DNA from: an uncultured Chthoniobacterales bacterium
GTDB taxonomy: Bacteria > Verrucomicrobiota > Verrucomicrobiia > Chthoniobacterales > SZAS-18
Assembly (NCBI GenBank): GCA_964242205.1
Contig: CAXTBX010000003.1
Coordinates: 32,698 to 96,697 of the forward strand
DNA length: 64,000 nt
Direction of reading: 5' to 3'
Position 1 is the stretch's first letter; the number at the start of each line of letters is the position of its first letter. The position numbers and the translations under genes were made by a program. Below are positions 1-64,000 of the stretch, in pieces. The notes below the pieces were generated by a model. That model had not been told where the DNA came from and made no database searches. It saw only the letters and a list, made by a program, of their open reading frames with translations.

Positions 1-133
1 ACGACCCGGTGAATCGCCGTGGGTCCGGCTTTTCGGATGCCGTTCTCGCCGACCCGGATCATCAAGCGGACTTCCCCGGTCGCAGGTATTCCCACGGGTA
101 AAAACCGGGGCCTCCGGTCGGTCTCACCGGACA

Positions 134-1120
134 TCATATGGTGCCCGTGGTGATCCCGCTTTCGACAATCAGTTTTGAAAACTGCTCTCCATCGACCATC
201 TCGATCCGCACGCCCTTTTCCTCAAGGTACTGCTCGGCCATCTGGTATGCCTCCTCCGCGATGGTACCCGAGGTAATCAGCATCCCGAGATTGGCCGCTT
301 CCGCCTCGATGCCGTTGATGAGTTGTTCGACCTCGGCTCTGCCGACCGGCGGGTACGGCTGCCAGTGCTTTGCTTGGACCGCGACCTTGTAACGGAAGAC
401 ACCCGCCACCCGGAAGAACGCCACCAGATCGGCCCCCATGTCATTGATGCGTGGCACGATCCGCACGTCGGTCGCGCCGAGTTTTTCCAGCACGTTGCCG
501 ATCAGTTGCTCGAAGCCGTAGTTCTCGATGCGGCCACCACGTATCTCGGCCAAGGTCTCGCGGACGAGGCGGCCTTGCAGGTCGTTCTGGAAGGTCGGTG
601 TTACCCCCTGTTCCGCCAAGTTGAGGCACTCCTCGATCTCGGCCACCAGATCGCTTGCGTCCGCGCAGGTGCCGCGAATCTTCATGCGTGAGATCAGGGC
701 CAGACGGGCGTGTGAACGGGGGATGGACCTGCCTTCGTTAAGCCACCTCACAGGTCGCCGGTAGGCTGAATCCGCCTCCACCTTGGAGGCGTCGCGGATC
801 GCTGCTCCCGTAATCTCCGCGACGTAAAACTCCGACCAGTGCGGCACCACCACCAGATCGCCGGGCACCATCTCGCGGATGAAACGCCAGAGATGTCCGG
901 CGGCATTTCCGGCACTGTGCAGCGTGGGTTCCTCTGGATAATACGTGCTACGGACGATCTCCCGGAAGGCGGGCCAGTCGAGTGCCGGGTCGAGCAATCC
1001 CTCCGCCCAAGCCCACCCGATGATGATCTCCCCGGTTTGCAGGGCCTCCGGTACCAAGTCATCCCCGCTCGGGGAGATTTTCAGAACAAAGGCGTTTTTC
1101 GGGGTGGTTTCCGGGTTCAT
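134..1120 (-). CDS. Mrr-family (type IV-like) restriction endonuclease with N-terminal PUA/EVE-like domain
   Basis: C-terminal FEQLI..LEKLG..DMGADL..VAVQAKHW Mrr-cat motif; N-terminal IIIGW..FIREMVPGDLVVVP typical of this family. Confidence 0.8.
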   Translation of the reverse strand: MNPETTPKNAFVLKISPSGDDLVPEALQTGEIIIGWAWAEGLLDPALDWPAFREIVRSTYYPEEPTLHSAGNAAGHLWRFIREMVPGDLVVVPHWSEFYVAEITGAAIRDASKVEADSAYRRPVRWLNEGRSIPRSHARLALISRMKIRGTCADASDLVAEIEECLNLAEQGVTPTFQNDLQGRLVRETLAEIRGGRIENYGFEQLIGNVLEKLGATDVRIVPRINDMGADLVAFFRVAGVFRYKVAVQAKHWQPYPPVGRAEVEQLINGIEAEAANLGMLITSGTIAEEAYQMAEQYLEEKGVRIEMVDGEQFSKLIVESGITTGTI

Positions 1121-1142
1121 GGATGCGGACCTATTTGGGGGA

Positions 1143-2321
1143 TCACGCGGCCATGATGGTCCGTGTGTGTCCGATAAATTCCTCGAAGTTCAGCAGCGTG
1201 ATTTTGCTGCCTTTCTCGTACTTCTTATGCAATTTCTCGGGTACGATCAGCGTGATCCCGGCCTCGTGCATCTCGTCCATCTGTCTGATGGAGATGCCGT
1301 GCTGCGTGGTGAGAAGGTGCTTCTTCCGAACGCGCGGTGCCTCCTGCAAAACCTGTCTCCAACGATCCTTGCAGGTGGTTTTCACCCCGACTACACAGAG
1401 CTTCTCAAGCGGGTATGCGGGATCGTTGTATTCCGCAGCACCCGGAATGATGATGTCGCTTTGCCCCCTGATCTTTCCCGGACGCATCTCGTGACGGATG
1501 TTCTCGCGGGTCAGAAGATGATCCACATGATTTTCCAAGGAACGACCTGCCCGCACCTTCCGCCGGTTGATAATCCTGTGGGCGGTTTTCACGAAGTCGT
1601 CAACGTCTTGAAACAATCTGGAGATGTCCTTGCTGCATAGTTGACGCTCGGCCAGTTTGAAAATCTCGAACTCGGTGTCCAGACACTTCTTCAATGCGTC
1701 GTCGGGAGGGAGGAGTTTGAATCCGGTGACACATTTTTCCAGAATCGCTCTGGCCGTTTCCGAGAACACGTCCGTTCCGGGAAATTTGTCATCCAGCAGC
1801 TTCAGAAAGTCGCGGCTGTGTTTGCGGATACAGCCTGTTGTCGAGCCGCCGGTGGTGACATTGCCGTCCTGATAGGCTCCCCACGACTGGGTGATGTCCA
1901 AGCCGAGGGCGGTCTGGACCTCCTCGATATCATCATCCTGGTCCAGCACATAGGCGGTGAACTCCCCGAACGTGTGCGGAATGATGACCAGCAGATCGCC
2001 GATACAGTCGGCTTGCAGGTAGGGGAAACCCTTGCCGAAGCCGGTCAGCCGGTACTCGCTCCGGGTTTTCTTGCCGTACCAAGTGACGTTGGATGGCGTC
2101 GTCAGCCCTATTTGCCACCAATGCACCTTGACGGCCTGCTTTTTCACAACGCCCTTGATCGGTGGAATGTCGGTGTAGAGCGCATGGATCGACTTCGGCA
2201 AATAGAAGCCCGCCTCGTTGCTACCGGTGGCCCCGACATTGTTCGGCTGGATGTACTTCAGGATGGCCCGCCCGGTGTCGGTGGCGTCCTCGATTGCCCG
2301 TTCGCAGACAGGAGAGGCCAT
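1143..2321 (-). CDS. EcoRII-like type IIE restriction endonuclease (EcoRII-N + EcoRII-C)
   Basis: N-terminal LKYIQPNNVGATGSNEAGFYLP..SEYRLTGFG; C-terminal RAGRSLENH..KTTCKDRWRQVLQEA; directly downstream of a Dcm-like MTase. Confidence 0.88.
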   Translation of the reverse strand: MASPVCERAIEDATDTGRAILKYIQPNNVGATGSNEAGFYLPKSIHALYTDIPPIKGVVKKQAVKVHWWQIGLTTPSNVTWYGKKTRSEYRLTGFGKGFPYLQADCIGDLLVIIPHTFGEFTAYVLDQDDDIEEVQTALGLDITQSWGAYQDGNVTTGGSTTGCIRKHSRDFLKLLDDKFPGTDVFSETARAILEKCVTGFKLLPPDDALKKCLDTEFEIFKLAERQLCSKDISRLFQDVDDFVKTAHRIINRRKVRAGRSLENHVDHLLTRENIRHEMRPGKIRGQSDIIIPGAAEYNDPAYPLEKLCVVGVKTTCKDRWRQVLQEAPRVRKKHLLTTQHGISIRQMDEMHEAGITLIVPEKLHKKYEKGSKITLLNFEEFIGHTRTIMAA

Positions 2322-2337
2322 AGTCTTGGATACCCTC

Positions 2338-3630
2338 TCAGTTTGCCACGGGCACGGCGCGTTTCACAAAGCAGCCGTTCCCCTTGCCTGCCTGATGCCC
2401 GGCAAGAACCTCCGTGATCCGCATCGCAATCGGCGTGACCCCCTTCGGTACGACCGCGTTTCCGAATTGCTTGTAAGCCTGCGTGTCGGAAACCGCGATG
2501 CTGTCCGCGTACTCATCAAATCCCATAAGCCGCGCCGCTTCCTTCGGCATGAGCCTGCGAGGGTTTTTGCCTTCCTGCGGTATCAGGATTTCCGAACCAT
2601 CCTTGTAATAACGCGCGCTCAGGGTGCGCGTGATCCCGGAGCGGGAGGCGAGGCCGAAGCCGAAGCCATTACCCTGTTCACGATGTTTCTCGGCGTAGCG
2701 TTGCAGGTAGGCCCAGAGGTGATCGGTCAGGGTATATTTGTCGGGTACATCCTCCTCCTTCTCCAAAATATCGGACAGGACCGGTTGTGGCTCCAAAGGT
2801 GGACCGGGGAACGTGAATTCGGGGCGCACCGGGAACACCTCCTTGTCGAAGCAGACGATGTAAACTCGTTCCCGGTGCTGCGGCACCCATGCCGCCGCGT
2901 CGATCACGTCGAAGAAGATGTGGTAGCGCAAGGAGTCCAACGTCTCGCGGATCACCTGCCATGTCTGGCCCTTATCATGGGATAGAAGATTGCGGACGTT
3001 TTCCAGGAAAAGCACCGGGGGTCTTTTCGCCTCGATGATCGTGGCGAGGTGGAAAAAGAGGGTTCCTTGGGTGACGCAATCGAATCCGTGTGCCCTGCCA
3101 AGGCTATTCTTCTTTGACACACCGGCAAGCGAGAATGGCTGGCACGGGAAGCCTGCCGCAAGCACGTCATGGTCGGGGATGTCTGACATCTTCACCTCGC
3201 GGATGTCACCGTGCGGCGTCTCGCCGTGCAATTTCTTATAGGTTCTCTGGCAACTGTCGTCCCACTCGCTGCTGAAAACGCACCGTCCACCAACCTTGCT
3301 CAAAGCAACCCGGAAGCCACCGATGCCCGCGAAGATGTCGATGAAATTGAAAAAGGCCGCTCCGTTTCCGGTGACACCGGCAATATCGTGTCGGGGTATT
3401 CCTGCATCTAGTGGCAGCGGTGTTTGCCCCCCGGCAGTGTCATAGGCACGCTTGAGTACATCCAGCACGAACTCCTGCTGGCTCGCGTGGTTCTGACCGC
3501 GCTCCCGGTCAATCCAGTGCCGCACATCCGGCGGCACGTTCCTGACGCAGATGTCATTCGATTTACGGGGCCGCCCCACCTTGCCTGTCCGTGGAGCGGA
3601 TTGTTCAACCCCAGGAAAATTTGATAGCAT
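2338..3630 (-). CDS. dcm: C5-cytosine DNA methyltransferase, Dcm/M.EcoRII-like (probably CCWGG), with N-terminal RHH-like extension
   Basis: FIDIFAGIGG, GFPCQPFSLAGVSKKNSLGRAHGF, ENV, QHRERVY, QFGNAVV motifs; close to E. coli Dcm as recalled. Confidence 0.93.
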   Translation of the reverse strand: MLSNFPGVEQSAPRTGKVGRPRKSNDICVRNVPPDVRHWIDRERGQNHASQQEFVLDVLKRAYDTAGGQTPLPLDAGIPRHDIAGVTGNGAAFFNFIDIFAGIGGFRVALSKVGGRCVFSSEWDDSCQRTYKKLHGETPHGDIREVKMSDIPDHDVLAAGFPCQPFSLAGVSKKNSLGRAHGFDCVTQGTLFFHLATIIEAKRPPVLFLENVRNLLSHDKGQTWQVIRETLDSLRYHIFFDVIDAAAWVPQHRERVYIVCFDKEVFPVRPEFTFPGPPLEPQPVLSDILEKEEDVPDKYTLTDHLWAYLQRYAEKHREQGNGFGFGLASRSGITRTLSARYYKDGSEILIPQEGKNPRRLMPKEAARLMGFDEYADSIAVSDTQAYKQFGNAVVPKGVTPIAMRITEVLAGHQAGKGNGCFVKRAVPVAN

Positions 3631-3864
3631 TTCTGCTCAGATATACTCTACCCCTTGTGGCAGTCACGCGAAATCTTCGGTTTTTACATCAAGATGCCGG
3701 GAATATCCTGCTCCGCCGGGTTGTCGGTCTGCTATCAGACCATGAGCACCGGCGGCACACGATAATCTTGCCGCGCTCGCGGTCAATCTGTTAGGTTCCA
3801 CGTCCGACCCGGATGCGGTGTGGACAGGCCCGCCCGTCGCACCGGGGGTACACACCGAGCATCC

Positions 3865-5502
3865 ATGAGCAATCCGATCCCACCAATCGCCGAAAAACTG
3901 CTGGTTCCACCCGATCCCGAACGCCTTGCCGAGGGGTTGCGCGATACCGGCTACCAGTTGAACACCGCCATCGCGGACATTGTGGACAACTCCATCGCGG
4001 CCAAGGCGAAGCTCGTGCAGATCGAATTGAGGATGGATTTCAGGGGCAACATCAGCCTCAACATCTTCGATGACGGCTCCGGGATGAACCGGGACGAACT
4101 GATCCTCGCCATGCGCTACGGCGCACCCAAGCGGCCATCGGCGGCCAGTCTCGGCAAGTTCGGTCTTGGTCTGAAGACCGCATCCACCGCTTTCTGCCGC
4201 AAGCTCTCGGTCGTCTCGCGCGCCTTGAAGGACGACCCACTGGTACGGGCCACTTGGGACCTCGACCACATCGCACGGGCCGGTCAATGGGAACTGTTTC
4301 TCGACGTTCCCACGGCAGCGCAGGAGAAGACGTTCGAGACCTTCATCACCGGAGGAAAAGGAACGATGGTCGTGTGGGAGGAGGTGGACCGCGTGCTCGG
4401 AGGGTACGCCGATCCGGGCGGCATCCCCGCCAAGAAGGCACTGGACAAGCTGGTGGAGTCGTTGCGCGAACACCTCGGGATGATCTTCCAGCGGTTTCTG
4501 GACAAGGCCGACAAGCGCGCTCCCAATGTTTCCATGAAGCTCAACGGTACGGACATCCCAGCATGGGACCCCTTCTGCGAGGGGGTGTCCACGGATGCTG
4601 GCAAGAGCACCCGCGACGTGGAACTTGCCGATGGCAGTATGGCGAGCTTCGACATCCGCGCGTTCATCCTCCCTCGCAAGGAGGAGTTCAATTCGGAGGA
4701 CGCAGCCCGAAACGCCCGGTTGAGCAACCAGAATCAGGGCATCTACATCTACCGCGAGAACCGGCTGATTCACGGACCGGACTGGCTGAAGATGTTTGCC
4801 AAGGAACCCCACCTGACGCTGCTGAGAACGGAGTTTTCGTTCGATCACCGGCTGGATGATGCGTTCCAGATCGACATCAAGAAGTCACAGGTCATTCTCG
4901 CCGAGGAACTCTACAACGACGTTCTCACCTTCCTGAATCCCGCCCGGCGGGCCGCCGAGCAGATGTACCGCAAGGGGCAGCGGAAGAAGAACGCGGAGGC
5001 AAATGCCGACGCTCACGGTGTCTCCAATCAGAACATCAGCAGCAAGGAGGACAAACTGCCAAAGCCGGACGTGCGCGGGAGTGATCCCGTTGCCGGTACG
5101 GTCGATCTGGTCAACGACAGCGGCAAGGTCCGGGTCAAGATCAAGCTCACGAAGACCACCCAGCCTCGCAAGGTGCTTATCCAGACGGAGGACAGCCTGC
5201 AAGACGGCGTGCTCTGGGAGCCGCGCCTCATCACCGATCCGACGAGCGGTAACTCGCATTACGGCGTCGTCATCAACACCGGTCATGCCTACTACCAGAA
5301 GGTTTATCTACCCAACTTGGCGCAGGGCGTGACCATCCAAGGGATGGACGCCCTGCTCTGGGGCCTGAGCATGGCCGAATTGAAGTGTCTCAGTGACGAG
5401 AACAAGGAAAGCCTTTCCGAGATGCGCCACGAGGTATCACGCAGCCTCCGCAAGCTGGTGGAGGACCTGCCCGAGCCGCCGGACAACAATGCTGACGCAT
5501 GA
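3865..5502 (+). CDS. MORC/MutL-like GHKL (HATPase_c_3) ATPase
   Basis: AIADIVDNS, DDGSGM, LGKFGLGLKTAS GHKL motifs, followed by a MORC S5-like region (QGIYIYRENRLI); alternative GTG start at 3820. Confidence 0.88.
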   Translation: MSNPIPPIAEKLLVPPDPERLAEGLRDTGYQLNTAIADIVDNSIAAKAKLVQIELRMDFRGNISLNIFDDGSGMNRDELILAMRYGAPKRPSAASLGKFGLGLKTASTAFCRKLSVVSRALKDDPLVRATWDLDHIARAGQWELFLDVPTAAQEKTFETFITGGKGTMVVWEEVDRVLGGYADPGGIPAKKALDKLVESLREHLGMIFQRFLDKADKRAPNVSMKLNGTDIPAWDPFCEGVSTDAGKSTRDVELADGSMASFDIRAFILPRKEEFNSEDAARNARLSNQNQGIYIYRENRLIHGPDWLKMFAKEPHLTLLRTEFSFDHRLDDAFQIDIKKSQVILAEELYNDVLTFLNPARRAAEQMYRKGQRKKNAEANADAHGVSNQNISSKEDKLPKPDVRGSDPVAGTVDLVNDSGKVRVKIKLTKTTQPRKVLIQTEDSLQDGVLWEPRLITDPTSGNSHYGVVINTGHAYYQKVYLPNLAQGVTIQGMDALLWGLSMAELKCLSDENKESLSEMRHEVSRSLRKLVEDLPEPPDNNADA

Positions 5503-6389
5503 ACGGGTCCATCGCTCCATTTCTGGTCGGTGCCGTGGAGGATCGTCTGCGGCTGGCCGTGAAGGCTCATCTGGACGACGGCGAGGATGGTGAATACTGC
5601 GATGTCACCCCGCTGGACATCGAAAAGGACAACGGTTTCACCGTGCGCTTCCGCGTTACCCGGCAGAACGCGGAGGCGACCTTCGTGCCGTACACCTACG
5701 CGGCGGACCTCATTGAGGCAATGGGCGGGGCTGCCCAGCAGGGACGGCTTGCCTTCACCGCGCTTGCCCGAGGACTGCACGATAGAGGATTGAAGTTGCC
5801 CATGAGCGTCAACGGGAAGGAGGTGGACCCGGCGGACGCCAGCACTTGGCCGGAGGGATGGCACCGGTTGGAAATGTCTCTCGCACGACGGATGCCGATG
5901 TTCGCGGAGGAGGGCGAGGAACCGCAGATCGAAACGCTGGCGGCGGAACTGGTGGTCCCCGTCCTCGCGCTCACGGTCGCCCTGATCGGGGTGGAGGATG
6001 CCGCCGATGAGCCGGAATCCCCGGTCACGACAGGGCAACCGGAGGGCAGACCATACCAGACTCTCGTGACGCGCTACGAGCGGAAGGGGGTGAACCGGGA
6101 AGCCTGTATCCAGTTGAAAGGCTGCCGGTGTCATGCCTGCGGCTTCGACTTTGAACGCTTCTACGGCCCGCTCGGGGCCGGGTACATCGAGGTGCATCAC
6201 ATCGTCATGGCATCCCGGATGGGCGCGGGCTACATGGTCGATCCGGCAAGGGACCTCGTGCCTCTCTGTGCGAACTGTCACGCGATGGTTCACCGGCAGG
6301 ACCCGCCCATGCCGGTGGAGGAACTCGCGCGACTTCTCGCGGCGCGGCGCGTACCGGAACCTGTCAATGGAAGCGAAGGTAAAGATTGA
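5499..6389 (+). CDS. McrA-like HNH endonuclease with unrecognised N-terminal domain
   Basis: TRYER..CHACGFDF..YIEVHH..DLVPLCANCHAMVH; ATGA overlap with the MORC stop codon. Confidence 0.85.
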   Translation: MNGSIAPFLVGAVEDRLRLAVKAHLDDGEDGEYCDVTPLDIEKDNGFTVRFRVTRQNAEATFVPYTYAADLIEAMGGAAQQGRLAFTALARGLHDRGLKLPMSVNGKEVDPADASTWPEGWHRLEMSLARRMPMFAEEGEEPQIETLAAELVVPVLALTVALIGVEDAADEPESPVTTGQPEGRPYQTLVTRYERKGVNREACIQLKGCRCHACGFDFERFYGPLGAGYIEVHHIVMASRMGAGYMVDPARDLVPLCANCHAMVHRQDPPMPVEELARLLAARRVPEPVNGSEGKD

Positions 6390-8277
6390 GGGGCGGGCCT
6401 TGCGCCTGACCGATGGCGACAGAACGCTGTACCCGCTCGCGGAGGAAATCTTCGCGGTGGTCTTCGAGGCTGCCGACAATATCAGGGGTGTACCGGTGTC
6501 GGCGCGGGATTTCGAGAGTACGGGAGTGGTTTTCTCGCCCAACCCGGCTGTTCCCCTATTGTTGCTGACCACGCATCCGTCAGGCCCGCGTGGTCCCGAG
6601 ATTCTGTGTGATCTGTTCGTCAGCACCGGCGCGGGGGAACATCCGGTCGGACGTGACGGTGACACGCTGCTGGATCACGCGGTCTGCGACGGTCATTGGA
6701 TGCCACTGCCGAGAGGCACTCTGGATGGGCTTGGCCGCATGTTGAAGAAGGCGGGCATCGCCCGGCCCGGAACGATCACCCTCGGTCAGTACATGAACCT
6801 GGTGCGCCAGACCGGCGCGGAGAGCATCGGCATCGAGGATCGCACCGCCGCCACCTTGGGCGCGGCTGACCTCGCCCCGCGCCTCGACGGCGAACCCCCC
6901 GCCGGTCTCCACGCCAAGCTGTTCCCGTACCAGCGCGAGGGATACCGCTGGCTTTCCTACATGGTCCGGGAGGGACTCGGGGCGGTGCTCGCAGACGAGA
7001 TGGGTCTAGGAAAGACCCTCCAGGTGATCTGCCTTCTGGCGGAATTGGCGGAACGTAACGGAACGGCCTGCATCGTGGTCGCCCCCGCGACGCTGCTGGA
7101 GAACTGGCGGCGGGAGATCGCCCGTTTCGCCCCCGGTCTCCGCGTCCTGATCCACCAAGGAGCGGGCCGGGCGGGTCTGTCAACCATGCTGGCCGGGTAC
7201 AATGTGGTGGTGACCTCCTTCGAGACCGCCGTGGGCGACATCGCCATGTTGAGGAACATCACATGGGACCTCGTGGTGGTGGACGAGGCCCAGAACGTCA
7301 AGAACCCGGAAGCTCGTCGTTCGGTCCAACTCAGGACCCTGCCGCGCCGTAGCACGGTCGCCGTGACGGGCACACCGGTGGAGAACCGCCTGCGCGATCT
7401 CTGGTCGGTGCTGGATTTTTCCCTGCCCGGCTGCCTCGGCTCCCTGCCCGAGTTCGAGCGCGAGTATCCCTCGACCCTTGAGGCCGCCCGGAAACTCGAA
7501 CCCCGCGTCTCGCCCCTGTTGCTGCGACGGTTGGTGCGGGACGTAGCGGACGATCTGCCCGGACGCATCGACATCCCGCAGCAACTCGAACTCGATGAGG
7601 AATCCGCGCGTGCCTACGAGGAAATCCGGGCCGAGGCGGTCGCGCGGTACGGGAAAGCGGCCTCCTTCGTGGCCCTGACGACCCTCCGCCAGTTCTGCAC
7701 GCATCCTTGGTTGGTCGGTCGGATGCGGCACATCACCGACCCGCTCCGCTGTTCGGTGAAGCTGAGTCGTCTCTTCGAGATCATGGAGGAAATTATCGCC
7801 ACCGGCGGAAAGGCCATCATTTTCACTTCCTTTCTGGAGATGACCGACATCCTGCTGCGGGAGATCGGTACGAGGCTGCGTATTCCGGTGGACCACATCG
7901 ACGGGAGGGTGGGAGTGGAGGACCGGCAGCGTCGGGTGGACTCCTTCGGCGCGGTGAAAGGGTCCGCCGTCCTCGTTCTCGGACCGAAGGCAGCCGGGGT
8001 CGGCCTCAACATCACGGCGGCGAATCATGTGATCCACTACAACCCGGAGTGGAACCCGGCGACGGAGGATCAGGCCACGGCACGCGCATACCGGCGCGGC
8101 CAGTATGAGGTTGTCACCGTGCATCGTCTCCTCTATGTTGCCACCATCGAGGAGGTCATGGACGAGAGGATGACCGGCAAGCGTGCGTTGGCCGGAACCG
8201 TGGTGGTGCCCACGGATAGTGAACGCGATATGGAGGACATCCTGCGCGCCTTGCAGGTATCTCCCCTCGACCGATAA
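6367..8277 (+). CDS. SNF2-family SF2 ATPase/helicase
   Basis: LFPYQREG, VLADEMGLGKT, VVDEAQNVKN, TGTPVEN, HYNPEWNPATEDQATARAYRRGQ motifs. Confidence 0.93.
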   Translation: MEAKVKIEGRALRLTDGDRTLYPLAEEIFAVVFEAADNIRGVPVSARDFESTGVVFSPNPAVPLLLLTTHPSGPRGPEILCDLFVSTGAGEHPVGRDGDTLLDHAVCDGHWMPLPRGTLDGLGRMLKKAGIARPGTITLGQYMNLVRQTGAESIGIEDRTAATLGAADLAPRLDGEPPAGLHAKLFPYQREGYRWLSYMVREGLGAVLADEMGLGKTLQVICLLAELAERNGTACIVVAPATLLENWRREIARFAPGLRVLIHQGAGRAGLSTMLAGYNVVVTSFETAVGDIAMLRNITWDLVVVDEAQNVKNPEARRSVQLRTLPRRSTVAVTGTPVENRLRDLWSVLDFSLPGCLGSLPEFEREYPSTLEAARKLEPRVSPLLLRRLVRDVADDLPGRIDIPQQLELDEESARAYEEIRAEAVARYGKAASFVALTTLRQFCTHPWLVGRMRHITDPLRCSVKLSRLFEIMEEIIATGGKAIIFTSFLEMTDILLREIGTRLRIPVDHIDGRVGVEDRQRRVDSFGAVKGSAVLVLGPKAAGVGLNITAANHVIHYNPEWNPATEDQATARAYRRGQYEVVTVHRLLYVATIEEVMDERMTGKRALAGTVVVPTDSERDMEDILRALQVSPLDR

Positions 8278-8285
8278 CACGGATC

Positions 8286-8798
8286 ATGTCCACGAAAATC
8301 ATTGCGAAGACACTCAGCGCGAACGACACCGGGGAAACCGGCGCACACATGGGAGGTGTTCTCATCCCGCGAGAGGACACCATGTTGTCGTTCTTTCCAA
8401 GGCTGGATGGCACCATCAAAAATCCGCGCGAGATTGTGGATGTTATTGACGATGTGGGCCGTGACTGGACCTTCCAGTTCATCTACTACAACGGCAAGTT
8501 CTTCGGGGGCACACGCAACGAGTACCGCCTGACCGGCATGACCGCGTTCCTGCGCGAGTTCAACCTGAAAGCCGGGGACACTTTGGTGTTCAGGAAGGAG
8601 GGACGGGAAACCTTTGTGAGCTACCGCCGCGCCGGGGAGATGGCTGGAGAACAGACGACCGCTGGCTCCTCGGTGATACGCGAGGACGCGCCCGGTTCCA
8701 ACGATCCCGACTGGCTCCCCGGCATGGACAAACTTCCCAAAGCCCGGCGCGTGCTCAGGCTGGGAGGCAACTGGAAGGTGATCCAATACGACGAGTGA
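8286..8798 (+). CDS. standalone EcoRII N-terminal (B3-like) DNA-binding domain protein
   Basis: KTLSANDTGETGAHMGGVLIP..GTRNEYRLTGM..LKAGDTLVF; no nuclease domain. Confidence 0.82.
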   Translation: MSTKIIAKTLSANDTGETGAHMGGVLIPREDTMLSFFPRLDGTIKNPREIVDVIDDVGRDWTFQFIYYNGKFFGGTRNEYRLTGMTAFLREFNLKAGDTLVFRKEGRETFVSYRRAGEMAGEQTTAGSSVIREDAPGSNDPDWLPGMDKLPKARRVLRLGGNWKVIQYDE

Positions 8799-8810
8799 CC
8801 ATGAAGGTTG

Positions 8811-9326
8811 TCAATCCGTGTGGGGAACCTCCCGCCGTTCTGATGGCCTGTCATCCGTCTCGTGTTCCAAGCTGATAAGAAGATCGACCTCTCCCCGCAA
8901 CCATCCGATCACAAGTCCAGTGGTGGCCGAGTTGAGCAGGGCGAAAACGAACAGCAATAACTGCGCGACAAAAAACCTCCCGCCGATTGGCTCCGAGGCG
9001 TGTCCCTTCTCCTCGTTGTGGATCGAGAAAACCAGGAAGATGGCGGACAGGACAATACCGAGGATTGCGATGGAGATTACCCGCATGATCTTGACCTCGA
9101 AACCACGCTTCCGGCGGTAATAAAAAATCTGTTTCCGCATCGCTTCCGCATGAAGAATGATGGCGGTGAACATCATCTCTGGGGACAGGATAATATTTAC
9201 CAAGGGCTGCCCGGTCATGAAATGGTCAGCCGCATAGACGTACAATGGCAGGAGCACGAACGCGGAACTCTCGACAAGCCACTGAAAACCGAGGACGAAA
9301 AGCACTTCTACTGGCCGGCAGATCAT
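8811..9326 (-). CDS. hypothetical membrane protein, about 4 TM helices
   Basis: four hydrophobic stretches; start uncertain (longest ORF begins at 9482, overlapping the repressor). Confidence 0.65.
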   Translation of the reverse strand: MICRPVEVLFVLGFQWLVESSAFVLLPLYVYAADHFMTGQPLVNIILSPEMMFTAIILHAEAMRKQIFYYRRKRGFEVKIMRVISIAILGIVLSAIFLVFSIHNEEKGHASEPIGGRFFVAQLLLFVFALLNSATTGLVIGWLRGEVDLLISLEHETDDRPSERREVPHTD

Positions 9327-9432
9327 ACCGAGCAGGGCGAGACAGCCTCGGGCAGGTGACGGCGACCGGTTGGCATCGGCACCGGTTCCCGGAGAACCTT
9401 CCGTGGATGTTTTCTCCTCGGACACGGGACGG

Positions 9433-10128
9433 TCAAAATTTCCGGTCCGCCCACACGACGCGCCCGACAATCCTTGCCTCATCGCCGATGGATCGCGCCG
9501 CGATCTGCCGGGGCCGGTAGTTCGGGTTGTCGCTCAGAACCTCGACCGTATTGCGGTCGGGGCGGTGCAGCCGCTTGACATGGAGCGCGCCTTCGAGGCC
9601 GAGCGCGAAGATACCATCGCGTATCGCCGTATCGGAGCGGTCCACTAGGAGAATGTCCCCCGGTCGCAGGGTCGGTTCCATGCTGTCGCCTTCGACGTGA
9701 ATCAGGCAGAGTTGCGCCGGATCGACGCGAAGTTTGTTCCGCAACCAGTCGCGCCGGAAGGCGACGAGGCCGTCCATGCACTCGGGACCGACCTCGCTGC
9801 CGGGTCCCGCGCTGGCGCAGACGTTGTAGTCTGGAATCCATACCACATCGGTCCCGACCTCGTCGGTTCCCGGCTGCATTGATCCCACGCCGGTCAGCAG
9901 CCACTCCGCGCGCACCCCCGCTGCCTCTGCCAGTTTGAAGATGGTGGAACGGGGCGGCTCGCCCTTCTCGAAGTATTTGCGGATGGTACTCTGGGCGATG
10001 CCGCTGGCCTTCGCCAGCGCGTTGACGCTGCCAACGAGTTCCGCCAATCTGCGAAGCCGTTGCTTGAAACTCTCGGTCAGGGCATCGGGAGTGTTCTGCT
10101 GGGTGGACATGGAATAAAGCCGGAACAC
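9433..10128 (-). CDS. CI/LexA-like repressor (XRE HTH + S24 peptidase)
   Basis: HTH region VNALAKASGIAQSTIRKY; ASAG Ala-Gly site; EGDSMEP (Ser) and HVKRL (Lys). Confidence 0.9.
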   Translation of the reverse strand: MFRLYSMSTQQNTPDALTESFKQRLRRLAELVGSVNALAKASGIAQSTIRKYFEKGEPPRSTIFKLAEAAGVRAEWLLTGVGSMQPGTDEVGTDVVWIPDYNVCASAGPGSEVGPECMDGLVAFRRDWLRNKLRVDPAQLCLIHVEGDSMEPTLRPGDILLVDRSDTAIRDGIFALGLEGALHVKRLHRPDRNTVEVLSDNPNYRPRQIAARSIGDEARIVGRVVWADRKF

Positions 10129-10186
10129 GGGTCAGCTTGAATACTAGCACGGGCCGGTGCAAAGTCGAACATTTTGAGCGAATTTC

Positions 10187-10222
10187 CGTGAAAATTTTTC
10201 ACGATAGGCTAAGTATTAGCCT
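10187..10222. promoter_or_regulatory. two adjacent palindromes, candidate operators in the divergent repressor/tnsAB promoter region
   Basis: CGTGAAAA-T-TTTTCACG (10187-10203) and AGGCTAA-GTA-TTAGCCT (10206-10222). Confidence 0.55.
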
Positions 10223-10263
10223 TTATGCGCTATGATGAGGCTATTCCCGACATCCGTGGAACG

Positions 10264-12981
10264 ATGATGTCGGTGGAGGTATTCGGGGATTGGTGCCGCC
10301 GGTTGCAATTGTCGGATGGTTGCCGGGCGATGATCGAGCGCGTCCGCTCCTCGCCCCCCGTTCGACGTGTGGGCGGTGGGGGTGGCAATGTCTGCGGGTT
10401 CTATCCGTCCACGAAGATGGGTCATACCATCCAGTTCGAGTCGCACCGCAACGAACTGGCCGCCATTCACGAGTACGAGCACGACCCTGACGTGCTCGAA
10501 TACTGGGATCAACCCGAATCCATCAGGCTCAACTATGAGGATCGTAATGGTCGCCGCATCGGGATCAATCACACCCCGGACTTTCTCGTGTTACGACGGG
10601 ATGGGGCAACCTGGGAGGAATGCAAACCCGAGGACAGGCTGCACGGCCTCGCCCGGCAGTCACCCAACCGCTACATCCGGCACGAGGACGGTACCTGGAC
10701 CTGTCCGCCGGGTGAGGAACACGCGGCCCGGCTGGGACTCTCCTACCGGCTGCGTTCCTCCGGGACCATTGACTGGACCCTCCAGCGCAACCTGACCTTC
10801 CTCGAAGACTACCTGCGCGCGGAAACCCCGCGCGTGGACCCGGAGACCACCGGACGGTTGCTGGCGATGGTCCGGGATCACCCCGGTCTCACGCTGGCCG
10901 ATCTGGTCCTGCGGGCGGAGGGAGTCAGCCGTGACGCGATCCACACACTCATCGCCACGGGCACCGTCCACGCCGATCTGCGGGCCGCCGCGCTCGCCGA
11001 GCCGGAGCGGGTGCGACTATTTCGTGACCATGTCACCGCGACCGCCCACGGGATCGTGGCGGAGCGCGCCGGACCGGCGACGGATACGATGCCGGACCTG
11101 CTCGCCCTGCCCGGCACGAATGTCCTGTGGGACGAGCGGGCACTTGCCATTGTCCACGTTGGTCCGTCCAAAATCGTGTTGCAGGACCCGGACGGTGCGC
11201 TGGTCAAGCTGACGAAAAAGAGCTTCGAAGACCTGCTGAAAGCGGGGGAGATCACCGCCCGCGCGCCGGAGGTGGCCGGGACCGACCCCGGTCTGCGGGA
11301 ACTGCTCGCCGGGGCCAGCGAGGAGGAGTTCGCGGAGGCGAACCGCCGCTACCTCATCATCGAACCCCTCCTGTCGGCCACGGGCCTGCCGGATGATCTG
11401 CCGCTGTCGCGCGGGGCACCCACCGTCCGCACGATCAGGCGGTGGATCACGGCATGGCGGCAGGCGGAGGCGACCTGTGGATGCGGTTACGCGGGGCTGC
11501 TGCCCGGCTGGGGACGGAGGGGCAATCGCTCGCGGAAGCTACCGCAGGGGACGCTCGACGCGATGGACAAAGCCATCCGGGAGGAGCACGAAACAATCAA
11601 GGGCAAGGTGGCGGAGCGGGTTTACGGCGCACTGGTCAGCCGGTGCGAGCAACTGGGTCTCGTCCCGCCGAGCGGTGCGACCTTCCACCGGGCAATCCGG
11701 TCCAGACCGAAGCACGAACAGGCCCTCAAGCGGCAGGGCCACCGCGCGGCCTACCGGTACGAGATTCCCTACCTCGAACTCTCGCTGACCACGCCCCGCC
11801 ACGGGGAACGTCCCTTCGAGGTCTGCCACATCGACCACACCCAACTCGACCTCGAACTGCTGTGCTCGCGCACGGGCGTCAACTTGGGGCGTCCTTGGAT
11901 GACGCTGCTCGTGGATGCGTTCTCCCGCCGCATTCTCGCTGTCTTCGTGACCTTCGATGAGCCGAGCTACCGCTCCTGTATGATGGTCCTGCGCCTGTGC
12001 GTGCAGCGGCACGGCAGGTTGCCGCAAATCATCGTGGTGGACAACGGCCCGGAGTTCAGGAGTACTTGGTTCGATACTACCTTGGCACGGCATCGCATCA
12101 CCAAAAAGCTGCGCCCGCCCGCCAAGGCCCGCTTCGGCTCCGTGTGCGAGCGGTTGTTCGGCACCACCAACACGCAGTTCGTCCACAATCTCGCGGGTAA
12201 CACCAAGGTGATGCGGAACGTCCGGCAGGTGACAAAATCCGTCGATCCGAAGGGACTCGCGTGCTGGACCCTCGGCCTGTTCTACGAGTCTCTCTGCGCC
12301 TACACCTACGAGCAGTACGACACCTCTGACCATCCGGCTCTCGGTGACAATCCACGCGCGGCGTTCACCAGGGGACTGGAACTCGGCGGGGAGCGTGCCC
12401 ACCTCTTCGTGCCTTACGACGAGACGTTCAGGATGCTCATGCTGCCGACCACCCCGAGAGGCAAGGCCAAGGTGCAGCCGGGCAACGGGGTGAAGATCAA
12501 CTACAACTACTATTGGGCGGACGAGTTCAGGAACCCGGACATCGAGAACACGCGGGTCCCCGTGCGCTACGATCCGTTTGACAGCGGCACCGCATGGGCG
12601 CGCGTGGGCAAACGCTGGCTCAAATGCACCTCCGGGTACTACCAGACGTTCCGGGGCCGCTCGGAAAAGGAGATCATGCTGGCGACCACCGGGTTGCGGA
12701 AGCTGCGGCAACGACACTCGGGCCGTGCCATCATCTCGGCCCGCTCCCTCGCGGACTTCCTCGGCAGCGTCGAGGCGCGGGAACTCCTGCTGCCGCAACG
12801 GGCCAAGGACGCGGCTCTCGGCGAGGTGATGGCGGTCATCGAGGGACATCCGGCTCCCGTGGCCGCCGCCGTTTCCGATGCCCGACCGGCGACCCCGCCC
12901 GTCATGGACGCATCCGACAGTGGCTCGATCTGGGCGGCGGCCACGTCTCCCGACAACCTGCGCGACTTCGAGGCTTTCTGA
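10264..12981 (+). CDS. tnsAB: fused TnsA endonuclease-TnsB DDE transposase (TnsAB)
   Basis: TnsA motifs QFESHRNEL and HTPDFLV..WEECKP; DDE motifs HIDHT, VVDNGPEF, CERLFG; Mu-like C-terminal region; alternative start at 10225. Confidence 0.92.
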   Translation: MMSVEVFGDWCRRLQLSDGCRAMIERVRSSPPVRRVGGGGGNVCGFYPSTKMGHTIQFESHRNELAAIHEYEHDPDVLEYWDQPESIRLNYEDRNGRRIGINHTPDFLVLRRDGATWEECKPEDRLHGLARQSPNRYIRHEDGTWTCPPGEEHAARLGLSYRLRSSGTIDWTLQRNLTFLEDYLRAETPRVDPETTGRLLAMVRDHPGLTLADLVLRAEGVSRDAIHTLIATGTVHADLRAAALAEPERVRLFRDHVTATAHGIVAERAGPATDTMPDLLALPGTNVLWDERALAIVHVGPSKIVLQDPDGALVKLTKKSFEDLLKAGEITARAPEVAGTDPGLRELLAGASEEEFAEANRRYLIIEPLLSATGLPDDLPLSRGAPTVRTIRRWITAWRQAEATCGCGYAGLLPGWGRRGNRSRKLPQGTLDAMDKAIREEHETIKGKVAERVYGALVSRCEQLGLVPPSGATFHRAIRSRPKHEQALKRQGHRAAYRYEIPYLELSLTTPRHGERPFEVCHIDHTQLDLELLCSRTGVNLGRPWMTLLVDAFSRRILAVFVTFDEPSYRSCMMVLRLCVQRHGRLPQIIVVDNGPEFRSTWFDTTLARHRITKKLRPPAKARFGSVCERLFGTTNTQFVHNLAGNTKVMRNVRQVTKSVDPKGLACWTLGLFYESLCAYTYEQYDTSDHPALGDNPRAAFTRGLELGGERAHLFVPYDETFRMLMLPTTPRGKAKVQPGNGVKINYNYYWADEFRNPDIENTRVPVRYDPFDSGTAWARVGKRWLKCTSGYYQTFRGRSEKEIMLATTGLRKLRQRHSGRAIISARSLADFLGSVEARELLLPQRAKDAALGEVMAVIEGHPAPVAAAVSDARPATPPVMDASDSGSIWAAATSPDNLRDFEAF

Positions 12982-12987
12982 TCCACC

Positions 12988-14166
12988 ATGAGCACGATGG
13001 AACATCTCACGGCGGGTTTTCCGCGCGAACTGCTCTCCCGTCCCAAAAGGGCGCGCAGGGAATACTTCCGTGATTATCGTGTCCCGCACACGCGGCTGCG
13101 GACGGTTTGCGAGGAACTCATGTCGGCCATCCTCGACACGGCAGATCGTTCTCTGATTTTCTTGGCAGGTCCGACCGGTGTGGGCAAAACGACCCTCATC
13201 CGTTTCCTCGAAGCCCGTCTCACCTCATATTTGCTGAATGAATTGGAAGAGGATCGGGGACGATTTCCTTTCGTCACCCTTGAGGTGCCCGCGCCGGAGA
13301 CATCGGTGTTCCCGTGGCGTGATCTCTACCAACGTGCTCTGATAGCGATGAACGAGCCACTCATCGGGCACAAGACCGCCGTGCCCGCGCGTCCGACGCC
13401 GGATGGTGGGGTGGAGGCTGTCACCCGGACCGGGCGCGGGGCGGCAACGCAGGACCTTCGCCAAGCTCTGGAATCGGTGCTGCGCCATCGTCGTCCCCTC
13501 GTCTGCATTCTTGATGAGGGACAACATCTGATGAAGATCGCCAGCGGGCGCAAACTGCGGGACCAGTTGGATGTCATCAAATCCGTCGCCAACCTGAGTG
13601 GGGTGCCGCATCTGCTGACCGGCACCTACGATCTGGTTCCCTTCCTTGATCTCAGCGGCCAACTCTCCCGTTGTAGCACCATTATCCATCTGCCGCGTTA
13701 CCAGAACATGGTGCTGGAGGACGCCACTCTGTTCTCCGGGGTCGTGCGCGCCTTCCAGAGGCATCTGCCACTCGCGGAGGAGCCGGACCTGATCGGGCGT
13801 GTCGAGTATCTGTACCAGCATTCCATCGGCTGTGTGGGTGTGCTCAAAAACTGGCTGGGCCGCGCGCTCAACCTCGCGCTGGACGAGAACGCCCCGACGC
13901 TGACGACGGCGCACCTGAAGAAACGCGCGCTCACCGCCGCCCAATGCCGCCGGATGCTCTCCGACGCGCGGGAAGGTGAGAAAAAGATGACCGACGATGA
14001 CGCGGAGATCGCCCGCTTGCAGGAGGAACTCGGCATGTTTTCTGCGGCAACGGTGCCCGTGTCCTCCAAGGCGGGGAACGACGCCGGTTCCACCCGCAAA
14101 CAGAAGCCGTTCCAGCGCAAACCCGTCCGCGACCCGGTCGGACATGACGACGACCATGCATTCTGA
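12988..14166 (+). CDS. tnsC: TnsC/TniB AAA+ ATPase
   Basis: Walker A GPTGVGKT, Walker B CILDEGQH; lies between tnsAB and tniQ. Confidence 0.92.
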   Translation: MSTMEHLTAGFPRELLSRPKRARREYFRDYRVPHTRLRTVCEELMSAILDTADRSLIFLAGPTGVGKTTLIRFLEARLTSYLLNELEEDRGRFPFVTLEVPAPETSVFPWRDLYQRALIAMNEPLIGHKTAVPARPTPDGGVEAVTRTGRGAATQDLRQALESVLRHRRPLVCILDEGQHLMKIASGRKLRDQLDVIKSVANLSGVPHLLTGTYDLVPFLDLSGQLSRCSTIIHLPRYQNMVLEDATLFSGVVRAFQRHLPLAEEPDLIGRVEYLYQHSIGCVGVLKNWLGRALNLALDENAPTLTTAHLKKRALTAAQCRRMLSDAREGEKKMTDDDAEIARLQEELGMFSAATVPVSSKAGNDAGSTRKQKPFQRKPVRDPVGHDDDHAF

Positions 14167-15550
14167 ATTATCCATGCTGCTGCCACCGCCGCTGCCCGCG
14201 CGCAGCCGCCTCATTGCTCTGCCTCCCTGCGGCGTCGGTACGGCGCGCACGGAGAGCCTGACAGGCTACGTCGCCCGACTCGCCGCCGCGCATGGTGTGA
14301 GTACGGGCACTCTCCTGCAACACGAGCTGGTCGGGCATATCAAAAACATTGCCGGGGAAAGGAGTGGGGCGCGGGTCAGTCTCACACCGGCCTATTTGCG
14401 TTCGATGAACGGTATGGACCCGGTGGCCGACACCTGGACGCGGCTGCTCGGGGAACTGACCTGTCGCGGTGATCTGCGCCATCTGACCATGCTTGCCTGG
14501 ATGAACGTGATGCCGTCACGCGGTCTGTTCCGGGAGGAACGCGCCTGGTGCCCGGAGTGCTATGCGTGCGATGAGGTGGTTCACGAACACCTGATCTGGT
14601 GCCTCGCGCCCGTCACGATCTGCACGCACCATCGGCGGCCTCTGGAAAACCGGTGCCCGCACTGCCACGAGAGCCTGCCCGTCATTTCGTGGCGTTCCGT
14701 GCCTGGCTTCTGCTCGTCCTGCCGTGGCTGGTTGGGAACCACATCGGGGAGCGCGGACGCGGGTATGGCGGCCTCCGTGGAACTCCCTGCATGGGAATGC
14801 CGGGTGGCGGAAAACTTCGGTGAACTGGTCTCCGCCGCGCCGGGCCTCACGCATCCTCCCGGCAAGGACCGGATCGCACACGCGCTGGAAGCTCTGACCG
14901 GTTGCACAGGTGCGGGGCGGATGGCTGGCGTTCTGGGCGTGGACTACATGGCGTCTTGGGCATGGAGCACGGGCAAGATGAGGCCGCTGATCGCCTGCCT
15001 GCTGCCCATCTGCGCGAGGTTCGGGGTGTCATTGATGGCCTTTTACACGGATGCCGCCCTGCAACCCGGCGCACCTGACGGGGTGATCCCACAGGCAACG
15101 GACAGGGCCGGGACCCCGCGTGCCAAACCTGTCCGGCGGGGATCACGTCACCGGCAGCGCGCATTGCTCAAGCGGGCGGGTGCATACCTGCAAAGCATCG
15201 TGACGGAGGAGCCGGTGCCGCCGCCATCGCTGTGTGAAATCTGCCGGAGGACAGGACACGATAAACCGGTTCTCTACCGGCATTACCCGGACCTCTGCCG
15301 GGCCATCACCGCGCGTTGGAAAGAATGGAACCGTGGCCGGGGTTCGGATCGCCGCGAGCGGCTTGCCCGTGAGATACGTGAGGTCGCCCTCCGGTTGCAC
15401 GCCGAGGGGATTGTTCCCACCACTCTGACGGTGGCGCGATCTCTCGCCCTGCCCGGAGCGATCCGGGACCCGGTAGCCCGGTCCACGTTGCGTGAGATCA
15501 GAAAGCAACTCGCATCGGAAGCAGCCGGTTTGCAGACCGGGAACGGATGA
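14144..15550 (+). CDS. tnsD: TniQ/TnsD target selector with C-terminal extension
   Basis: ESLTGYVARLAAAH, zinc fingers WCPEC..C..HH..CPHC..FCSSC, C-terminal HTH-like region; overlaps tnsC stop. Confidence 0.88.
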   Translation: MTTTMHSELSMLLPPPLPARSRLIALPPCGVGTARTESLTGYVARLAAAHGVSTGTLLQHELVGHIKNIAGERSGARVSLTPAYLRSMNGMDPVADTWTRLLGELTCRGDLRHLTMLAWMNVMPSRGLFREERAWCPECYACDEVVHEHLIWCLAPVTICTHHRRPLENRCPHCHESLPVISWRSVPGFCSSCRGWLGTTSGSADAGMAASVELPAWECRVAENFGELVSAAPGLTHPPGKDRIAHALEALTGCTGAGRMAGVLGVDYMASWAWSTGKMRPLIACLLPICARFGVSLMAFYTDAALQPGAPDGVIPQATDRAGTPRAKPVRRGSRHRQRALLKRAGAYLQSIVTEEPVPPPSLCEICRRTGHDKPVLYRHYPDLCRAITARWKEWNRGRGSDRRERLAREIREVALRLHAEGIVPTTLTVARSLALPGAIRDPVARSTLREIRKQLASEAAGLQTGNG

Positions 15551-15585
15551 CCTCTCACGCGCCTGCCCCCGTTTGGAAGTCCGGT

Positions 15586-16278
15586 TCAGTCCCAACCCAC
15601 ATGACAGGCGAGGTACTCGTGAATGACAATGCGTACCTCGATCCCGTGGTCCACGGAGGTGCGGAACCGGTACAGGCCATCCTGGACAATCAGCCAGGGA
15701 GGTTCGTGAGAGCCGTCAAGAACGACCAATCGGTGCATCGAGCGGCTTCCCACCTCGGGCCATAAAGCGACGCCGCCGCTATGGGGTGTCTCGAAAGCGT
15801 CCCGCTGTCCGGGCAACATCACCGGCAATGGGGTGATCTGTATAAAATCAGGTGGCTCGGGATGAGGTTCGTTCAACTCGTGGAGTGCGTGGCCCTGCGC
15901 GAGTTTGGTGATCACGGCCCTGACCCTTTGCTGCTCGGGTTGGAAGATGGTTTCCTCCCCGGACACGGTGCGGCTCTGTTCGATGCGCGCGCGCAACGCC
16001 GGTGCTTCCGATAGAATCCTCCTGATCTTCGGACGGGCGATCAGGTCCGGGTCGGTGGAACCGGCCAGAACGCACGAGATCAGACAGGCGAGGTATTGCT
16101 CGTCGGCGGAGAAGCGCGAGTTGCAGGCGGGGCAGGCGGGAACAACAGGCAGATTATCGGGATATGGCTCATCCAGCAGAACGCGGGAGGGGCAGTGGTC
16201 GCGGGTTCCCGTGGAACCGCCGCAAAATGCACAGAATGCAAGCTGGCGGTTGTCACCATAGAAAGGTACTTGGAGCAT
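15586..16278 (-). CDS. HNH endonuclease
   Basis: CAFCGG..TRDHCP..VPACPACN zinc-finger HNH motif. Confidence 0.8.
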   Translation of the reverse strand: MLQVPFYGDNRQLAFCAFCGGSTGTRDHCPSRVLLDEPYPDNLPVVPACPACNSRFSADEQYLACLISCVLAGSTDPDLIARPKIRRILSEAPALRARIEQSRTVSGEETIFQPEQQRVRAVITKLAQGHALHELNEPHPEPPDFIQITPLPVMLPGQRDAFETPHSGGVALWPEVGSRSMHRLVVLDGSHEPPWLIVQDGLYRFRTSVDHGIEVRIVIHEYLACHVGWD

Positions 16279-16382
16279 GGGTGGCGGATGGCCCGGCCCC
16301 ATCCGGCCACTTCCGATGATCCGGGTGGTTTGCCGGTTGCCTGAACAACCGATGTGTGGGACGGTGGGTGCCTTTCCAGATG

Positions 16383-16448
16383 GAAAGCATAAAGTGTCCG
16401 TACACTTTAGAAAGCATAACCTGTCCGTGGCGGACAGGTTATGCTTTC
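16383..16448. repeat. three copies of an 18-19 bp motif, candidate TnsB sites at the transposon end
   Basis: GAAAGCATAAAGTGTCCGT (16383-16401), GAAAGCATAACCTGTCCGT (16410-16428), inverted CGGACAGGTTATGCTTTC (16431-16448). Confidence 0.75.
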
Positions 16449-16467
16449 GGTTTCATAGAAATCAGCA

Positions 16468-16539
16468 GTTCCCGTAGTTCAACGGATAGAATAGAGGTTT
16501 CCTAAACCTTTGATCCGAGTTCGATTCTCGGCGGGAACA
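16468..16539 (+). tRNA. tRNA-Arg(CCT)
   Basis: acceptor stem GTTCCCG/CGGGAAC, anticodon arm GAGGT-TTCCTAA-ACCTT, T-loop GTTCGATTC; CCA not encoded. Confidence 0.93.
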
Positions 16540-16611
16540 AATTGCGTCGTTTCCCGGACGTGTGTTCCGCCCAACTGGTAGCCGCACCTTTGCCGTCGGC
16601 GCGCTCCGCCC

Positions 16612-17505
16612 TCAAATCACGTCCGCAAACGCCTGTTTGACCCCCATGAATAACTTATACCCCACGATCATCGCCACCAGGCCCGACAGCGTCACCCAAC
16701 CGTAACCCGTCCAGTTCATCGGCTCGCCCCACACCACTAAGTTCCGGCTCTGCTCGGAAAAATAGGCCAACGGATTGAGCCGCACCAACGTGCGCACCAT
16801 TTCGGGCACGTTCTTGTTCTGCTCCAGGCTCGCCACCGAATAAAAAACCGCGCTCGAATACATCAAAATTTGCGTCAGCGCGAGCATGACCTCGTTCAGG
16901 TCCCGCAGAAACGCCCCCAGCGCCGAGACAATCCACGTCACCCCCAGCGCCCAGCACACGACTGGCACCAGCAACAATGGCCACAGCAGCACCGCCGCGT
17001 GCAGATGACCCTCGCGCGTGATCAACGCCCCCAGGCACAGCGGCAGAAAACTGATCAAGAGGTGCACCACGCTGCCCAGCACCACCGTCACCGGCAGCAG
17101 TTCCAACGGGAAAACCACCTTCGTCACGTAGTTGGCGTTGAGTAAAATCAGGTTCGGCGCGCGGCTCAGGCACTCCGCGAACAGGTTGAAAATGATGAGC
17201 GCCGCAAAAAGTTGCAGCGCGAAATCCGCCCAGCCCTCTTCCTTGTGCCCCACCACCATCCGGGCGTTGAAGATGTACTTGAACACGAACGTGAAAATGC
17301 ACAGCAGCAGCACCGGATTGATGAACGACCAGAAGATCCCCAGGTGCGACCCGCGGTAGCGCCCGACCACTTCCCGCTGAGTCAGTTGCGAGATCAGAAA
17401 ACGATTGTGGCGCAGCGTGCCGAACAGGCCCGGCGGATGCACGGGCACATGGGCCGACGCGGCGGCGAGGGCGCGGCGGGGGCGGGTCGAGGTGGGAGCG
17501 GACAT
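16612..17505 (-). CDS. wzm: ABC-2 polysaccharide export permease
   Basis: REVVGRYRGSHLGIFWSFINP, YVTKVVFP, LNPL motifs; multi-pass membrane protein. Confidence 0.9.
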   Translation of the reverse strand: MSAPTSTRPRRALAAASAHVPVHPPGLFGTLRHNRFLISQLTQREVVGRYRGSHLGIFWSFINPVLLLCIFTFVFKYIFNARMVVGHKEEGWADFALQLFAALIIFNLFAECLSRAPNLILLNANYVTKVVFPLELLPVTVVLGSVVHLLISFLPLCLGALITREGHLHAAVLLWPLLLVPVVCWALGVTWIVSALGAFLRDLNEVMLALTQILMYSSAVFYSVASLEQNKNVPEMVRTLVRLNPLAYFSEQSRNLVVWGEPMNWTGYGWVTLSGLVAMIVGYKLFMGVKQAFADVI

Positions 17506-17651
17506 CGCCGCTCAATATGACGTCATTCCCCCCGCCGACAAGCGGCCTTTCCCGTCCGCCGGACGCTTTGCCGCCTTGACTAGAGCCGGTCGCACCCGTA
17601 CATCCGTGCATCCCGTTTGACGGCCTTTCCTCCGGGCAAAAACGGTCCTTC

Positions 17652-19172
17652 ATGAGTTCGCCTACCCTCGCAGTCGCCCCCGCTTCCATCCCCGCCGCCG
17701 ACCCCGCGTCCGACGACGACTTGGTCCTTTCCGTCCAAGGCGTCAGCAAGCACTACAAACTCTGGACCAGCCCCACTGACCGGCTCGGGTATTCGCTGCT
17801 CAGCCAGACGCACAAAACGCTGCGTCGAATCCTGCCCCAGAACGCGGCGCCGCTCCAGGCTCTCCAACGGCGGCGCGACAGTCTCTACGAGGATTTCGCC
17901 GCCTTGCACGAACTATCCTTCGAGGTCCGGCGCGGCGAGAGCGTGGGCATCCTGGGCCGCAACGGTGCCGGCAAGAGCACGCTTTTGCAGATCGTTGCGG
18001 GCACGCTCCAGCCCAGCACGGGCCACGTCGACGTTTACGGCCGCGTCGCCGCGCTGCTCGAACTCGGCAGCGGCTTCAATCTGGAGTACACCGGGCGCGA
18101 GAACGTCTACCTCAACGCCGCCGTCCTCGGCTTCACCAAGGCCGAGGTGGACGACCGCTTCGACGACATCGCTTCGTTCGCCGACATCGGTTCCTTCTTG
18201 GACCAGCCCGTCAAGACCTATTCCAGCGGCATGATGCTGCGTCTGGCCTTCGCCGTGCAGGTCGCCGTCGATCCGACGCTCTTCATCGTGGACGAAGCCC
18301 TGGCCGTCGGGGACATCTATTTCCAGAGCAAGTGCATCAAGATGCTCAAGCAAAAGCTGGAGGACGGCATGACCCTGCTTTTGGTCAGCCACGATCCCGG
18401 TTCGGTCCGCTCGCTCTGCAAGCGCGCGCTGGTCCTCGATCGTGGTCGGGCGGCCTTCTTCGGGCCGAGCGACGAGGCCACGTCCGTCTACCATGCCGTC
18501 AGTTCCGGTGCGCTCACCGGCAAGAGCCTCGCCCACGCGGTCGCTGCCCAGACCATTGCCGCCCCGGCATCATCTGCCGCGCCGGACGAACCCGCCCAAC
18601 CCGCCACGGAAATCGGTCCCGAGGACGCCACCTTCTCCGAACTGACCCTCGAACGCGCCGCCACCGCCGTCCCGCAGGGTCTCGGGCGGTTTCAGGACGA
18701 GATCGGCGACGGCACGCTCCGGCTCACCGGCTGCGCGCTGTTCGACCTGGAAGGCCGTCCCGCGCAGACGTTTCCCACGGGTGAATCCATCCGCGTCGGC
18801 GTTTCCTTCGTGCCCCGGCAGGATTTCCCGGCGGACCACCTCATTGCCGGGTTCCAGGTCCGCGACCGTTTCAACAACGTCGTCGCGGCGGGCACGTCGC
18901 TCAATTCCGGCGTTGAACTGCCCGCCGTCCGCGCCGACCAGCGGTACGTGCTCATGCTGGCGTTGCGGGGCCGCCTGGGGCCAGGCAAATACCTGTTGGA
19001 TTTCGGCCTGGGTTCTGCCCCTGACCACGCTGATTCCCCGCGCCACTATCATCACCGCGTGGGCGGCATCGCTGCTTTCGGGGTGGACTGGTTCGGGCGC
19101 AAGGTGACGTTCCAAGGCATCTGCGACCTGGGCGCGCGTTTCAGTTCCGCGCAGCTGGCCAAGGTTCCGTAA
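17652..19172 (+). CDS. wzt: polysaccharide export ABC ATPase with C-terminal Wzt_C-like domain
   Basis: GRNGAGKST, YSSGM, IVDEALAVGD; C-terminal beta-sandwich-like region. Confidence 0.92.
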   Translation: MSSPTLAVAPASIPAADPASDDDLVLSVQGVSKHYKLWTSPTDRLGYSLLSQTHKTLRRILPQNAAPLQALQRRRDSLYEDFAALHELSFEVRRGESVGILGRNGAGKSTLLQIVAGTLQPSTGHVDVYGRVAALLELGSGFNLEYTGRENVYLNAAVLGFTKAEVDDRFDDIASFADIGSFLDQPVKTYSSGMMLRLAFAVQVAVDPTLFIVDEALAVGDIYFQSKCIKMLKQKLEDGMTLLLVSHDPGSVRSLCKRALVLDRGRAAFFGPSDEATSVYHAVSSGALTGKSLAHAVAAQTIAAPASSAAPDEPAQPATEIGPEDATFSELTLERAATAVPQGLGRFQDEIGDGTLRLTGCALFDLEGRPAQTFPTGESIRVGVSFVPRQDFPADHLIAGFQVRDRFNNVVAAGTSLNSGVELPAVRADQRYVLMLALRGRLGPGKYLLDFGLGSAPDHADSPRHYHHRVGGIAAFGVDWFGRKVTFQGICDLGARFSSAQLAKVP

Positions 19173-19271
19173 GCCGCTGCTGCCCGCCGGTCTGGCCCGC
19201 CGGGCGAAAGTGCGTTGGCACACGCTGGCCCGCCGGGTTACATTACCGGCCCGCGCCGTCCGCCGAATTTG

Positions 19272-20981
19272 ATGAACACACCCTCGCCCTCACCCTCCGT
19301 CGAAGCGTCTGTCCGCTGCTGGTGTGGCTGCGCGCAATTGGAGGACTTCTCGCCCGATTACTGGCGCTGCCCGGCGTGCCAGACCCTCGTCCTGCGCGCC
19401 ATGCGCGGTGAGGAGATCAGCCAGGTGCGCGACGACGAGCACGATTTTTACGGCAAGAACTACTATCTCCACCACGTCCAAGAAGACTACGGCCTGCCGG
19501 ACCTGGAAACCCGCGCCCGCGCGGACCTGCCCGAGCGCGGCCTCCACTGGCTGCGCACCCTACTGAAATTCGTGCCTGGCCCGGGTGCCCGCACTCTTGA
19601 ACTAGGCTGCGGCCACGGCGGCTTCGTGGCGCTCCAACGCTGGGCCGGACTCGACGCCACCGGCCTGGAACTGAGTCCCTGGGTTGTCGAGCAGGCCCGC
19701 CGCTGGTTCGACGTGCCAGTCTTGGAGGGCCGCCTGGAGGATCAACAACTCGCGCCCGCCTCCTACGACGCCGTGGTCCTGATGGACGTGCTGGAGCACC
19801 TGCCCGACCCGCGCCGGACCCTCGGCCAGGCCGCCGCCCTCCTGCGCGCCCCGCACGGCTTTCTTTTGATCCAGACGCCCTGCTACCCGGCGGGCCTGAG
19901 CTACGAGACACTCTGCGCGCAGAACCATCCCTTCCTGCAACAGCTCAAACCGAAGGAACACCTCTACCTCTTCAGCGAGCAGGCGGTCGCGCGCCTGTGC
20001 GCCGAACTGGGCGTTGGCCAGGTGCGTTTTGAACCGGCCATCTACGCGCATTACGACCTGTTCGCGGTGGCCAGCGCCGCGCCGTTGGCGGAGCGCCCGC
20101 TGCCGGAGCAGGCGGCGTCCCTGCTGTCGGCCACGCCGCCCGCCCGGGCCGCCCTGGCGTTGCTCGACCTCGGCCACGAGCGCGACGACATCGACCGCCG
20201 CTTGCGGGTCTCGGTGTCCGAGGCCACCGGCCTGCGCGAGACAGCGGACCACCGTGGCGCGGAGGTCACGCGCCTGCACGCCGAGGTGGACCGCTGGCTG
20301 CGCGAGACCAAGAACCTCTGGCCGCGCCTCAACGACGCCGAAAACGCGCGCAACCTGCTCACCGCGCAACTGGCCGACGCGCGCCATCAGTTCACCGGCC
20401 TGGAAGCCGTCGCCGCCAACCACGCCCAGGAGATCACCCGCCTCTGCGCGCAACTGGACCTCGTCGTCAACGAGCGCAACCTGCTCGCGTCGCAACTGGC
20501 GGAACTGCACGGGCACTTCGAGCGCAGCGAGACCGACCGGACGGCGCGGCTGCAAATCATCGCAAATCAGGACGCGGAGATCCTGCGTCTGTCCGCCAAG
20601 CTGGACGCCGCGCAAAACGAGTGCAACCTGCGCGCTGCCCAACTGGCCGACCTCCACGGCCACTTCCAGGGCAGCGAGGCCGACCGCGCCGCGCGCCTGG
20701 AGGTCATCAACCACCAGGGCGGCGTCATCGGCGAACTCGAAACCCGCCTCCGCGCCGCCGACAGCGAGCGCGCCCGCGTCGCCGCCGACCTCGGCGAACT
20801 CGGCGCGCAACACGCCGAACTCGGCCAGGAACACACGCGCCTGTCCACCGACCTGCGCGAGGCCCGCGCCGCGCACCGGACCCTGGCCACCGACCACCAG
20901 GCCTTGCAGGCGCGCCAGCAGCGGCTTGAACGGCACTGGACGGCGCGCTGGCTGAAAACCTTCGGGCTGTGGCCGCGTTGA
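19272..20981 (+). CDS. SAM methyltransferase with long C-terminal coiled coil
   Basis: Cys-rich N-terminus, LELGCGHG motif I, DVLEHL; repeated heptad region at the C-terminus. Confidence 0.8.
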   Translation: MNTPSPSPSVEASVRCWCGCAQLEDFSPDYWRCPACQTLVLRAMRGEEISQVRDDEHDFYGKNYYLHHVQEDYGLPDLETRARADLPERGLHWLRTLLKFVPGPGARTLELGCGHGGFVALQRWAGLDATGLELSPWVVEQARRWFDVPVLEGRLEDQQLAPASYDAVVLMDVLEHLPDPRRTLGQAAALLRAPHGFLLIQTPCYPAGLSYETLCAQNHPFLQQLKPKEHLYLFSEQAVARLCAELGVGQVRFEPAIYAHYDLFAVASAAPLAERPLPEQAASLLSATPPARAALALLDLGHERDDIDRRLRVSVSEATGLRETADHRGAEVTRLHAEVDRWLRETKNLWPRLNDAENARNLLTAQLADARHQFTGLEAVAANHAQEITRLCAQLDLVVNERNLLASQLAELHGHFERSETDRTARLQIIANQDAEILRLSAKLDAAQNECNLRAAQLADLHGHFQGSEADRAARLEVINHQGGVIGELETRLRAADSERARVAADLGELGAQHAELGQEHTRLSTDLREARAAHRTLATDHQALQARQQRLERHWTARWLKTFGLWPR

Positions 20982-21001
20982 GCGGGGAGGGGAGGGCAAG
21001 G

Positions 21002-23530
21002 ATGGACGCGCACGACGCCAAACCCGGCACGCTGGTGGTGACCACCGACCTGCCGTTTTTCCCCGGCAAGAACGGGCACGATTTTTTCAACCTCCGCTAC
21101 CTGGCCCGCCGCCACGCTGTTGGCGTGGTTGCGCCGCTGCACGGTTTCTTTTCCGCCGAGGGCATCGCCAACCTGGAAAGCTTTCTCGCGGGCAGCTACT
21201 TCTGGCCGCGCCCGGTGCCGCCCGCCGCGCTGCCGCCGCTGCGGACGCTGCCCGTGGGCCGGCTGCGCGCCTGGATACGCGACCGCTCCGCCGCGCGGCT
21301 CTGGCGCTGGCTCCTGCGTCTCCTCGGCCTGCACGGCCAGCCCGCCGACGCCTACGCCCAGCTCGCCGTGCTCTCTAACTGCGCGCCTTACCTGCTGGCC
21401 GCCCTGGCCGAACGCCCTTGGCAGACGCTCGTCCTGATCCAGACCAACACCGCGCCCTGGCTCGACTACCTGCCCGCGCACCTCGCCAAGTTCGTGTATT
21501 TTCACGACGTTCGCTCCGATTCGTTGCGCCGTGCCGCCGAGCACGAGCCTGACCGCACCGCCGCCGAGCGCGACCTGCGCCTGATCCCCGCCGTCGCCGG
21601 TCAGGAGGCGCGTGTCTGCCGCGAGGCCGAACTGGTCGGCTTCGTCTCCGACCTCGACCAGCAGCGCGCCCTGGACGCCTATGCGCCCGCCGCCGAGACC
21701 GGCGTCGCGCCGATCCCGGTGGACACCGAATATTTCCACCCGGCTGCCGCCGACTGGTCGCGTGACCCCCGGCCCGTGGTCCTCTTCACCGGCCACCTCT
21801 CGCACCCGCCGAACGTGGACGCCGTCCTCTATTTCCTGGAGGTGATCTGGCCCGAGATTCGCCGCCGGGTGCCCGGCGCGGTCTTCCAGACGGTCGGCTG
21901 CCTGCCCGACGCGCGCCTGCTCGCGGCGGCCCGGGCTTCGGCGGGCGACGGTTTCGAGGTCCACGCCGACGTGCCCGACATCCGGCCCTACTTCTGGAAC
22001 GCCTCGGCTTACGTCGTGCCCATGCGCTTCGGCGGCGGCGTCCGGCAAAAAATTTTCGAGGCCTGGTCCATGCGGGTGCCGGTCGTCTGCACGACGATGG
22101 CCGCCGAGGGCACCCACGCCGCCCCCGGCGTCAACTGCTGGCACGAGGACGCCCCCGCCGCCTTCGCCACGCGCGTGGTGGCGCTGCTCGGCGGCACGGA
22201 ACCGGCGCGCGGCGCCGTGGTCGCCGCCGCGCAGGCCACCGTGCTCGCCCACAATTCGATCCCCGCCGCCGCGACCCATTTCGAGCGTCTCGTCGAGCGC
22301 ACCGTCCACGTCCGCCGCCAGCGCCCTTGTCGCCTGCTGCTCGACCTGCGCTGGATGGAGATCGGCAAGGCGGGCGGCGTCGAACAGATGACCTACGAAC
22401 TGGTCTCGGCCATTTCGCAAATTGATCATCGCAACGCCTACCGCGTCCTCGCCCCGCGCAGCACTTTCCACGAGTGGGACTTCCCGGTGGGCTTCCGTTG
22501 CGAGGGCTTCTTCACCGACCGCAACGAGGCCCGGGCCGAGGCCCTCCACGCCGGAGTCGTCAACGCGCTGGCGGGCGAATTGGAAGCCCAGCCGGTCCTC
22601 ACGCCGCCCATGCGCGCCCTGCGCGCCTACCAGCGGATGGATTTCGACCTCGTCCATTCGCTCTGCTCGTACACCTTCCCCGACATGGCCGGTTTCCCGA
22701 CCGTGCTGACGATGCACGACCTCCAGCACGTCCACTGCCCGGAGTTTTTCACGCCCGAGGAATGGCGCGAGCGCGACGCTCTCTACCGCGCCTCCTGCGA
22801 TGCGGCGCGCCACATCCTCTGCATCTCCGAGTTCACCCGGCAGGACCTCCACCGCACCTATGGCGTGCCGCTGGACAAGCTGACGACCGTCTGGAACATC
22901 CCCAGCCGCGCCGCTTGGCTGGAACTGGACCCCGCGCGCAGCCGCGCCCTGCTCGACGGCATGGGCCTCGCCGGACGCTTTTTTTTCTTCCCCGCGCACG
23001 GTTGGCCGCACAAGAACCACGCCCGGCTCGTCGCCGCCTTCGGCCTCGTTGCCAAGGACCTGCCCGCCGACGTGCGCCTCGTCTTCACGGGCAAACCCTT
23101 CCCGTCCGGCCACCCGGCGCTCGCGGCCATCGCCGAGCACCACCTGGAAAAACGCGTCGTCCACCTCGGCTTCCGCTCGCCGCTGGAGATGCGCGCGCTC
23201 TACCGTAGCGCGCTGGCGCTCGTGTTCCCGTCGTTGTTCGAGGGTTTCGGGATGCCCGTGGCCGAGGCGATGATCGCCGGTTGCCCGGTGGCGTGCTCCA
23301 ATACGACCAGCCTGCCCGAGATCGCCGGGGACGCCGCCGTTACCTTCAACCCGCTCGACGTGCGCGACATCGCGTCGACCCTGCTGCGCCTCGCACACGA
23401 CGACGCCCTGCGCGCGGACTGCGTCGCCCGCGGCCTCCGCCGACGCACCCGGTTTTCGGCCCGCGCGAGCGCCGTCCAGACGCTCGGCGTGTACCGGCGC
23501 GTGTTCGAGGAATTTTACTCCGTCTTATGA
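21002..23530 (+). CDS. tandem two-domain GT4 glycosyltransferase
   Basis: two GT-B halves (GGVRQKIFEAWS; SLFEGFGMPVAEAM). Confidence 0.88.
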   Translation: MDAHDAKPGTLVVTTDLPFFPGKNGHDFFNLRYLARRHAVGVVAPLHGFFSAEGIANLESFLAGSYFWPRPVPPAALPPLRTLPVGRLRAWIRDRSAARLWRWLLRLLGLHGQPADAYAQLAVLSNCAPYLLAALAERPWQTLVLIQTNTAPWLDYLPAHLAKFVYFHDVRSDSLRRAAEHEPDRTAAERDLRLIPAVAGQEARVCREAELVGFVSDLDQQRALDAYAPAAETGVAPIPVDTEYFHPAAADWSRDPRPVVLFTGHLSHPPNVDAVLYFLEVIWPEIRRRVPGAVFQTVGCLPDARLLAAARASAGDGFEVHADVPDIRPYFWNASAYVVPMRFGGGVRQKIFEAWSMRVPVVCTTMAAEGTHAAPGVNCWHEDAPAAFATRVVALLGGTEPARGAVVAAAQATVLAHNSIPAAATHFERLVERTVHVRRQRPCRLLLDLRWMEIGKAGGVEQMTYELVSAISQIDHRNAYRVLAPRSTFHEWDFPVGFRCEGFFTDRNEARAEALHAGVVNALAGELEAQPVLTPPMRALRAYQRMDFDLVHSLCSYTFPDMAGFPTVLTMHDLQHVHCPEFFTPEEWRERDALYRASCDAARHILCISEFTRQDLHRTYGVPLDKLTTVWNIPSRAAWLELDPARSRALLDGMGLAGRFFFFPAHGWPHKNHARLVAAFGLVAKDLPADVRLVFTGKPFPSGHPALAAIAEHHLEKRVVHLGFRSPLEMRALYRSALALVFPSLFEGFGMPVAEAMIAGCPVACSNTTSLPEIAGDAAVTFNPLDVRDIASTLLRLAHDDALRADCVARGLRRRTRFSARASAVQTLGVYRRVFEEFYSVL

Positions 23531-24906
23531 CCGACTCGCCGCCGCTCATCTCCATCGTCGTGCCGTCCCTCAACCAGGGCGACTTTTTGGCCGAGACGTT
23601 GCAGAGCCTGGTGGACCAGGCTTACCCCAACTTGGAAGTCATCGTGCAGGACGGTGGTTCCAAAGACCAATCCGTCGAAATCGCGCGGGACTTCGAGCGC
23701 CGTTTCCCGCAGATTTTCCACGTCTTCGTCGAACCCGACCGTGGCCAGTCGCACGCGCTCAACCTCGGCTTCGCCAAGACGCACGGCACGATCCTCGGCT
23801 TCCTGAACTCCGACGACACGCTCTACCCCGGCTGTCTGCGCGCCGTCGCGCGCGAGATCGATCCGGCCCGGGGCCGCTGGATCGTTTTCGGGCGTAGCCT
23901 GTTCACGGGGGACGGCCTGCATTCCGGCGTCGAGCACCCGGCGGATTTTGTCAGCCGCTTCGAGCAACTGGCCATCTGGAAGCGTGGCTTCAACACCCTC
24001 CCTCAGCCGTCCGTCTTCTGGCACCGTCGGGCCTGGGACGCCTGCGGCGGTTTCGACGAGCGCGAGGGCCACGTCCTCGACTACGACCTCTTTTGCCGTT
24101 TCAGCGCGCACTACCATTTTTACAAGGTGGACGAACTCTGGAGCACCTACCGGCTCCACGCCGATTCCAAGTCGGCTCAGCGCAGCGAAGCCGAAGTCCT
24201 CGCGTTGAGCATCGCCGTTAGCTGCCGCCATTGGCCGGGCTGGTGGCGTCCGCTCCGCTGGCACCTAGCGTGGTCCCACTGGTTGCACGACCACCACGCC
24301 CACGAGCGTGCCCGCCACCACGCCCGCCGCGCCGAGCAGGCGTTCGCCGAAAAACGCACCGCGCACGCCCTGGGCGAATTTGCCCGCACGCTGGTCTTTT
24401 CCCCGGCCATGGCCTGGCACCGACTCCTCCAGCCTCTGCTCGTCGGGAAAGGCCTTCACCACGCGGAACGCTGGCTCTTTCGGCGTGGCCCGGACGACGC
24501 CGAGGCGGGCGAGTTCACCGGTCGCCACGCCGACGGCTGGATCGGACCGTTCTACGAGCAGCGCCTCGCCCTGCCCGCCGACGCCACGCGTCTGGTCCTG
24601 CGCCTGCGCCACGTCCCACTCGAAGGCGGGCGGCACGCACGGATCGACTCGGAATTGTTCATCGAAGGCCGCTCCGTGGCAAAGCTCACCTGCACGGAAG
24701 CCCGCACCTACGAGGTCGCCGCCGACGTGGAACGTTTCGCAGGCCGCGTGTGCCGCGTGGTCCTGCGCACCAGCCCGTTTTTCATCCCCAGCTTCCTCGA
24801 CGACTCTTCCGGCGACAGCCGCAAGCTTTGTGCGTTGTGCGAAGAGACCCGCGTGGAAACCACCGGCCAGCCCGCGCCGGTGCCGGTGCCGGTCAGCGCG
24901 GCATGA
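23527..24906 (+). CDS. GT2 glycosyltransferase with C-terminal extension
   Basis: ISIVVPSLNQG, QDGGSKD, FLNSDD; ATGA overlap with the upstream gene. Confidence 0.88.
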   Translation: MTDSPPLISIVVPSLNQGDFLAETLQSLVDQAYPNLEVIVQDGGSKDQSVEIARDFERRFPQIFHVFVEPDRGQSHALNLGFAKTHGTILGFLNSDDTLYPGCLRAVAREIDPARGRWIVFGRSLFTGDGLHSGVEHPADFVSRFEQLAIWKRGFNTLPQPSVFWHRRAWDACGGFDEREGHVLDYDLFCRFSAHYHFYKVDELWSTYRLHADSKSAQRSEAEVLALSIAVSCRHWPGWWRPLRWHLAWSHWLHDHHAHERARHHARRAEQAFAEKRTAHALGEFARTLVFSPAMAWHRLLQPLLVGKGLHHAERWLFRRGPDDAEAGEFTGRHADGWIGPFYEQRLALPADATRLVLRLRHVPLEGGRHARIDSELFIEGRSVAKLTCTEARTYEVAADVERFAGRVCRVVLRTSPFFIPSFLDDSSGDSRKLCALCEETRVETTGQPAPVPVPVSAA

Positions 24907-24952
24907 TGTTTCTCTCCGTGTTAAGTTGATTGCACGGTCGTCCAGGCAAGCC

Positions 24953-25086
24953 AGGTGGATGGCGACCTCCGGGCACCATGGCAAACACCGCCGCGAAGCG
25001 GCCTGGCTGTCTGGATGGACGCGTCTATCAGCCAGGCGGCTGCGCCGCAAATAGAACCCATGGCACCCGGGGGTCGCCATCCACCT
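24953..25086. repeat. long imperfect inverted repeat (MITE/REPIN-like hairpin)
   Basis: 29 bp arms 24953-24981 and 25058-25086 (26/29 match) enclosing an inner GCCTGGCTG/CAGCCAGGC stem. Confidence 0.65.
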
Positions 25087-25197
25087 CCTGAAGAAACGGA
25101 CGCGCAACGATCTCGAAAAGCACGATAAACTGCGCCTTGACACCACCGGGCGGCCAGCCGAAAACCTCCGTGCTCCAATCCACCCTACTCACACCCG

Positions 25198-26052
25198 ATG
25201 ACCATTCCCACCGCGCCGCGCCGCCTCACGCTCGACGCCCTGCAGGAAATCCTGCGGCGCGAAGTGACCGAGCACGCCCACCTCGGCGGCCTGCGCGGCT
25301 TCAACCACCAGATGGTCGACGAACTCGGCAAGGTCCGTCCGCTGGCGGGTTGCGCCCTGCTCGACCTCGGCGCGTCGGTCCACGGTTACGCGCTGGAGGC
25401 CGCGCTGCTGCGCGGCGTGTCGCTCTACGAGGGCGTCGATCTCGACATTACCCGCCATTGGGGTGCGCCGGAGGTCGAGGTTACCGCCCTGGACGGCTCG
25501 GTCGGACGCCTGCGCCAGCGCGACGCCGAGGATTCCGGTTTCGCCGCCGACAGCTTCGACTCCCTGCTCAGCATCTCGACCTTCGAGCATTTCCACCATC
25601 CCGACACTGTCCTGCGCGAGATGCACCGCGTCCTGCGCCCCGGCGGCGTAGTGCTCGTCAGCACGGAGCCGATCTGGACGGCCTCCTACGGCCACCACCT
25701 CCACCACTTTGGCGCAATCAGCGACCTCGTCCCGCCCTGGAGCCACCTCTTCCTGAGCAAGGACCAACTGCGCGCCGTCCTCGCGCGCCAAACCTGGCCC
25801 GCCGACGCGCCCATCGACCGCGAGGCAGCCCTGCACTGGATTTACGACGGCGGCGGCGTCAACCGCCACGACATCCACCGGCTCAAGGCGTACTTCGAGC
25901 AATCGCCCTTCGACCTGGACTGGCTGGTGCAGATCCCCGATGAACTCACGCCCGAGCGCACGGCCACGGCGGCCTACGTCGCGCGGCTGCTGCCCTACAC
26001 GGCGGATGAACTGCTCTCGCGCGGCCTGTCGCTCGTGTTGCGCAAGCGTTGA
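25198..26052 (+). CDS. class I SAM methyltransferase
   Basis: LLDLGAS..EGVDL; STFEHF..EMHRVLRPGG. Confidence 0.8.
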   Translation: MTIPTAPRRLTLDALQEILRREVTEHAHLGGLRGFNHQMVDELGKVRPLAGCALLDLGASVHGYALEAALLRGVSLYEGVDLDITRHWGAPEVEVTALDGSVGRLRQRDAEDSGFAADSFDSLLSISTFEHFHHPDTVLREMHRVLRPGGVVLVSTEPIWTASYGHHLHHFGAISDLVPPWSHLFLSKDQLRAVLARQTWPADAPIDREAALHWIYDGGGVNRHDIHRLKAYFEQSPFDLDWLVQIPDELTPERTATAAYVARLLPYTADELLSRGLSLVLRKR

Positions 26053-26128
26053 CTTCGCGGCCCGCCCCGTGTAAGGCTTGCCCGCGTCAAACCGACGCCA
26101 CGCCGGGTCGTTTATGGGTAATCTTCAG

Positions 26129-26154
26129 GTAGGGACGGCGGTCCCTCGCCGTCC
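26129..26154 (+). repeat. GTAG-type REP-like palindrome
   Basis: GTAG followed by GGACGGCG-GTCCCT-CGCCGTCC hairpin in an intergenic region. Confidence 0.55.
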
Positions 26155-26338
26155 GTAATTCCCTTCGCCGCCGGGCATCGGGACGGCTCATAACCCCCGC
26201 CCACGTCCCAACCAACCATCCGCGCCAAGCCAAACTCCCAACCACCAGCCGTCCCTGCGCGTCGAATCCGTCTGCGCGCCGCACACCTTCACCGCCGAGC
26301 AGGCAACCTCTCCCACCACGTCCGACTTCCGCGTTCCG

Positions 26339-28441
26339 ATGACCCCCGACTCAACAGCCGCCACGCCCGCCGCCCCGGTCCTCCCACCGGTGGGTGCGCG
26401 CCGCTTCCCGTCGCGCGGCGTCCTGGCGGCGGGCCTTCTGGCGGCCCTTTTCACGCTGCTCTGCGTGCAGTGGTCGTGGTCCTATGGACGCCTGTCCCAG
26501 GACGCGACCTACGACGATTGCACGTACATGTTCGACGCGGGCAAGCACCTGGAAGCCTTCTACGACGGCGGCCTGCGCGGCTTCCTGCGCGGCGAATGGA
26601 ACAACCCGCCGCACGCGCCGTTCTCGGACTTCGGCGCGGTCGTCGCCTTCGCCTTTTTCGGCCTGCACGACTGGGTGCCCTACGTCTGGGTCAACGGCCC
26701 GGTCATCTTCCTGCTGCTCCTCTTCGTCAACTACCTGGGCCGCGCCCTGCGCCTGCGGGTGCGTCTGCTCCTGATGGTCTTCACCCTGACGATCCCCCTC
26801 GTCGTCGAAACCGTCCACGAATACCGCCCCGATTACCCGGGTGCGGTCTTCACCGCGCTGGGCGTCTTCCTCGTCGCCGAGGCGGCCCTCTGCCGCACGG
26901 GCCGCGCGCGCGACAGCCAGTGGCTGCTCGGCGGTGTCTTCTTCGGCTGCGCGCTGCTGACCAAATCGGTCTTCTTCGTCCATACGCTGACGCTGGAATC
27001 CCTCACGGTTGGCGCGGCGGCAGCTTGGCTCGCCTGGCAGGCGCACCGGGCGGGGGACCCGTGGCGCGCCGCGCTCCGGCCCGCGTTCGGCGTCGTGGGG
27101 CGCGTCGTCCTGCCGAGTATCCTCCTGGCAGCCCCGTACTTCCTGATCAATTTTCACGAAACGTTCGGCTATTTCTACGATTTCGCCCTCGGCAAAAAGA
27201 GCCACATCTCCGAACTCAAGGGCGGCCTCGCGGTGTCGGCCTACTTCTACACGTTCGGCTACGCGGGTCAGTTGATCCTGGGCGGCAGCTTCTACGTGGG
27301 ACTCGTCTTCTACGCGCTGTGCGTGGGCGGCCTCCTGTGGCTGAAGAACTGGCGCGAACTCCTCTTGCAAGGCTTCCTCCTACTCGTGGCGGCGGTGTCG
27401 CTGGGCGGCATCATCCTCAACCACCGCGAGAACCAATACTTCGGCGCGCCCGCCGTCACGTTGCTGCTGTTCGCGCTGTTGCGGGCCGCCGTCGCCGTCT
27501 GGCCGCCGCTCTGCTCCGGCGCGTGGGGTGAACGGTGGGCGCTGGCGTTCCTGGCCGCCCTCTCCGTCGTGAGCTTGAGCCTGCTGGACCTCCATTACGT
27601 CTGGCCCTACTCCGTCCCGCCGCTGAACTACGTCGTCCACCGCGACCACAGCCTCAACCAGCGGATGCTCGACGACATCTGGCGCGAGGCCGGTTCCGGC
27701 GTCGCCCTGCCCGCCACGCTGCCGGTGGTGTTCGTGACCCGGGGCGGCGTGGTGTCCGCGCCCACGCTGCGCTGGTTGGCGATGCGCGCCGGACGCCCGC
27801 TCGTCTTTACTGACGTGGCCTTCGAGGAAAACCTGGACCTGTTCCGCCAGGGCCTCGCCGAAGCCACCTTCGTCGTCGCCCCCGAGGACAACGCGGCGGG
27901 TGTCTACAACCAGAACGCTGCCTGGGAATACCGTTTCGAGGTCGAGCGCCTCATCCTCGGCAACCCGAACCTGCGCCTGCTTTCCCGCTACCCCACCCAG
28001 CCCGGCGGCCCGGCGTACCGGGTTTTCGTCAACGATGAGCGGACCCTCCAGCAGTTCGGCGCGTTCGGCGATTTCCAGGCTTCGGAGGGCTTCATGCCGT
28101 GGGAGGGCCCTTATCCGCAGTGGCACCTGGGACGGGTGCGCTGGGCGGTCGGCCCGGGCAGCCGCTTCACGCTTCCGGCGGACGCGGCGGGCGCGGGCGT
28201 GCTGCGGTTCAGCGTCCGGGCCGACCAGCCGGTGCGTGCGAGCCTGCTGCTGCGCGGCGCGGCGGTCCTGCACCTCGACCTGCCGCAAAGCCCGGAGTTC
28301 CGGTCCTTCACCGTGCCGGTCAACCTGCAAATCGGTGCAAACGAGTTCACGCTGGTGTACGAAAATGAATTGGCGAAGGCCGCGGACGGTTTCCAGCGGG
28401 CGTTGCTCTTCCGTCAGTTGGAACTCCAACCCAAGCCTTGA
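26339..28441 (+). CDS. polytopic membrane protein, GT-C-like glycosyltransferase
   Basis: many TM segments, early YDD motif, EYRPD, C-terminal soluble domain. Confidence 0.62.
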   Translation: MTPDSTAATPAAPVLPPVGARRFPSRGVLAAGLLAALFTLLCVQWSWSYGRLSQDATYDDCTYMFDAGKHLEAFYDGGLRGFLRGEWNNPPHAPFSDFGAVVAFAFFGLHDWVPYVWVNGPVIFLLLLFVNYLGRALRLRVRLLLMVFTLTIPLVVETVHEYRPDYPGAVFTALGVFLVAEAALCRTGRARDSQWLLGGVFFGCALLTKSVFFVHTLTLESLTVGAAAAWLAWQAHRAGDPWRAALRPAFGVVGRVVLPSILLAAPYFLINFHETFGYFYDFALGKKSHISELKGGLAVSAYFYTFGYAGQLILGGSFYVGLVFYALCVGGLLWLKNWRELLLQGFLLLVAAVSLGGIILNHRENQYFGAPAVTLLLFALLRAAVAVWPPLCSGAWGERWALAFLAALSVVSLSLLDLHYVWPYSVPPLNYVVHRDHSLNQRMLDDIWREAGSGVALPATLPVVFVTRGGVVSAPTLRWLAMRAGRPLVFTDVAFEENLDLFRQGLAEATFVVAPEDNAAGVYNQNAAWEYRFEVERLILGNPNLRLLSRYPTQPGGPAYRVFVNDERTLQQFGAFGDFQASEGFMPWEGPYPQWHLGRVRWAVGPGSRFTLPADAAGAGVLRFSVRADQPVRASLLLRGAAVLHLDLPQSPEFRSFTVPVNLQIGANEFTLVYENELAKAADGFQRALLFRQLELQPKP

Positions 28442-28494
28442 CCAACCAAGGCAAAGTCAGCGGGATGGGGGCAGACAAAAAGGTCCCCGGTTGA

Positions 28495-28553
28495 TCTGCC
28501 TTCTGCCTTCTACCTTCTGCCTTCTACCTTCTGCCTTCTGCCTTCTGCCTTCA
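28495..28553 (+). repeat. heptamer tandem repeat (TTCTGCC/TTCTACC) x7 plus partial units
   Basis: read directly from sequence; ends just before the ATG at 28555. Confidence 0.9.
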
Positions 28554-28554
28554 G

Positions 28555-30834
28555 ATGAGACGCTCTTCCGCCTTCCTGCTCGCCTTCGCTATCATCGCCT
28601 TCCTGGTCGTCAACAGCGCGTCCTTTTTTCGGCAGCCTTACTACGAATTCTGGGACCTCGCGGCCAACTCACTCTCCGTCGGGCGCGCCAAGCATTTTAC
28701 CCAGCTCTACGGCCCGTATTCCCGTTATCTGTTCAACCATCCCGGCCCGGCGATCTTTTACTTTTCCGCGCTGGGCGAATGGTTGTTTTACGACCTCCTG
28801 CACGCCGTCCCTTCGCCGTTCCTCGGCCAGTTGCTCCTCAGCCTATGTCTGGTGACGGCGTTCTTCGTCGCGTCGTTGAACATGTTCGCTCACCGGTTGC
28901 CCCCGGGGCGGCGGTGGATCTTCGTCAGCACGGCGCTGGGCCTGGCGGTCTTGCACTTCGGCTCGACGGGCCGCCTGTCGTCGGTCTACAACCCGTTCGG
29001 CGGCCCGACGGCCTTCCTCGATCCCTGGTCGGGTCATTCCGTGGTGCTGCCCTTCCTGTGCCTGCTGGCGGCAGGGGCATCGGTGGGTTCGGGGCAGGGG
29101 CGCGACCTGCCTTGGCTGATCCTCGCGGGCGGCTGCCTGTTGGAGCACATCTCTGAGTCGCTTTTCGTCGGCGCGGTCGGCGTGGTCGCCTACCTCGGGC
29201 TGCTCTGGCACCACGCGTCCCGCCAGACGACATCGCTGACGTGGCGCGACCGGCTGCTCGCGCCGTGGCGGGCGCACCCCCGCGCGCACGCCCTGGCGGC
29301 GGTGTTTCTCGCCGTGTTGCTGCTGCCGATGCTCCTCGACCTCGCCAAGGGTAAACAGAGCAACCTCGCCGTCATCCTGCGTCATCTCCACGACCAGGAG
29401 AGCGACCGCCGGACCCTGGTTCGTTCCTTCGCCTACTTCCTTCAATTCGGCGCCTATGCGCCGTACAAGGCTGGGGCGGACTACTTTGGCTACTACAACG
29501 CGCGGGGTTTCCTGCTGTACGTCCAAGCCCACGCGGGGCAGTACGCGGTCTGGCTGTTGGTGCTTTTCCTGTGCCTCCGCGCCCCGCTCATGTACTTCCA
29601 GACCCGCCGGGCGCGCCGCGCCGGGACGGCGGCCCTGCCCGACGCCGCCGTGGACGACCAACGCTTCCTTGCCTGGGCGGCCCTGATCGCCGGTCTCGCC
29701 GTCGCGCTCGCGCTGTATTGGGGTACCCGGCAGGACGGCCAGATGTACTACTTCAACGCCTTTTCCAACTTCGCCATCTACTACTTCGGCGCGCTCGTTG
29801 CCCTGGCGGTAGTTTGCTCGTTGGACAAGCCCGGACGGATGCCGGACGCCCCGGCCCCCGACGCGGCGGTGGGGCAGGGGACCGTTGCCCGCTGGCTGCG
29901 GTTGGCCCTGCCGGCAGCAGGGGCGGGCGTGGTGATCCTGACGGCCCTGGTTTTCGCCGGTCACCTGCGGGTCCGTGACGTGTACGGCGCCGACCGCACC
30001 GCCGCCCTGCACGCGGGCGTCGAGCGCGCGGTGGCCGAGCTGCGGGCGAACCATCCGACGGCCTGTCCCGTGGTCTTTGCGCCGGACGACAAGTGGCCGG
30101 TGTCCGTCGGCATCGGTTTGCAGCTCGCCCGCGCCGGGGTGCCCTTCGTCGTGTCGGGCAAACGCTGGAAGAACACCTTCGGCCCGCGGTACGATTGGCA
30201 CGAGATGAACGCCGGCAAGCTGCGTGGCGGCTTCGTGCCGTGGTACGTCGCCGGTCCCGACCTGGCCTACCCGGGGCCCCCCAAGGATGCCCCGGTGATC
30301 CCACTCCGCAAAGACGCGGCCAGCGAGCCGACGGTTCTCGTCACAACCCCGCCCGCCCTCGACTTTGACGCCGACGGCACCTTTGACCTCGATTTCTCGA
30401 AAGACGGCAACTCCGACGCCTACCTCCTCGCGGGTTGGGCCACCCCGGACCCTGGTGGCAACTGGTCCGAGGATCCCTGGGCCGCGCTCGCCTTCCGCCC
30501 GCCCGCCGTCCAGGGGTCGGACGTGGAAATCCTCGTGGACGGCGAGCCGTTTCTGGCCCCCGCGCACGGGATCAAGCGCCAGCGGGTGCGGTGCTATTTC
30601 AACGGCGCGCTCCTCGGCCCCGAGCGCGAAATTTCCGGTGCCGGGACGATGCGCTTCACGGTCCCGGCGGACCTCTGGAACGACGCCGCCAATAACCCGG
30701 CCCCGGTGGCCTCCCTGGCCTTCGAGTTCCCGGATGCTACCGTCCCCTGGACCCTGGAACCCACCCTCAAGAAGGGCGACCCCCGCGCTCTTGCCATTTT
30801 CTTTCATAGAATCCGCTGGCGCGTGATTCGTTAG
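28555..30834 (+). CDS. polytopic membrane protein with C-terminal extracytoplasmic domain (possible GT-C)
   Basis: multiple TM segments; YSRYLFNHPGP motif. Confidence 0.6.
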   Translation: MRRSSAFLLAFAIIAFLVVNSASFFRQPYYEFWDLAANSLSVGRAKHFTQLYGPYSRYLFNHPGPAIFYFSALGEWLFYDLLHAVPSPFLGQLLLSLCLVTAFFVASLNMFAHRLPPGRRWIFVSTALGLAVLHFGSTGRLSSVYNPFGGPTAFLDPWSGHSVVLPFLCLLAAGASVGSGQGRDLPWLILAGGCLLEHISESLFVGAVGVVAYLGLLWHHASRQTTSLTWRDRLLAPWRAHPRAHALAAVFLAVLLLPMLLDLAKGKQSNLAVILRHLHDQESDRRTLVRSFAYFLQFGAYAPYKAGADYFGYYNARGFLLYVQAHAGQYAVWLLVLFLCLRAPLMYFQTRRARRAGTAALPDAAVDDQRFLAWAALIAGLAVALALYWGTRQDGQMYYFNAFSNFAIYYFGALVALAVVCSLDKPGRMPDAPAPDAAVGQGTVARWLRLALPAAGAGVVILTALVFAGHLRVRDVYGADRTAALHAGVERAVAELRANHPTACPVVFAPDDKWPVSVGIGLQLARAGVPFVVSGKRWKNTFGPRYDWHEMNAGKLRGGFVPWYVAGPDLAYPGPPKDAPVIPLRKDAASEPTVLVTTPPALDFDADGTFDLDFSKDGNSDAYLLAGWATPDPGGNWSEDPWAALAFRPPAVQGSDVEILVDGEPFLAPAHGIKRQRVRCYFNGALLGPEREISGAGTMRFTVPADLWNDAANNPAPVASLAFEFPDATVPWTLEPTLKKGDPRALAIFFHRIRWRVIR

Positions 30835-30948
30835 ACCTCTTTCACCGCAGATGCCTTTTTCCCAACTGGGGTTGGCGTCTCGGCCACCGCGCCGGGCTCT
30901 TGCCCGGTGCTTTTTGCTGCTTCAACTCCGAGCAACGGTATGACGCCC

Positions 30949-31707
30949 TCAGAGCCGCACCGAATTCAACGCCAACCTCTGGCGGAAATAATACCCTAAC
31001 GTCTCCAACGCGTTGCGAATCGCCTTCTGCGACACGGAATTGGACGGCGCGCGGTAATGGATCGGCACTTCCGCGAACCGGTGCTTGCGCATCAGATAGC
31101 GCAGCTCCGTCTGGTAAAAATGCGCCCGCGACCGCAACGGATAATTCAACAGCGCGCCGACCACGTTGCGGTGAAACCCCTGGAAACCGCTCGTCATGTC
31201 GTCCATCGTCGTGCCCAGCAGCCAGTTGCTCAAAAACGTGCCCGTGCGCGAGAGCAGCCGCCGCTTGATCGGGCTGTCCGCCATCGACCCGCCGTTGCAG
31301 AACCGGCTGCCGAACGCGCATTCGTTGCCCTCGTTGAGCACCCGCAGGAACATCGGCAGCGCGCGCGGATCGTGGCTCAGCCCGCCGTCCATCTCGATGA
31401 TGATCTCGTGTCCGGCGTCGTAGGCCACCCGGAACCCGCGCATGTATGCGTCGACGACGTTGCGGTTCTCCGGTGCCCAGACCGTCACGAAACGCCCGTC
31501 TTGCGTCGACAGACTTTCGCAGAGTTCGCGCGTGTTGTCCTTCGACGCGTTGTCCACGATGAAGTACACCTTGCCGCACGCCAGCCGGTCGAGCACGGGC
31601 CGCAAGACGCCGATGAACTCGGCGAAGTCGGGCGCCTCGTTGGCCATGGGGATGACGACGGACCAGTCGGTGGAATAGGGCATGGTAGGAGCGGGACCGG
31701 GATTCAT
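30949..31707 (-). CDS. GT2 polyprenol-phosphate glycosyltransferase (DPM-synthase-like)
   Basis: VVIPMANE, VDNASKD, EMDGGLSH, DMTSGF; start may be 31683. Confidence 0.82.
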   Translation of the reverse strand: MNPGPAPTMPYSTDWSVVIPMANEAPDFAEFIGVLRPVLDRLACGKVYFIVDNASKDNTRELCESLSTQDGRFVTVWAPENRNVVDAYMRGFRVAYDAGHEIIIEMDGGLSHDPRALPMFLRVLNEGNECAFGSRFCNGGSMADSPIKRRLLSRTGTFLSNWLLGTTMDDMTSGFQGFHRNVVGALLNYPLRSRAHFYQTELRYLMRKHRFAEVPIHYRAPSNSVSQKAIRNALETLGYYFRQRLALNSVRL

Positions 31708-31854
31708 GTCGGGTGCGAAAGCATAAAGACCCGGCACCGATTCAACCCCGGAACCACGGCCAGATTTGTCAATTACCGGGCGCCGGACGGTCGCGTTTCG
31801 GCGCCCGGCGGCAGAAGGCGTCCGATAAAACCGCAGGTCGCCCCCGCCGTCAAA

Positions 31855-33051
31855 TCAAAACCGACCCTCGCCCGCCGCCGTTTGAGCAATCATCCGGTAA
31901 AACCTCGCCAGCTTGCGCGCGTTGGCCGCCGGGTCAAAGTGCCGCCGGGCAAATCCCGCCGCGCCCTCCGCCAGCCGCCGCGCCAGCCGCGCGTCGGCGA
32001 ACACCCGGCGGCAGCACGCGGCAATTTCTTCCGCCGCGCCCGTCTCCAGCAGCAGCGCCTCGCGCTCCGGCTCGACCCTGCTTCCCACGTTGGTCCGGGG
32101 CAGGATCACGGGCCGACCCGACGCCAGGAACTCCGGCAGTTTGGACGGCAACCGGTAGCGGTTGAACGCGTTGTCCTCGCCCGGCTGCACCAGCACGTCG
32201 GCCAACCTCAAGAGCCCGGGCAACCGCTCCCGCGCGACGAACCCCAGGTGCAGGACGTGCCGCGCCAACTCGTCCGGCGCGAACCGCCCCGCGAAATCGA
32301 CTGTGTCCAACCCCGTGCGGAGCAACCGGCACGGCGTCCCCGTCCGGTTGAGCAGGAACACGGCCTCGTAGAGGCTCTGCAATTCCCGGTCGTTGGCGAA
32401 ATGGCTGTTGCCGGGATAACAAATCACTTTCTCCTCGTCCCCGAGGCCCAGCGACGCGCGCAGACCAGCGTCCGGCGGGCCGGGATAATACTGCGCGAAA
32501 TCAACCCCCGGCCAAAGTTCGACGAACGGCGCGTCGGGCGGCGCGAAATCCTGCAACGCCGCGACGATCCCTGTCACGCCATCCGCGCGTGCCAGAAACC
32601 GCGGTGCCTCCACGGGATGCGCGAGGTGCACCGGCAACTGCGCCGCCAACTCCACCACCGACCACCCCTGGACTTCGCCCGCCGCTCCGCCCAGCGCCAG
32701 CGCGGTCAGATGTTCCTCGTTGTCCTCCAGATGCACGGCCAACCGCACCTGCGGCATGGCCTCCCGGCAGCGTTCGACGGCCCGGCGCACGTGTTCGCGC
32801 GGCGTCCACGCGTGGATTACGTCCGCGCCCCGGCCATCGGGAAAAAGCGTCTCGCCGCGCTCCCAGGTCTCCACGAATAGCACCGGGCGGAACGGCGGCG
32901 CGTCCCCCAGCGCCGCGACGCTCTGACGGTCATCCCCCGGAATCGCGGCAGCGCATGCGAACCCTAACTCCCGCAACCCCGCCGCAAATCCCGCGATGTG
33001 GCCCATGCTGTTCGAGGCGAAGTCCGCGTGGCAGAAAAAGAGGACATTCAT
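31855..33051 (-). CDS. GT4 glycosyltransferase
   Basis: YRLPSKLPEFLASGRPVI; start MNVLFF. Confidence 0.85.
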   Translation of the reverse strand: MNVLFFCHADFASNSMGHIAGFAAGLRELGFACAAAIPGDDRQSVAALGDAPPFRPVLFVETWERGETLFPDGRGADVIHAWTPREHVRRAVERCREAMPQVRLAVHLEDNEEHLTALALGGAAGEVQGWSVVELAAQLPVHLAHPVEAPRFLARADGVTGIVAALQDFAPPDAPFVELWPGVDFAQYYPGPPDAGLRASLGLGDEEKVICYPGNSHFANDRELQSLYEAVFLLNRTGTPCRLLRTGLDTVDFAGRFAPDELARHVLHLGFVARERLPGLLRLADVLVQPGEDNAFNRYRLPSKLPEFLASGRPVILPRTNVGSRVEPEREALLLETGAAEEIAACCRRVFADARLARRLAEGAAGFARRHFDPAANARKLARFYRMIAQTAAGEGRF

Positions 33052-33124
33052 CCTCCGAACCTTATACCGATTACCGGGCGGCTGCCTCGCGCCGAAAAAT
33101 TCTCGATAAACCTGCAAGATTTGC

Positions 33125-33152
33125 TTGCGGCCCTCCAAAAACCCCCTACATT
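33125..33152 (+). promoter_or_regulatory. candidate sigma70-type promoter of the str operon
   Basis: TTGCGG-16 bp-TACATT upstream of rpsL. Confidence 0.4.
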
Positions 33153-33286
33153 GCCCGCTCCCTGAGTGGTGAAGTCCACCTGTTCCCGCTGGCTGTCCAG
33201 CGGGACTTTTTATCGTCGCCGTCCGCCGCCTGTTTGCTTCGGACCGCATCGATGGACTCCCCTTAAGAAGCCCATTTTTCAAGACC

Positions 33287-33712
33287 ATGCCCACGATTAA
33301 CCAGTTGGTCCGTAAAGGACGCACCAAAGTCAAGGTGAAGTCCAAGTCGCCCGCCCTGATGAATTGCCCTCAGCGCCGTGGCGTTTGCGTGCAGGTGATG
33401 ACCCGCACCCCTAAGAAGCCCAACTCGGCGCTGCGCAAGGTCGCCAAGGTTCGTCTGACGAACGGTCAGGAAGTGATCGCCTACATTCCGGGCGAGGGAC
33501 ACAATCTTCAGGAACACAGCATCGTGCTGGTGCGCGGCGGCAAGGTCAAGGACCTGCCGGGCGTGCGTTACCACATCGTGCGCGGCACGCTCGACAGCCA
33601 GGGCGTGGACAAGCGCCGCCGTGGCCGTTCCAAGTACGGCGCGAAGCGTCCGAAGCCCGGCGCGGCCACCGACGCCAAGGGCGGCAAAGGTGCCCCCAAA
33701 GGCAAAAAATAA
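33287..33712 (+). CDS. rpsL: 30S ribosomal protein S12
   Basis: [21 protein letters not shown]. Confidence 0.99.
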
Positions 33713-33776
33713 GTAAATCGCCGTCGCCGCCTTTACTTCCGCACCCTGACTTTCCACTTCCAACTTTCTTAAGCAA

Positions 33777-34250
33777 ATGTCCCGCCGCCGCCGCGTCCAC
33801 AAAAAGCCCGAGCGCCTCGATGCCCAGTACGCCTCCCCCGTGGTGGCTCAACTGATTTCCACCGTCATGCAGGACGGTAAGAAATCCACCGCCGAGCGCA
33901 TCGTCTACGGTGCCATTGAAAAGAGCCGCGAGAACACCGACGCGGTCGATCCGCTCGATGTGCTCCATCGCGCGCTCGACAACGTGCGTCCCCGTCTGGA
34001 GGTCAAGAGCCGCCGCGTCGGTGGCGCGACCTACCAGGTGCCCATCGAAGTTTCGCCCGAGCGCCAGACCAGCCTCGCCATGCGCTGGCTCGTCGGTTAC
34101 GCCAGCGGCCGCCGCGGCATTGGCTTGGTAGACGCGCTTGCCAACGAGATCAAGGATGCTGCCAACGGTCAGGGCAACGCCATCAAGAAGCGCGACGACA
34201 CCCACCGCATGGCCCAGGCCAACCGCGCCTTCGCCCACTTCCGCTACTAA
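33777..34250 (+). CDS. rpsG: 30S ribosomal protein S7
   Basis: [25 protein letters not shown]. Confidence 0.99.
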
Positions 34251-34317
34251 TTTCTAAAACAACCGTGCCCGGTGTGAAAGCCGGGCACTCTTGTCTCCCG
34301 AACCTTTCTTCAATTTT

Positions 34318-36495
34318 ATGGCAGCTACGTTAGAAGCCAAGAAGCCCGCCGCGGGCAACCCGAACAGTCCGAACCGCGCGTTCCCGATGGAACGCACGCG
34401 CAATATCGGCATCGCCGCGCACATCGACGCCGGCAAGACCACGCTCACCGAGCGCATCCTGTTTTACACCGGCGCGATTCATCGCATCGGCGAGGTGCAC
34501 GAAGGCACCACTGTCACCGACTGGATGGAGCAGGAACGTGAACGCGGTATCACGATCACTTCCGCTGCCACGACGTGTTCGTGGAAGCAGCTCAAGCAGG
34601 AAGGCGTCTTCAAGATGTATGAAGACCAGCAGATGAGGGTTAACATCATCGACACCCCCGGCCACGTGGATTTCACGGCCGAGGTGGAGCGCTCGCTCCG
34701 CGTGCTCGACGGTGCCATCGCCGTGTTTGACGCGGTGGCCGCCGTGCAGCCGCAGTCCGAGACCGTCTGGCGTCAGGCGAACAAGTATAAGGTGCCCCGC
34801 ATCGGTTTCGTCAACAAGATGGACCGCATCGGCGCGAATTTCGAGAATTGCATCGAGGAAATGCGCAAAAAGCTGGGTGCGAACGCCTGGCCGATCCTGA
34901 TTCCCATCGGAAAGGAAGATTACCTCAAGGGCCAGATCGACGTGGTCAACCAGAAGGCCATCGTCTACGTGGACGACAACACGATGGGATCGACCTACAA
35001 CGTCGAGGAAATCCCTGCCGAGTTAAAGGACGCTGCGGAATCCGCTTATCTGGATCTCGTCAGCGCGATCTCCGATCTCGACGACGAAATCGGTATGCTC
35101 TTCCTCGAAGAAAAGCCGATCAGCAAGGAACAGCTCAAGGCTGGCATCCGCCGCCAAACCATCGCCAACAAGTTTGTCCCGGTGGCCGGTGGTTCCGCCT
35201 TCAAGAACAAGGGCGTGCAGTATCTCCTCGACGCTGTGGTGGACTACCTGCCCGGTCCGTTGGACATCCCGCCCGCCAAGGGCTTGGACCCCGACAATCT
35301 GGAGAACCACCTTGAGGCTCTCTCCGACGATAACGCCAATTTCTGCTCGCTGGCGTTTAAGCTCTGGAGTGATCCCTTTGTCGGCAAGCTTGTGTTCTTC
35401 CGCGTTTACAGCGGCAAGCTATCCAAGGGCGACACCGTGCTGAACCCGCGTACGAACAAACGCGAGCGCATCAGCCGCATCATCCAGATTCAGGCCGACA
35501 AGCGCGAGGACATCGACACCTGCTATTCGGGCGACATCGCGGCCATCGTCGGCATTAAGAACATCACCACGGGTGACACGCTTTGCAACGAAGACCACGG
35601 CATCTTGCTCGAACCTCCCTCGTTCCCCGACCCGGTCATCAGTATGGCCATCGAACCGAAGACGAAAGTCGATCAGGAAAAGATGGGCAACGCGCTCCAG
35701 CGTCTTTCCGAAGAAGATCCGACCTTCCGTGTCTTCACCAATGTGGACACCGGCCAGACGATCATCGCGGGCATGGGTGAGTTGCACCTCGAGATCATCC
35801 GCGACCGCATGTTGCGCGAGTTCAAGGTGGACGCGAACAGCGGCAAGCCGCAGATCGCCTACCGCGAGACCATCACCGCCAACGCCCCCGGCGAAGGCAA
35901 GCTCATCAAGCAGTCCGGTGGTCGCGGTCAGTACGGCCATGTCATCGTCGCCGTACAGCCCAACGAGCGCGGCAAAGGTATCACCATCGAAAACAAGGTC
36001 GTCGGTGGCACGATTCCTAAGGAATACATCCCCGCCGTCAAGAAGGGCATCGAAGAGGCCGTGCTTAACGGCGTCGTCGGCGGCTACCCGGTGGTGGACG
36101 TGAACGTCGACATCATCGACGGCTCCTACCACGACGTGGACTCCAACGAAATGGCGTTCAAGCTCGCGGCGATCTTTGCGGTCAAAGACGGTTTCAAGAA
36201 GGCCAAGGCCATCTTGCTCGAACCCATCATGAAGGTGGAAGTCGAGACGCCGGAAGATTACCAGGGCGACATCATGGGCGACTTGAGCCGCCGCCGCGCC
36301 CAGCTCAACGGCACCGAACTTAAATCCGTGAACATTTCGGTCCAGGCCGACGTGCCGCTGGCCGAAATGTTTGGTTACGCCACCGCTATCCGCTCGCTCT
36401 CCAAGGGCCGCGCTTCTTACACGATGGAACCCAGCCACTTCGCGCAGGTTCCTGCCAACGTCCTCGCAGCAGTACTCGACCAGAAGGAAAAGTAA
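34318..36495 (+). CDS. fusA: elongation factor G
   Basis: [26 protein letters not shown]. Confidence 0.99.
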
Positions 36496-36530
36496 AACCT
36501 TCCGACTTCCCACTTCCGACTTTTCTTATC

Positions 36531-36842
36531 ATGGCTAACGGACAACGCATTCGCATCCGCCTCAAAGGTTTCGACCACCGGATGCTCGACCAGTCTTCAG
36601 TCGAGATCGTGGAAACGGCCAAGCGCACGGGCGCCAAGGTCGCCGGCCCGATCCCTCTGCCGACGCAGATCGAAAAATTCACCGTCAACCGCTCCCCGCA
36701 CGTCGACAAAAAGTCGATGGAGCAGTTCGAGATTCGTACCCACAAGCGTTTGCTCGACATCATCGAGCCGACCGCCAAGACCGTCGATGAGCTGAAGAAA
36801 CTAAATCTTCCGGCGGGCGTTGACATCACCATCAAGATCTGA
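36531..36842 (+). CDS. rpsJ: 30S ribosomal protein S10
   Basis: [21 protein letters not shown]. Confidence 0.99.
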
Positions 36843-36878
36843 TAGGGGTACCGCCCCTCACAAATACCTTCCTCTACT

Positions 36879-37592
36879 ATGAGCATCGGAATCATCGGTA
36901 AGAAGGTCGGCATGACGCGCATCTACGATGCGGCGGGCAAGCTGACCCCTGTCACCGTCATCGCCGCCCAGGACAACGTCTTGGTTCAGCGTAAGACCGT
37001 CGAGATCGACGGCTACAGCGCCATTCAGGTCGGCTTTGACAAACAGCTCAAGCAGCGTCTCACCAAAGGCGAACTCGGTCACTTGGACAAGGCAGGCGTC
37101 GAGCCCAAGAAGCACCTGCGCGAGTTTCGCCCCAAGAACGGCGAACTCGACGGAACTCTTAACCTGTCAGTCACCCAGTTCGAGGTTGGCCAGTACGTCG
37201 ACGTGAGCGGTCGCTCCAAAGGCAAGGGCTTCATGGGCGTCATGCGCAAGCACAACTTCGACGGTCAGGGCGCTGCGCACGGTTCCAAGACCCACCGCCG
37301 CAACGGCTCCATCGGCTGCCGTTCCACCCCGGGCCGCATCTGGAAGAACCAGGGCATGCCGGGCCACATGGGTGACCAGGAATGCACGACGCAGAACCTC
37401 GTGGTCATGCAGGTCCGCGAGTCCGACGGCGCGATCCTCATCTCGGGTGCCATTCCCGGTGCGAAGGGCTGCTACGTGGAAGTCCGCCCCGCCGTCAAGA
37501 AGCTCCAGAGCGTGCGTTCGACCTTCGGCATCAAAGCCGTCGATCCGTCCGACAAGAAACAGGTCAACCCGGCCAAGAAGAACAAGAAATAG
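36879..37592 (+). CDS. rplC: 50S ribosomal protein L3
   Basis: GKKVGMT, SKGKGF, PGHMG. Confidence 0.99.
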
Positions 37593-37620
37593 TCCAGGCC
37601 TTTAGCCGGAATTGATTACC

Positions 37621-38268
37621 ATGAGCGCAACTATTCTCACTGTCGACGCGGCCAAGGACGCCAAGATCGACATCATTGCCAACGGCAAGGGCACGCAGGC
37701 CGTTCACGACGTGGTCGTGGCCATGCGCGCCAACCGCCGCAGCGGTACCGCCTCCACCAAGACGAAGGCGACCGTGTCCGGCTCCGGCAAGAAGCCCTAC
37801 AAGCAGAAGGGCACGGGTCGCGCCCGCGCCGGTTACATGAGCAGCCCCGTGCGCGTCGGCGGCGGCGTGGTCTTCGGTCCGCACCCTCGCTCTTACGCTA
37901 AGAAGACCACCAAGAGCGTCAAGCGCCTGGCTTTCCGTAAGGCGCTTAGCTCCCGCATCATCAGCGGCGACGTGTCGGTCCTCGACACCTTCGCGGTGAC
38001 CGAACTCAAGACGAAAGCCTTCTTGAAGCTCGTCGGCGAATCCACCGACGCGACCAAGAAGATTCTCATCGTTGGCACCTTCGACGAAACCACCTACAAG
38101 GCCGGTCGCAACGTCAAGGCGGTGCAACTCGCCACGCCCGAACAGGTCAACACCGAGAACCTGTTGCACTACAACAAGATCCTCATCACCCGCGATGCCC
38201 TCTCGCAGGTCGCCGAGCGCACTGCCCCGGCGGATCGCAAGCCTCTCGCCGCGACGCCCGCCCTCTAA
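37621..38268 (+). CDS. rplD: 50S ribosomal protein L4
   Basis: KPYKQKGTGRARAG, GGGVVFGP. Confidence 0.98.
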   Translation: MSATILTVDAAKDAKIDIIANGKGTQAVHDVVVAMRANRRSGTASTKTKATVSGSGKKPYKQKGTGRARAGYMSSPVRVGGGVVFGPHPRSYAKKTTKSVKRLAFRKALSSRIISGDVSVLDTFAVTELKTKAFLKLVGESTDATKKILIVGTFDETTYKAGRNVKAVQLATPEQVNTENLLHYNKILITRDALSQVAERTAPADRKPLAATPAL

Positions 38269-38280
38269 CCTTCTCGAGCC

Positions 38281-38565
38281 ATGCACGAACCCTTTGACAT
38301 CGTCCGCAAAGTCCGTTTGACGGAAAAAGCGACCCTCCTCAGCGAGTCGCTGAATAAATACGTTTTCGAGGTCGCTCCCTCGGCGAACAAGACCCAGATT
38401 AAGAGCGCTATCCAGACGCTCATGGGCAAGAAGGTTATCGCAGTCAACACCGCCAACTTCGCTGGCAAGCTCCGCCGTCAGAAGCGCGCCGACCAGGGCC
38501 GCACTGCCCACTGGAAAAAGGCCATCGTTACCCTGGCCCCCGGCGAAAAGATCGACTTCGCCTAA
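38281..38565 (+). CDS. rplW: 50S ribosomal protein L23
   Basis: TEKAT, WKKAIVTL. Confidence 0.98.
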   Translation: MHEPFDIVRKVRLTEKATLLSESLNKYVFEVAPSANKTQIKSAIQTLMGKKVIAVNTANFAGKLRRQKRADQGRTAHWKKAIVTLAPGEKIDFA

Positions 38566-38599
38566 TCCTATTTCCCATCAAGCGCCCTCCCAAACGGTC

Positions 38600-38635
38600 T
38601 GTCATCCTGAGCGAGTGTAACGAGCCGAAGGACCT
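38600..38635 (+). repeat. dispersed REP-like element, copy 1
   Basis: TGTCATCCTGAGCGAGTGTAACGAGCCGAAGGACCT; 30/36 identical to the inverted copy at 52892-52927. Confidence 0.7.
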
Positions 38636-38687
38636 TCCACCGTTGAGAGCAAGTTGAACTCCATTTACCAGTAACCATTTTCTCCGC

Positions 38688-39539
38688 ATGGCCTTAAAAC
38701 AACGCCGCCCGCTGACGCCTGTCAGCCGCTTCACTTCCCTCCCGTCTTACGACGAGATCACCAAGACGAAGCCGGAAAAATCGCTGCTCGAAGTCCGCAA
38801 AAGGACTGGTGGCCGCAACAACAATGGTCGCATCACCAGCCGTCACATCGGCGGTGGTCACAAGCAGAAGTACCGCGTCGTCGACTTCAAACGCAAGAAG
38901 CGCGGCATGGTCGCGGACGTGATCGGCATCGAATATGATCCGATTCGCACAGCCCGCATCGCCTTGCTCCAATACACGGACGGCGAAAAGATCTACATCC
39001 TTGCTCCGGACGGTCTCAAGGTTGGCGCGAAGCTCGTGGCCGGTCCTGATGCGGCTCCCGAACTCGGCAATGCGCTCCCCCTTTCGGCTATCCCGCTGGG
39101 CACGGCGATCCATTGCGTCGAACTGACCCCCGGTCGCGGCGGCCAGATTGCCCGCAGCGCCGGTCAGCAGGTGATCCTCAACAACCGCGAGGGCGGCTTC
39201 GCCCTCGTCAAAATGCCCTCGGGTGAAATCCGCCGTATCAACGAAGCGGCTTACGCGACCATCGGTCAAGTCGGCAACATTGACCACATGAACGTGAGCA
39301 GCGGCAAGGCCGGGCGCACGCGCTGGCAGGGTCGCCGTCCGCACGTCCGCGGCATGGTCATGAACCCGGTCGATCACCCGATGGGTGGCGGCCAGGGTAA
39401 GAGCAAGGGCGGTGGCGGACGCCATCACCCGATGAGCCCCTGGGGCCAGTTGGCGAAGGGTTTCAAGACCCGCCGCAAGCACAAGAACACCGACCGCTGG
39501 ATCGTCGCCCGCCGCAACGCGGACAAGAAAAAGTCCTAA
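38688..39539 (+). CDS. rplB: 50S ribosomal protein L2
   Basis: [27 protein letters not shown]. Confidence 0.99.
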
Positions 39540-39581
39540 AGTCCGTTCCGCCTCCCCACTTCTACCTTCCGACTTACCACT

Positions 39582-39860
39582 ATGGGACGTTCACTGAAAA
39601 AAGGCCCCTTCGTTGCGGGCCACCTCTACGAAAAGATCGATAAGATGAACGCTGCGGCGGTCAAGAAGCCGATCAAAACCTGGGCGCGCGCGTCCATGAT
39701 TGTGCCTGACTTTGTGGGCCATACTTTCCTCGTTCACAACGGCAAGATCTTCAACAGCGTCTTCGTCACGGAAAACATGGTCGGCCACAAGCTCGGCGAG
39801 TTCTCCCCGACGCGTACCTTCAAGAAGCACGGCGCGCACACCGCCAAGGTCACGAAGTAG
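39582..39860 (+). CDS. rpsS: 30S ribosomal protein S19
   Basis: [18 protein letters not shown]. Confidence 0.99.
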
Positions 39861-39878
39861 CCTTTACTGGATGAAGAC

Positions 39879-40802
39879 ATGAATCCTGAGCGCAAAATCC
39901 TGTTTCTGCTGCTCTGCGTTTTTGCCTTCTGCTTTCTGCCTTCTGCCCGCCCGCAACTCAGCATCTCTCCGCCTGCCGACGACACCCCACCCATCCCGAA
40001 ACTCCTCGCCCGCCCGGTTACCGAAATTGGCCCGACGAGCCCCGAGTCGGCGGCTGACGCCAGCGGCGATAACCTCAACGACGACAACCTCGAAACCCTC
40101 AAACAACGCCTCAAGGAGACCAAAGCCCGGCTGCACGCTTACGAGAACGAGAACGATGCGCTCCGGCAACGCAATGAACTGAGACTATCTACGATCCGCA
40201 CGCTCAACGAGAGTTTAGCCGTGTCTAACGCAGAGCGCGAAGTCTTCAAACGCCAGGTCGGCGATTTTACCATGAAAATGGAAGCATTCGGTCTAGCGTC
40301 AGTCGGCGACAACAAAGAGGCGCTCCAACAGCGACTCCTCAAGGCGGTGAACGATCTGCGGCTTCTCCGGGACGAAAAGGACAAGTTGGCCGATTGCATG
40401 ATGGGACTGAGCGAAAGCGTGTTGCTCTACTTAAAAACCGCTTCCGCCGCCGACCCCCAGCTTCGCCTCCAGATCGAAGGCCAGATCCGCGCCGCCAACG
40501 AGGCCGTGGACGAGGCCGCCGCCAAGGAAGCTGCTGGCAACACGCCGGTCGAGGGCAACCTCAACGATGGCCACGTCATCAGCGTGAAGGAAGAATTCTC
40601 GTTGGTGGTGGTCAATCTGGGCCGGTTACAGGGAGTGAAGATCGGGACCCCTTTCATCGTGGTGCGTGGCGACCGGTACATCGGCAAGGCCCGAGTGGTG
40701 GATGTGCGGGAGCGGATCAGCGGCGCGGTGATTGAGGAATACGGTTCAAACACGGAAAAAGTCAAAATCGGCGACACGATGCGCGTGGATGTGCAATCTT
40801 AG
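39879..40802 (+). CDS. hypothetical exported coiled-coil protein within the S10 operon
   Basis: signal-peptide-like N-terminus, central coiled coil, C-terminal beta-rich domain (VVVNLGRLQGVKIG). Confidence 0.8.
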   Translation: MNPERKILFLLLCVFAFCFLPSARPQLSISPPADDTPPIPKLLARPVTEIGPTSPESAADASGDNLNDDNLETLKQRLKETKARLHAYENENDALRQRNELRLSTIRTLNESLAVSNAEREVFKRQVGDFTMKMEAFGLASVGDNKEALQQRLLKAVNDLRLLRDEKDKLADCMMGLSESVLLYLKTASAADPQLRLQIEGQIRAANEAVDEAAAKEAAGNTPVEGNLNDGHVISVKEEFSLVVVNLGRLQGVKIGTPFIVVRGDRYIGKARVVDVRERISGAVIEEYGSNTEKVKIGDTMRVDVQS

Positions 40803-40847
40803 TGGCCCCCCAATTTCAGCAGACGACGAAAGCAAACACTTAAAGCT

Positions 40848-41420
40848 ATGGAAGTTCTATCGGTACTACGCGGCGCACGGATCTCCGCCTTCAAGGCGCG
40901 GGAGTTGACGCGCGAAATCCAGGGTCTGCCTGCCTCGGCGGCGCTCGACCTCGTGGCGTTTTCGTCCAAGAAGGCGGCCCTCATGGTTGGCAAGACGCTT
41001 AAAAGCGCCATCGCCAACGCGGAAAACAATAACGACCTCAAGGTGGACACTCTGGTCGTCAAGGAAGCGACCGTCGGCGAAGGCCCGACCATGAAGCGCA
41101 TTAAAAGCCGCGCTCGTGGCAGTGCTTCGTCCATCCGCAAGCGCACCGCTCACATCCGCATCGTCTTGACCGACGACATCGTCATCCCGCAACGCAACAA
41201 GCCCTCGGCTGGCAAGAAGAAGTCCAAGCCTGCCGCCCGCGCCGCTGCTCCGGCGAGCAAAGAAGCGCCTGCTGCTAAAAAGGTCAAGACCGACGAAGAA
41301 GCTACCCGGGTTATTGAGACCGAAACTCCGGCAATTCCCGCCTCCCAGGCCAACGAAGGCCCGGGCGAAACCGCCGCTCCCGTCAAAGTGAGCAGCGACG
41401 AGGACACCACCAAGGACTAA
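40848..41420 (+). CDS. rplV: 50S ribosomal protein L22 with C-terminal extension
   Basis: LKSAIANAE, EGPTMKR, KRTAHI. Confidence 0.98.
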   Translation: MEVLSVLRGARISAFKARELTREIQGLPASAALDLVAFSSKKAALMVGKTLKSAIANAENNNDLKVDTLVVKEATVGEGPTMKRIKSRARGSASSIRKRTAHIRIVLTDDIVIPQRNKPSAGKKKSKPAARAAAPASKEAPAAKKVKTDEEATRVIETETPAIPASQANEGPGETAAPVKVSSDEDTTKD

Positions 41421-41474
41421 GCGCCACCTGTCCCTTACTTCCGCGTTCCGACTTCCCACTTCCCACTTTCTTTT

Positions 41475-42347
41475 ATGGGCCAAAAAGTTAATCCTATCGG
41501 TTACCGTCTCTCCTTGACTCGTGACTGGCGTTCGCGCTGGTACGCCAACGAGAAGGACTATCCGGACTTCCTCCACGCCGACATTAAGATTCGGCAGTAC
41601 GTCAAGCGCAAGCTCCAGAGCGCCGCCGTCGCCAAGATCGTCATCGAACGCGCTTGGAACAGCCTGCGTGTGACCATTTTCACGGCCCGTCCCGGCATCG
41701 TCATCGGACGCAAGGGCGCGGAAATCGAGAAGATGACCGAGGATATTACCCGCATGTCCGGCGGCAAGAGCGTCAAGATCGACATTCAAGAGATCAAGAC
41801 GCCCGAACTCGAAGCCCAACTCGTCGCGGAAAACATCGCTTTGCAGCTCGAACGCCGCATCAGCTTCCGCCGCGCCATGAAGAAGGCTGTCGCCACGACG
41901 ATGGACTTCGGTGCCCAGGGCATCAAGCTGCGCGTGGCGGGTCGCCTCAACGGTGCGGAAATCAGCCGCGCCGAACTCACCCGCGACGGCAAGACCCCGC
42001 TGCATACCCTTCGCGCCCACATTGACTACGGTTTCCACGAGGCGAACACCCTCTATGGCAAGATTGGCGTCAAGTGCTGGATCTGCAAGCGCGATCCGGG
42101 CACGGTCGATCCTAACGCCGAGGCCAACGAGGCCGCCCGCGCTGAGCGTGGTGGTGATCGTCGCGGCCCACGTCGTGACGGCGGTGGTGGTGGCTACCGG
42201 GGCGGTGGCGGCGGTGGCGGCTACCGTGGCGGTGGCGGCGGTGACCGCAACGACGCTCCCCGTCCTGCAACGACCGACCTGATCTCGCCTCCCGGTGCCA
42301 ATGTGGCTCCTGCGTCCGTCGATGGCCAAGCGGTTCCTACCGTTTGA
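41475..42347 (+). CDS. rpsC: 30S ribosomal protein S3 with RGG-rich tail
   Basis: [21 protein letters not shown]. Confidence 0.99.
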
Positions 42348-42403
42348 TCTGATCTTTCTGGCACTTCCGCCTTTCAACTTCCCACTTTCGACCTTTTCCT
42401 CTT

Positions 42404-42889
42404 ATGCCTTTGATGCCCAAACGTGTGAAGCATCGCAAGACCCAGCGCGGCAGTCGCGCGGGTACGGCGACGCGCAACGTCCGGATCGCCTTCGGCGAGT
42501 TTGCCTTGCAGACTCTCGAACGCGCCTGGATCACCAACACCCAGATCGAAGCCGCCCGTGTCGCGCTCACCCGTAACATGAAGCGTAAGGGCAAACTCTG
42601 GATCAAGATTTTCCCGGACAAGTCCGTGACCAGCCGCCCGCCGGAAACGCGCATGGGTAAAGGCAAGGGTCAACCCGAGTATTGGGTGGCTACGGTCCGC
42701 CCAGGTAATATTCTGTTCGAGATGGACGGCGTGCCTGAGTCCGTGGCCCGCGAGTCCCTGCGCCTTGCCGCGACCAAGCTCCCGATCCGCACCAAATTCA
42801 TCAGCCGTCACCACGCTGCTCCTCCGACGACTGCCGAGAAGGAAGCGCAGGCCGCCGACCACCAGCCGCAGACCGCTCCCGCCGCCTGA
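42404..42889 (+). CDS. rplP: 50S ribosomal protein L16
   Basis: [16 protein letters not shown]. Confidence 0.99.
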
Positions 42890-42909
42890 TCCCTTACCGC
42901 ACCGAGAAT

Positions 42910-43116
42910 ATGAAGATCAAAGAGATCAAGGAACTGAGCACGGAAGAACTGTCCAAGCGCAAGACTGACCTTCGCAAGGAGAGCTTCAACCTCCGCCTCC
43001 AACAGGTGAGCGGTAACATCGAAAAGCCGAGCCGTCTGCGCGACATCCGCCGCGAGGTTGCCCGCCTGGAAACCGTCGCTTCCCAGCGCCGTAACCAGCA
43101 GGCCGCGAAAGCCTAA
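42910..43116 (+). CDS. rpmC: 50S ribosomal protein L29
   Basis: size, operon position, IRREVARLET. Confidence 0.97.
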   Translation: MKIKEIKELSTEELSKRKTDLRKESFNLRLQQVSGNIEKPSRLRDIRREVARLETVASQRRNQQAAKA

Positions 43117-43131
43117 CCCTTCCCACACGCC

Positions 43132-43449
43132 ATGAGCGACGAAACCACCTCCGAAACCACGACCGTTGCGACCGACGCGGCGGCCTCCACGACCACCGCT
43201 CCCAAGCGTGGTCTGCGCAAGACCCGCGTTGGCGTGGTCACCTCCAACAAGATGGCCAAGACTGCCGTCGTGGAGATCACCACCCGCGTGCCGCACCCCA
43301 AGTTCCGTAAGATCATCAAGCAATCCACGAAGTTCTACGCGCACGACGAGGAAGGCAAAGCTCAGGTCGGCGACTTGGTCCGCATCATGGAAACCCGTCC
43401 GTTGAGCAAGCTCAAGCGTTGGCGTCTGGTCGAAGTGCTAAAGCACTGA
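43132..43449 (+). CDS. rpsQ: 30S ribosomal protein S17
   Basis: [18 protein letters not shown]. Confidence 0.98.
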
Positions 43450-43532
43450 AAAGCGGTCTGCGGCATCTGCGTTATCTGCGGCATCCGCGCTATCAACCGG
43501 CGATTATTCGCCATTAAAAACGATTTAATTTT

Positions 43533-43898
43533 ATGCTCCAGATCCGTACCCGCATCGATGTGGCCGACAACTCCGGCGCCCGCATGGCGACCATGATCGG
43601 TGTCATCGGCAAAGCCACCATGACGGCTGGCATCGGTGATGTCATCACCGCCAACGTCAAGGAAGCCAGCCCCGGCGGCACCGTGAAGAAGGGCGACGTG
43701 GTCCGCGCCGTCGTGGTGCGCACCAAGCAGCCCGTCAAGCGTCCCGACGGCAGCTACCTGCGCTTCGACAACAACGCCATCGTCATCATCGACAAGGACC
43801 TCAACCCACGTGGCACGCGCATCTTCGGCCCGGTCGCCCGCGAATTGCGCGAGCGTAACTTCATGAAGATCGTCTCCCTCGCCCCGGAAGTTCTCTAA
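43533..43898 (+). CDS. rplN: 50S ribosomal protein L14
   Basis: [19 protein letters not shown]. Confidence 0.99.
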
Positions 43899-43900
43899 CC

Positions 43901-44218
43901 ATGGCTACCGCAACTCTTTCCCGCAAAAAGACCCATGTAAAAAAGGGTGACAACGTCACCGTCATCAGTGGCAACCACAAGGGCAAGTCAGGCCGCGTCC
44001 TGCGCGTTCTGTCCAAGAAGGATCAGGTGCTCGTTGAAGGCGTGCGTATGATTAAGAAGCACGCCGCCAAGAGCCAGGACCGTCCCCAGGGCGGCATCAT
44101 CGAGCGCGAAGGCCCTTTGCACATCTCCAACGTCAAAAAGGCGGATGCCGCTCTCGCTCCCGCTGCTGCCGAGGCCGCTCCGGCCAAGAAGGCGCGCAAA
44201 ACTAAGAAAGACGCTTGA
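43901..44218 (+). CDS. rplX: 50S ribosomal protein L24
   Basis: KKGDNVTVISG, EGPLHISNV. Confidence 0.98.
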   Translation: MATATLSRKKTHVKKGDNVTVISGNHKGKSGRVLRVLSKKDQVLVEGVRMIKKHAAKSQDRPQGGIIEREGPLHISNVKKADAALAPAAAEAAPAKKARKTKKDA

Positions 44219-44291
44219 CGAATCGTGCCGATAAGGCACATTCACCGTCCCACTCTGACTGCCGCCGGTTGAAATTCGGCGGCCTACCCAT

Positions 44292-44852
44292 ATGGAAGTC
44301 GAACTTTATCAAGATTATAAGAACCGTGTCGTGCCCGCTCTCAAGGAGAAGCACGGCTACAAGAACGTCCACCAGGTCCCTCGTTTGGAGAAGGTGGTCA
44401 TCAATGCTTGCGTCGGTTCCTCGCCGGATGTGAAGCAAGCGCTCGAAGAGGCCAAGAAGGAAATGGCAACAATCACCGGCCAGAAGCCGATGGAGACCCG
44501 CGCCAAGAAGTCTATTGCCAATTTCAAGCTCCGCGAGAACCAGGCCATCGGTGCCAAGGTGACCTTGCGCGGCCAGACGATGTACGAGTTCTTGGAACGC
44601 CTCATTAAGACGGCGCTTCCCCGCATCCGCGACTTCCGCGGCGTGTCCCCTAAAGCGTTCGATGGTCAAGGCAACTACACGCTGGGCGTCACGGACCAGT
44701 CCATCTTCCCGGAAATCGAATTGGACAAGATCCAGCGTAACATCGGCTTCGACGTGAGCATCGTCACGAGCACGAAGTCCAACGAGGAAGCCAAGTCACT
44801 GCTCAGCGAGCTGGGGATGCCCTTCAGCGACCGCAAGAAGGCCAACGCCTAA
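44292..44852 (+). CDS. rplE: 50S ribosomal protein L5
   Basis: KSIANFKLRE, PRIRDFRG. Confidence 0.99.
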   Translation: MEVELYQDYKNRVVPALKEKHGYKNVHQVPRLEKVVINACVGSSPDVKQALEEAKKEMATITGQKPMETRAKKSIANFKLRENQAIGAKVTLRGQTMYEFLERLIKTALPRIRDFRGVSPKAFDGQGNYTLGVTDQSIFPEIELDKIQRNIGFDVSIVTSTKSNEEAKSLLSELGMPFSDRKKANA

Positions 44853-44873
44853 CCCTCTCGCCATTTTCCGAAC

Positions 44874-45272
44874 ATGAGTGCTTTGACTGATCCCATCGCG
44901 GACTTTTTGACCCGTCTCCGCAACGCCAGCATGGCGAAAAAGACGTTGGTCGCGCTGCCCTACAGCCGTATCAAAAACGACATCGCCCGCGTCTTGAAAG
45001 ACGAGGGCTACATCGCCGACTTCAAGGAGGAAGGCCAGGGTGCAACCCATCAGATCCACGTTACGACCAAGTACGTGGCGCAGACCCCGGCCATCACTGG
45101 TCTCAAGCGCGTCAGCCGTCCCGGCCTGCGCCGCTACGTCGCGGCGGACGAGATTCCCCGCGTGCGTGGTGGTCAGGGCATCGCTATTTTGAGCACCCCC
45201 CGTGGTGTGCTCAGCGGGCGCGAGGCGAAACGCCAGAACGTCGGCGGCGAACTGCTCGCTTACGTTTACTAA
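44874..45272 (+). CDS. rpsH: 30S ribosomal protein S8
   Basis: TDPIADFLTRLRNA, SRPGLRRY. Confidence 0.99.
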   Translation: MSALTDPIADFLTRLRNASMAKKTLVALPYSRIKNDIARVLKDEGYIADFKEEGQGATHQIHVTTKYVAQTPAITGLKRVSRPGLRRYVAADEIPRVRGGQGIAILSTPRGVLSGREAKRQNVGGELLAYVY

Positions 45273-45293
45273 TTTTAACCGAGGAAACATCCC

Positions 45294-45833
45294 ATGTCTC
45301 GTATCGGCTACAAAAGCATCACCATCCCGGATAAGGTCAAGATCAACGTCGGCCAGGGCGGCTTGGTCGCGGTCGAAGGTCCCAAGGGCAAGTTGGAATA
45401 CACGCTGCCCAGCCAGATCAAGGCGGACGTGACCGACAGGGAAGTTACGTTTAAACGCGACGATGAAAACCGTGCGGTTAAGGCTTTGCACGGGTTGGCC
45501 CGTTCGCTTGTCAACAATATGGTCACGGGTGTGACCGCCGGTTACGTTAAGGACCTCGAAATCCAGGGCGTCGGTTTCAAGGCGGCGCTCCAGGGCGACA
45601 AGTTGAACCTCAGCCTCGGCAAGTCCCACCCCATCCTCTTTCCGGTGCCCGCTGGCATTAAGATCACCGTGACCGACAATACCAAGGTCAAGGTCGAGGG
45701 CATCGACAAACAACTGGTCGGCCAAGTCGCCGCAAACATCCGTGGCTACTACCCGCCGGAGCCGTACAAGGGTAAGGGCGTGCGTTATGCGGGCGAAAAC
45801 GTCCAGCGCAAGGAAGGCAAGACTGTCCAGTAA
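45294..45833 (+). CDS. rplF: 50S ribosomal protein L6
   Basis: MSRIG, PPEPYKGKG. Confidence 0.99.
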   Translation: MSRIGYKSITIPDKVKINVGQGGLVAVEGPKGKLEYTLPSQIKADVTDREVTFKRDDENRAVKALHGLARSLVNNMVTGVTAGYVKDLEIQGVGFKAALQGDKLNLSLGKSHPILFPVPAGIKITVTDNTKVKVEGIDKQLVGQVAANIRGYYPPEPYKGKGVRYAGENVQRKEGKTVQ

Positions 45834-45881
45834 TCTGCTCCCGGTTCATCCGTCATTTCTCATCTTTCATCCTTTTCTAGT

Positions 45882-46247
45882 ATGGCCAAGTCTGATCGCC
45901 GTATCATCCGTAACCGGATTCATCTCCGCATCCGCAAGAAAATCAGCGGTACGCCGGAGCGTCCTCGTCTAAGCGTTTTCTTTTCGGGCCGCCACGTCTA
46001 TGCCCAGGTCATCGAGGATTCGCAGGGTCACACCCTCGCGTCTGTGCAGACGACCGAGGCCGACTTCCGTGCTGACAAGGCGACCCGCGCCAACGCTTCG
46101 ACCGCCGAGAAGGTGGGCAAATTGGTGGCCGAGCGCGCCAAGGCTAAGGGTATTGACCGCGTCGTGTTCGACCGGGGCGGTGCTCAGTACCACGGTAAAG
46201 TCAAGGCCTTGGCCGACGCGGCCCGCGCCGGTGGTTTGGACTTTTAA
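45882..46247 (+). CDS. rplR: 50S ribosomal protein L18
   Basis: [19 protein letters not shown]. Confidence 0.99.
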
Positions 46248-46283
46248 AATTTTTCACTTCAGCGACCAGTTTCTCTTTTCTTT

Positions 46284-46871
46284 ATGCCTCCAGGCCAACA
46301 ATCCGGCGGAAATCGTCGCGGCGGTGACCGCCAGCGCGACACCAACCAAAGCGCTGTGCCCGTTCGCGGCGAAACGACCGAAAAAGTGGTGTTCATCAAT
46401 CGATGCGCCAAGGTCGTCAAGGGTGGACGCCGTTTCTCCTTCAGCGCGCTGATCGTCGCGGGTGACCATGACGGCAAGGTCGGTTGCGGCTTCGGCAAAG
46501 CCAACGAGGTGGCCGAAGCAATCCGCAAGGCTTCCGAATCCGCCCGTAAGGCGATGGTCAAGGTATCCGTGCATCAGAACACAATTCCGCACGAGGTTTA
46601 CGGTGAGTACGGTGGCGGCAAGGTGTTGCTGCGTCCGGCGTCGCCCGGCACGGGGGTCATCGCCGGTGGCGGTGTGCGCGCGGTTGTTGAAGCGGCGGGC
46701 ATCAAAGACGTGCTGGCCAAAAGTCTCGGCAGCGGCAACCACGCCAACGTTGTCAAAGCGACGCTGGAAGCTCTCGCGCAACTTCGCCTGCGTGACGAGA
46801 CCATGAAATTGCGTGGTTTGCGCTCCGGCCAGAAGGCCGAGACGGCGGTCGAAGAGCCCGTGGCGGCCTAA
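46284..46871 (+). CDS. rpsE: 30S ribosomal protein S5
   Basis: [19 protein letters not shown]. Confidence 0.99.
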
Positions 46872-46892
46872 TTCTTTCACATTCCGGTTTTT

Positions 46893-47366
46893 ATGCGACT
46901 TCACGAACTCCAGCCCCGTCCCGGTGCCAAGCATCGCGTCAAGCGCCTCGGCTGCGGCGAAAGCTCTGGCCACGGCAAGACCAGTGGCAAAGGCCACAAG
47001 GGTCAAAAGGCCCGTTCCGGCGGCAGCATCCGCCTCGGTTTCGAGGGCGGCCAGATGCCCCTCATTCGTCGTCTGCCCAAGCGCGGTTTTAACAACACGG
47101 CTTTCAAAACGAAGTATGCCTTGGTGAACCTCGTCGACTTGGAGGCCCTCGAAGTGACCGGTACGATCACCGAAGCCGCCCTGCGCGAGCACGGGCTGGT
47201 GCGTGGTCGCTTCGACGGCATCAAAATCCTTGGCAATGGTGCGTTGACCAAGAAGATCGCTATTGAGGTTGACCATATCAGCGCTTCGGCTCGCGAGAAG
47301 ATTGAGGCTGCCGGTGGTAGCGTTAGCATCCGCGACCGCTCGAAAAAAGAAGCTGCAAACGCCTAA
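46893..47366 (+). CDS. rplO: 50S ribosomal protein L15
   Basis: GHGKTSGKGHKGQ, FEGGQMPL. Confidence 0.99.
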   Translation: MRLHELQPRPGAKHRVKRLGCGESSGHGKTSGKGHKGQKARSGGSIRLGFEGGQMPLIRRLPKRGFNNTAFKTKYALVNLVDLEALEVTGTITEAALREHGLVRGRFDGIKILGNGALTKKIAIEVDHISASAREKIEAAGGSVSIRDRSKKEAANA

Positions 47367-47399
47367 AGTTCGCCGACACTGCTAATCCGGCTCCTTTGC

Positions 47400-47492
47400 G
47401 AAGGATGAAGGATGAAGGATGAAGGATGAAGACAGAGGAAACGTTTCCTCCCGGTCTTTTCCACCTTCAACTTTCGACCTTCATCCTTCATC
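47400..47492. repeat. heptamer-armed hairpin (GAAGGAT)x4 ... (TTCATCC)-type arm, with internal 16 bp palindrome
   Basis: GAGGAAACGTTTCCTC at 47435-47450; located between rplO and secY. Confidence 0.75.
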
Positions 47493-47504
47493 ATTTTTCC
47501 CACC

Positions 47505-49016
47505 ATGCTGACCGCTTTCGCCAATTCTTTAAAAGTGCCCGAGCTGCGGGCGAGGATCATTTTTACCTTGATCGTGGTCATCATCGTGCGCATCGGTGCG
47601 CAGATTACCACGCCGGGGGTCAACGCCCACGTCCTGCACGAGTGGTTCCTGACCCAGGTCGATAACCAATCTACCGGTTCGGTGGCGGCGCTGTTTAACA
47701 TCTTCAGCGGCGGCGCGCTGGAAAACTGCGCTATCTTCTCGCTGGGCATCATGCCATACATCAGCGCGTCGATCATGCTGCAGCTGATGTCGTCGATCAT
47801 TCCGCAGCTCGCCAAGTTGCAGAAGGAAGACGGCGGTCGCCAGAAGATCAGTCAGTACACCCGGTATGCGACGCTGGTCCTGTGTTTGTTCCAGGGCTAC
47901 CTGTTCGCCAAGTCGTTTGAGAACCCGCAGTCGAATCCTTTCCTACCGGGCATCATGGCGACGATCCAGAAGACGGGCGAGAGCCTCGTTACCAATCCTG
48001 GCGTCGGGTTTGAAATGCTGTCGGTCGTCAGCCTGACTGCTGGGACGATGCTCCTCATGTGGCTGGGCGATCAGATCACCGAGCGCGGCATCGGCAATGG
48101 TATTTCGCTCATCATCACCATCGGCATCGTGGCCCGCCTGCCCGCCGCCCTGATCCAGGCGTGGCACACGTTCGTGCCAAGCGCTGGTTCCACGGCCCAA
48201 GCCAACCCGATTATCCTGGTGATCATGGTGGCGTTCTTCTTCATCGTGGTCGGTTCGATCATTGCGCTGACCCAGGCACAGCGGAAAATTAGTGTGCAGT
48301 ACGCGCGCCGCATCGTGGGCCGCAAGGAGTTCCGTGGTGGCACGCAGTCGCTCCCGCTTAAGCTCAACTACGCGGGCGTCATGCCGATCATCTTCGGTCA
48401 GGCGATCCTCTTGTTCCCGGCGACGATCATTAACACGCTGTTCAGCAAGGGGCCGTATGCCCAAACGGCGGGCGCACTGGCCGCTAACCTGACGAATGGC
48501 TGGATGCACTACACGCTCTACGCCATCCTGATTTTCTTCTTCAGCTACTTCTGGGTAGCGATGATGTTCCAGCCGGGCCAAATCGCCGACGAACTCAAGA
48601 AAAACGGCGGTTACATCCCCGGCGTGCGCCCTGGCAAGCCAACGGCGGATTTCCTGGATTACACGATGTCCCGCCTGACGTTTGCGGGCGCGATTTTCCT
48701 AGTGATCGTGGCGACGTTGCCACAATTGCTTTCCCGTGCGCTCAACGTGCCATATATCACGGCGCAGTTCTTCGGCGGCACGAGCTTGCTCATCATTGTC
48801 GGCGTGATGCTCGACACGATGCGCCAGATCGAAACGCACCTGATCCAGCGTCACTACGACGGCTTCCTGCGCAAGGGCAAGAAGGAGGGCGGACGCTACA
48901 ACGCGCTCAGCCCGGTCAAGGCGGGTGAACCGGCCAAGCAGACGACGGCGGTTATGCTGTGTGTGGGCGGGGCGGTGGTCGTGATCTGCGGCCTGGCGTA
49001 TTTTCTGAATCGTTAA
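47505..49016 (+). CDS. secY: preprotein translocase SecY
   Basis: SIFSLGIMPYISASI, GIGNGISL, LKKNGGYIPGVRPG. Confidence 0.99.
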   Translation: MLTAFANSLKVPELRARIIFTLIVVIIVRIGAQITTPGVNAHVLHEWFLTQVDNQSTGSVAALFNIFSGGALENCAIFSLGIMPYISASIMLQLMSSIIPQLAKLQKEDGGRQKISQYTRYATLVLCLFQGYLFAKSFENPQSNPFLPGIMATIQKTGESLVTNPGVGFEMLSVVSLTAGTMLLMWLGDQITERGIGNGISLIITIGIVARLPAALIQAWHTFVPSAGSTAQANPIILVIMVAFFFIVVGSIIALTQAQRKISVQYARRIVGRKEFRGGTQSLPLKLNYAGVMPIIFGQAILLFPATIINTLFSKGPYAQTAGALAANLTNGWMHYTLYAILIFFFSYFWVAMMFQPGQIADELKKNGGYIPGVRPGKPTADFLDYTMSRLTFAGAIFLVIVATLPQLLSRALNVPYITAQFFGGTSLLIIVGVMLDTMRQIETHLIQRHYDGFLRKGKKEGGRYNALSPVKAGEPAKQTTAVMLCVGGAVVVICGLAYFLNR

Positions 49017-49032
49017 AAACGCGGAAATGAGG

Positions 49033-49115
49033 AGTCGGAACGCGGAAGTCGGAAAATCTGCATCCTGAGCTTTTGCCTCTAATTTCCGCGTTCCGACTTT
49101 CCACTTCCGACTTTC
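49033..49115. repeat. heptamer-armed inverted repeat between secY and adk
   Basis: GTCGGAACGCGGAA paired with TTCCGCGTTCCGAC, followed by further TTCCGAC-type units. Confidence 0.7.
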
Positions 49116-49790
49116 ATGCCCTCTCTCCGCCTCGTCCTGCTCGGCCCGCCCGCCTCCGGGAAGGGGACGCAGGGGCGGATTATGACCGAACGCTGGGGGG
49201 CGGCGGTCGTATCGGCGGGTGACGTGCTCCGGGCGGAGATCGCCGCCGGGACACCGCTCGGCCAGGAAGCCGCGCGCGAAATGGACCAGGGCCGCCTCGT
49301 GCCGGACCGCGTGGCCATCGCGGCGGTCGAAAGCTGGCTGGACGCGCACCGTGACGCCTTCATCTTCGACGGTTTTCCCCGGACGGTCGGCCAAGCCGAG
49401 GCGCTGGACGCCGTGCTGGTCCGCCGCCAGTCACCGCTCACGGCGGTGCTGTGGCTGGAGCTGCCGGTCGCGCAGATCGAGGAGCGTGTCAGTCACCGGG
49501 TCGTGTGCAAGGAATGCGGACGCAGTTTTCAGGTGGGTCTGCACGTTGCCAGCCAATCCGCCGCCTGCCCGGTCTGCGGCGGGGCGTTAACCGTCCGCAG
49601 CGACGACAACAGTGCCATGCTTACCAACCGCATGGAGCAATACCGCGCACATACGCAACCGGTGATGGACTATTACGAGGGCCAGAGACTTCTCCAGCGC
49701 ATCGACGCGAGCGGTACACCGGAGGATGTTTTTGCGCGGATCGAAACCGCCGTCCAGGCAAAGGTCGTGGTCGAGCACGCCGTCGCCTAG
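49116..49790 (+). CDS. adk: adenylate kinase (zinc-LID type)
   Basis: GPPASGKGTQ, FDGFPRT, CKEC..CPVC. Confidence 0.97.
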   Translation: MPSLRLVLLGPPASGKGTQGRIMTERWGAAVVSAGDVLRAEIAAGTPLGQEAAREMDQGRLVPDRVAIAAVESWLDAHRDAFIFDGFPRTVGQAEALDAVLVRRQSPLTAVLWLELPVAQIEERVSHRVVCKECGRSFQVGLHVASQSAACPVCGGALTVRSDDNSAMLTNRMEQYRAHTQPVMDYYEGQRLLQRIDASGTPEDVFARIETAVQAKVVVEHAVA

Positions 49791-49854
49791 ACAACGGCGA
49801 AAAGCGTCTTTTCCTTAACAACTTCCGCGTTCCGACTTCCGACTTTCCGCTTTC

Positions 49855-50622
49855 ATGGGCCAGATCCACATCAAAAGTCCGCGCGAGATCGAAAAGATGC
49901 GCAAAGCGGGCAAGGCGGCGAGCGAGATCCTCGACAAACTCGGCGACTTCCTGCGCCCGGGCGTGCTCACGCGCGACGTGGACCAGTATGCCAAGGAACT
50001 CATCGCCGAGGCCGGATGCAAGAGCGCATTCTTGGGCTACCGCAAGTTCCCCGGCCAGATTTGCATCTCCATCAACGAGCAGGTCGTCCACGGCATCGGC
50101 GGTGCGCGGACCGTGCAGTACGGCGACATCGTCAAGATCGACGTGGGCGTGTTCAAGGACGGCTGGGTGGGGGACAATGCCCGCACCTTCCCCATCGGCA
50201 TCATCCCGCCCGCATGGCAGCGGCTGTTACAGGTCACGGAGGAGGCGCTGGAAAAGGCCATCCCGTTCGCGCGGGAAGGGCGGCGGCTCTACGACGTGTC
50301 GGGCACGATTGAAAACCACGTCGTCAGCCACGGGTATAGCGTGGTGCGCGAGTTCGTCGGTCACGGTGTCGGGCGCAAGCTGCACGAGGAGCCGCAGGTG
50401 CCCAACTACCGGGCGGGCGACAACCCGAAGCTCAAGGCCGGGATGACGCTGGCCATCGAGCCGATGGTCAACCTGGGCGGAGCCGAGGTAAAAGTTTTGG
50501 CGGATAACTGGACGGTGGTGACGACAGATGGTAAACCGTCAGCGCATTTCGAGCACACGGTGCTCGTGACCAGGGGCGAACCCGAGATCCTGACATGGCG
50601 CGAAAAGATGCTATCGAAGTAG
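49855..50622 (+). CDS. map: methionine aminopeptidase type I
   Basis: [27 protein letters not shown]. Confidence 0.98.
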
Positions 50623-50813
50623 AAGCCAAGGTGATCGAGTTGTTACCCAACACGATGTTTCGGGTGGAACTGCCCACCGGAAAGCGCATCCTGGCACATA
50701 TTTCGGGAAAAATGCGATTACACTTCATTCGTATCTTGCCAGGCGACAAAGTTATGATAGAGATGAGTCCCTACGACTTGACGAGAGGGCGGATCACGTT
50801 CCGCCATCGTTGA
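50595..50813 (+). CDS. infA: translation initiation factor IF-1
   Basis: [27 protein letters not shown]. Confidence 0.98.
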
Positions 50814-50889
50814 ACGAACAGGACAAGGCGAAGCCCGCCCCGCCAGGGGATGGGTAGCGCCTTTTTCGCCATTTTTCCCAAGAATCCCT

Positions 50890-51003
50890 ATGAAAGTCCG
50901 AGCAAGCGTCAAGCGGTTGTGTGAACACTGCAAAATCGTCAAGCGTAAGAACGTGGTGCGGGTCATCTGCACCAACGCGCGCCACAAACAGCGTCAGGGC
51001 TAA
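50890..51003 (+). CDS. rpmJ: 50S ribosomal protein L36 (zinc-binding type)
   Basis: translated manually: [37 protein letters not shown]; too short for the ORF track. Confidence 0.97.
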
Positions 51004-51051
51004 CCAGCCCAGCCACGCGCGTCCCAAAACCCGAGCCCAGCCCACTATTTT

Positions 51052-51435
51052 ATGCCCCGTCTGTTAGGAGTCGACATCCCCGGTGAGAAGCGCATCGAAG
51101 CTTCCCTGCCTTACATTTACGGCATTGGCCCGAAGACTGCCCAGCGCATTCTCGAACGCGCCAATGTTGACGTGAATATCCGCGCCAAAGATCTGACGCC
51201 CTCGCAGATCGGCGAGATCATCAGCGCAATCACCGCGAGCAAGCTGCCCATTGAGGGCGACCTGCGCCGCGAGATCCAAGGCAACCTGAAGCGCCTCCAG
51301 GCGATCAACTGCTACCGGGGCATCCGCCACCGGCGCGGCCTGCCCGTGCGTGGCCAGCGCACCTCCACCAACGCCCGCACCCGCAAGGGGCCGCGCAAGA
51401 CCGTCGGCGTGCAGCGCGCGAAAGACAAGAAGTAA
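51052..51435 (+). CDS. rpsM: 30S ribosomal protein S13
   Basis: [23 protein letters not shown]. Confidence 0.99.
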
Positions 51436-51486
51436 GGAATCCAAGAACCCAGGAATTCTGGGTTCCAATTCGTTAAATTTAATCGT

Positions 51487-52101
51487 ATGGCCGAAGAAGA
51501 AAACAAACCCACTGAGGAAGCTGCCGCTCCCACGAGCGTTGCTCCTGCGACGGAGCCAACTGCCGCGCCCGCCACGGACGCGCCTGCCGCCGCCACCACC
51601 GCTGCCGCTCCGGCAGTCGCTGCGCCCAAAGCGCCGCGCGCCAAGGCTCCTAAGAAGGACGCCGCTGCCCCTGAAGAAAAGCCCAAGGAGAACCTGTCGC
51701 TCGACCCGAACGACGTGGAGAAGCCCAAGATCGTCCGCGCCAAGGGTGCGAAGAACGTCATCGTTGGCATCGCCCACATTTTTTCGACGTTCAATAATAC
51801 CAGCGTCACCATTACCGACCTGAACGGCAATGTCATCGGCTGGTCCAGCGCGGGCAAGGTCGGCTTCAAGGGCAGCCGCAAGAGCACGGCCTACGCCGCC
51901 CAGATGGCCGCGCAGGACGCCAGCCGTCAGGCCATGGGCCACGGCTTGAAGGAAGTCGAGGTTCGCGTGAAGGGTCCGGGTGCCGGACGCGAATCAGCGG
52001 TGCGCGCGCTTCAGGCCATCGGCTTGGAAGTGACCGTCATCCGCGACGTGACCCCCGTGCCGCACAACGGCTGCCGCCCCCCGAAGCAACGCCGCGTCTG
52101 A
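51487..52101 (+). CDS. rpsK: 30S ribosomal protein S11 with long Ala/Pro/Glu-rich N-terminal extension
   Basis: [32 protein letters not shown]. Confidence 0.99.
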
Positions 52102-52147
52102 CGCGGGCTGTTCGATCCTCTAACACCGCATTTTTCAAGATTCAGTT

Positions 52148-52759
52148 ATGGCAAGGTTTACTGGTCCCAAAACGAAAGTCAGCCGCCGCTACGGAGTGCC
52201 GATCTTTGGCCCCTCGAAAGCGCTGGAACGCAAGAATTATCCCCCCGGCATCCATGGGCCGAAGGGTTCGCGCCGCAAGCAGTCGGAGTATGCCATCGCC
52301 CTCGGCGAGAAGCAGAAGCTCCGTTACATGTACGGCTTGATGGAACGGCAGTTCCGCCGTTATTACGAGATCGCGTTGCGCCGACGCGGCATCACGGGCG
52401 AGACGCTTTTGCAGTTGCTCGAAACCCGGTTGGACAACGTGGTTTTCCGGCTCGGGTTTGCGAACACCCGCCGGGGCGCGCGCCAATTGGTCGGTCACGG
52501 CCATGTGGCGGTCAACGGCCGGAAGGTCGACGTGTCGTCGTTCACGGTGAAGCCGGGTGACGCGGTCATGGTGCGGGATAATCCGAAGTCGCGCCAGTTG
52601 GCGGCCCGGAACCTGGAATTGACGCAGATCGTGCCGGTGCCGGATTGGCTGACGGTGAACCGCGACGCCTTGAGCGGCACGGTGGCCCGCGTGCCTTCAC
52701 GCGAGGAGATCGCGCCGATTGTCAACGAGCAGTTAATCGTCGAATTGTACTCGCGTTAA
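52148..52759 (+). CDS. rpsD: 30S ribosomal protein S4
   Basis: LETRLDNVVFRLG, ARQLVGHGH. Confidence 0.99.
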   Translation: MARFTGPKTKVSRRYGVPIFGPSKALERKNYPPGIHGPKGSRRKQSEYAIALGEKQKLRYMYGLMERQFRRYYEIALRRRGITGETLLQLLETRLDNVVFRLGFANTRRGARQLVGHGHVAVNGRKVDVSSFTVKPGDAVMVRDNPKSRQLAARNLELTQIVPVPDWLTVNRDALSGTVARVPSREEIAPIVNEQLIVELYSR

Positions 52760-52783
52760 GCGACGAAGCGAAAAGCATTACAG

Positions 52784-52814
52784 AAAGGACGACCCGTGAG
52801 GGTCGTCCTTTTTT
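52784..52814 (+). terminator. intrinsic terminator after rpsD
   Basis: AAAGGACGACCC-GTGA-GGGTCGTCCTTT followed by further T residues. Confidence 0.9.
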
Positions 52815-52891
52815 GTGGACGTGTTTCGGGAAAGACGGCTGTTCTATCGCCGCTGTCATCTGGGTCAACGTTGTTTGGGCAACCAGTTGAC

Positions 52892-52927
52892 AGGCCCTTC
52901 GGCTCGGTGCACTCACTCAAGATTACA
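52892..52927 (-). repeat. dispersed REP-like element, copy 2
   Basis: reverse complement matches 38600-38635 at 30/36 positions. Confidence 0.7.
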
Positions 52928-53062
52928 AACCTTCTGCGGTTAGCGCATAGTATTGATTTGGGCGGAGACGGCGAGAGCCATGGCGTGAAATACAACTGAA
53001 CGGCTGCGCCGTAATTGCATTTATCGCGCTCAGAGGTCGCAATCTACCTGCAGTCTAATCGA

Positions 53063-54112
53063 TCAGTCCACGGGACGGTCGCGCCGGAACAGAGACGTGC
53101 GCGCACGCTGGCCGAAAATCTCATCTAATTCCCGGGCGCTCGGCTCGCGGAATGTCGCCTTGGCGCGGCGCGGAGCTGGGGAGTTATCCGCGTAAGCACT
53201 CTCCGCCACTGCCGACGTGGCAGACGTAGAATCTGCGTCCTCGGCCACTTCCTCCGGCGTCACCGGGATCGCCTTGCGCGAGGGCAAAAATTTCTGCGTC
53301 GGTATCGCCGCCTGCACCGGGCGATCACTGTCGAACAGCGGACGGCCCAACTGCAACACTGGACTGGCCACACGCACTTCGGGTTCGGGGTTGCGGATCG
53401 TGTTTGCCGTCGCAGGCAGCGATGAGGTCACGGGTTGAGCGCGACGCACTTCCAGCGCGGCCCCGGCGGTCCCGTCGATACCGACGATCCGGCCCGTATC
53501 CTTGTCCACGATGTACCGGCTGCCCTCGCTGAGCGGCACGCCCGGCGGCGTATCGGTATCAATCGGGGAAGATTCGTCGGGAGCAGCTTCGTCTGTGACG
53601 AGTGCCGAGCTATTGGCCAACTCCGGTTTAGACGAAAGAACCATGTTCACCTTGAGACGGGCGTGCTGCCGCCCGCCGTCGTAGGTCACATCAATGTAAC
53701 GCGGTTGGTCAGAGAATTCGGCAAAATGCCACTCGGTCGAATCGGCGACCGTGGGAGTGGCAGAATGGGCCTCGGAAGTGGGCTGGATGGGAACAAGATT
53801 GGGTAGGACCGTATTCCCGGTATCACCGTTAGCCAACGTCGTTTCCTTGGCGGGGGGCGTCTTGGTAAGGCTTAAATGATTGCCCATTTGCCGGTAGATG
53901 AACACCGAAGCGCCGCCAACGCCGATCAGGCTGGCCACGATCACCATTGCCAAAACCAGCGAAACGTTCAGGAAAGCACGTCCGGCCCGGGCGACGGCGG
54001 AAGAAGATTGGCGGGGAGTTTGATCATCCACGACGTAGAAATCGTGCCCGGCAATGTCTTCGGTTGTTTGAGCTGCGCAGGAGTGATCGTCAGTTGTCGC
54101 GCGGGCGGGCAT
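53063..54112 (-). CDS. hypothetical single-pass membrane protein
   Basis: one TM helix (LVLAMVIVASLIGVGGASVFIY) and a low-complexity exported region. Confidence 0.65.
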   Translation of the reverse strand: MPARATTDDHSCAAQTTEDIAGHDFYVVDDQTPRQSSSAVARAGRAFLNVSLVLAMVIVASLIGVGGASVFIYRQMGNHLSLTKTPPAKETTLANGDTGNTVLPNLVPIQPTSEAHSATPTVADSTEWHFAEFSDQPRYIDVTYDGGRQHARLKVNMVLSSKPELANSSALVTDEAAPDESSPIDTDTPPGVPLSEGSRYIVDKDTGRIVGIDGTAGAALEVRRAQPVTSSLPATANTIRNPEPEVRVASPVLQLGRPLFDSDRPVQAAIPTQKFLPSRKAIPVTPEEVAEDADSTSATSAVAESAYADNSPAPRRAKATFREPSARELDEIFGQRARTSLFRRDRPVD

Positions 54113-54131
54113 CGGCTATGGTCGCCGCCTC

Positions 54132-55967
54132 ATGAGCAGCGAAGAGCGGCGGACGCCGATCCTGGACCCGGCGCGCCCGCTTCGCCGCTGGTGGCCCTTG
54201 CCGGCGGCGTTGGCCAGCGGCGGGCTGCTGACGCTTTGCTTCGCGCCCTGGAACCAGGCTTGGCTGTGCTGGCTGGCGCTGACCCCGCTGCTGGCCGCGC
54301 TGTGGTCGTTGCGCGCCGATCTGCCGGTGGCCGACGACGCGCCAGGAAAATGGTGGCGGCCCCGGTGGTTGCGGCGGCTGGCGGCGAAGCGATGGGCGCG
54401 CGGGTTTGCGCTGGGCTACGCGGCGGGGCTGGTGTTTTTCTGGGGCGCGTTTTACTGGCTCGCGCAGGTGACGGGCATCGGCTGGTTCATCCTGCCGTTC
54501 TACATGGGGCTGTATTTCGCCGCCTGGGGAGCCTTCGTGGCCACGTTGGCGCATCCTGGCGAGGCTAGACTCGCCGAGAGTCCGCAACGGGTGATCTCGA
54601 TGGCACAGTCCATCCTTCGCACGCCCGAACCGGCGTCCACCTCGCCGTTGCTGCGCTCGCGCTGGAACCTGTGGTTCGCGTTTCTCGGCGCGGCGGCGTG
54701 GACCGGCCTAGAATGGGTGCGCGGCTGGATGTTCTCGGGCTTCGGCTGGAACGACCTCGGCGTGGCCCTGCACGACAACGTGGCGTTCTTGCAAATCACG
54801 GCCTGGACGGGCGTGGGCGGGTTGTCGTTCCTGGCGGCGTTCGTCAACATCATCGCCGTGGCGACGGTGCTGCGTTTCTCGCTGGAAGTGCGCACGCACC
54901 GCATCAGGCCCCACTTCGATTTCACGCTGACCGTGACGGCGATGCTGCTGGTCTTTTCCTACGGCATTCACCGGGTTCGCTCCACGGCGCGGGAACTGGC
55001 GCAGCCGGGCGCGACGGTGGCATTGCGGGTGGCGGCAGTGCAGGCGGGCATCCCGCAGGACCAGAAGTGGAACCCCACGCTGGAGGAACACATCCACGAC
55101 CAATACCGGCGGCTGTCCGATGCCGCCATCGCCACGCATCCGCAGCTCCTCCTCTGGCCCGAGGCCGCGACGACCTACGGCATGTTCGACGCGCGCGGCG
55201 ACACCAAGAACTTCGTGGACGGCATCGCCGACAAAGCGGGCTGCAACCTGCTGCTCGGCACGCTGGACTACGATTTCGGCTCTGATGGCCGCGCCGAGGC
55301 CGACTACAACGCCGCCATGCTGCGCGCCACCGGCGACCTGCGCTACCAGATTTACCGCAAGATGCACCTCGTGCCGTTCGGCGAGTTCGTGCCGTTCCGA
55401 CACTCGTTCCCGCTGTTCGCGTGGATCATCGGCGACCAGGTGCCGGGAGATTTCGCGGCGGGCACGGAGCCGGGCGTGTTCCTGGCACACGACCCGGACG
55501 TGCGGCTCGGGCCGCTGATCTGCTTCGAAGACACGGTCGGGCGCGTGGCACGCCAGCCCGTGCTCCTGGGCGCGCAGGTGCTCGTGAACATCACGAACGA
55601 CGGCTGGTTCGGGCGCACCGCCGCGAATCAGCAACAGCTCGCCGAATCCGTGTTTCGCGCGGCGGAAAACCGGCGTCCGCTGGTGCGCTGCGCGAACACG
55701 GGCGTGACGGCGTTCGTCGACGCGACCGGGCGCGTGACGCAACTCCTGCGCGAGCTGGGCACGGGCAGCGTGTTCGCCGCCGGGGTGCTGGCGGGAGAGA
55801 TCAAGGTGTCGGTCGATCCGGCGCTGACGTTCTACACGCGCCACGGCGAGGTGTTTTCCGGCGCGTGTTTCGCGGCGGCGGGGCTGCTGGCGTTCCTGCG
55901 GTTATGGCGGCACCTGCGCGGGATCGAACTGCGGCGCGGCCAGGGCAGGGGAGGAAGGGGGCGATGA
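54132..55967 (+). CDS. lnt: apolipoprotein N-acyltransferase
   Basis: LWPEAA, KMHLVPFGEFVP, LICFED, NITNDGWF, RCANTG. Confidence 0.96.
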   Translation: MSSEERRTPILDPARPLRRWWPLPAALASGGLLTLCFAPWNQAWLCWLALTPLLAALWSLRADLPVADDAPGKWWRPRWLRRLAAKRWARGFALGYAAGLVFFWGAFYWLAQVTGIGWFILPFYMGLYFAAWGAFVATLAHPGEARLAESPQRVISMAQSILRTPEPASTSPLLRSRWNLWFAFLGAAAWTGLEWVRGWMFSGFGWNDLGVALHDNVAFLQITAWTGVGGLSFLAAFVNIIAVATVLRFSLEVRTHRIRPHFDFTLTVTAMLLVFSYGIHRVRSTARELAQPGATVALRVAAVQAGIPQDQKWNPTLEEHIHDQYRRLSDAAIATHPQLLLWPEAATTYGMFDARGDTKNFVDGIADKAGCNLLLGTLDYDFGSDGRAEADYNAAMLRATGDLRYQIYRKMHLVPFGEFVPFRHSFPLFAWIIGDQVPGDFAAGTEPGVFLAHDPDVRLGPLICFEDTVGRVARQPVLLGAQVLVNITNDGWFGRTAANQQQLAESVFRAAENRRPLVRCANTGVTAFVDATGRVTQLLRELGTGSVFAAGVLAGEIKVSVDPALTFYTRHGEVFSGACFAAAGLLAFLRLWRHLRGIELRRGQGRGGRGR

Positions 55968-56725
55968 AGCCACCGCTGGTCGTCTCGCTGCACGATGTCA
56001 GCCCGCTGACCCGCCCGACGTTTGAGCGGATGCTGGCCGACCTCGGGGCGTGGGGCGTCGGGCGTTGCTCGCTGCTGGTGATCCCGGATCATCACCGGCG
56101 CGGGTGCATGCTGGCGGACGCCGGGTTCTGCCGCTGGGTGGAGACGCTGGCCGCGCAGGGGCACGAACTGGTGGTACACGGTTATTACCACCAGCGCGCG
56201 GCGCGTCCGGCGGAGACGTGGCGGCAACGTTGCGTCACACGCGTTTACACGCAGGGAGAGGGCGAATTTTACGACTTGTCGCGCGACGAGGCGGCGGCGC
56301 TGCTGGCGCGCGCCAGGGCGGATTTTGCGCGGCTGGATGCGCCCGCGCCGACCGGCTTCATCGCGCCCGCGTGGTTGCTTAGCGACGGCGCGAACGAGGC
56401 CGTCCGGGCGGCGGGGTTCCGTTACACGACCTACCTGACTGGCGTGCGGGACTACCGCGCGGCGGGCGACGAGTTCATCCCGGCGCGCTCGCTGGTGTAC
56501 AGCCCCCGCAACGCGTGGCGGCGTGCGTGCAGCCTAGGATACAACGCCGGGTTGGCCCGGTGGCTGCGCGACGCGCCGTTGCTGCGCCTCGGCCTGCACC
56601 CGCCGGATTACCGGCACGCCGCGCTCTGGCGGCAGATCAAGCGCATCGTGGCGGAGGCGTTGCGGCGGCGGACGGCGGTGACCTACGAGGAATATCTCGG
56701 TGGACGGACGGTAATCCCCGGTTAG
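55964..56725 (+). CDS. DUF2334-like polysaccharide deacetylase family protein
   Basis: VSLHDVSP, ELVVHGYYH, GFIAPAW, RLGLHP; ATGA overlap with lnt. Confidence 0.8.
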   Translation: MKPPLVVSLHDVSPLTRPTFERMLADLGAWGVGRCSLLVIPDHHRRGCMLADAGFCRWVETLAAQGHELVVHGYYHQRAARPAETWRQRCVTRVYTQGEGEFYDLSRDEAAALLARARADFARLDAPAPTGFIAPAWLLSDGANEAVRAAGFRYTTYLTGVRDYRAAGDEFIPARSLVYSPRNAWRRACSLGYNAGLARWLRDAPLLRLGLHPPDYRHAALWRQIKRIVAEALRRRTAVTYEEYLGGRTVIPG

Positions 56726-56747
56726 CGTCGTGGGGCGTCCAACTTGC

Positions 56748-59150
56748 ATGAAAGTCGATCTCCATCTGCATTCCCGTTTCAGCGACCGCTCGGCGGACTG
56801 GATTTTCCGGCGCTTCGACTTCCCTGACAGCTATTCGCAGCCCCGCGCGCTCTACGATACGCTACGCGAGCGCGGCATGGATCTTGTCACGCTGACCGAC
56901 CACAACACGATCGACGGTGCGCTGGAGATTGCCGATCTACCGGGCGTGTTCCTCAGCGAGGAAGTCACGACGTATTTTCCCGAGGACCGTTGCAAAATCC
57001 ATCTTCTCGTCTGGGATCTCGATGAGGCCCAACACCGCGAGATCGCCGTGCTGCGTGAGAACATCTACGACCTGCAACGCTACCTCGCGGTGCAAGGCCT
57101 AGCGCATGCCGTCGCGCATCCGCTCTACCAGATCAACCACAAGCTGACGACCAGTCACATCGAGCGGCTCTGCTTGTTGTTCCAATGTTTCGAGGGCCGC
57201 AACGGCCTGCGCGATGACCTGCTCAACCAGACCGCCGTGCATCTGTTGGGCCGCCTGACGCCGGAAAAAATCGCGCGTTACGCGGAAAAACACGGCCTCG
57301 CGGCTACCCACCCAAATCCGTGGCAGAAGATCCTCACTGCGGGCAGCGACGACAAGGGCGGCATGTTCGCCGGGCGGACCTACACCGCCACACCCGAGGG
57401 CAAGACGACCGCCGACTTCCTGGCCCATTTGCGGGCCGGTCGTGCCACCATGCACGGCACCGGCGGCGCACCGCTGATCCTCTCGCATGGCTTGTACAAG
57501 ACCGGGTTTGCCTTTGCCAAGGACAAACTTTTCAAGAACTCCGCGCAGGCCACGCCCGCGCTGGTGGAGAAAATGTTTGCACGGTTCATGGAGGGCAAAA
57601 ATCCGACGGAGTTTTCCTTCCAGGAAAAGCTGAACTTCCTCGCGCAGGGCATCCTGAGCGGCAAGATTTTCGAGCTGGCGAAACCGGCCAACGTCTCGCT
57701 CTGGAGCGAACTGAATGGCTACTTTTCGCAGCCCTCGGTCCGCACCGCGATTGTCACGCAAACCGCCGACGTGGCCGAGCCGGAGCGGCGCGCGTTCCTG
57801 ATCGCCAACCTGTTCGCCAACCAGCTCGCGTTCCGGTTCTTCACGAAGTTCGTGCGCCAGCTTTCCGCCGGGAACATGATGGAAGGCCTCCAAGCCATCA
57901 GTGCCATCGCGCCGCTGGCGTTGCTGCTCAGCCCGTACATCTACGCTTTCAAGAGCCAGTCGCCCGACCGGCGGCTGCTGCGTACGATGAGCAACGAACT
58001 GGCGGGCGACCTGCCCCTGGCCCTGCGCAACCGCAAGCGCGCGTGGTTCACCGACACGCTCGAAGACGTGAACGGCGTCGCCACGACCATCCAGAAAATG
58101 ACCGCCGCCGTCGTCGCCGCCGGGCACGATTTGACCGTCGTCACCTCGCGTACGCACATCGACATCGCGGGCATCCCGCTCAAAAATTTTCCGCCCATCG
58201 GCGAGTTCGAGATTCCCGAATACGAACTGCAAAAACTGACCTTCCCGCCCCTGCTGGAGATGTGCGACTACATCCAGCGCGAGGGCTTCACGGAGGTCAT
58301 CATCTCGACGCCGGGACCCATCGGCATCACGGCGCTGATGGCCGCCAAGATGCTGCACCTGCGCACGGTCGGCATCTACCACACGGACTTTCCGCAGTAC
58401 GTCCAAATCCTCACGGAAGATCATTTCATGGAATCGCTGACGTGGCGGTTCATGCACTGGTTTTACCAGCAACTCGACCTGATCTACGTCAATTCCGAGC
58501 AGTACCGGCGTAATTGGATCGAGCGCGGCATCGACGGTGAGAAGATCAAGATATTGCCGCGCGGTTTGGATACCAAACTGTTCCATCCCGAGCGGCGCGA
58601 CCCGACCTTCTGGACGGCCCAAGGCGCGCAACCCAGCGAGCTGATCTTGCTCTACGTGGGACGCGTGTCGGTGGAGAAAAACCTGGACGTTTTCGCCGCC
58701 GCCCACGACCGTGCGCGCGCCGCCGGGCTGCCGGTGCGCGCGGCCATCGTCGGTGACGGTGTTTACACGAAGACCATGCAGCGCCTCCTGCCCGACGCCA
58801 TCTTCACCGGCTACCTGAGCGGCGAGCCGCTCGCACGCGCCTACGCCTCGGCGGACCTGTTCGTGTTCCCGAGCATTTCCGACACGTTCGGCAACGTCGT
58901 GATCGAAGCGCAGGCCAGCGGATTACCCGTGCTTGTGTCGGATCAGAAAGGGCCGCAAGAATTGATCGAAAACGGCGTCACGGGCGTCATCACGCGCGGC
59001 CTGGATATCGAGGACCTCGCGGCGGCCATCGTGAGCCTGGGGCGCGACCCTGCAAAACGCGCGGAGATCGGTCAGGCCGCGCGGCGCGGCGTGCAGACCC
59101 GAAGTTGGGCCACGGCGGCGGAGAAGTTCTGGGCGTTGTCGCCGGAGTGA
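56748..59150 (+). CDS. PHP-domain / GT4 glycosyltransferase fusion
   Basis: DLHLHS, TDHNT, AHP, GSDD at the N-terminus; YHTDF, YVGRVSVEKN, DTFGNVVIEAQASG at the C-terminus. Confidence 0.88.
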   Translation: MKVDLHLHSRFSDRSADWIFRRFDFPDSYSQPRALYDTLRERGMDLVTLTDHNTIDGALEIADLPGVFLSEEVTTYFPEDRCKIHLLVWDLDEAQHREIAVLRENIYDLQRYLAVQGLAHAVAHPLYQINHKLTTSHIERLCLLFQCFEGRNGLRDDLLNQTAVHLLGRLTPEKIARYAEKHGLAATHPNPWQKILTAGSDDKGGMFAGRTYTATPEGKTTADFLAHLRAGRATMHGTGGAPLILSHGLYKTGFAFAKDKLFKNSAQATPALVEKMFARFMEGKNPTEFSFQEKLNFLAQGILSGKIFELAKPANVSLWSELNGYFSQPSVRTAIVTQTADVAEPERRAFLIANLFANQLAFRFFTKFVRQLSAGNMMEGLQAISAIAPLALLLSPYIYAFKSQSPDRRLLRTMSNELAGDLPLALRNRKRAWFTDTLEDVNGVATTIQKMTAAVVAAGHDLTVVTSRTHIDIAGIPLKNFPPIGEFEIPEYELQKLTFPPLLEMCDYIQREGFTEVIISTPGPIGITALMAAKMLHLRTVGIYHTDFPQYVQILTEDHFMESLTWRFMHWFYQQLDLIYVNSEQYRRNWIERGIDGEKIKILPRGLDTKLFHPERRDPTFWTAQGAQPSELILLYVGRVSVEKNLDVFAAAHDRARAAGLPVRAAIVGDGVYTKTMQRLLPDAIFTGYLSGEPLARAYASADLFVFPSISDTFGNVVIEAQASGLPVLVSDQKGPQELIENGVTGVITRGLDIEDLAAAIVSLGRDPAKRAEIGQAARRGVQTRSWATAAEKFWALSPE

Positions 59151-59162
59151 AGCCAATCACCC

Positions 59163-61106
59163 ATGCAAACCTCGGTACCAAGGTGGTCGGGGCGCGAGGC
59201 GGATTTGCTCGTTACGCTGGTCTTGCTGGCGACCGCGTTGGGCATCTACGGTCAGACGCTCGGCCACCCGCTTATCTCGTTCGACGATCCCGGCTACGTG
59301 GTGGAAAACGCCCACGTCAACCGCGGCCTGACATGGGACGGCTGGCGGTGGGCGTGGACGAGTCTGGAGCGATCCAACTGGCATCCGCTGACCTGGCTCT
59401 CGCTGATGGTGGACGCGCAGCTCTACGGCCTGCGCGCGGGCGGCTACCACCTGACGAATCTGCTGCTCCACGCGATCAACGCCGTGCTCATCTTCCGCTG
59501 GCTACGCACGGCGACGGGCGCGCTCTGGCCCGCCGCGTTGACCGCCTTTTTCTTCGTGGCCCATCCGCTCCACGTCGAATCGGTCGCGTGGGTGACAGAG
59601 CGCAAGGACGTGTTGAGCACGCTGTTCTTTTGCCTCACGCTGGTGGCATACACGCGTTACGCGCGCGGTGACAACCCACGAGCGTATTGGCTGTCGGTCG
59701 TTTGGTACACGCTCGGGTTGGCGGCCAAGCCGATGTTGGTGACACTGCCCCCTTTGCTGTTGCTGCTCGACTATTGGCCGTTGCGGCGGTTGGACGCGGC
59801 GTCGTGGCGGCGGCGGCTGTTGGAAAAAATTCCGTTCGTCGGGCTGGCGGCAGCCTCCTGCGTGGTAACGCTGGCGGCGCAACGCGCGACGGCGATGGTG
59901 TCGCTCGTCGCGCTGCCCCCGGCCCACCGCGCGGCCTCGACGGCGCTCGAATACGGAACCTATCTCGCCAAGACGTTGTGCCCGGTCGGCCTGGGGGTTT
60001 ATTATCCGTACTGGCGCGCGCAATCGCTGGGCGCGCCGCTGGTGTGGGCTGGCGTCCTGCTGGCCGTGACGCTCGCGGCGTGGCTGGCCCGGCGGACGCT
60101 GCCGTTCGCGCTCGTCGGGTGGTGCTGGTTCCTGGGTACGCTCGTGCCGGTCATTGGCATCGTGCAGGTTGGGGAGCAGGCGGTGGCGGACCGCTACACG
60201 TATTTACCCCACGTCGGGTTGTTCTTCGCGCTGTTCTGGACCGGCGCGGCGTTGTGGACCCGTTGTGGCCACGCCGCGCGCCTCGCACTCGCCAGCCTGA
60301 CCACCGGCGCGGCCTTGGCGTCGGTGACGTTGAGCTACCGGCAGACCGGCTATTGGCGCACGAGCGCCGCGCTGTTCGAGCATACGGTCAGCGTCGTCCG
60401 CCCGACGGCGCGCTTGTATCACATGCTCGGCTACGCCGAACTCGAATCCGGTCGGTTCGCCGAGGCTACCGACGCTTATCTTCAATCGTGGCGACTAGGC
60501 TATACCAGTGACGACTCGATCCGGTTCCTGGGCACGCTGCTGCTCAAGGCGCGTCGCTGGCCGGAAGCCGCCGCCGTGCTCGCGCCCGCGCGTGACCGGT
60601 CAACCACATCGCCCGACACTCTCAACAACCTGGCCTTCGCGTTGGCCAACAGCGGACGCGCCGACGACGCGCTTGCCGTCTACAGACAATGCGTGGAACA
60701 CTTCCCGGACTTCGCGCTGGCGCACTTCGGCCTGGCGGAAATGCTCCAGGCACGGGGCGACATCATCGGAGCCGCCACGCAGGACGTGGCCGGGCTGGCC
60801 CTGCACGCCGATTGGCTGCCCGCGCTGCTGCGGCTGGGTTGGGGCTACGCACACGACGCCAACCCCGAAACGCGCCGGATCGGCCTCTTGCTGGCAAAGC
60901 GCGCCGCAGAACTGACCGACGGACAGGAATTGGGCAGCCTCAATGTCCTCGCGTACGCGCAGGCCGCAAATGGCCAGTGGGACGCCGCCACCGCCACCGC
61001 CGCCCGTTCGCTGGAAGCCGCCCGCCGGCCCGGCGCGCCCGCTGGTGCCGAGGCCGGTGGCCGTGTCCGGCTCGAAGCCTACCGCCAGCGGCAGCTCCCG
61101 CCGTGA
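59163..61106 (+). CDS. TMTC-like GT-C membrane glycosyltransferase with TPRs
   Basis: SFDD, WHPLTW, HPLHVESVAWVTERKD, ADRYTYLP, C-terminal TPR-like helices. Confidence 0.8.
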   Translation: MQTSVPRWSGREADLLVTLVLLATALGIYGQTLGHPLISFDDPGYVVENAHVNRGLTWDGWRWAWTSLERSNWHPLTWLSLMVDAQLYGLRAGGYHLTNLLLHAINAVLIFRWLRTATGALWPAALTAFFFVAHPLHVESVAWVTERKDVLSTLFFCLTLVAYTRYARGDNPRAYWLSVVWYTLGLAAKPMLVTLPPLLLLLDYWPLRRLDAASWRRRLLEKIPFVGLAAASCVVTLAAQRATAMVSLVALPPAHRAASTALEYGTYLAKTLCPVGLGVYYPYWRAQSLGAPLVWAGVLLAVTLAAWLARRTLPFALVGWCWFLGTLVPVIGIVQVGEQAVADRYTYLPHVGLFFALFWTGAALWTRCGHAARLALASLTTGAALASVTLSYRQTGYWRTSAALFEHTVSVVRPTARLYHMLGYAELESGRFAEATDAYLQSWRLGYTSDDSIRFLGTLLLKARRWPEAAAVLAPARDRSTTSPDTLNNLAFALANSGRADDALAVYRQCVEHFPDFALAHFGLAEMLQARGDIIGAATQDVAGLALHADWLPALLRLGWGYAHDANPETRRIGLLLAKRAAELTDGQELGSLNVLAYAQAANGQWDAATATAARSLEAARRPGAPAGAEAGGRVRLEAYRQRQLPP

Positions 61107-61202
61107 ACCCGCCGCCAACCGTCATCCCCAAAACGGCGCACGGCGCGACGGGCCGAACCACGACCCACCGCGCCGGGAACGATGCAACCTTGCCCACCCT
61201 CT

Positions 61203-61619
61203 TTAGGGTGACCGCTGATAAGGTGCCCAGAACGAACTGTCGCAAACGTCCGCGAGCATGTCCCAGTTGTTGCTCGGCACCGTCGGGATGAAGCCCGACT
61301 TTTGGGTGCCGTACGGCTCCCCGAAGACATTGGTGTTGCTGGAGTAAAGCCGGGTGTTCGGCTTCAGGTAACCGCGCCAGGCCAGCACGGGGATGACCGT
61401 GCCGGAGACCAAGCCGTTTTCGGCGCTGTACTGCTCGACGGCGTCGTCGATCAGGCGCAGGTCGTTGCGGATCGAGCCTCCCTGGGCGCGTTTGCGCGCC
61501 CGCAGCAGGCTGGGCAGCGCGAGCGAGGCCAGGAGGGCGATGATTGCCACGACGATCATGATCTCGATGAGGGTGAAGCCGTGTTGATTGGGCGGATGGG
61601 TGGACGGACGGATTTTCAT
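61203..61619 (-). CDS. type IV pilin / pseudopilin-like protein
   Basis: prepilin cleavage/N-methylation motif G|FTLIEIMIVVAII. Confidence 0.9.
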   Translation of the reverse strand: MKIRPSTHPPNQHGFTLIEIMIVVAIIALLASLALPSLLRARKRAQGGSIRNDLRLIDDAVEQYSAENGLVSGTVIPVLAWRGYLKPNTRLYSSNTNVFGEPYGTQKSGFIPTVPSNNWDMLADVCDSSFWAPYQRSP

Positions 61620-61918
61620 GGATTGCGTTGCACGCAGGTGGTTGGGATGATGGATGGATGATATGAATCGGGGAGCCATCTAACCCCCCGCGTCTGGTGT
61701 AGCAGGACTGATACCCCGCAGGGGAGCTCCCGCCGCAAAAACGCGAATCAGCTTCATAAGCTCCAGATAAGGAGCCTTCTCCGAGAGTTTCTCTGACTCG
61801 TGCCGCAGGTGCATCTGCCTTTCTCCGACCGTTGCCCGGCAGGCGGCAATTCCAGTGCAACGAGCCTCGTTGCCGTGGACGCTCCCGGCCACAAGACATC
61901 CCCGCCGCCAACCGCCGC

Positions 61919-64000
61919 TCATTGCCCCCCGTCCGCCTGCTCCACGAGCGACTTCGCCAGCGCCACCTGCGCCGCGGCGGCGCGCGCATCGCCTTGTTGT
62001 GCCAACACCTTGGCAAAAAGCACGTGCTGCCGGGGACTGTCTGGTTGGCGACGCACGGCGCGCGCCTGCAACTCGTGTGCCTCCCCGGGTTGCCCGGTCT
62101 GCAAACAAAGCGCGGCGGCGCTGCTCAATGCCTCGGCGTCGTGCACGTCGAGTCGGCTGGCCTCGGCCCAGGTGGCCAGCGCGTCGGCAGGCCGGTCCAT
62201 CCGCGCCTGGACCAATCCGACCGTGTACCGGGCCGGCGCGTGCCACCAATGCGCGTCGGCAAACCGTTGCGCCATCGCCAGCGCCTCGGGCAACTGACTG
62301 CCCTGCTCGCGCACTTCGACCCCGTACTTCACCAACTCCCAGGTGTGCGGAAACTGTTGCAACCCGCGCGTGAGCAGGACCCCCTGCCGCTCCGGCCAAG
62401 CGGGGTCGTCCCGGTCGAGTTGTCCGAGCCCTTTGAGCAGCGTGACGATCTCGCGCGGGTCGCGGGTTCCGCCCGCGAGCAGATCGGCGGCGACGCCGTC
62501 CAGCACGATCTTGGCCTGCGCTTCGTCGCCCTTGCGCGCGAGCGACAGGCCGAGGTTGATCCGTGGTGCCACCGCCTTCGGCGACCGCTTTACCAGCTCG
62601 CGCAACACCGCGATCCCCCGGTCGTTGGCAGCGGCATCGCCGTTGTCAATCCCCCTGCGCTGGAACGCCACGGCCAGTCCGGCGCGCGCCCGGAACACGT
62701 CGCCACCGTCGGCGATGGTCTGGCGGAAAAAGGTCAGTTCATCAGTCCAGTCGAACGTGCGCAGCCACGTCCGCAGCCCGAGCGCCCCGGCCACGCACGC
62801 GGTCCCCACCAGCAGCGCAATCCCCGCGCGGCGCGGCGGCAGCAGCAGCGGCAGATCCAGACCAACTCCGACCAGGAAAAGCAGGAACCCGATGCTGGGC
62901 AGATAAAGCCAGTGCTCCGCCACGCTGGCGTTGAGCGCGAAGAGATTGGAGATCGGCAGGAAGCCGACCAAGAACCACGCCACACCCGCGCGCCGCAGCG
63001 TCTGGCCCCGGCCCCGCCACCAGCAGCCCGCTGCGAACGCCGCCAGCACGAGCGCGCCGGTGCACGCCAGCGTGTGATAAAACGTCTCGTCCTCCGCGTT
63101 GGCCAGGCCCGGCGCGGCGAACACCTGCCGCTCCATGAAGAGTTTGGCGGGGAACAGCAGCAGGCTGCCGTAATCGCCCAGCGCGCGCAGTATCAGTACG
63201 GGCTTGGATGGCATCGGCGGCAGGGGCGGCGGCGTGGGCGGAACGGGCGTCAGGTGGCGCAGCGCGAGGTAAATTCCCAATGTCGCCGTGGCCAGCGCCA
63301 CGACGGTCCAGCGCGCCCGGCGCGAGGTGTCCGCCCGCAGGAAGAACAGGTAGCCCAGGAACAACAGCAGCCAGACCGACGCGATTTCCTTCGCGCACAG
63401 CCCCAGCAGCAGACACCCGACCGCGCCCGCCGACCACGCGGCGCGGGGCAGGGGACGCGCGGCGACGAACGCCCGCTCAGCCAGCAAAAATCCCAGCAGG
63501 CAACATGTCATCGCCAAGGTGTCCGCCGTACCCGAGATGTAGGCCACGGCGGCGCTGTGGACGGGATGCACGGCCCAGACCAACGCGATCCCCAGTGCGA
63601 GCAGGTTCACCTGCCGCCGGTCCAGCGCGCCGCGTAGAAGTTCGGGTAATATTCGACGCAGGGTCAGACACAGCAGCACGGCATTCGCGGCGTGGATCAA
63701 CACGCTCGTGAGGTGGTACACGAACGGGTCCAGGCCGCCGCACCAGTAGTCGGCCATGAACGTCAGCGTCTGCGTGGGCCGGTAGAAGTTGGAATCGTCG
63801 TTGAACAGCGTGTGCCGGAAGACCTCCAGGCAAAATAGCGGGCTGCGGATCAGGTAATTGCCTTTGACGAGTGAATTATCGTCCCAGAGAAACTGCCCGT
63901 TCAACGACGGCAGATAGATCGTGAAAACCGCCGTCAGCAGTAACAACGCCGCCCCGAGCGGACGCGCCAGCAGCCCAGTCGCCAGTCCCTGGTTCCCGGC
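61919..64000 (-). CDS. second TMTC-like GT-C/TPR protein (5' end outside window)
   Basis: FLWDD, FYRP, HPVHSAAVAYISG, AEHWLYLP, TPR-like helices; frame open to window edge. Confidence 0.8.
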   Translation of the reverse strand, partial: AGNQGLATGLLARPLGAALLLLTAVFTIYLPSLNGQFLWDDNSLVKGNYLIRSPLFCLEVFRHTLFNDDSNFYRPTQTLTFMADYWCGGLDPFVYHLTSVLIHAANAVLLCLTLRRILPELLRGALDRRQVNLLALGIALVWAVHPVHSAAVAYISGTADTLAMTCCLLGFLLAERAFVAARPLPRAAWSAGAVGCLLLGLCAKEIASVWLLLFLGYLFFLRADTSRRARWTVVALATATLGIYLALRHLTPVPPTPPPLPPMPSKPVLILRALGDYGSLLLFPAKLFMERQVFAAPGLANAEDETFYHTLACTGALVLAAFAAGCWWRGRGQTLRRAGVAWFLVGFLPISNLFALNASVAEHWLYLPSIGFLLFLVGVGLDLPLLLPPRRAGIALLVGTACVAGALGLRTWLRTFDWTDELTFFRQTIADGGDVFRARAGLAVAFQRRGIDNGDAAANDRGIAVLRELVKRSPKAVAPRINLGLSLARKGDEAQAKIVLDGVAADLLAGGTRDPREIVTLLKGLGQLDRDDPAWPERQGVLLTRGLQQFPHTWELVKYGVEVREQGSQLPEALAMAQRFADAHWWHAPARYTVGLVQARMDRPADALATWAEASRLDVHDAEALSSAAALCLQTGQPGEAHELQARAVRRQPDSPRQHVLFAKVLAQQGDARAAAAQVALAKSLVEQADGGQ

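Follow-up and report, generated by a model that had tools for sequence, protein, structure and literature searches.

An intact copy of a predicted MORC-HNH-SNF2-B3 operon type, linked to a Dcm methylase, in a Tn7-like element of an uncultured Chthoniobacterales bacterium

In this work, we analysed a four-gene cassette within a 64,000-nucleotide stretch of DNA (the window) from an uncultured Chthoniobacterales bacterium and found that it is an intact copy of an operon type predicted in 2008 (Iyer, Abhiman and Aravind, Biol Direct 3:8; PMC2292703), rather than a new architecture, as judged from the passages of that paper available to us. The cassette encodes a MORC-type ATPase, an HNH nuclease, a SWI2/SNF2 ATPase and a predicted B3-type DNA reader. 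On balance, we favour the view that it supplies the restriction function of a Dcm-linked, ATP-dependent restriction-modification (R-M) system belonging to the MORC/SWI2-SNF2 class outlined in those passages. The first-pass annotation had called it a candidate new defence operon; this stands in so far as no named system was matched in PADLOC v2.0.0 or NCBIfam, where only sub-threshold or core-domain hits were obtained (MzaB, ZorD, DpdE, DrmD, HmaA and mREase_IV), but not for the architecture, which had already been described.

The four genes are co-directional and all intact by ORF check, with overlaps of 4 bp between the MORC and HNH genes and 23 bp between the HNH and SNF2 genes and a gap of 8 bp between the SNF2 and B3 genes (Table 1), exactly as first annotated. 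The MORC-like ORF starts at the ATG at 3865, an alternative GTG at 3820 being possible, and the SNF2 start at 6367 was matched by an independent gene call in an 87%-identical locus (L083). The Dcm and EcoRII genes were confirmed to lie upstream on the opposite strand. In the divergent region, the promoter scan returned a single sigma-70-like match (3786-3759, minus strand); regulatory palindromes or operators were considered there and rejected, only weak repeats being present. The terminator scan found no terminator-like site on the plus strand inside the cassette; apart from this, the two scans were uninformative.

Table 1. Features of the cassette and its surroundings (window coordinates)
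Feature	Position	Strand	Description
Matching end-motif copy, other side of the element	-3333 (G000:C3:29364)		
Mrr_cat protein	134..1120	-	Pfam; Mrr-like PDC-S02 in PADLOC
Full-length EcoRII-like Type IIE endonuclease	1143..2321	-	392 aa; EcoRII-C 2e-52, EcoRII-N 1e-16
Dcm-type C5 cytosine methyltransferase	2338..3630	-	430 aa, N-terminal extension of ~90 aa; Pfam DNA_methylase 4e-77
Divergent intergenic region, dcm/cassette	3631..3864	.	234 bp; promoters presumed for both transcription units
MORC-type GHKL ATPase	3865..5502	+	545 aa; GHKL domain, S5-like transducer, C-terminal beta/helical domain
HNH nuclease	5499..6389	+	296 aa; alpha/beta domain at the N-terminus (~1-165) joined by a disordered linker to a C-terminal McrA-like HNH domain that has a Cys4 zinc site
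SWI2/SNF2 ATPase	6367..8277	+	636 aa; N-terminal ~175 aa poorly conserved
Stand-alone EcoRII-N/B3 pseudobarrel DNA reader (predicted)	8286..8798	+	170 aa; without nuclease domain
TnsA-TnsB fusion, TnsC, TniQ	10225-15550		
Element end-motif copies	16384, 16411, 16431		Adjoin tRNA-Arg(CCT)
tRNA-Arg(CCT)	16468-16539		

The cassette lies within the cargo of a Tn7-like element of roughly 19.8 kb, and the tns genes together with end motifs on both sides support the earlier assignment to transposon cargo. Other copies are present on plasmids, for example a small plasmid of the cultured Pseudomonas putida T25-27, where the cassette lies within positions 2088-9122 of NZ_CP043577.1. A search of 60 relatives, 13 species of the same genus among them, did not find the HNH family, and the only phage-borne matches were three partial, roughly 30%-identical ones in unannotated 'Bacteriophage sp.' contigs.

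Conservation of the cassette was surveyed from the HNH family, which was confirmed at 499 loci among 185,579 species genomes, 80 loci being kept for neighbourhoods. The MORC, HNH and SNF2 genes were contiguous on one strand in 64 of the 80, and 57 of these 64 also carried the B3 gene. The four-gene arrangement is thus far beyond chance, and the survey supports the earlier proposal that the genes form a conserved functional unit. The hosts include Verrucomicrobiota, Proteobacteria, Actinobacteria, Bacteroidota, Firmicutes and others. Two gene pairs, MORC-HNH and SNF2-B3, are fixed and are permuted as blocks, the order being SNF2-B3-MORC-HNH in 51 loci and MORC-HNH-SNF2-B3 in six loci and the window; the HNH gene was always paired with MORC in the surveyed loci. 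Pairwise identities among the four proteins were correlated, with Spearman coefficients of 0.78-0.88, as against 0.40-0.50 with Dcm and 0.22-0.35 with EcoRII, all drawn from non-independent locus pairs.

The first-pass annotation had treated Dcm and EcoRII as a separate R-M pair, a view that the survey does not bear out. Dcm adjoins the cassette in 57 of the 64 loci, often so closely that ORFs of the same strand overlap (e.g., L004 and L007), and Vsr occurs in 43 loci, whereas EcoRII is optional (20 of 64). Given that Dcm is almost always a neighbour, in most cases together with Vsr, and EcoRII is not, the methylase belongs to the cassette system. The Dcm of the window exceeds the cut-off of the NCBIfam dcm superfamily (273 bits), is the sole PF00145 match in this genome and is probably the cognate protective methylase. 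No Vsr was found within the Tn7-like element, a single one being located on another contig (C74). The neighbouring EcoRII matches PDB EcoRII 1na6 at 7e-48 and conserves the KDR region and the E225/F229 pocket residues. The keeping of EcoRII and the cassette in one genome against the same site is a point against the restriction reading.

The SNF2 protein matches Pfam SNF2-rel_dom (9e-54) and Helicase_C (3e-18), and conservation across 62 homologues extends to its GKT, DEAQ and motif VI residues. In PDB, the Sulfolobus SNF2/Rad54 core 1z63 ranks first (2e-81) and 8qy7, a DEAD/DEAH box helicase that we take to be ZorD, second (2.3e-60). No NCBIfam equivalog cut-off was reached, and the best PADLOC matches of the SNF2 core were ZorD and DpdE. 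These matches would suit a methylation-independent defence module that recognises some trait of invader DNA or of infection, in the way suggested for ZorD or HmaA-type SNF2 nucleases, with Dcm and Vsr lying nearby through the clustering of defence genes. Such a module would also accord with the moderate co-variation of Dcm with the core, with the defence genes around the cassette (the Mrr-like PDC-S02 here, AIPR in L022 and L033) and with the two clean cassettes that have no adjacent methylase (L022 and L056). However, the adjacency of Dcm, often with overlapping same-strand ORFs, is much tighter than island clustering, and the genomes of L056 and L022 hold an unlinked Dcm-Vsr pair of the same type, the Dcm being 64-68% identical to the cassette-linked Dcms. 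A C5 methylase was found elsewhere in the genome in 5 of 5 cases, a result that is weak alone because 9 of 14 control genomes were also positive. As the B3 family, in addition, keeps the CCWGG contacts of a methylation-sensitive domain (see below), we regard a methylation-independent module as unlikely.

The B3 protein matches Pfam EcoRII-N (3e-15) and B3 (2e-6) and, in PDB, the EcoRII-N-DNA complex 3hqf (3e-8) and plant VAL1/ARF B3 domains (~5e-8). The base-contact residues listed for EcoRII-N, a domain whose binding is abolished by 5mC at the inner C of either strand (PMC2770665), are retained by 56-58 of the 58 B3 proteins. The window protein keeps N28, H36, Y85, R94, E96 and R98 but has Met, as does L083, at the position of Gln37, which is Gln in 57 of 58 family members. 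Since Gln37 reads the central A in EcoRII-N, the site of the window B3 may differ or its binding may be weaker. The protein also has a lineage-specific insertion of 32 aa near the C-terminus. A recent duplication of EcoRII-N as the origin of the free B3 was rejected, the identity to the N-domain of the neighbouring EcoRII being 29% over 83 residues.

The MORC ATPase matches Pfam HATPase_c_3 (1e-25) and carries motifs that are invariant in 70 homologues, namely D38, N42, D69xG71xG73, G100xG102, G166-T167 and the S5 lysine K340. Its AF2 model has a pLDDT of 86, and the best Foldseek matches of this predicted ATPase module are the eukaryotic MORC3, MORC2, MORC4 and SMCHD1 (6e-17 to 2e-14), with MutL behind at ~1e-11. 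In GHKL motif I, Asp replaces the canonical Glu in 69 of the 70 family members; this could reflect slow hydrolysis or a clamp-only role and counts against the restriction reading.

Matches of the MORC ATPase to NCBIfam MutL models, together with the MutL likeness found by Foldseek, bring up a different role, in which the cassette serves Dcm as an accessory for repair or mutation avoidance: modelled on Vsr-MutL-UvrD very-short-patch repair, the MORC protein, an HNH nickase and SNF2 would act on T:G mismatches or on damaged Dcm sites, and foreign DNA would not be attacked. Linkage to Dcm is also expected for such an accessory. The co-location of Vsr in 43 loci and the MutL/Vsr analogy drawn by Iyer et al. 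in the passages available to us (PMC2292703) point the same way. On the other hand, in most loci Vsr already supplies this function, the cassette is mobile and of patchy occurrence, being found on plasmids and in Tn7-like cargo but not in the 60 relatives searched, the B3 contacts suit an intact unmethylated CCWGG site rather than a mismatch, and a double-zinc McrA-like HNH paired with a translocase is a typical trait of restriction enzymes. We therefore consider a repair accessory to be quite improbable.

The HNH protein has a Pfam HNH match at 4e-4, and its residues 177-267 align to PDB McrA 6ghc (E 7.5e-5); C211, C214, H233, H234, C257, N259, C260, H261 and H265 are invariant in 38 sequences. 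In its AF2 model (pLDDT 86), the N-domain had no significant PDB fold match by Foldseek, the McrA reader domain included (best E ~0.1), and a search of 1.84 billion proteins showed that this domain is almost confined to HNH proteins of roughly 280 aa; it may act as a MORC adaptor. Type IV restriction, in which the McrA-like HNH would cut foreign DNA carrying 5hmC or a different methylation pattern, is very unlikely: E. coli McrA is indeed the closest relative of the HNH domain, homologues bear the JGI label '5-methylcytosine-specific restriction protein A' and PADLOC mREase_IV is matched at 3e-6, but the McrA likeness is confined to the catalytic domain, unlike in McrA-type enzymes, where an N-terminal modified-cytosine reader is fused to an HNH that acts alone, EcoRII-N-type readers are blocked rather than attracted by 5mC, and, given the constant linkage to a C5 methylase, a 5mC-dependent nuclease would be self-toxic. 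All enzymes of the cassette look active, as invariance extends to the GHKL motifs with the S5 lysine, to the motifs of SNF2 and to the HNH and zinc residues.

According to the passages of PMC2292703 available to us, a second class of prokaryotic MORC operon combines a MORC protein with a SWI2/SNF2 helicase and an HNH or EcoRII-like nuclease, with a VP1/RAV (B3) DNA-binding protein in some operons; cytosine methylases and Vsr are frequent, Vsr not being obligatory, and the operons were predicted computationally, and left unnamed, as R-M systems with DNA looping. The cassette contains a MORC protein with GHKL and S5 regions, an adjacent SNF2, HNH and EcoRII-like nucleases, a B3 protein and a neighbouring cytosine methylase, and nothing essential differs from the class as those passages describe it. 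The window copy departs from it in having no linked Vsr, in its dcm, which is divergent rather than co-directional, and in its Tn7-like carriage. The two-block structure and the conservation of CCWGG contacts were not seen in the passages concerned. A literature search, with most subscription journals outside its reach, found no experimental study of the operon.

The nearest named relative of the GHKL ATPase is MzaB, a component of Mza (MzaABCDE), reportedly an anti-phage system that goes back to Gao and co-workers in 2020. Identity with Mza was rejected: MzaB is matched at 1e-44 in PADLOC but in NCBIfam reaches only 195 bits, the cut-off being 850, and the cassette has HNH, SNF2 and B3 proteins instead of the Mza partners, Z1, DUF4420 and AIPR being absent among ORFs 134-10162 by Pfam and PADLOC, as first noted. 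Zorya was rejected because the NCBIfam ZorD match (235 bits, cut-off 1500) covers the SNF2 core only and no ZorA/B hits occur nearby, and DISARM because the DrmD models gave 82 bits (cut-off 950) and 43 bits (cut-off 610) and no DrmA/B/C hits were obtained. The DrmMII match of Dcm is generic C5-MTase similarity. Hma, which consists of HmaA (SNF2 and a DUF3883/NOV_C nuclease), HmaB (a DUF1156 MTase) and HmaC (a DUF499 ATPase) (PMC11232893), was rejected in view of a weak HmaA match (1e-18) to the helicase C-lobe and the absence of the other components. Dpd was likewise rejected, the DpdE match being one to the SNF2 core.

NgoAVII/CglI resembles the cassette in its B3-like site reading, its separate helicase-like ATPase and its methylase partner, which is of the C5 class, and is an analogue in mechanism only. 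In that system, a B3 reader, a nuclease and a separate ATPase cut DNA in a manner that needs ATP hydrolysis (Zaremba et al., 2014; Tamulaitiene et al., 2014; PMC4267654), and by analogy it may provide a precedent for ATP-dependent cutting here. B3 is fused to a PLD nuclease (R) there, the motor (N) is of DEAD/Z1 type and no GHKL ATPase is present, whereas the cassette has a free B3, an HNH nuclease, an SNF2 motor and an added MORC ATPase. EcoRII, whose effector domain is homologous to the cassette B3 and makes the same base contacts, and McrA, whose HNH catalytic domain resembles that of the cassette while the N-domains are unrelated, differ in that the cassette places reader and nuclease on separate proteins coupled to two ATPases.

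Under the favoured restriction reading, Dcm would methylate CCWGG-type sites of the host and protect its DNA, and the free B3 would bind such sites only if unmethylated, like EcoRII-N. B3 may then recruit or activate its fixed gene partner SNF2, which would translocate along DNA, while the MORC ATPase would dimerise on ATP and clamp or loop DNA, activating its partner HNH through the family-specific HNH N-domain to make the cut. The full-length EcoRII next door is proposed to be an optional second nuclease sharing the same protective methylase. The division of labour sketched in the first-pass annotation, in which B3 reads, the motors act and HNH cuts, fits the evidence, with every role being a predicted one.

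Cytosine methylation and SNF2 remodellers occur in the contexts of both the cassette and eukaryotic MORCs, and plant B3 domains match the reader. The cassette MORC differs from its eukaryotic counterparts in having no CW, coiled-coil or hinge regions, in the Asp of motif I and in its partner, a nuclease, its presumed function being DNA cutting and not silencing. Tentatively, and with somewhat less confidence than we place in restriction itself, we suggest that the cassette may be a distinct restriction class of two sub-complexes, a B3·SNF2 reader-translocase and a MORC·HNH clamp-nuclease joined via a fold with no PDB match, and the prokaryotic source from which the eukaryotic toolkit of MORC, SNF2, B3 and cytosine methylation directly arose. 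If this is true, bacterial biochemistry could show the loading of a MORC clamp on unmethylated DNA.

Prokaryotic MORCs are cited as ancestors of the animal and plant MORC silencing ATPases, and in the literature searched their function is still 'proposed'; the 2008 prediction continues to be cited, as in a 2026 preprint on Tiamat. The window itself adds one intact copy, Tn7-like carriage and an unusual substitution in the DNA reader, and little that is new in kind. Because the cassette is compact, widespread and carried on small plasmids of cultured strains, it offers a tractable route to the first biochemistry of a bacterial MORC, and also to the description of a restriction enzyme that relies on two ATPases of different kinds.

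The cassette in the window, made up of genes for a MORC-type GHKL ATPase, an HNH protein, an SNF2 ATPase and a stand-alone EcoRII-N/B3 protein (hereafter B3), forms a genuine system, intact and well conserved. The HNH protein has >300 full-length homologue clusters. When one genome per species was scanned with a pattern, 499 HNH-family loci were confirmed; 80 were kept, and their six-frame ORFs were searched with the window's proteins. MORC, HNH and SNF2 were contiguous on one strand in 64 of the 80 loci, and 57 of these also had B3; the survey of homologue neighbourhoods suggested by the first-pass annotation thus found the genes kept together. The remaining 16 loci were mostly cut contigs or distant HNH-only matches. 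Of the two gene orders, SNF2-B3-MORC-HNH occurred in 51 loci; the other, MORC-HNH-SNF2-B3, was that of six loci and the window. MORC-HNH and SNF2-B3 thus behave as fixed pairs permuted as blocks. Pairwise identities among the four core proteins tracked one another closely (Spearman 0.78-0.88), with values of 0.40-0.50 against Dcm and the lowest, 0.22-0.35, against EcoRII; these correlations are descriptive only, because pairs of loci are non-independent.

Features of the cassette and its surroundings (window positions unless a locus or contig is named)
Feature	Position	Strand	Basis and remarks
GHKL (MORC-type) ATPase gene	3865-5502	+	Pfam
HNH protein gene	5499-6389	+	Pfam; 4 bp overlap with ATPase gene
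SNF2 ATPase gene	6367-8277	+	Pfam; 23 bp overlap with HNH gene
EcoRII-N/B3 protein, 170 aa	8286-8798	+	Pfam; 8 bp gap after SNF2 gene
Dcm-type C5 methylase	2338-3630	-	Pfam; upstream of cassette
Full-length EcoRII-like enzyme	1143-2321	-	Pfam; upstream of cassette
Mrr_cat nuclease protein	134-1120	-	Pfam; upstream of cassette, adjoins EcoRII
Tn7-like element, ~19.8 kb	10225-16467 and G000:C3:29364		TnsA-TnsB fusion, TnsC, one TniQ
HhH-GPD/EndoIII-family DNA glycosylase, Fe-S motif	L081:1403-2269 = G000:C3:30602-31468	-	Pfam 1e-8

A few loci depart from the intact form. The Bradyrhizobium tropiciagri cassette is decayed, with an intact HNH gene and short SNF2 and MORC remnants (L010:9341-10786), and in an Omnitrophota MAG the HNH gene and the SNF2 start share one stop-free frame (L005:958-2382), either an HNH-SNF2 fusion or an assembly error. 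In L083, the locus of the closest relative (87% identical, from another metagenome), Dcm and MORC are each split in two called ORFs (6837-8134 and 8265-10004) at about 4x coverage; these splits reflect frameshifts or errors due to low coverage. Some Brevundimonas and Sphingomonas cassettes have an AIPR abortive-infection protein directly upstream of SNF2 (L022:3753-5927, L033:3735-5921), which recalls the AIPR partner of Mza.

The first-pass annotation had described four co-directional ORFs, divergent from a Dcm/EcoRII restriction-modification pair; the junctions matched, Pfam agreed on every domain, and both enzymes lay upstream on the other strand. The pair is present, but its two members differ in standing: Dcm adjoined the cassette in 57 of the 64 loci, and a full-length EcoRII was present in 20. 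In 43 loci, clustering of unlabelled neighbours revealed a Vsr endonuclease next to Dcm; Dcm is part of the cassette system, in most cases together with Vsr. A cassette that attacks unmethylated Dcm sites would be expected only in genomes with Dcm. C5 methylases were found elsewhere in all five genomes whose cassette lacks an adjacent Dcm, a weak count because 9 of 14 control genomes had one too. The two clean cases, L056 and L022, have an unlinked Dcm-Vsr pair that is 64-68% identical to cassette-linked Dcms, and this close similarity of type appears more telling than the bare count. In the source genome, the element's Dcm was the only C5 methylase found.

B3 is absent from six loci with the order SNF2-MORC-HNH, five from Bacteroidota or a spirochaete (L057, L058, L060, L065, L066) and one from Planktophila (L077), in which a Dam-type D12 methylase replaces Dcm. 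Four of the six share an unannotated ORF of ~270 aa, which lies between methylase and SNF2 at L066:5569-6405 and gave no Pfam match. Another reader may take the place of B3 in these loci.

The cassette is mobile. It is followed downstream by a small membrane ORF, then by a probable S24 repressor, whose homologue in L083 has Peptidase_S24, and then by the tns genes, the TnsA-TnsB fusion protein being 918 aa. A 17 nt end motif, AAAGCATAAC(C/T)TGTCCG, occurs three times at 16384-16447, adjoining tRNA-Arg(CCT) at 16468-16539, and once at position 29364 of the source contig (window -3333), in the orientation expected of the opposite end. The cassette is therefore cargo of a Tn7-like element inserted next to this tRNA gene, and the earlier placement in transposon cargo is borne out by tns genes and matching ends. 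L083 has the same tns side, with partly different left-hand cargo. The Mrr_cat gene, the third nuclease gene of the cargo, had candidate system PDC-S02 models as its top PADLOC matches (3e-23). Two cargo ORFs of ~397 aa (L081:283-1476 and 2275-3471, both on the minus strand) had no Pfam, PADLOC or NCBIfam match.

No Vsr was found in the element, the genome's only one being on another contig. Since the element has Dcm without Vsr, its HhH-GPD glycosylase (2.5e-25 to the NCBIfam monofunctional DNA glycosylase, under cut-off) could by analogy act on mismatches and substitute for Vsr. Mig.MthI, beside M.MthTI, is a mismatch glycosylase in Vsr's place.

No member of the HNH family was found in 60 relatives of the source genome, among them 13 congeneric species. 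Plasmid copies occur in cultured Rhizobium, Agrobacterium, Sphingomonas, Marinobacter, Pseudomonas and Vibrio, under generic RefSeq names. A 19 kb plasmid of P. putida T25-27 has dcm divergent from vsr-MORC-HNH-SNF2-B3, an arrangement like that of the window with Vsr in addition.

Across 70 ATPase homologues, neither the Bergerat-fold motifs nor the lysine of the transducer domain varied, and 69 have Asp for the canonical catalytic Glu in motif I (residue 38), a difference that may make ATP hydrolysis unusually slow or subject to regulation. The AlphaFold model (pLDDT 86) best matched MORC3, MORC2, MORC4 and SMCHD1 (6e-17 to 2e-14), ahead of MutL, justifying the label MORC-type. The HNH protein has a McrA-like catalytic domain, whose Cys/His/Asn residues are all invariant, and an N-terminal alpha/beta domain that is confidently modelled, found no match in a PDB fold search and is nearly confined to this ~280 aa HNH family. 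The SWI2/SNF2 core is intact.

B3 matched the EcoRII-N-DNA complex as well as plant B3 domains in the PDB. EcoRII-N contacts bases through N28, H36, Q37, Y85, R94, E96 and R98, and no longer binds when the inner cytosine of either strand is 5mC (Golovenko et al. 2009, PMC2770665). Among 58 stand-alone B3 proteins, each of these seven positions is kept in 56 to 58. The window's B3 is the single exception at Gln37, the reader of the central adenine, with Met at residue 22 (HMGG, as in L083, against HQ(A)G in 57 of 58), and both proteins have a 32-residue insertion at residues ~123-154. Being common to an 87%-identical relative from another metagenome, these are lineage features rather than sequencing errors, and may alter or relax central-base specificity.

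The reading best supported by homology, gene pairing and co-occurrence, and one we consider moderately probable, is that the cassette is an ATP-dependent restriction-modification system. Dcm methylation would mark self DNA, free B3 would read unmethylated CCWGG-type sites and engage SNF2 for translocation, and the MORC dimer would clamp or loop DNA and license HNH cutting through the family-specific HNH N-domain. In NgoAVII/CglI, the experimentally studied precedent, a B3 reader likewise works with a nuclease and a distinct ATPase, and ATP hydrolysis is required (PMC4267654). Less probable alternatives are a defence module independent of methylation, an accessory of Dcm in repair, and a Type IV enzyme, all of which fit the close association with Dcm, the mobility and the conserved reader contacts more poorly.

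The first-pass annotation recognised no named system, and PADLOC/NCBIfam model scores far under curated cut-offs agree; Mza, Zorya, DISARM, Dpd and Hma were rejected on such scores and on absent partner genes. [quoted passage not shown] The cassette is of this operon class, with no Vsr in the element itself. No experimental study of this class was found in the literature searched, and a 2026 preprint still terms prokaryotic MORC function 'proposed'. The cassette is thus of the kind predicted in 2008 and not a new architecture; what our analysis adds is the membership of Dcm, usually with Vsr, the two fixed gene pairs, and the retention of EcoRII CCWGG contacts in the reader, with one substitution in the window lineage. 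The cassette is a good bench target.

Follow-up and report, generated by a model that had tools for sequence, protein, structure and literature searches.

What directs a Tn7-like transposon to the 5′ side of a tRNA gene, between the gene and its promoter? The question is raised by a locus of an uncultured Chthoniobacterales bacterium (Verrucomicrobiota), which we analyzed in a stretch of 64,000 nt (the window, to which positions refer unless the contig is named) from the 108-kb contig C3 of the element-bearing genome, G000. An earlier note, made from the sequence alone, had supposed a PVC host, which the genome confirms, and a protein-guided transposon of a lineage with fused TnsA and TnsB inserted upstream of tRNA-Arg, a view supported by matches to solved structures, protein trees and the layout of the transposon ends. 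We consider it likely that the locus reflects Cas-free, TnsD-guided homing to the 5′ side of tRNA-Arg(CCT) by a probably active Tn7-like transposon.

The element is an intact, Cas-free transposon of the Tn7 family, 19,897 bp long (C3:29256-49152), with housekeeping genes outside both ends. Its left boundary lies 3,441 bp before the first base of the window and its right boundary at 16455, so that positions 1-16455 (no strand) belong to it, as delimited by reconstruction of the empty site and by a 5-bp target-site duplication. The duplicated TAGAA is found at both junctions (16456-16460 and C3:29251-29255), and the reconstructed empty site has it once. When the two flanks were joined, they restored an uninterrupted region upstream of tRNA-Arg, as seen in G007, G008, G003 and G012 of the same genus. 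The coordinates given in the earlier note, 10264-16539, captured the transposition module and fell short of the whole element; the other end, the duplication and the empty tRNA-Arg loci, for which the note had proposed to look in the flanking contig and in relatives, were all recovered. A close TnsAB was absent from 12 of the 13 same-genus genomes, and the site is empty in congeners whose flanks at the tRNA show 95-98% identity. The G000 copy therefore arrived after the genus had diversified, and the same position was accordingly hit independently at least two times. As both ends and both flanks are available for the G000 copy alone, the duplication and the distal flank are known for one element. 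Judged by its sequence, this transposon is complete and probably active, a cut-and-paste Tn7-like element of the fused-TnsAB/TnsC/TnsD lineage, from which the transposition core of type I-B2 and I-D CASTs is drawn.

The transposition core (10264-16455) comprises a fused tnsAB, tnsC and one tnsD, all on the plus strand, followed by a transposon end. The frame of tnsAB (10264-12981, 905 aa) is open from 10225 to 12981, and the ATG at 10264, where the earlier note had placed the start, is the likely initiation codon. This single polypeptide joins a TnsA endonuclease to a TnsB DDE transposase, with TnsA_N, rve and Mu-transposase_C domains in one ORF (Pfam), and its alignment with the 898-aa TnsAB of the solved PmcCAST structure covers the full length (PDB 9bw1_M, E=2e-297). 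PmcCAST, or Tn7744, is a type I-B2 CAST of Nostoc sp. 'Peltigera membranacea cyanobiont' 210A (PDB 8v32, 9bw1). Conserved residues include E59, D106 and E119-K121 in the TnsA part, of which D106 aligns with the tested D106 of McCAST, and D524, D593 and E629 in the TnsB part. The AAA+ adaptor ATPase TnsC (12988-14166; Pfam AAA_22/TniB) is homologous to PmcCAST TnsC, matches PDB chains 8fcu_Q and 9g0f_A over residues 8-389 (E about 1e-97) and has both Walker motifs (A, GPTGVGKT; B, ILDE). The 468-aa TnsD (14144-15550), a large target selector of the TniQ family (PF06527; PDB 8v32_J, E=1e-79), is collinear with PmcCAST TnsD over residues 12-456 with 34% identity and is the only TniQ of the genome, encoded in a single copy. 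The fusion, TnsC and a single TniQ/TnsD of about 468 aa had all been read from the sequence in the earlier note, as had end-like repeats and a tRNA reading away from the element, and each of these was found.

At the tRNA-proximal end (16380-16455, no strand) there are three copies of the repeat GAAAGCATAAnnTGTCCG within 16383-16448, two direct and one inverted, where 0.09 matches to the pattern would be expected by chance. The predicted sites of this end (direct, 16383-16400 and 16410-16427; inverted terminal, 16431-16448) together form an 18-bp palindrome, and the terminus reads ...GGTTTCA, ending at 16455; a TGT at 16436 was considered as the terminus and rejected. Scanning the 108-kb contig with a position-weight matrix yielded seven predicted binding sites, four at C3:29260-29416 and three at window 16380-16451, and nowhere else was the threshold exceeded. 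Both ends thus carry several predicted sites, four direct ones at the distal end and two direct plus one inverted at the tnsD side, and sites for TnsAB in both orientations at one end have been described for fused-TnsAB elements (PMC9881144). The same layout of the tnsD-side end was found at 15 cyanobacterial loci, PmcCAST and McCAST included, and at one Bacillota locus, and it recurs in the same register in the relatives that share the 5′-side position.

The element carries a cargo of restriction and defence genes that amounts to about 13 kb. Three are on the minus strand: an Mrr-like type IV restriction endonuclease (134-1120; Pfam Mrr_cat, 1e-20; PADLOC PDC-S02 / mREase_IV), an EcoRII-like restriction endonuclease (1143-2321; Pfam EcoRII-C, 2e-52, and EcoRII-N) and a Dcm-like C5-cytosine DNA methyltransferase (2338-3630; Pfam DNA_methylase, 4e-77). 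Four co-directional genes follow on the plus strand (3820-8798; Pfam and PADLOC), encoding a MORC/MzaB-like GHKL ATPase (3820-5502; MzaB, 1e-44), an HNH nuclease (5499-6389), an SNF2 helicase (about 6133-8277; ZorD/DpdE-like, 8e-125) and a stand-alone EcoRII-N/B3 domain protein (8286-8798). A 223-aa ORF (8811-9482, minus strand) had no significant match in family searches. Next to it, and divergent from tnsAB, is a gene for a CI/LexA-type repressor with HTH and S24 peptidase domains (9433-10128, minus strand; Pfam Peptidase_S24, 2e-21, and HTH_3); two relatives, L058 and L059, have it at the corresponding place. Between this gene and tnsAB we read two perfect palindromes, GTGAAAATTTTTCAC (10188-10202) and GGCTAAGTATTAGCC (10207-10221), which are candidate operators. 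A Cys-rich ORF of 238 aa without a family match lies between tnsD and the end (15586-16302, minus strand); it looks like cargo: in L160 tnsD is followed by a 3′ fragment that matches the ORF, and L058, L059 and L159 lack it.

Matches of TnsAB, TnsC and TnsD to PDB structures, together with TnsD and TnsAB trees of the kind the earlier note had suggested, place the core proteins by sequence in the fused-TnsAB, tRNA-homing TnsD lineage, to which the I-B2 and I-D CASTs also belong. The family itself is already known and is present in many phyla in genome databases; in our genome collection it was also found in Chloroflexota, Acidobacteriota, Bacillota and other phyla. The kinship with CASTs given in the earlier note holds; the family, which the note had said to be described mainly from cyanobacterial CAST relatives, is not mainly cyanobacterial in this collection.

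What sets the element apart is its position. The putative attachment-site gene, tRNA-Arg(CCT) (16468-16539, plus strand; ARAGORN; Rfam, 64.5 bits), is intact and single-copy in the genome, and it turns its 5′ end toward the element, whose terminus lies 12 nt before it, between the gene and its promoter. In five relatives (L057, L058, L059, L159 and L056) the element likewise ends 9-12 nt before the first nucleotide of tRNA-Arg(CCT), which lies on the strand of the tns operon. Their TnsD proteins are 55-69% identical, and the spacer sequences and downstream genes differ between loci. All five are short metagenomic contigs, and the junction of L056 is of low quality, the contig having low coverage (3x) and a tRNA that reads as broken. 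The loci of the 5′-side group cluster as a single clade whether the tree is built from TnsD or from TnsAB (100 in each case). The clade is rare: a sample of 400 genomes from the phylum yielded no member. Instead of an insertion about 26-33 bp downstream of a tRNA 3′ end, side and spacing both differ here. Elsewhere in the family, wherever a tRNA adjoins the tnsD-side end, it is the tRNA 3′ end that faces the element (17/17 loci), and the spacer is 27-31 nt at the 16 loci with a recognisable end, all of which show the palindromic end layout and the CA terminus in register with this element.

Homologous elements at unrelated sites had been named in the earlier note as evidence that would speak against homing; close homologues share the tRNA-Arg(CCT) site. 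A same-genus sister element, 50% identical, occupies a different site downstream of the ribonucleotide reductase (RNR) small-subunit gene, with its tnsD-side end 17 bp past the stop codon; its TnsD is a different one, which accounts for the other site and leaves homing unrefuted. The 17 tRNA loci and the RNR locus show that the recognised gene is consistently on the tnsD side. A tRNA island of the tyrosine-integrase type was rejected, given the lack of an integrase, the 5′-side position and the 5-bp duplication. Motifs upstream of tRNA-Arg that show conservation within the genus are GGTGAAACT repeats, spanning about -75 to -50, and a box resembling CATAAGT between -23 and -17. The insertion parts the single-copy gene from a conserved -10-like box; its transcription must then start in the element or pass through it, unless the tRNA is dispensable. 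Scanned against consensus patterns, the junction showed neither a terminator nor a promoter of the sigma-70 type. Our literature search found no published description of a Tn7-like insertion upstream of a tRNA gene; what is new here is the 5′-side attachment site, the short spacing and the severing of a single-copy tRNA gene from its conserved -10 box.

How might such an insertion come about? In cyanobacterial relatives, TnsABC and TnsD alone suffice for insertion beside a tRNA gene (PMC9881144, PMC10293859). We infer that the single TnsD binds DNA in the body of the tRNA-Arg(CCT) gene and would nucleate a TnsC ring on the side of the tRNA 5′ end; TnsC would then recruit TnsAB bound to the two ends, and TnsAB would insert the element so that its tnsD side points to the tRNA, 10-12 nt before +1, producing the 5-bp duplication. 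Compared with relatives that insert after the tRNA, at 29-33 bp, the spacing is shorter by about 19 bp. Provided that the geometry of TnsD, TnsC and TnsAB is conserved, the segment read by TnsD would thus lie deeper in the tRNA gene, roughly at positions 15-60 (D-loop, anticodon arm and T arm).

The constant spacing of 10-12 nt is by itself no proof that the tRNA is recognised, because the distance between promoter and tRNA is also roughly fixed. TnsD might read the conserved promoter region, now the distal flank, with its repeats and box; the distal end would then be the one proximal to the target, and the adjacency to the tRNA a by-product. We find this improbable: at every other family locus examined, the 17 tRNA loci and the RNR locus, the recognised gene is on the tnsD side, and the homologous PmcCAST TnsD binds a tRNA gene (PDB 8v32/9bw1; PMC11915506). 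Moreover, G011, G002, G013 and G001 of the same genus have unrelated upstream sequences, and the tRNA is the sole sequence common to the six element-bearing loci, including L058 with its divergent tRNA.

Alternatively, the six loci could descend vertically from one old chance insertion of an element that is now an immobile relic, with no homing to the 5′ side at all. The rarity of the clade, its occurrence on metagenomic contigs without host assignment, the loss of most of tnsAB in L057 and the split tnsD of L059 would all fit. But the tns genes of G000 are all open with their catalytic motifs, both ends and the duplication are intact, and spacers vary in length and sequence between loci; the empty sites of congeners with nearly identical flanks, set against the divergence of TnsD within the clade, indicate that the G000 insertion is much younger than the clade, and a relic is very unlikely. 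As the closest characterised relatives are CAST cores, one could also imagine RNA guidance, with Cas components or a guide encoded elsewhere. ORF family searches and a repeat-array search found no cas gene, CRISPR array or second TniQ in the 19.9-kb element, so that the earlier note was right to call it CRISPR-less, and the tRNA is the only Rfam RNA in the element region. The Cascade genes, CRISPR array and second small TniQ that define a CAST are thus missing from the element; with the small Cascade-coupling TniQ absent and the only TniQ of the genome collinear with a protein-guided TnsD, RNA guidance seems hardly conceivable, and TnsD-guided recognition of the tRNA gene remains our preferred reading.

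Among the closest known systems is PmcCAST, with which the element shares the fused TnsAB (52% identical; tblastn, Pmc locus L075), TnsC (44%), TnsD (identity as above), the order tnsAB-tnsC-tnsD, end and tRNA, and an end where two direct sites and an inverted terminal one are followed, in an identical register, by a CA terminus. PmcCAST also has Cascade genes, a CRISPR array and a small TniQ, which the Cas-free element lacks, and its tRNA is tRNA-Val, whose 3′ end it follows at about 31 nt instead of lying 12 nt before a 5′ end. McCAST (Tn7575) and CyCAST (Tn7745), of type I-D, belong with Cas-free cyanobacterial fused-TnsAB elements to the same subfamily and have both the end with sites in two orientations and the TnsA catalytic Asp; their insertions were measured downstream of tRNA-Leu at 29 ± 1 bp and 30-33 nt, respectively (PMC9881144, PMC10293859). 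Their hosts are cyanobacteria, whereas the TnsD clade described here is separate from the cyanobacterial tRNA-TnsD clade. Genes for tRNAs also serve as attachment sites for type V-K CASTs and for further Tn7-like elements beside tRNAs, among them archaeal fused-tnsAB elements that adjoin tRNA-Thr (bioRxiv 10.1101/2025.07.27.667033); V-K systems, unlike this element, use a guide RNA and have no TnsA. Canonical Tn7 (TnsABCDE, attTn7 downstream of glmS) likewise relies on TnsD/TniQ for insertion at a set distance from a conserved gene, and it too has a 5-bp duplication, asymmetric ends with several transposase sites and a TnsC adaptor, but its TnsA and TnsB are separate and TnsE is present. Tn7 inserts after its target gene and leaves expression untouched, whereas here the insertion falls between promoter and gene.

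Tn7-like elements are usually described as using safe sites just downstream of conserved genes. To our knowledge, the characterised tRNA-homing members all insert 26-33 bp after the tRNA. The 5′-side clade breaks both rules by inserting 10-12 nt from the tRNA on its 5′ side and cutting the gene from its promoter. One may speculate that this landing is an adaptive strategy, which we regard as doubtful. If so, the element would replace the native promoter and take over transcription of the only tRNA-Arg(CCT) gene, by read-through from the tns operon under its CI/LexA-type self-cleaving repressor or from a promoter borne by the end; decoding of AGG would be tied to transposon regulation, and loss of the element would be costly. 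TnsD would read the stretch of the tRNA gene with the anticodon and T arm from the side opposite to that of all characterised relatives, a natural case of a re-oriented and re-spaced TnsD target in a structurally solved system. As the proteins are about 34-52% identical to those of PmcCAST, for which TnsC-TnsD-DNA and TnsABCD structures exist, the clade offers a tractable natural experiment. It bears on how TnsD specificity, orientation and spacing evolve, and thereby on the retargeting of protein-guided insertion tools, on how a host tolerates, or comes to depend on, a transposon in a tRNA promoter, and on the spread of a family with defence cargo beyond the cyanobacteria.

On the forward strand of the window, a single reading frame (10225-12981) encodes a fused TnsAB with TnsA_N, rve and Mu-transposase_C domains. 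Its homologues begin at an MMS... motif, which places the likely start of tnsAB at ATG 10264, the coordinate given in an earlier note on this DNA. tnsC (12988-14166) and tnsD, which encodes a TniQ-family protein of 468 aa (14144-15550), lie on the same strand, and a Cys-rich ORF of 238 aa with no assigned function is encoded on the opposite strand (15586-16302). Three copies of the end repeat GAAAGCATAAnnTGTCCG, two direct and one inverted, span 16383-16448 (3 matches to the pattern vs. 0.09 expected), and the direct and inverted copies form a perfect 18-bp palindrome. The tRNA-Arg(CCT) gene is found at 16468-16539, on the forward strand. Fused TnsAB, TnsC, TniQ/TnsD, end repeats and tRNA were thus all recovered where the earlier note had located them. 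The TnsA triad is conserved in this TnsAB, including the Asp aligned with D106 of McCAST, whose mutation shifts cut-and-paste transposition to cointegrates (PMC9881144), and conservation also extends to the DDE residues of TnsB and the Walker motifs of TnsC. The source assembly (5.06 Mb in 239 contigs, of which contig C3, carrying the window at C3:32698-96697, is 108 kb) contains one set of tns genes only. A short motif, GTTGCC(G/T)G, is present at 16330-16345 and at equivalent positions in three relatives on metagenomic contigs (L057, L059 and L159); in several relatives its distance from the first binding site of the proximal end (the end at the tRNA), measured inward, is 45-60 nt.

A weight matrix built from the end sites and run over the 108-kb contig gave exactly seven strong matches, the next-best score being far lower. 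Three of these sites adjoin the tRNA and the other four, all direct copies, lie at C3:29260-29416, 3.3-3.4 kb before the window start. The outermost site of one cluster is in the opposite orientation to that of the other; the two share extra ACCG bases and adjoin 5'-TG...CA-3' termini, both of which are flanked by TAGAA. Housekeeping genes are found outside both clusters, encoding an epimerase, ComM and TatC on one side and an ABC-2 permease and a Wzt ATPase on the other. When the flanks are joined (C3:...29255 to C3:49158...), they read "...ttcataagtacc-tagaa-atcagca|GTTCCCG" and match the uninterrupted region upstream of tRNA-Arg(CCT) in four same-genus genomes (G007, G008, G003 and G012). 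The element is therefore C3:29256-49152, 19,897 bp long, with a GC content of 61.5% vs. 63.5% for the genome, and the duplicated target TAGAA corresponds to positions -12 to -8 relative to the tRNA. The duplication and the distal flank are known for this one complete copy, as the contigs of L057-L059 and L159 stop short of their distal flanks. A close TnsAB is absent from 12 of the 13 same-genus genomes. A terminus at TGT 16436 was considered and rejected, since the palindrome runs past this position; comparison with the empty sites and the register of the termini across the family both place the end at 16455. We also rejected a tandem second element, which the distal sites, oriented like two of the proximal ones, might have indicated; the single tns set in the genome, the housekeeping genes beyond the distal cluster, the mutually inverted outermost sites and the TAGAA flanks all rule it out.

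The tRNA-Arg(CCT) gene is present in a single copy among the 41 tRNAs found in the genome, which also include tRNA-Arg(TCT). Most same-genus genomes have a -10-like box (CATAAGT, TATAAGT or CATAAAT) upstream of this gene, in most of them at about -23 to -17. The insertion falls between the box and the tRNA, and the box is now 19.9 kb away. A consensus scan of the junction found no promoter and no terminator there; the junction recreates TTTCATAGAA, resembling the native TTTCATAAGT. The tRNA may be expressed from inside the element or via read-through of the co-directional tns operon. Farther upstream, at about -75 to -50 of the tRNA on the original flank (C3:29169-29255; L009 16470-16556), there are tandem GGTGAAACT motifs, conserved in several species of the genus (loci L033-L036 and L038), which may be an upstream promoter or regulator element. 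We also compared the neighborhood (window 16456-17100 and L009 15900-16556) with the same-genus genomes. Here the tRNA-Arg(CCT) locus is flanked by the epimerase and ABC-2 genes; in the congeners it is found on other contigs or is distant from these genes, indicating that the surroundings of the tRNA were rearranged between species.

To place the element within its family we compared its proteins with solved complexes and with other genomes. The match of TnsAB to PDB 9bw1 chain M is full-length (E=2e-297), TnsC matches 8fcu_Q and 9g0f_A (E about 1e-97) and TnsD matches the 462-aa TnsD of 8v32/9bw1 (E=1e-79), these entries being complexes of PmcCAST, type I-B2 (PMC11915506). The identity to the PmcCAST locus of Nostoc 210A (L075) is 52% for TnsAB, 44% for TnsC and 34% for TnsD, which is collinear end to end. 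A scan with one genome per species returned at least 578 relatives, 45-55% identical, from Cyanobacteriota, Chloroflexota, Acidobacteriota, Bacillota, Actinomycetota, Planctomycetota and Pseudomonadota; one of them is from another Chthoniobacterales genome of the same genus (G001). The gene order tnsAB-tnsC-tnsD-end is common to the family, and so is the layout of the tnsD-side end, in which a short spacer separates two direct sites from an inverted terminal site, followed by 7 nt that end in CA. This layout fits the TnsAB sites in both orientations at one end that were described previously (PMC9881144).

The tRNA genes were surveyed with ARAGORN in 93 family loci, six further loci and the window element. 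Outside the clade of the window element, a tRNA beside the tnsD-side end is always on the strand opposite to the operon, with its 3' end facing the element (n=17; tRNA-Val, Ala, Thr, Leu and Arg). The distance from terminus to tRNA is 27-31 nt in 16 of these 17 loci, those with a recognizable end (that of L088 was not placed), in agreement with the measured insertions of relatives at 29 +/- 1 and 30-33 nt (PMC9881144, PMC10293859). In the window element and in L057, L058, L059 and L159, tRNA-Arg(CCT) is co-directional with the tns operon and its +1 is only 12, 11, 12, 10 and 11 nt, respectively, from the terminus. The sixth locus, L056, is on a low-coverage contig; its terminus lies 9 nt before +1 and its tRNA reads as broken, the gene being intact in the other five. 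Among these loci, the relatives of which are all on short metagenomic contigs, the spacer sequences are unrelated, the genes past the tRNA differ and the TnsD proteins are 55-69% identical to that of the window. In both the TnsD and the TnsAB trees the 5'-side proteins group as a single, fully supported clade on a long stem. This clade falls outside the cyanobacterial tRNA-TnsD clade and, in the TnsAB tree, is sister (95) to the element of G001. A metagenome scan with the TnsD alignment detected further relatives only at a distance (29-42% identity), and no close clade member was found in 400 sampled genomes of the phylum. In L058 (7377-8585) and L056 (4131-5264) a tyrosine-integrase gene directly follows the same tRNA-Arg(CCT), so that the tRNA is bordered 5' by a Tn7-like element and 3' by an integrase-type island.

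The element is complete, with intact enzymes and a Tn7-type duplication, and its position at one tRNA gene is recurrent and orientation-specific. The empty sites of the congeners, together with the deep divergence of the clade proteins, indicate that the same position was hit independently at least twice, as site-specific homing predicts. The tRNA is the only sequence common to all six loci and lies on the side where the family always has its recognized gene. Most probably, then, TnsD binds the tRNA-Arg(CCT) gene and would set TnsC and TnsAB on its 5' side. The main rival explanation, that TnsD recognizes the upstream promoter region and not the tRNA, seems improbable, as the family-wide geometry speaks against it and the upstream sequences are unrelated in several congeners. 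With the tRNA gene as the target, and if the geometry of the solved complexes is kept, the spacing shorter by ~19 bp would put the recognized segment ~19 bp deeper, in the region of the D-loop, anticodon-arm and T-arm. The tRNA arms are inverted repeats in the DNA and, as a speculation, may have eased a flip of the TnsD binding orientation.

The cargo of the element includes an HhH-GPD protein and two ORFs with no assigned function, all three outside the window, as well as an Mrr-like type IV enzyme and an EcoRII/Dcm restriction-modification pair. A tightly packed block of four genes (window 3820-8798) encodes a MORC/MzaB-like ATPase, an HNH nuclease, a SNF2 helicase (ZorD/DpdE-like) and a stand-alone EcoRII-N/B3 protein; it matched no complete PADLOC system and is a candidate defense operon. 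A CI/LexA-type HTH-S24 repressor gene (9433-10128) is divergent from tnsAB, and their 96-bp spacer contains two perfect palindromes (10188-10202 and 10207-10221). The divergent repressor is kept in L058 (748-1428) and L059 (5184-5858), and together with the palindromes it suggests damage-inducible control of transposition. A search of the element found no cas gene, repeat array, second TniQ or Rfam RNA other than the tRNA, bearing out its earlier description as CRISPR-less. In L057 (1-9631; TnsD 69% identical) tnsAB is nearly all lost, with a remnant of 118 aa, and tnsC, tnsD and the proximal end are kept along with HhH-GPD, Mrr and EcoRII cargo common with the window element; the cargo is thus partly conserved across the clade.

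The sister element of G001 (L063, G001:C272 1-300; see also L158, G000:C58:29786-30397) has the same palindromic end layout and lies 17 bp past the RNR small-subunit stop codon. Its TnsAB and TnsD are 50% and 33% identical to those of the window element, so that two related elements with distinct attachment sites occur within one genus. A distant module was seen in G343, a Verrucomicrobiota genome of the same class and a different family (L167 2760-3090; L169, G343:C1:640000-656000). It encodes an 885-aa TnsAB-like protein, TnsC, a 513-aa TnsD (24% identical) and Wadjet cargo. A tRNA-Met(CAT) gene in the same direction has its 5' end about 14 nt past the end of the module, which takes the place of the TTGACA promoter region present there in seven congeners. 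Neither its distal end nor the displaced promoter was found in the 56 kb examined, and the homologous upstream flank is 47.5 kb away. This module may represent a second 5'-side lineage.

The fused-TnsAB family, its Cas-free members and tRNA homing are already known (PMC9881144, PMC11406308), as are fused tnsAB genes outside cyanobacteria (PMC10293859; bioRxiv 10.1101/2025.07.27.667033). Reviews describe the sites of Tn7-like elements as downstream "safe sites" (PMC8649781), and our literature search retrieved no report linking TnsD to insertions on the upstream side of a tRNA and none of Tn7-like elements with tRNA-Arg as attachment site. The novelty is accordingly confined to the site, the selector clade, the side, the spacing and the displacement of the promoter: on the sequence evidence, we rate as new what would be an attachment site and a selector clade with a reversed side of insertion, a shorter spacing and a displaced tRNA promoter.
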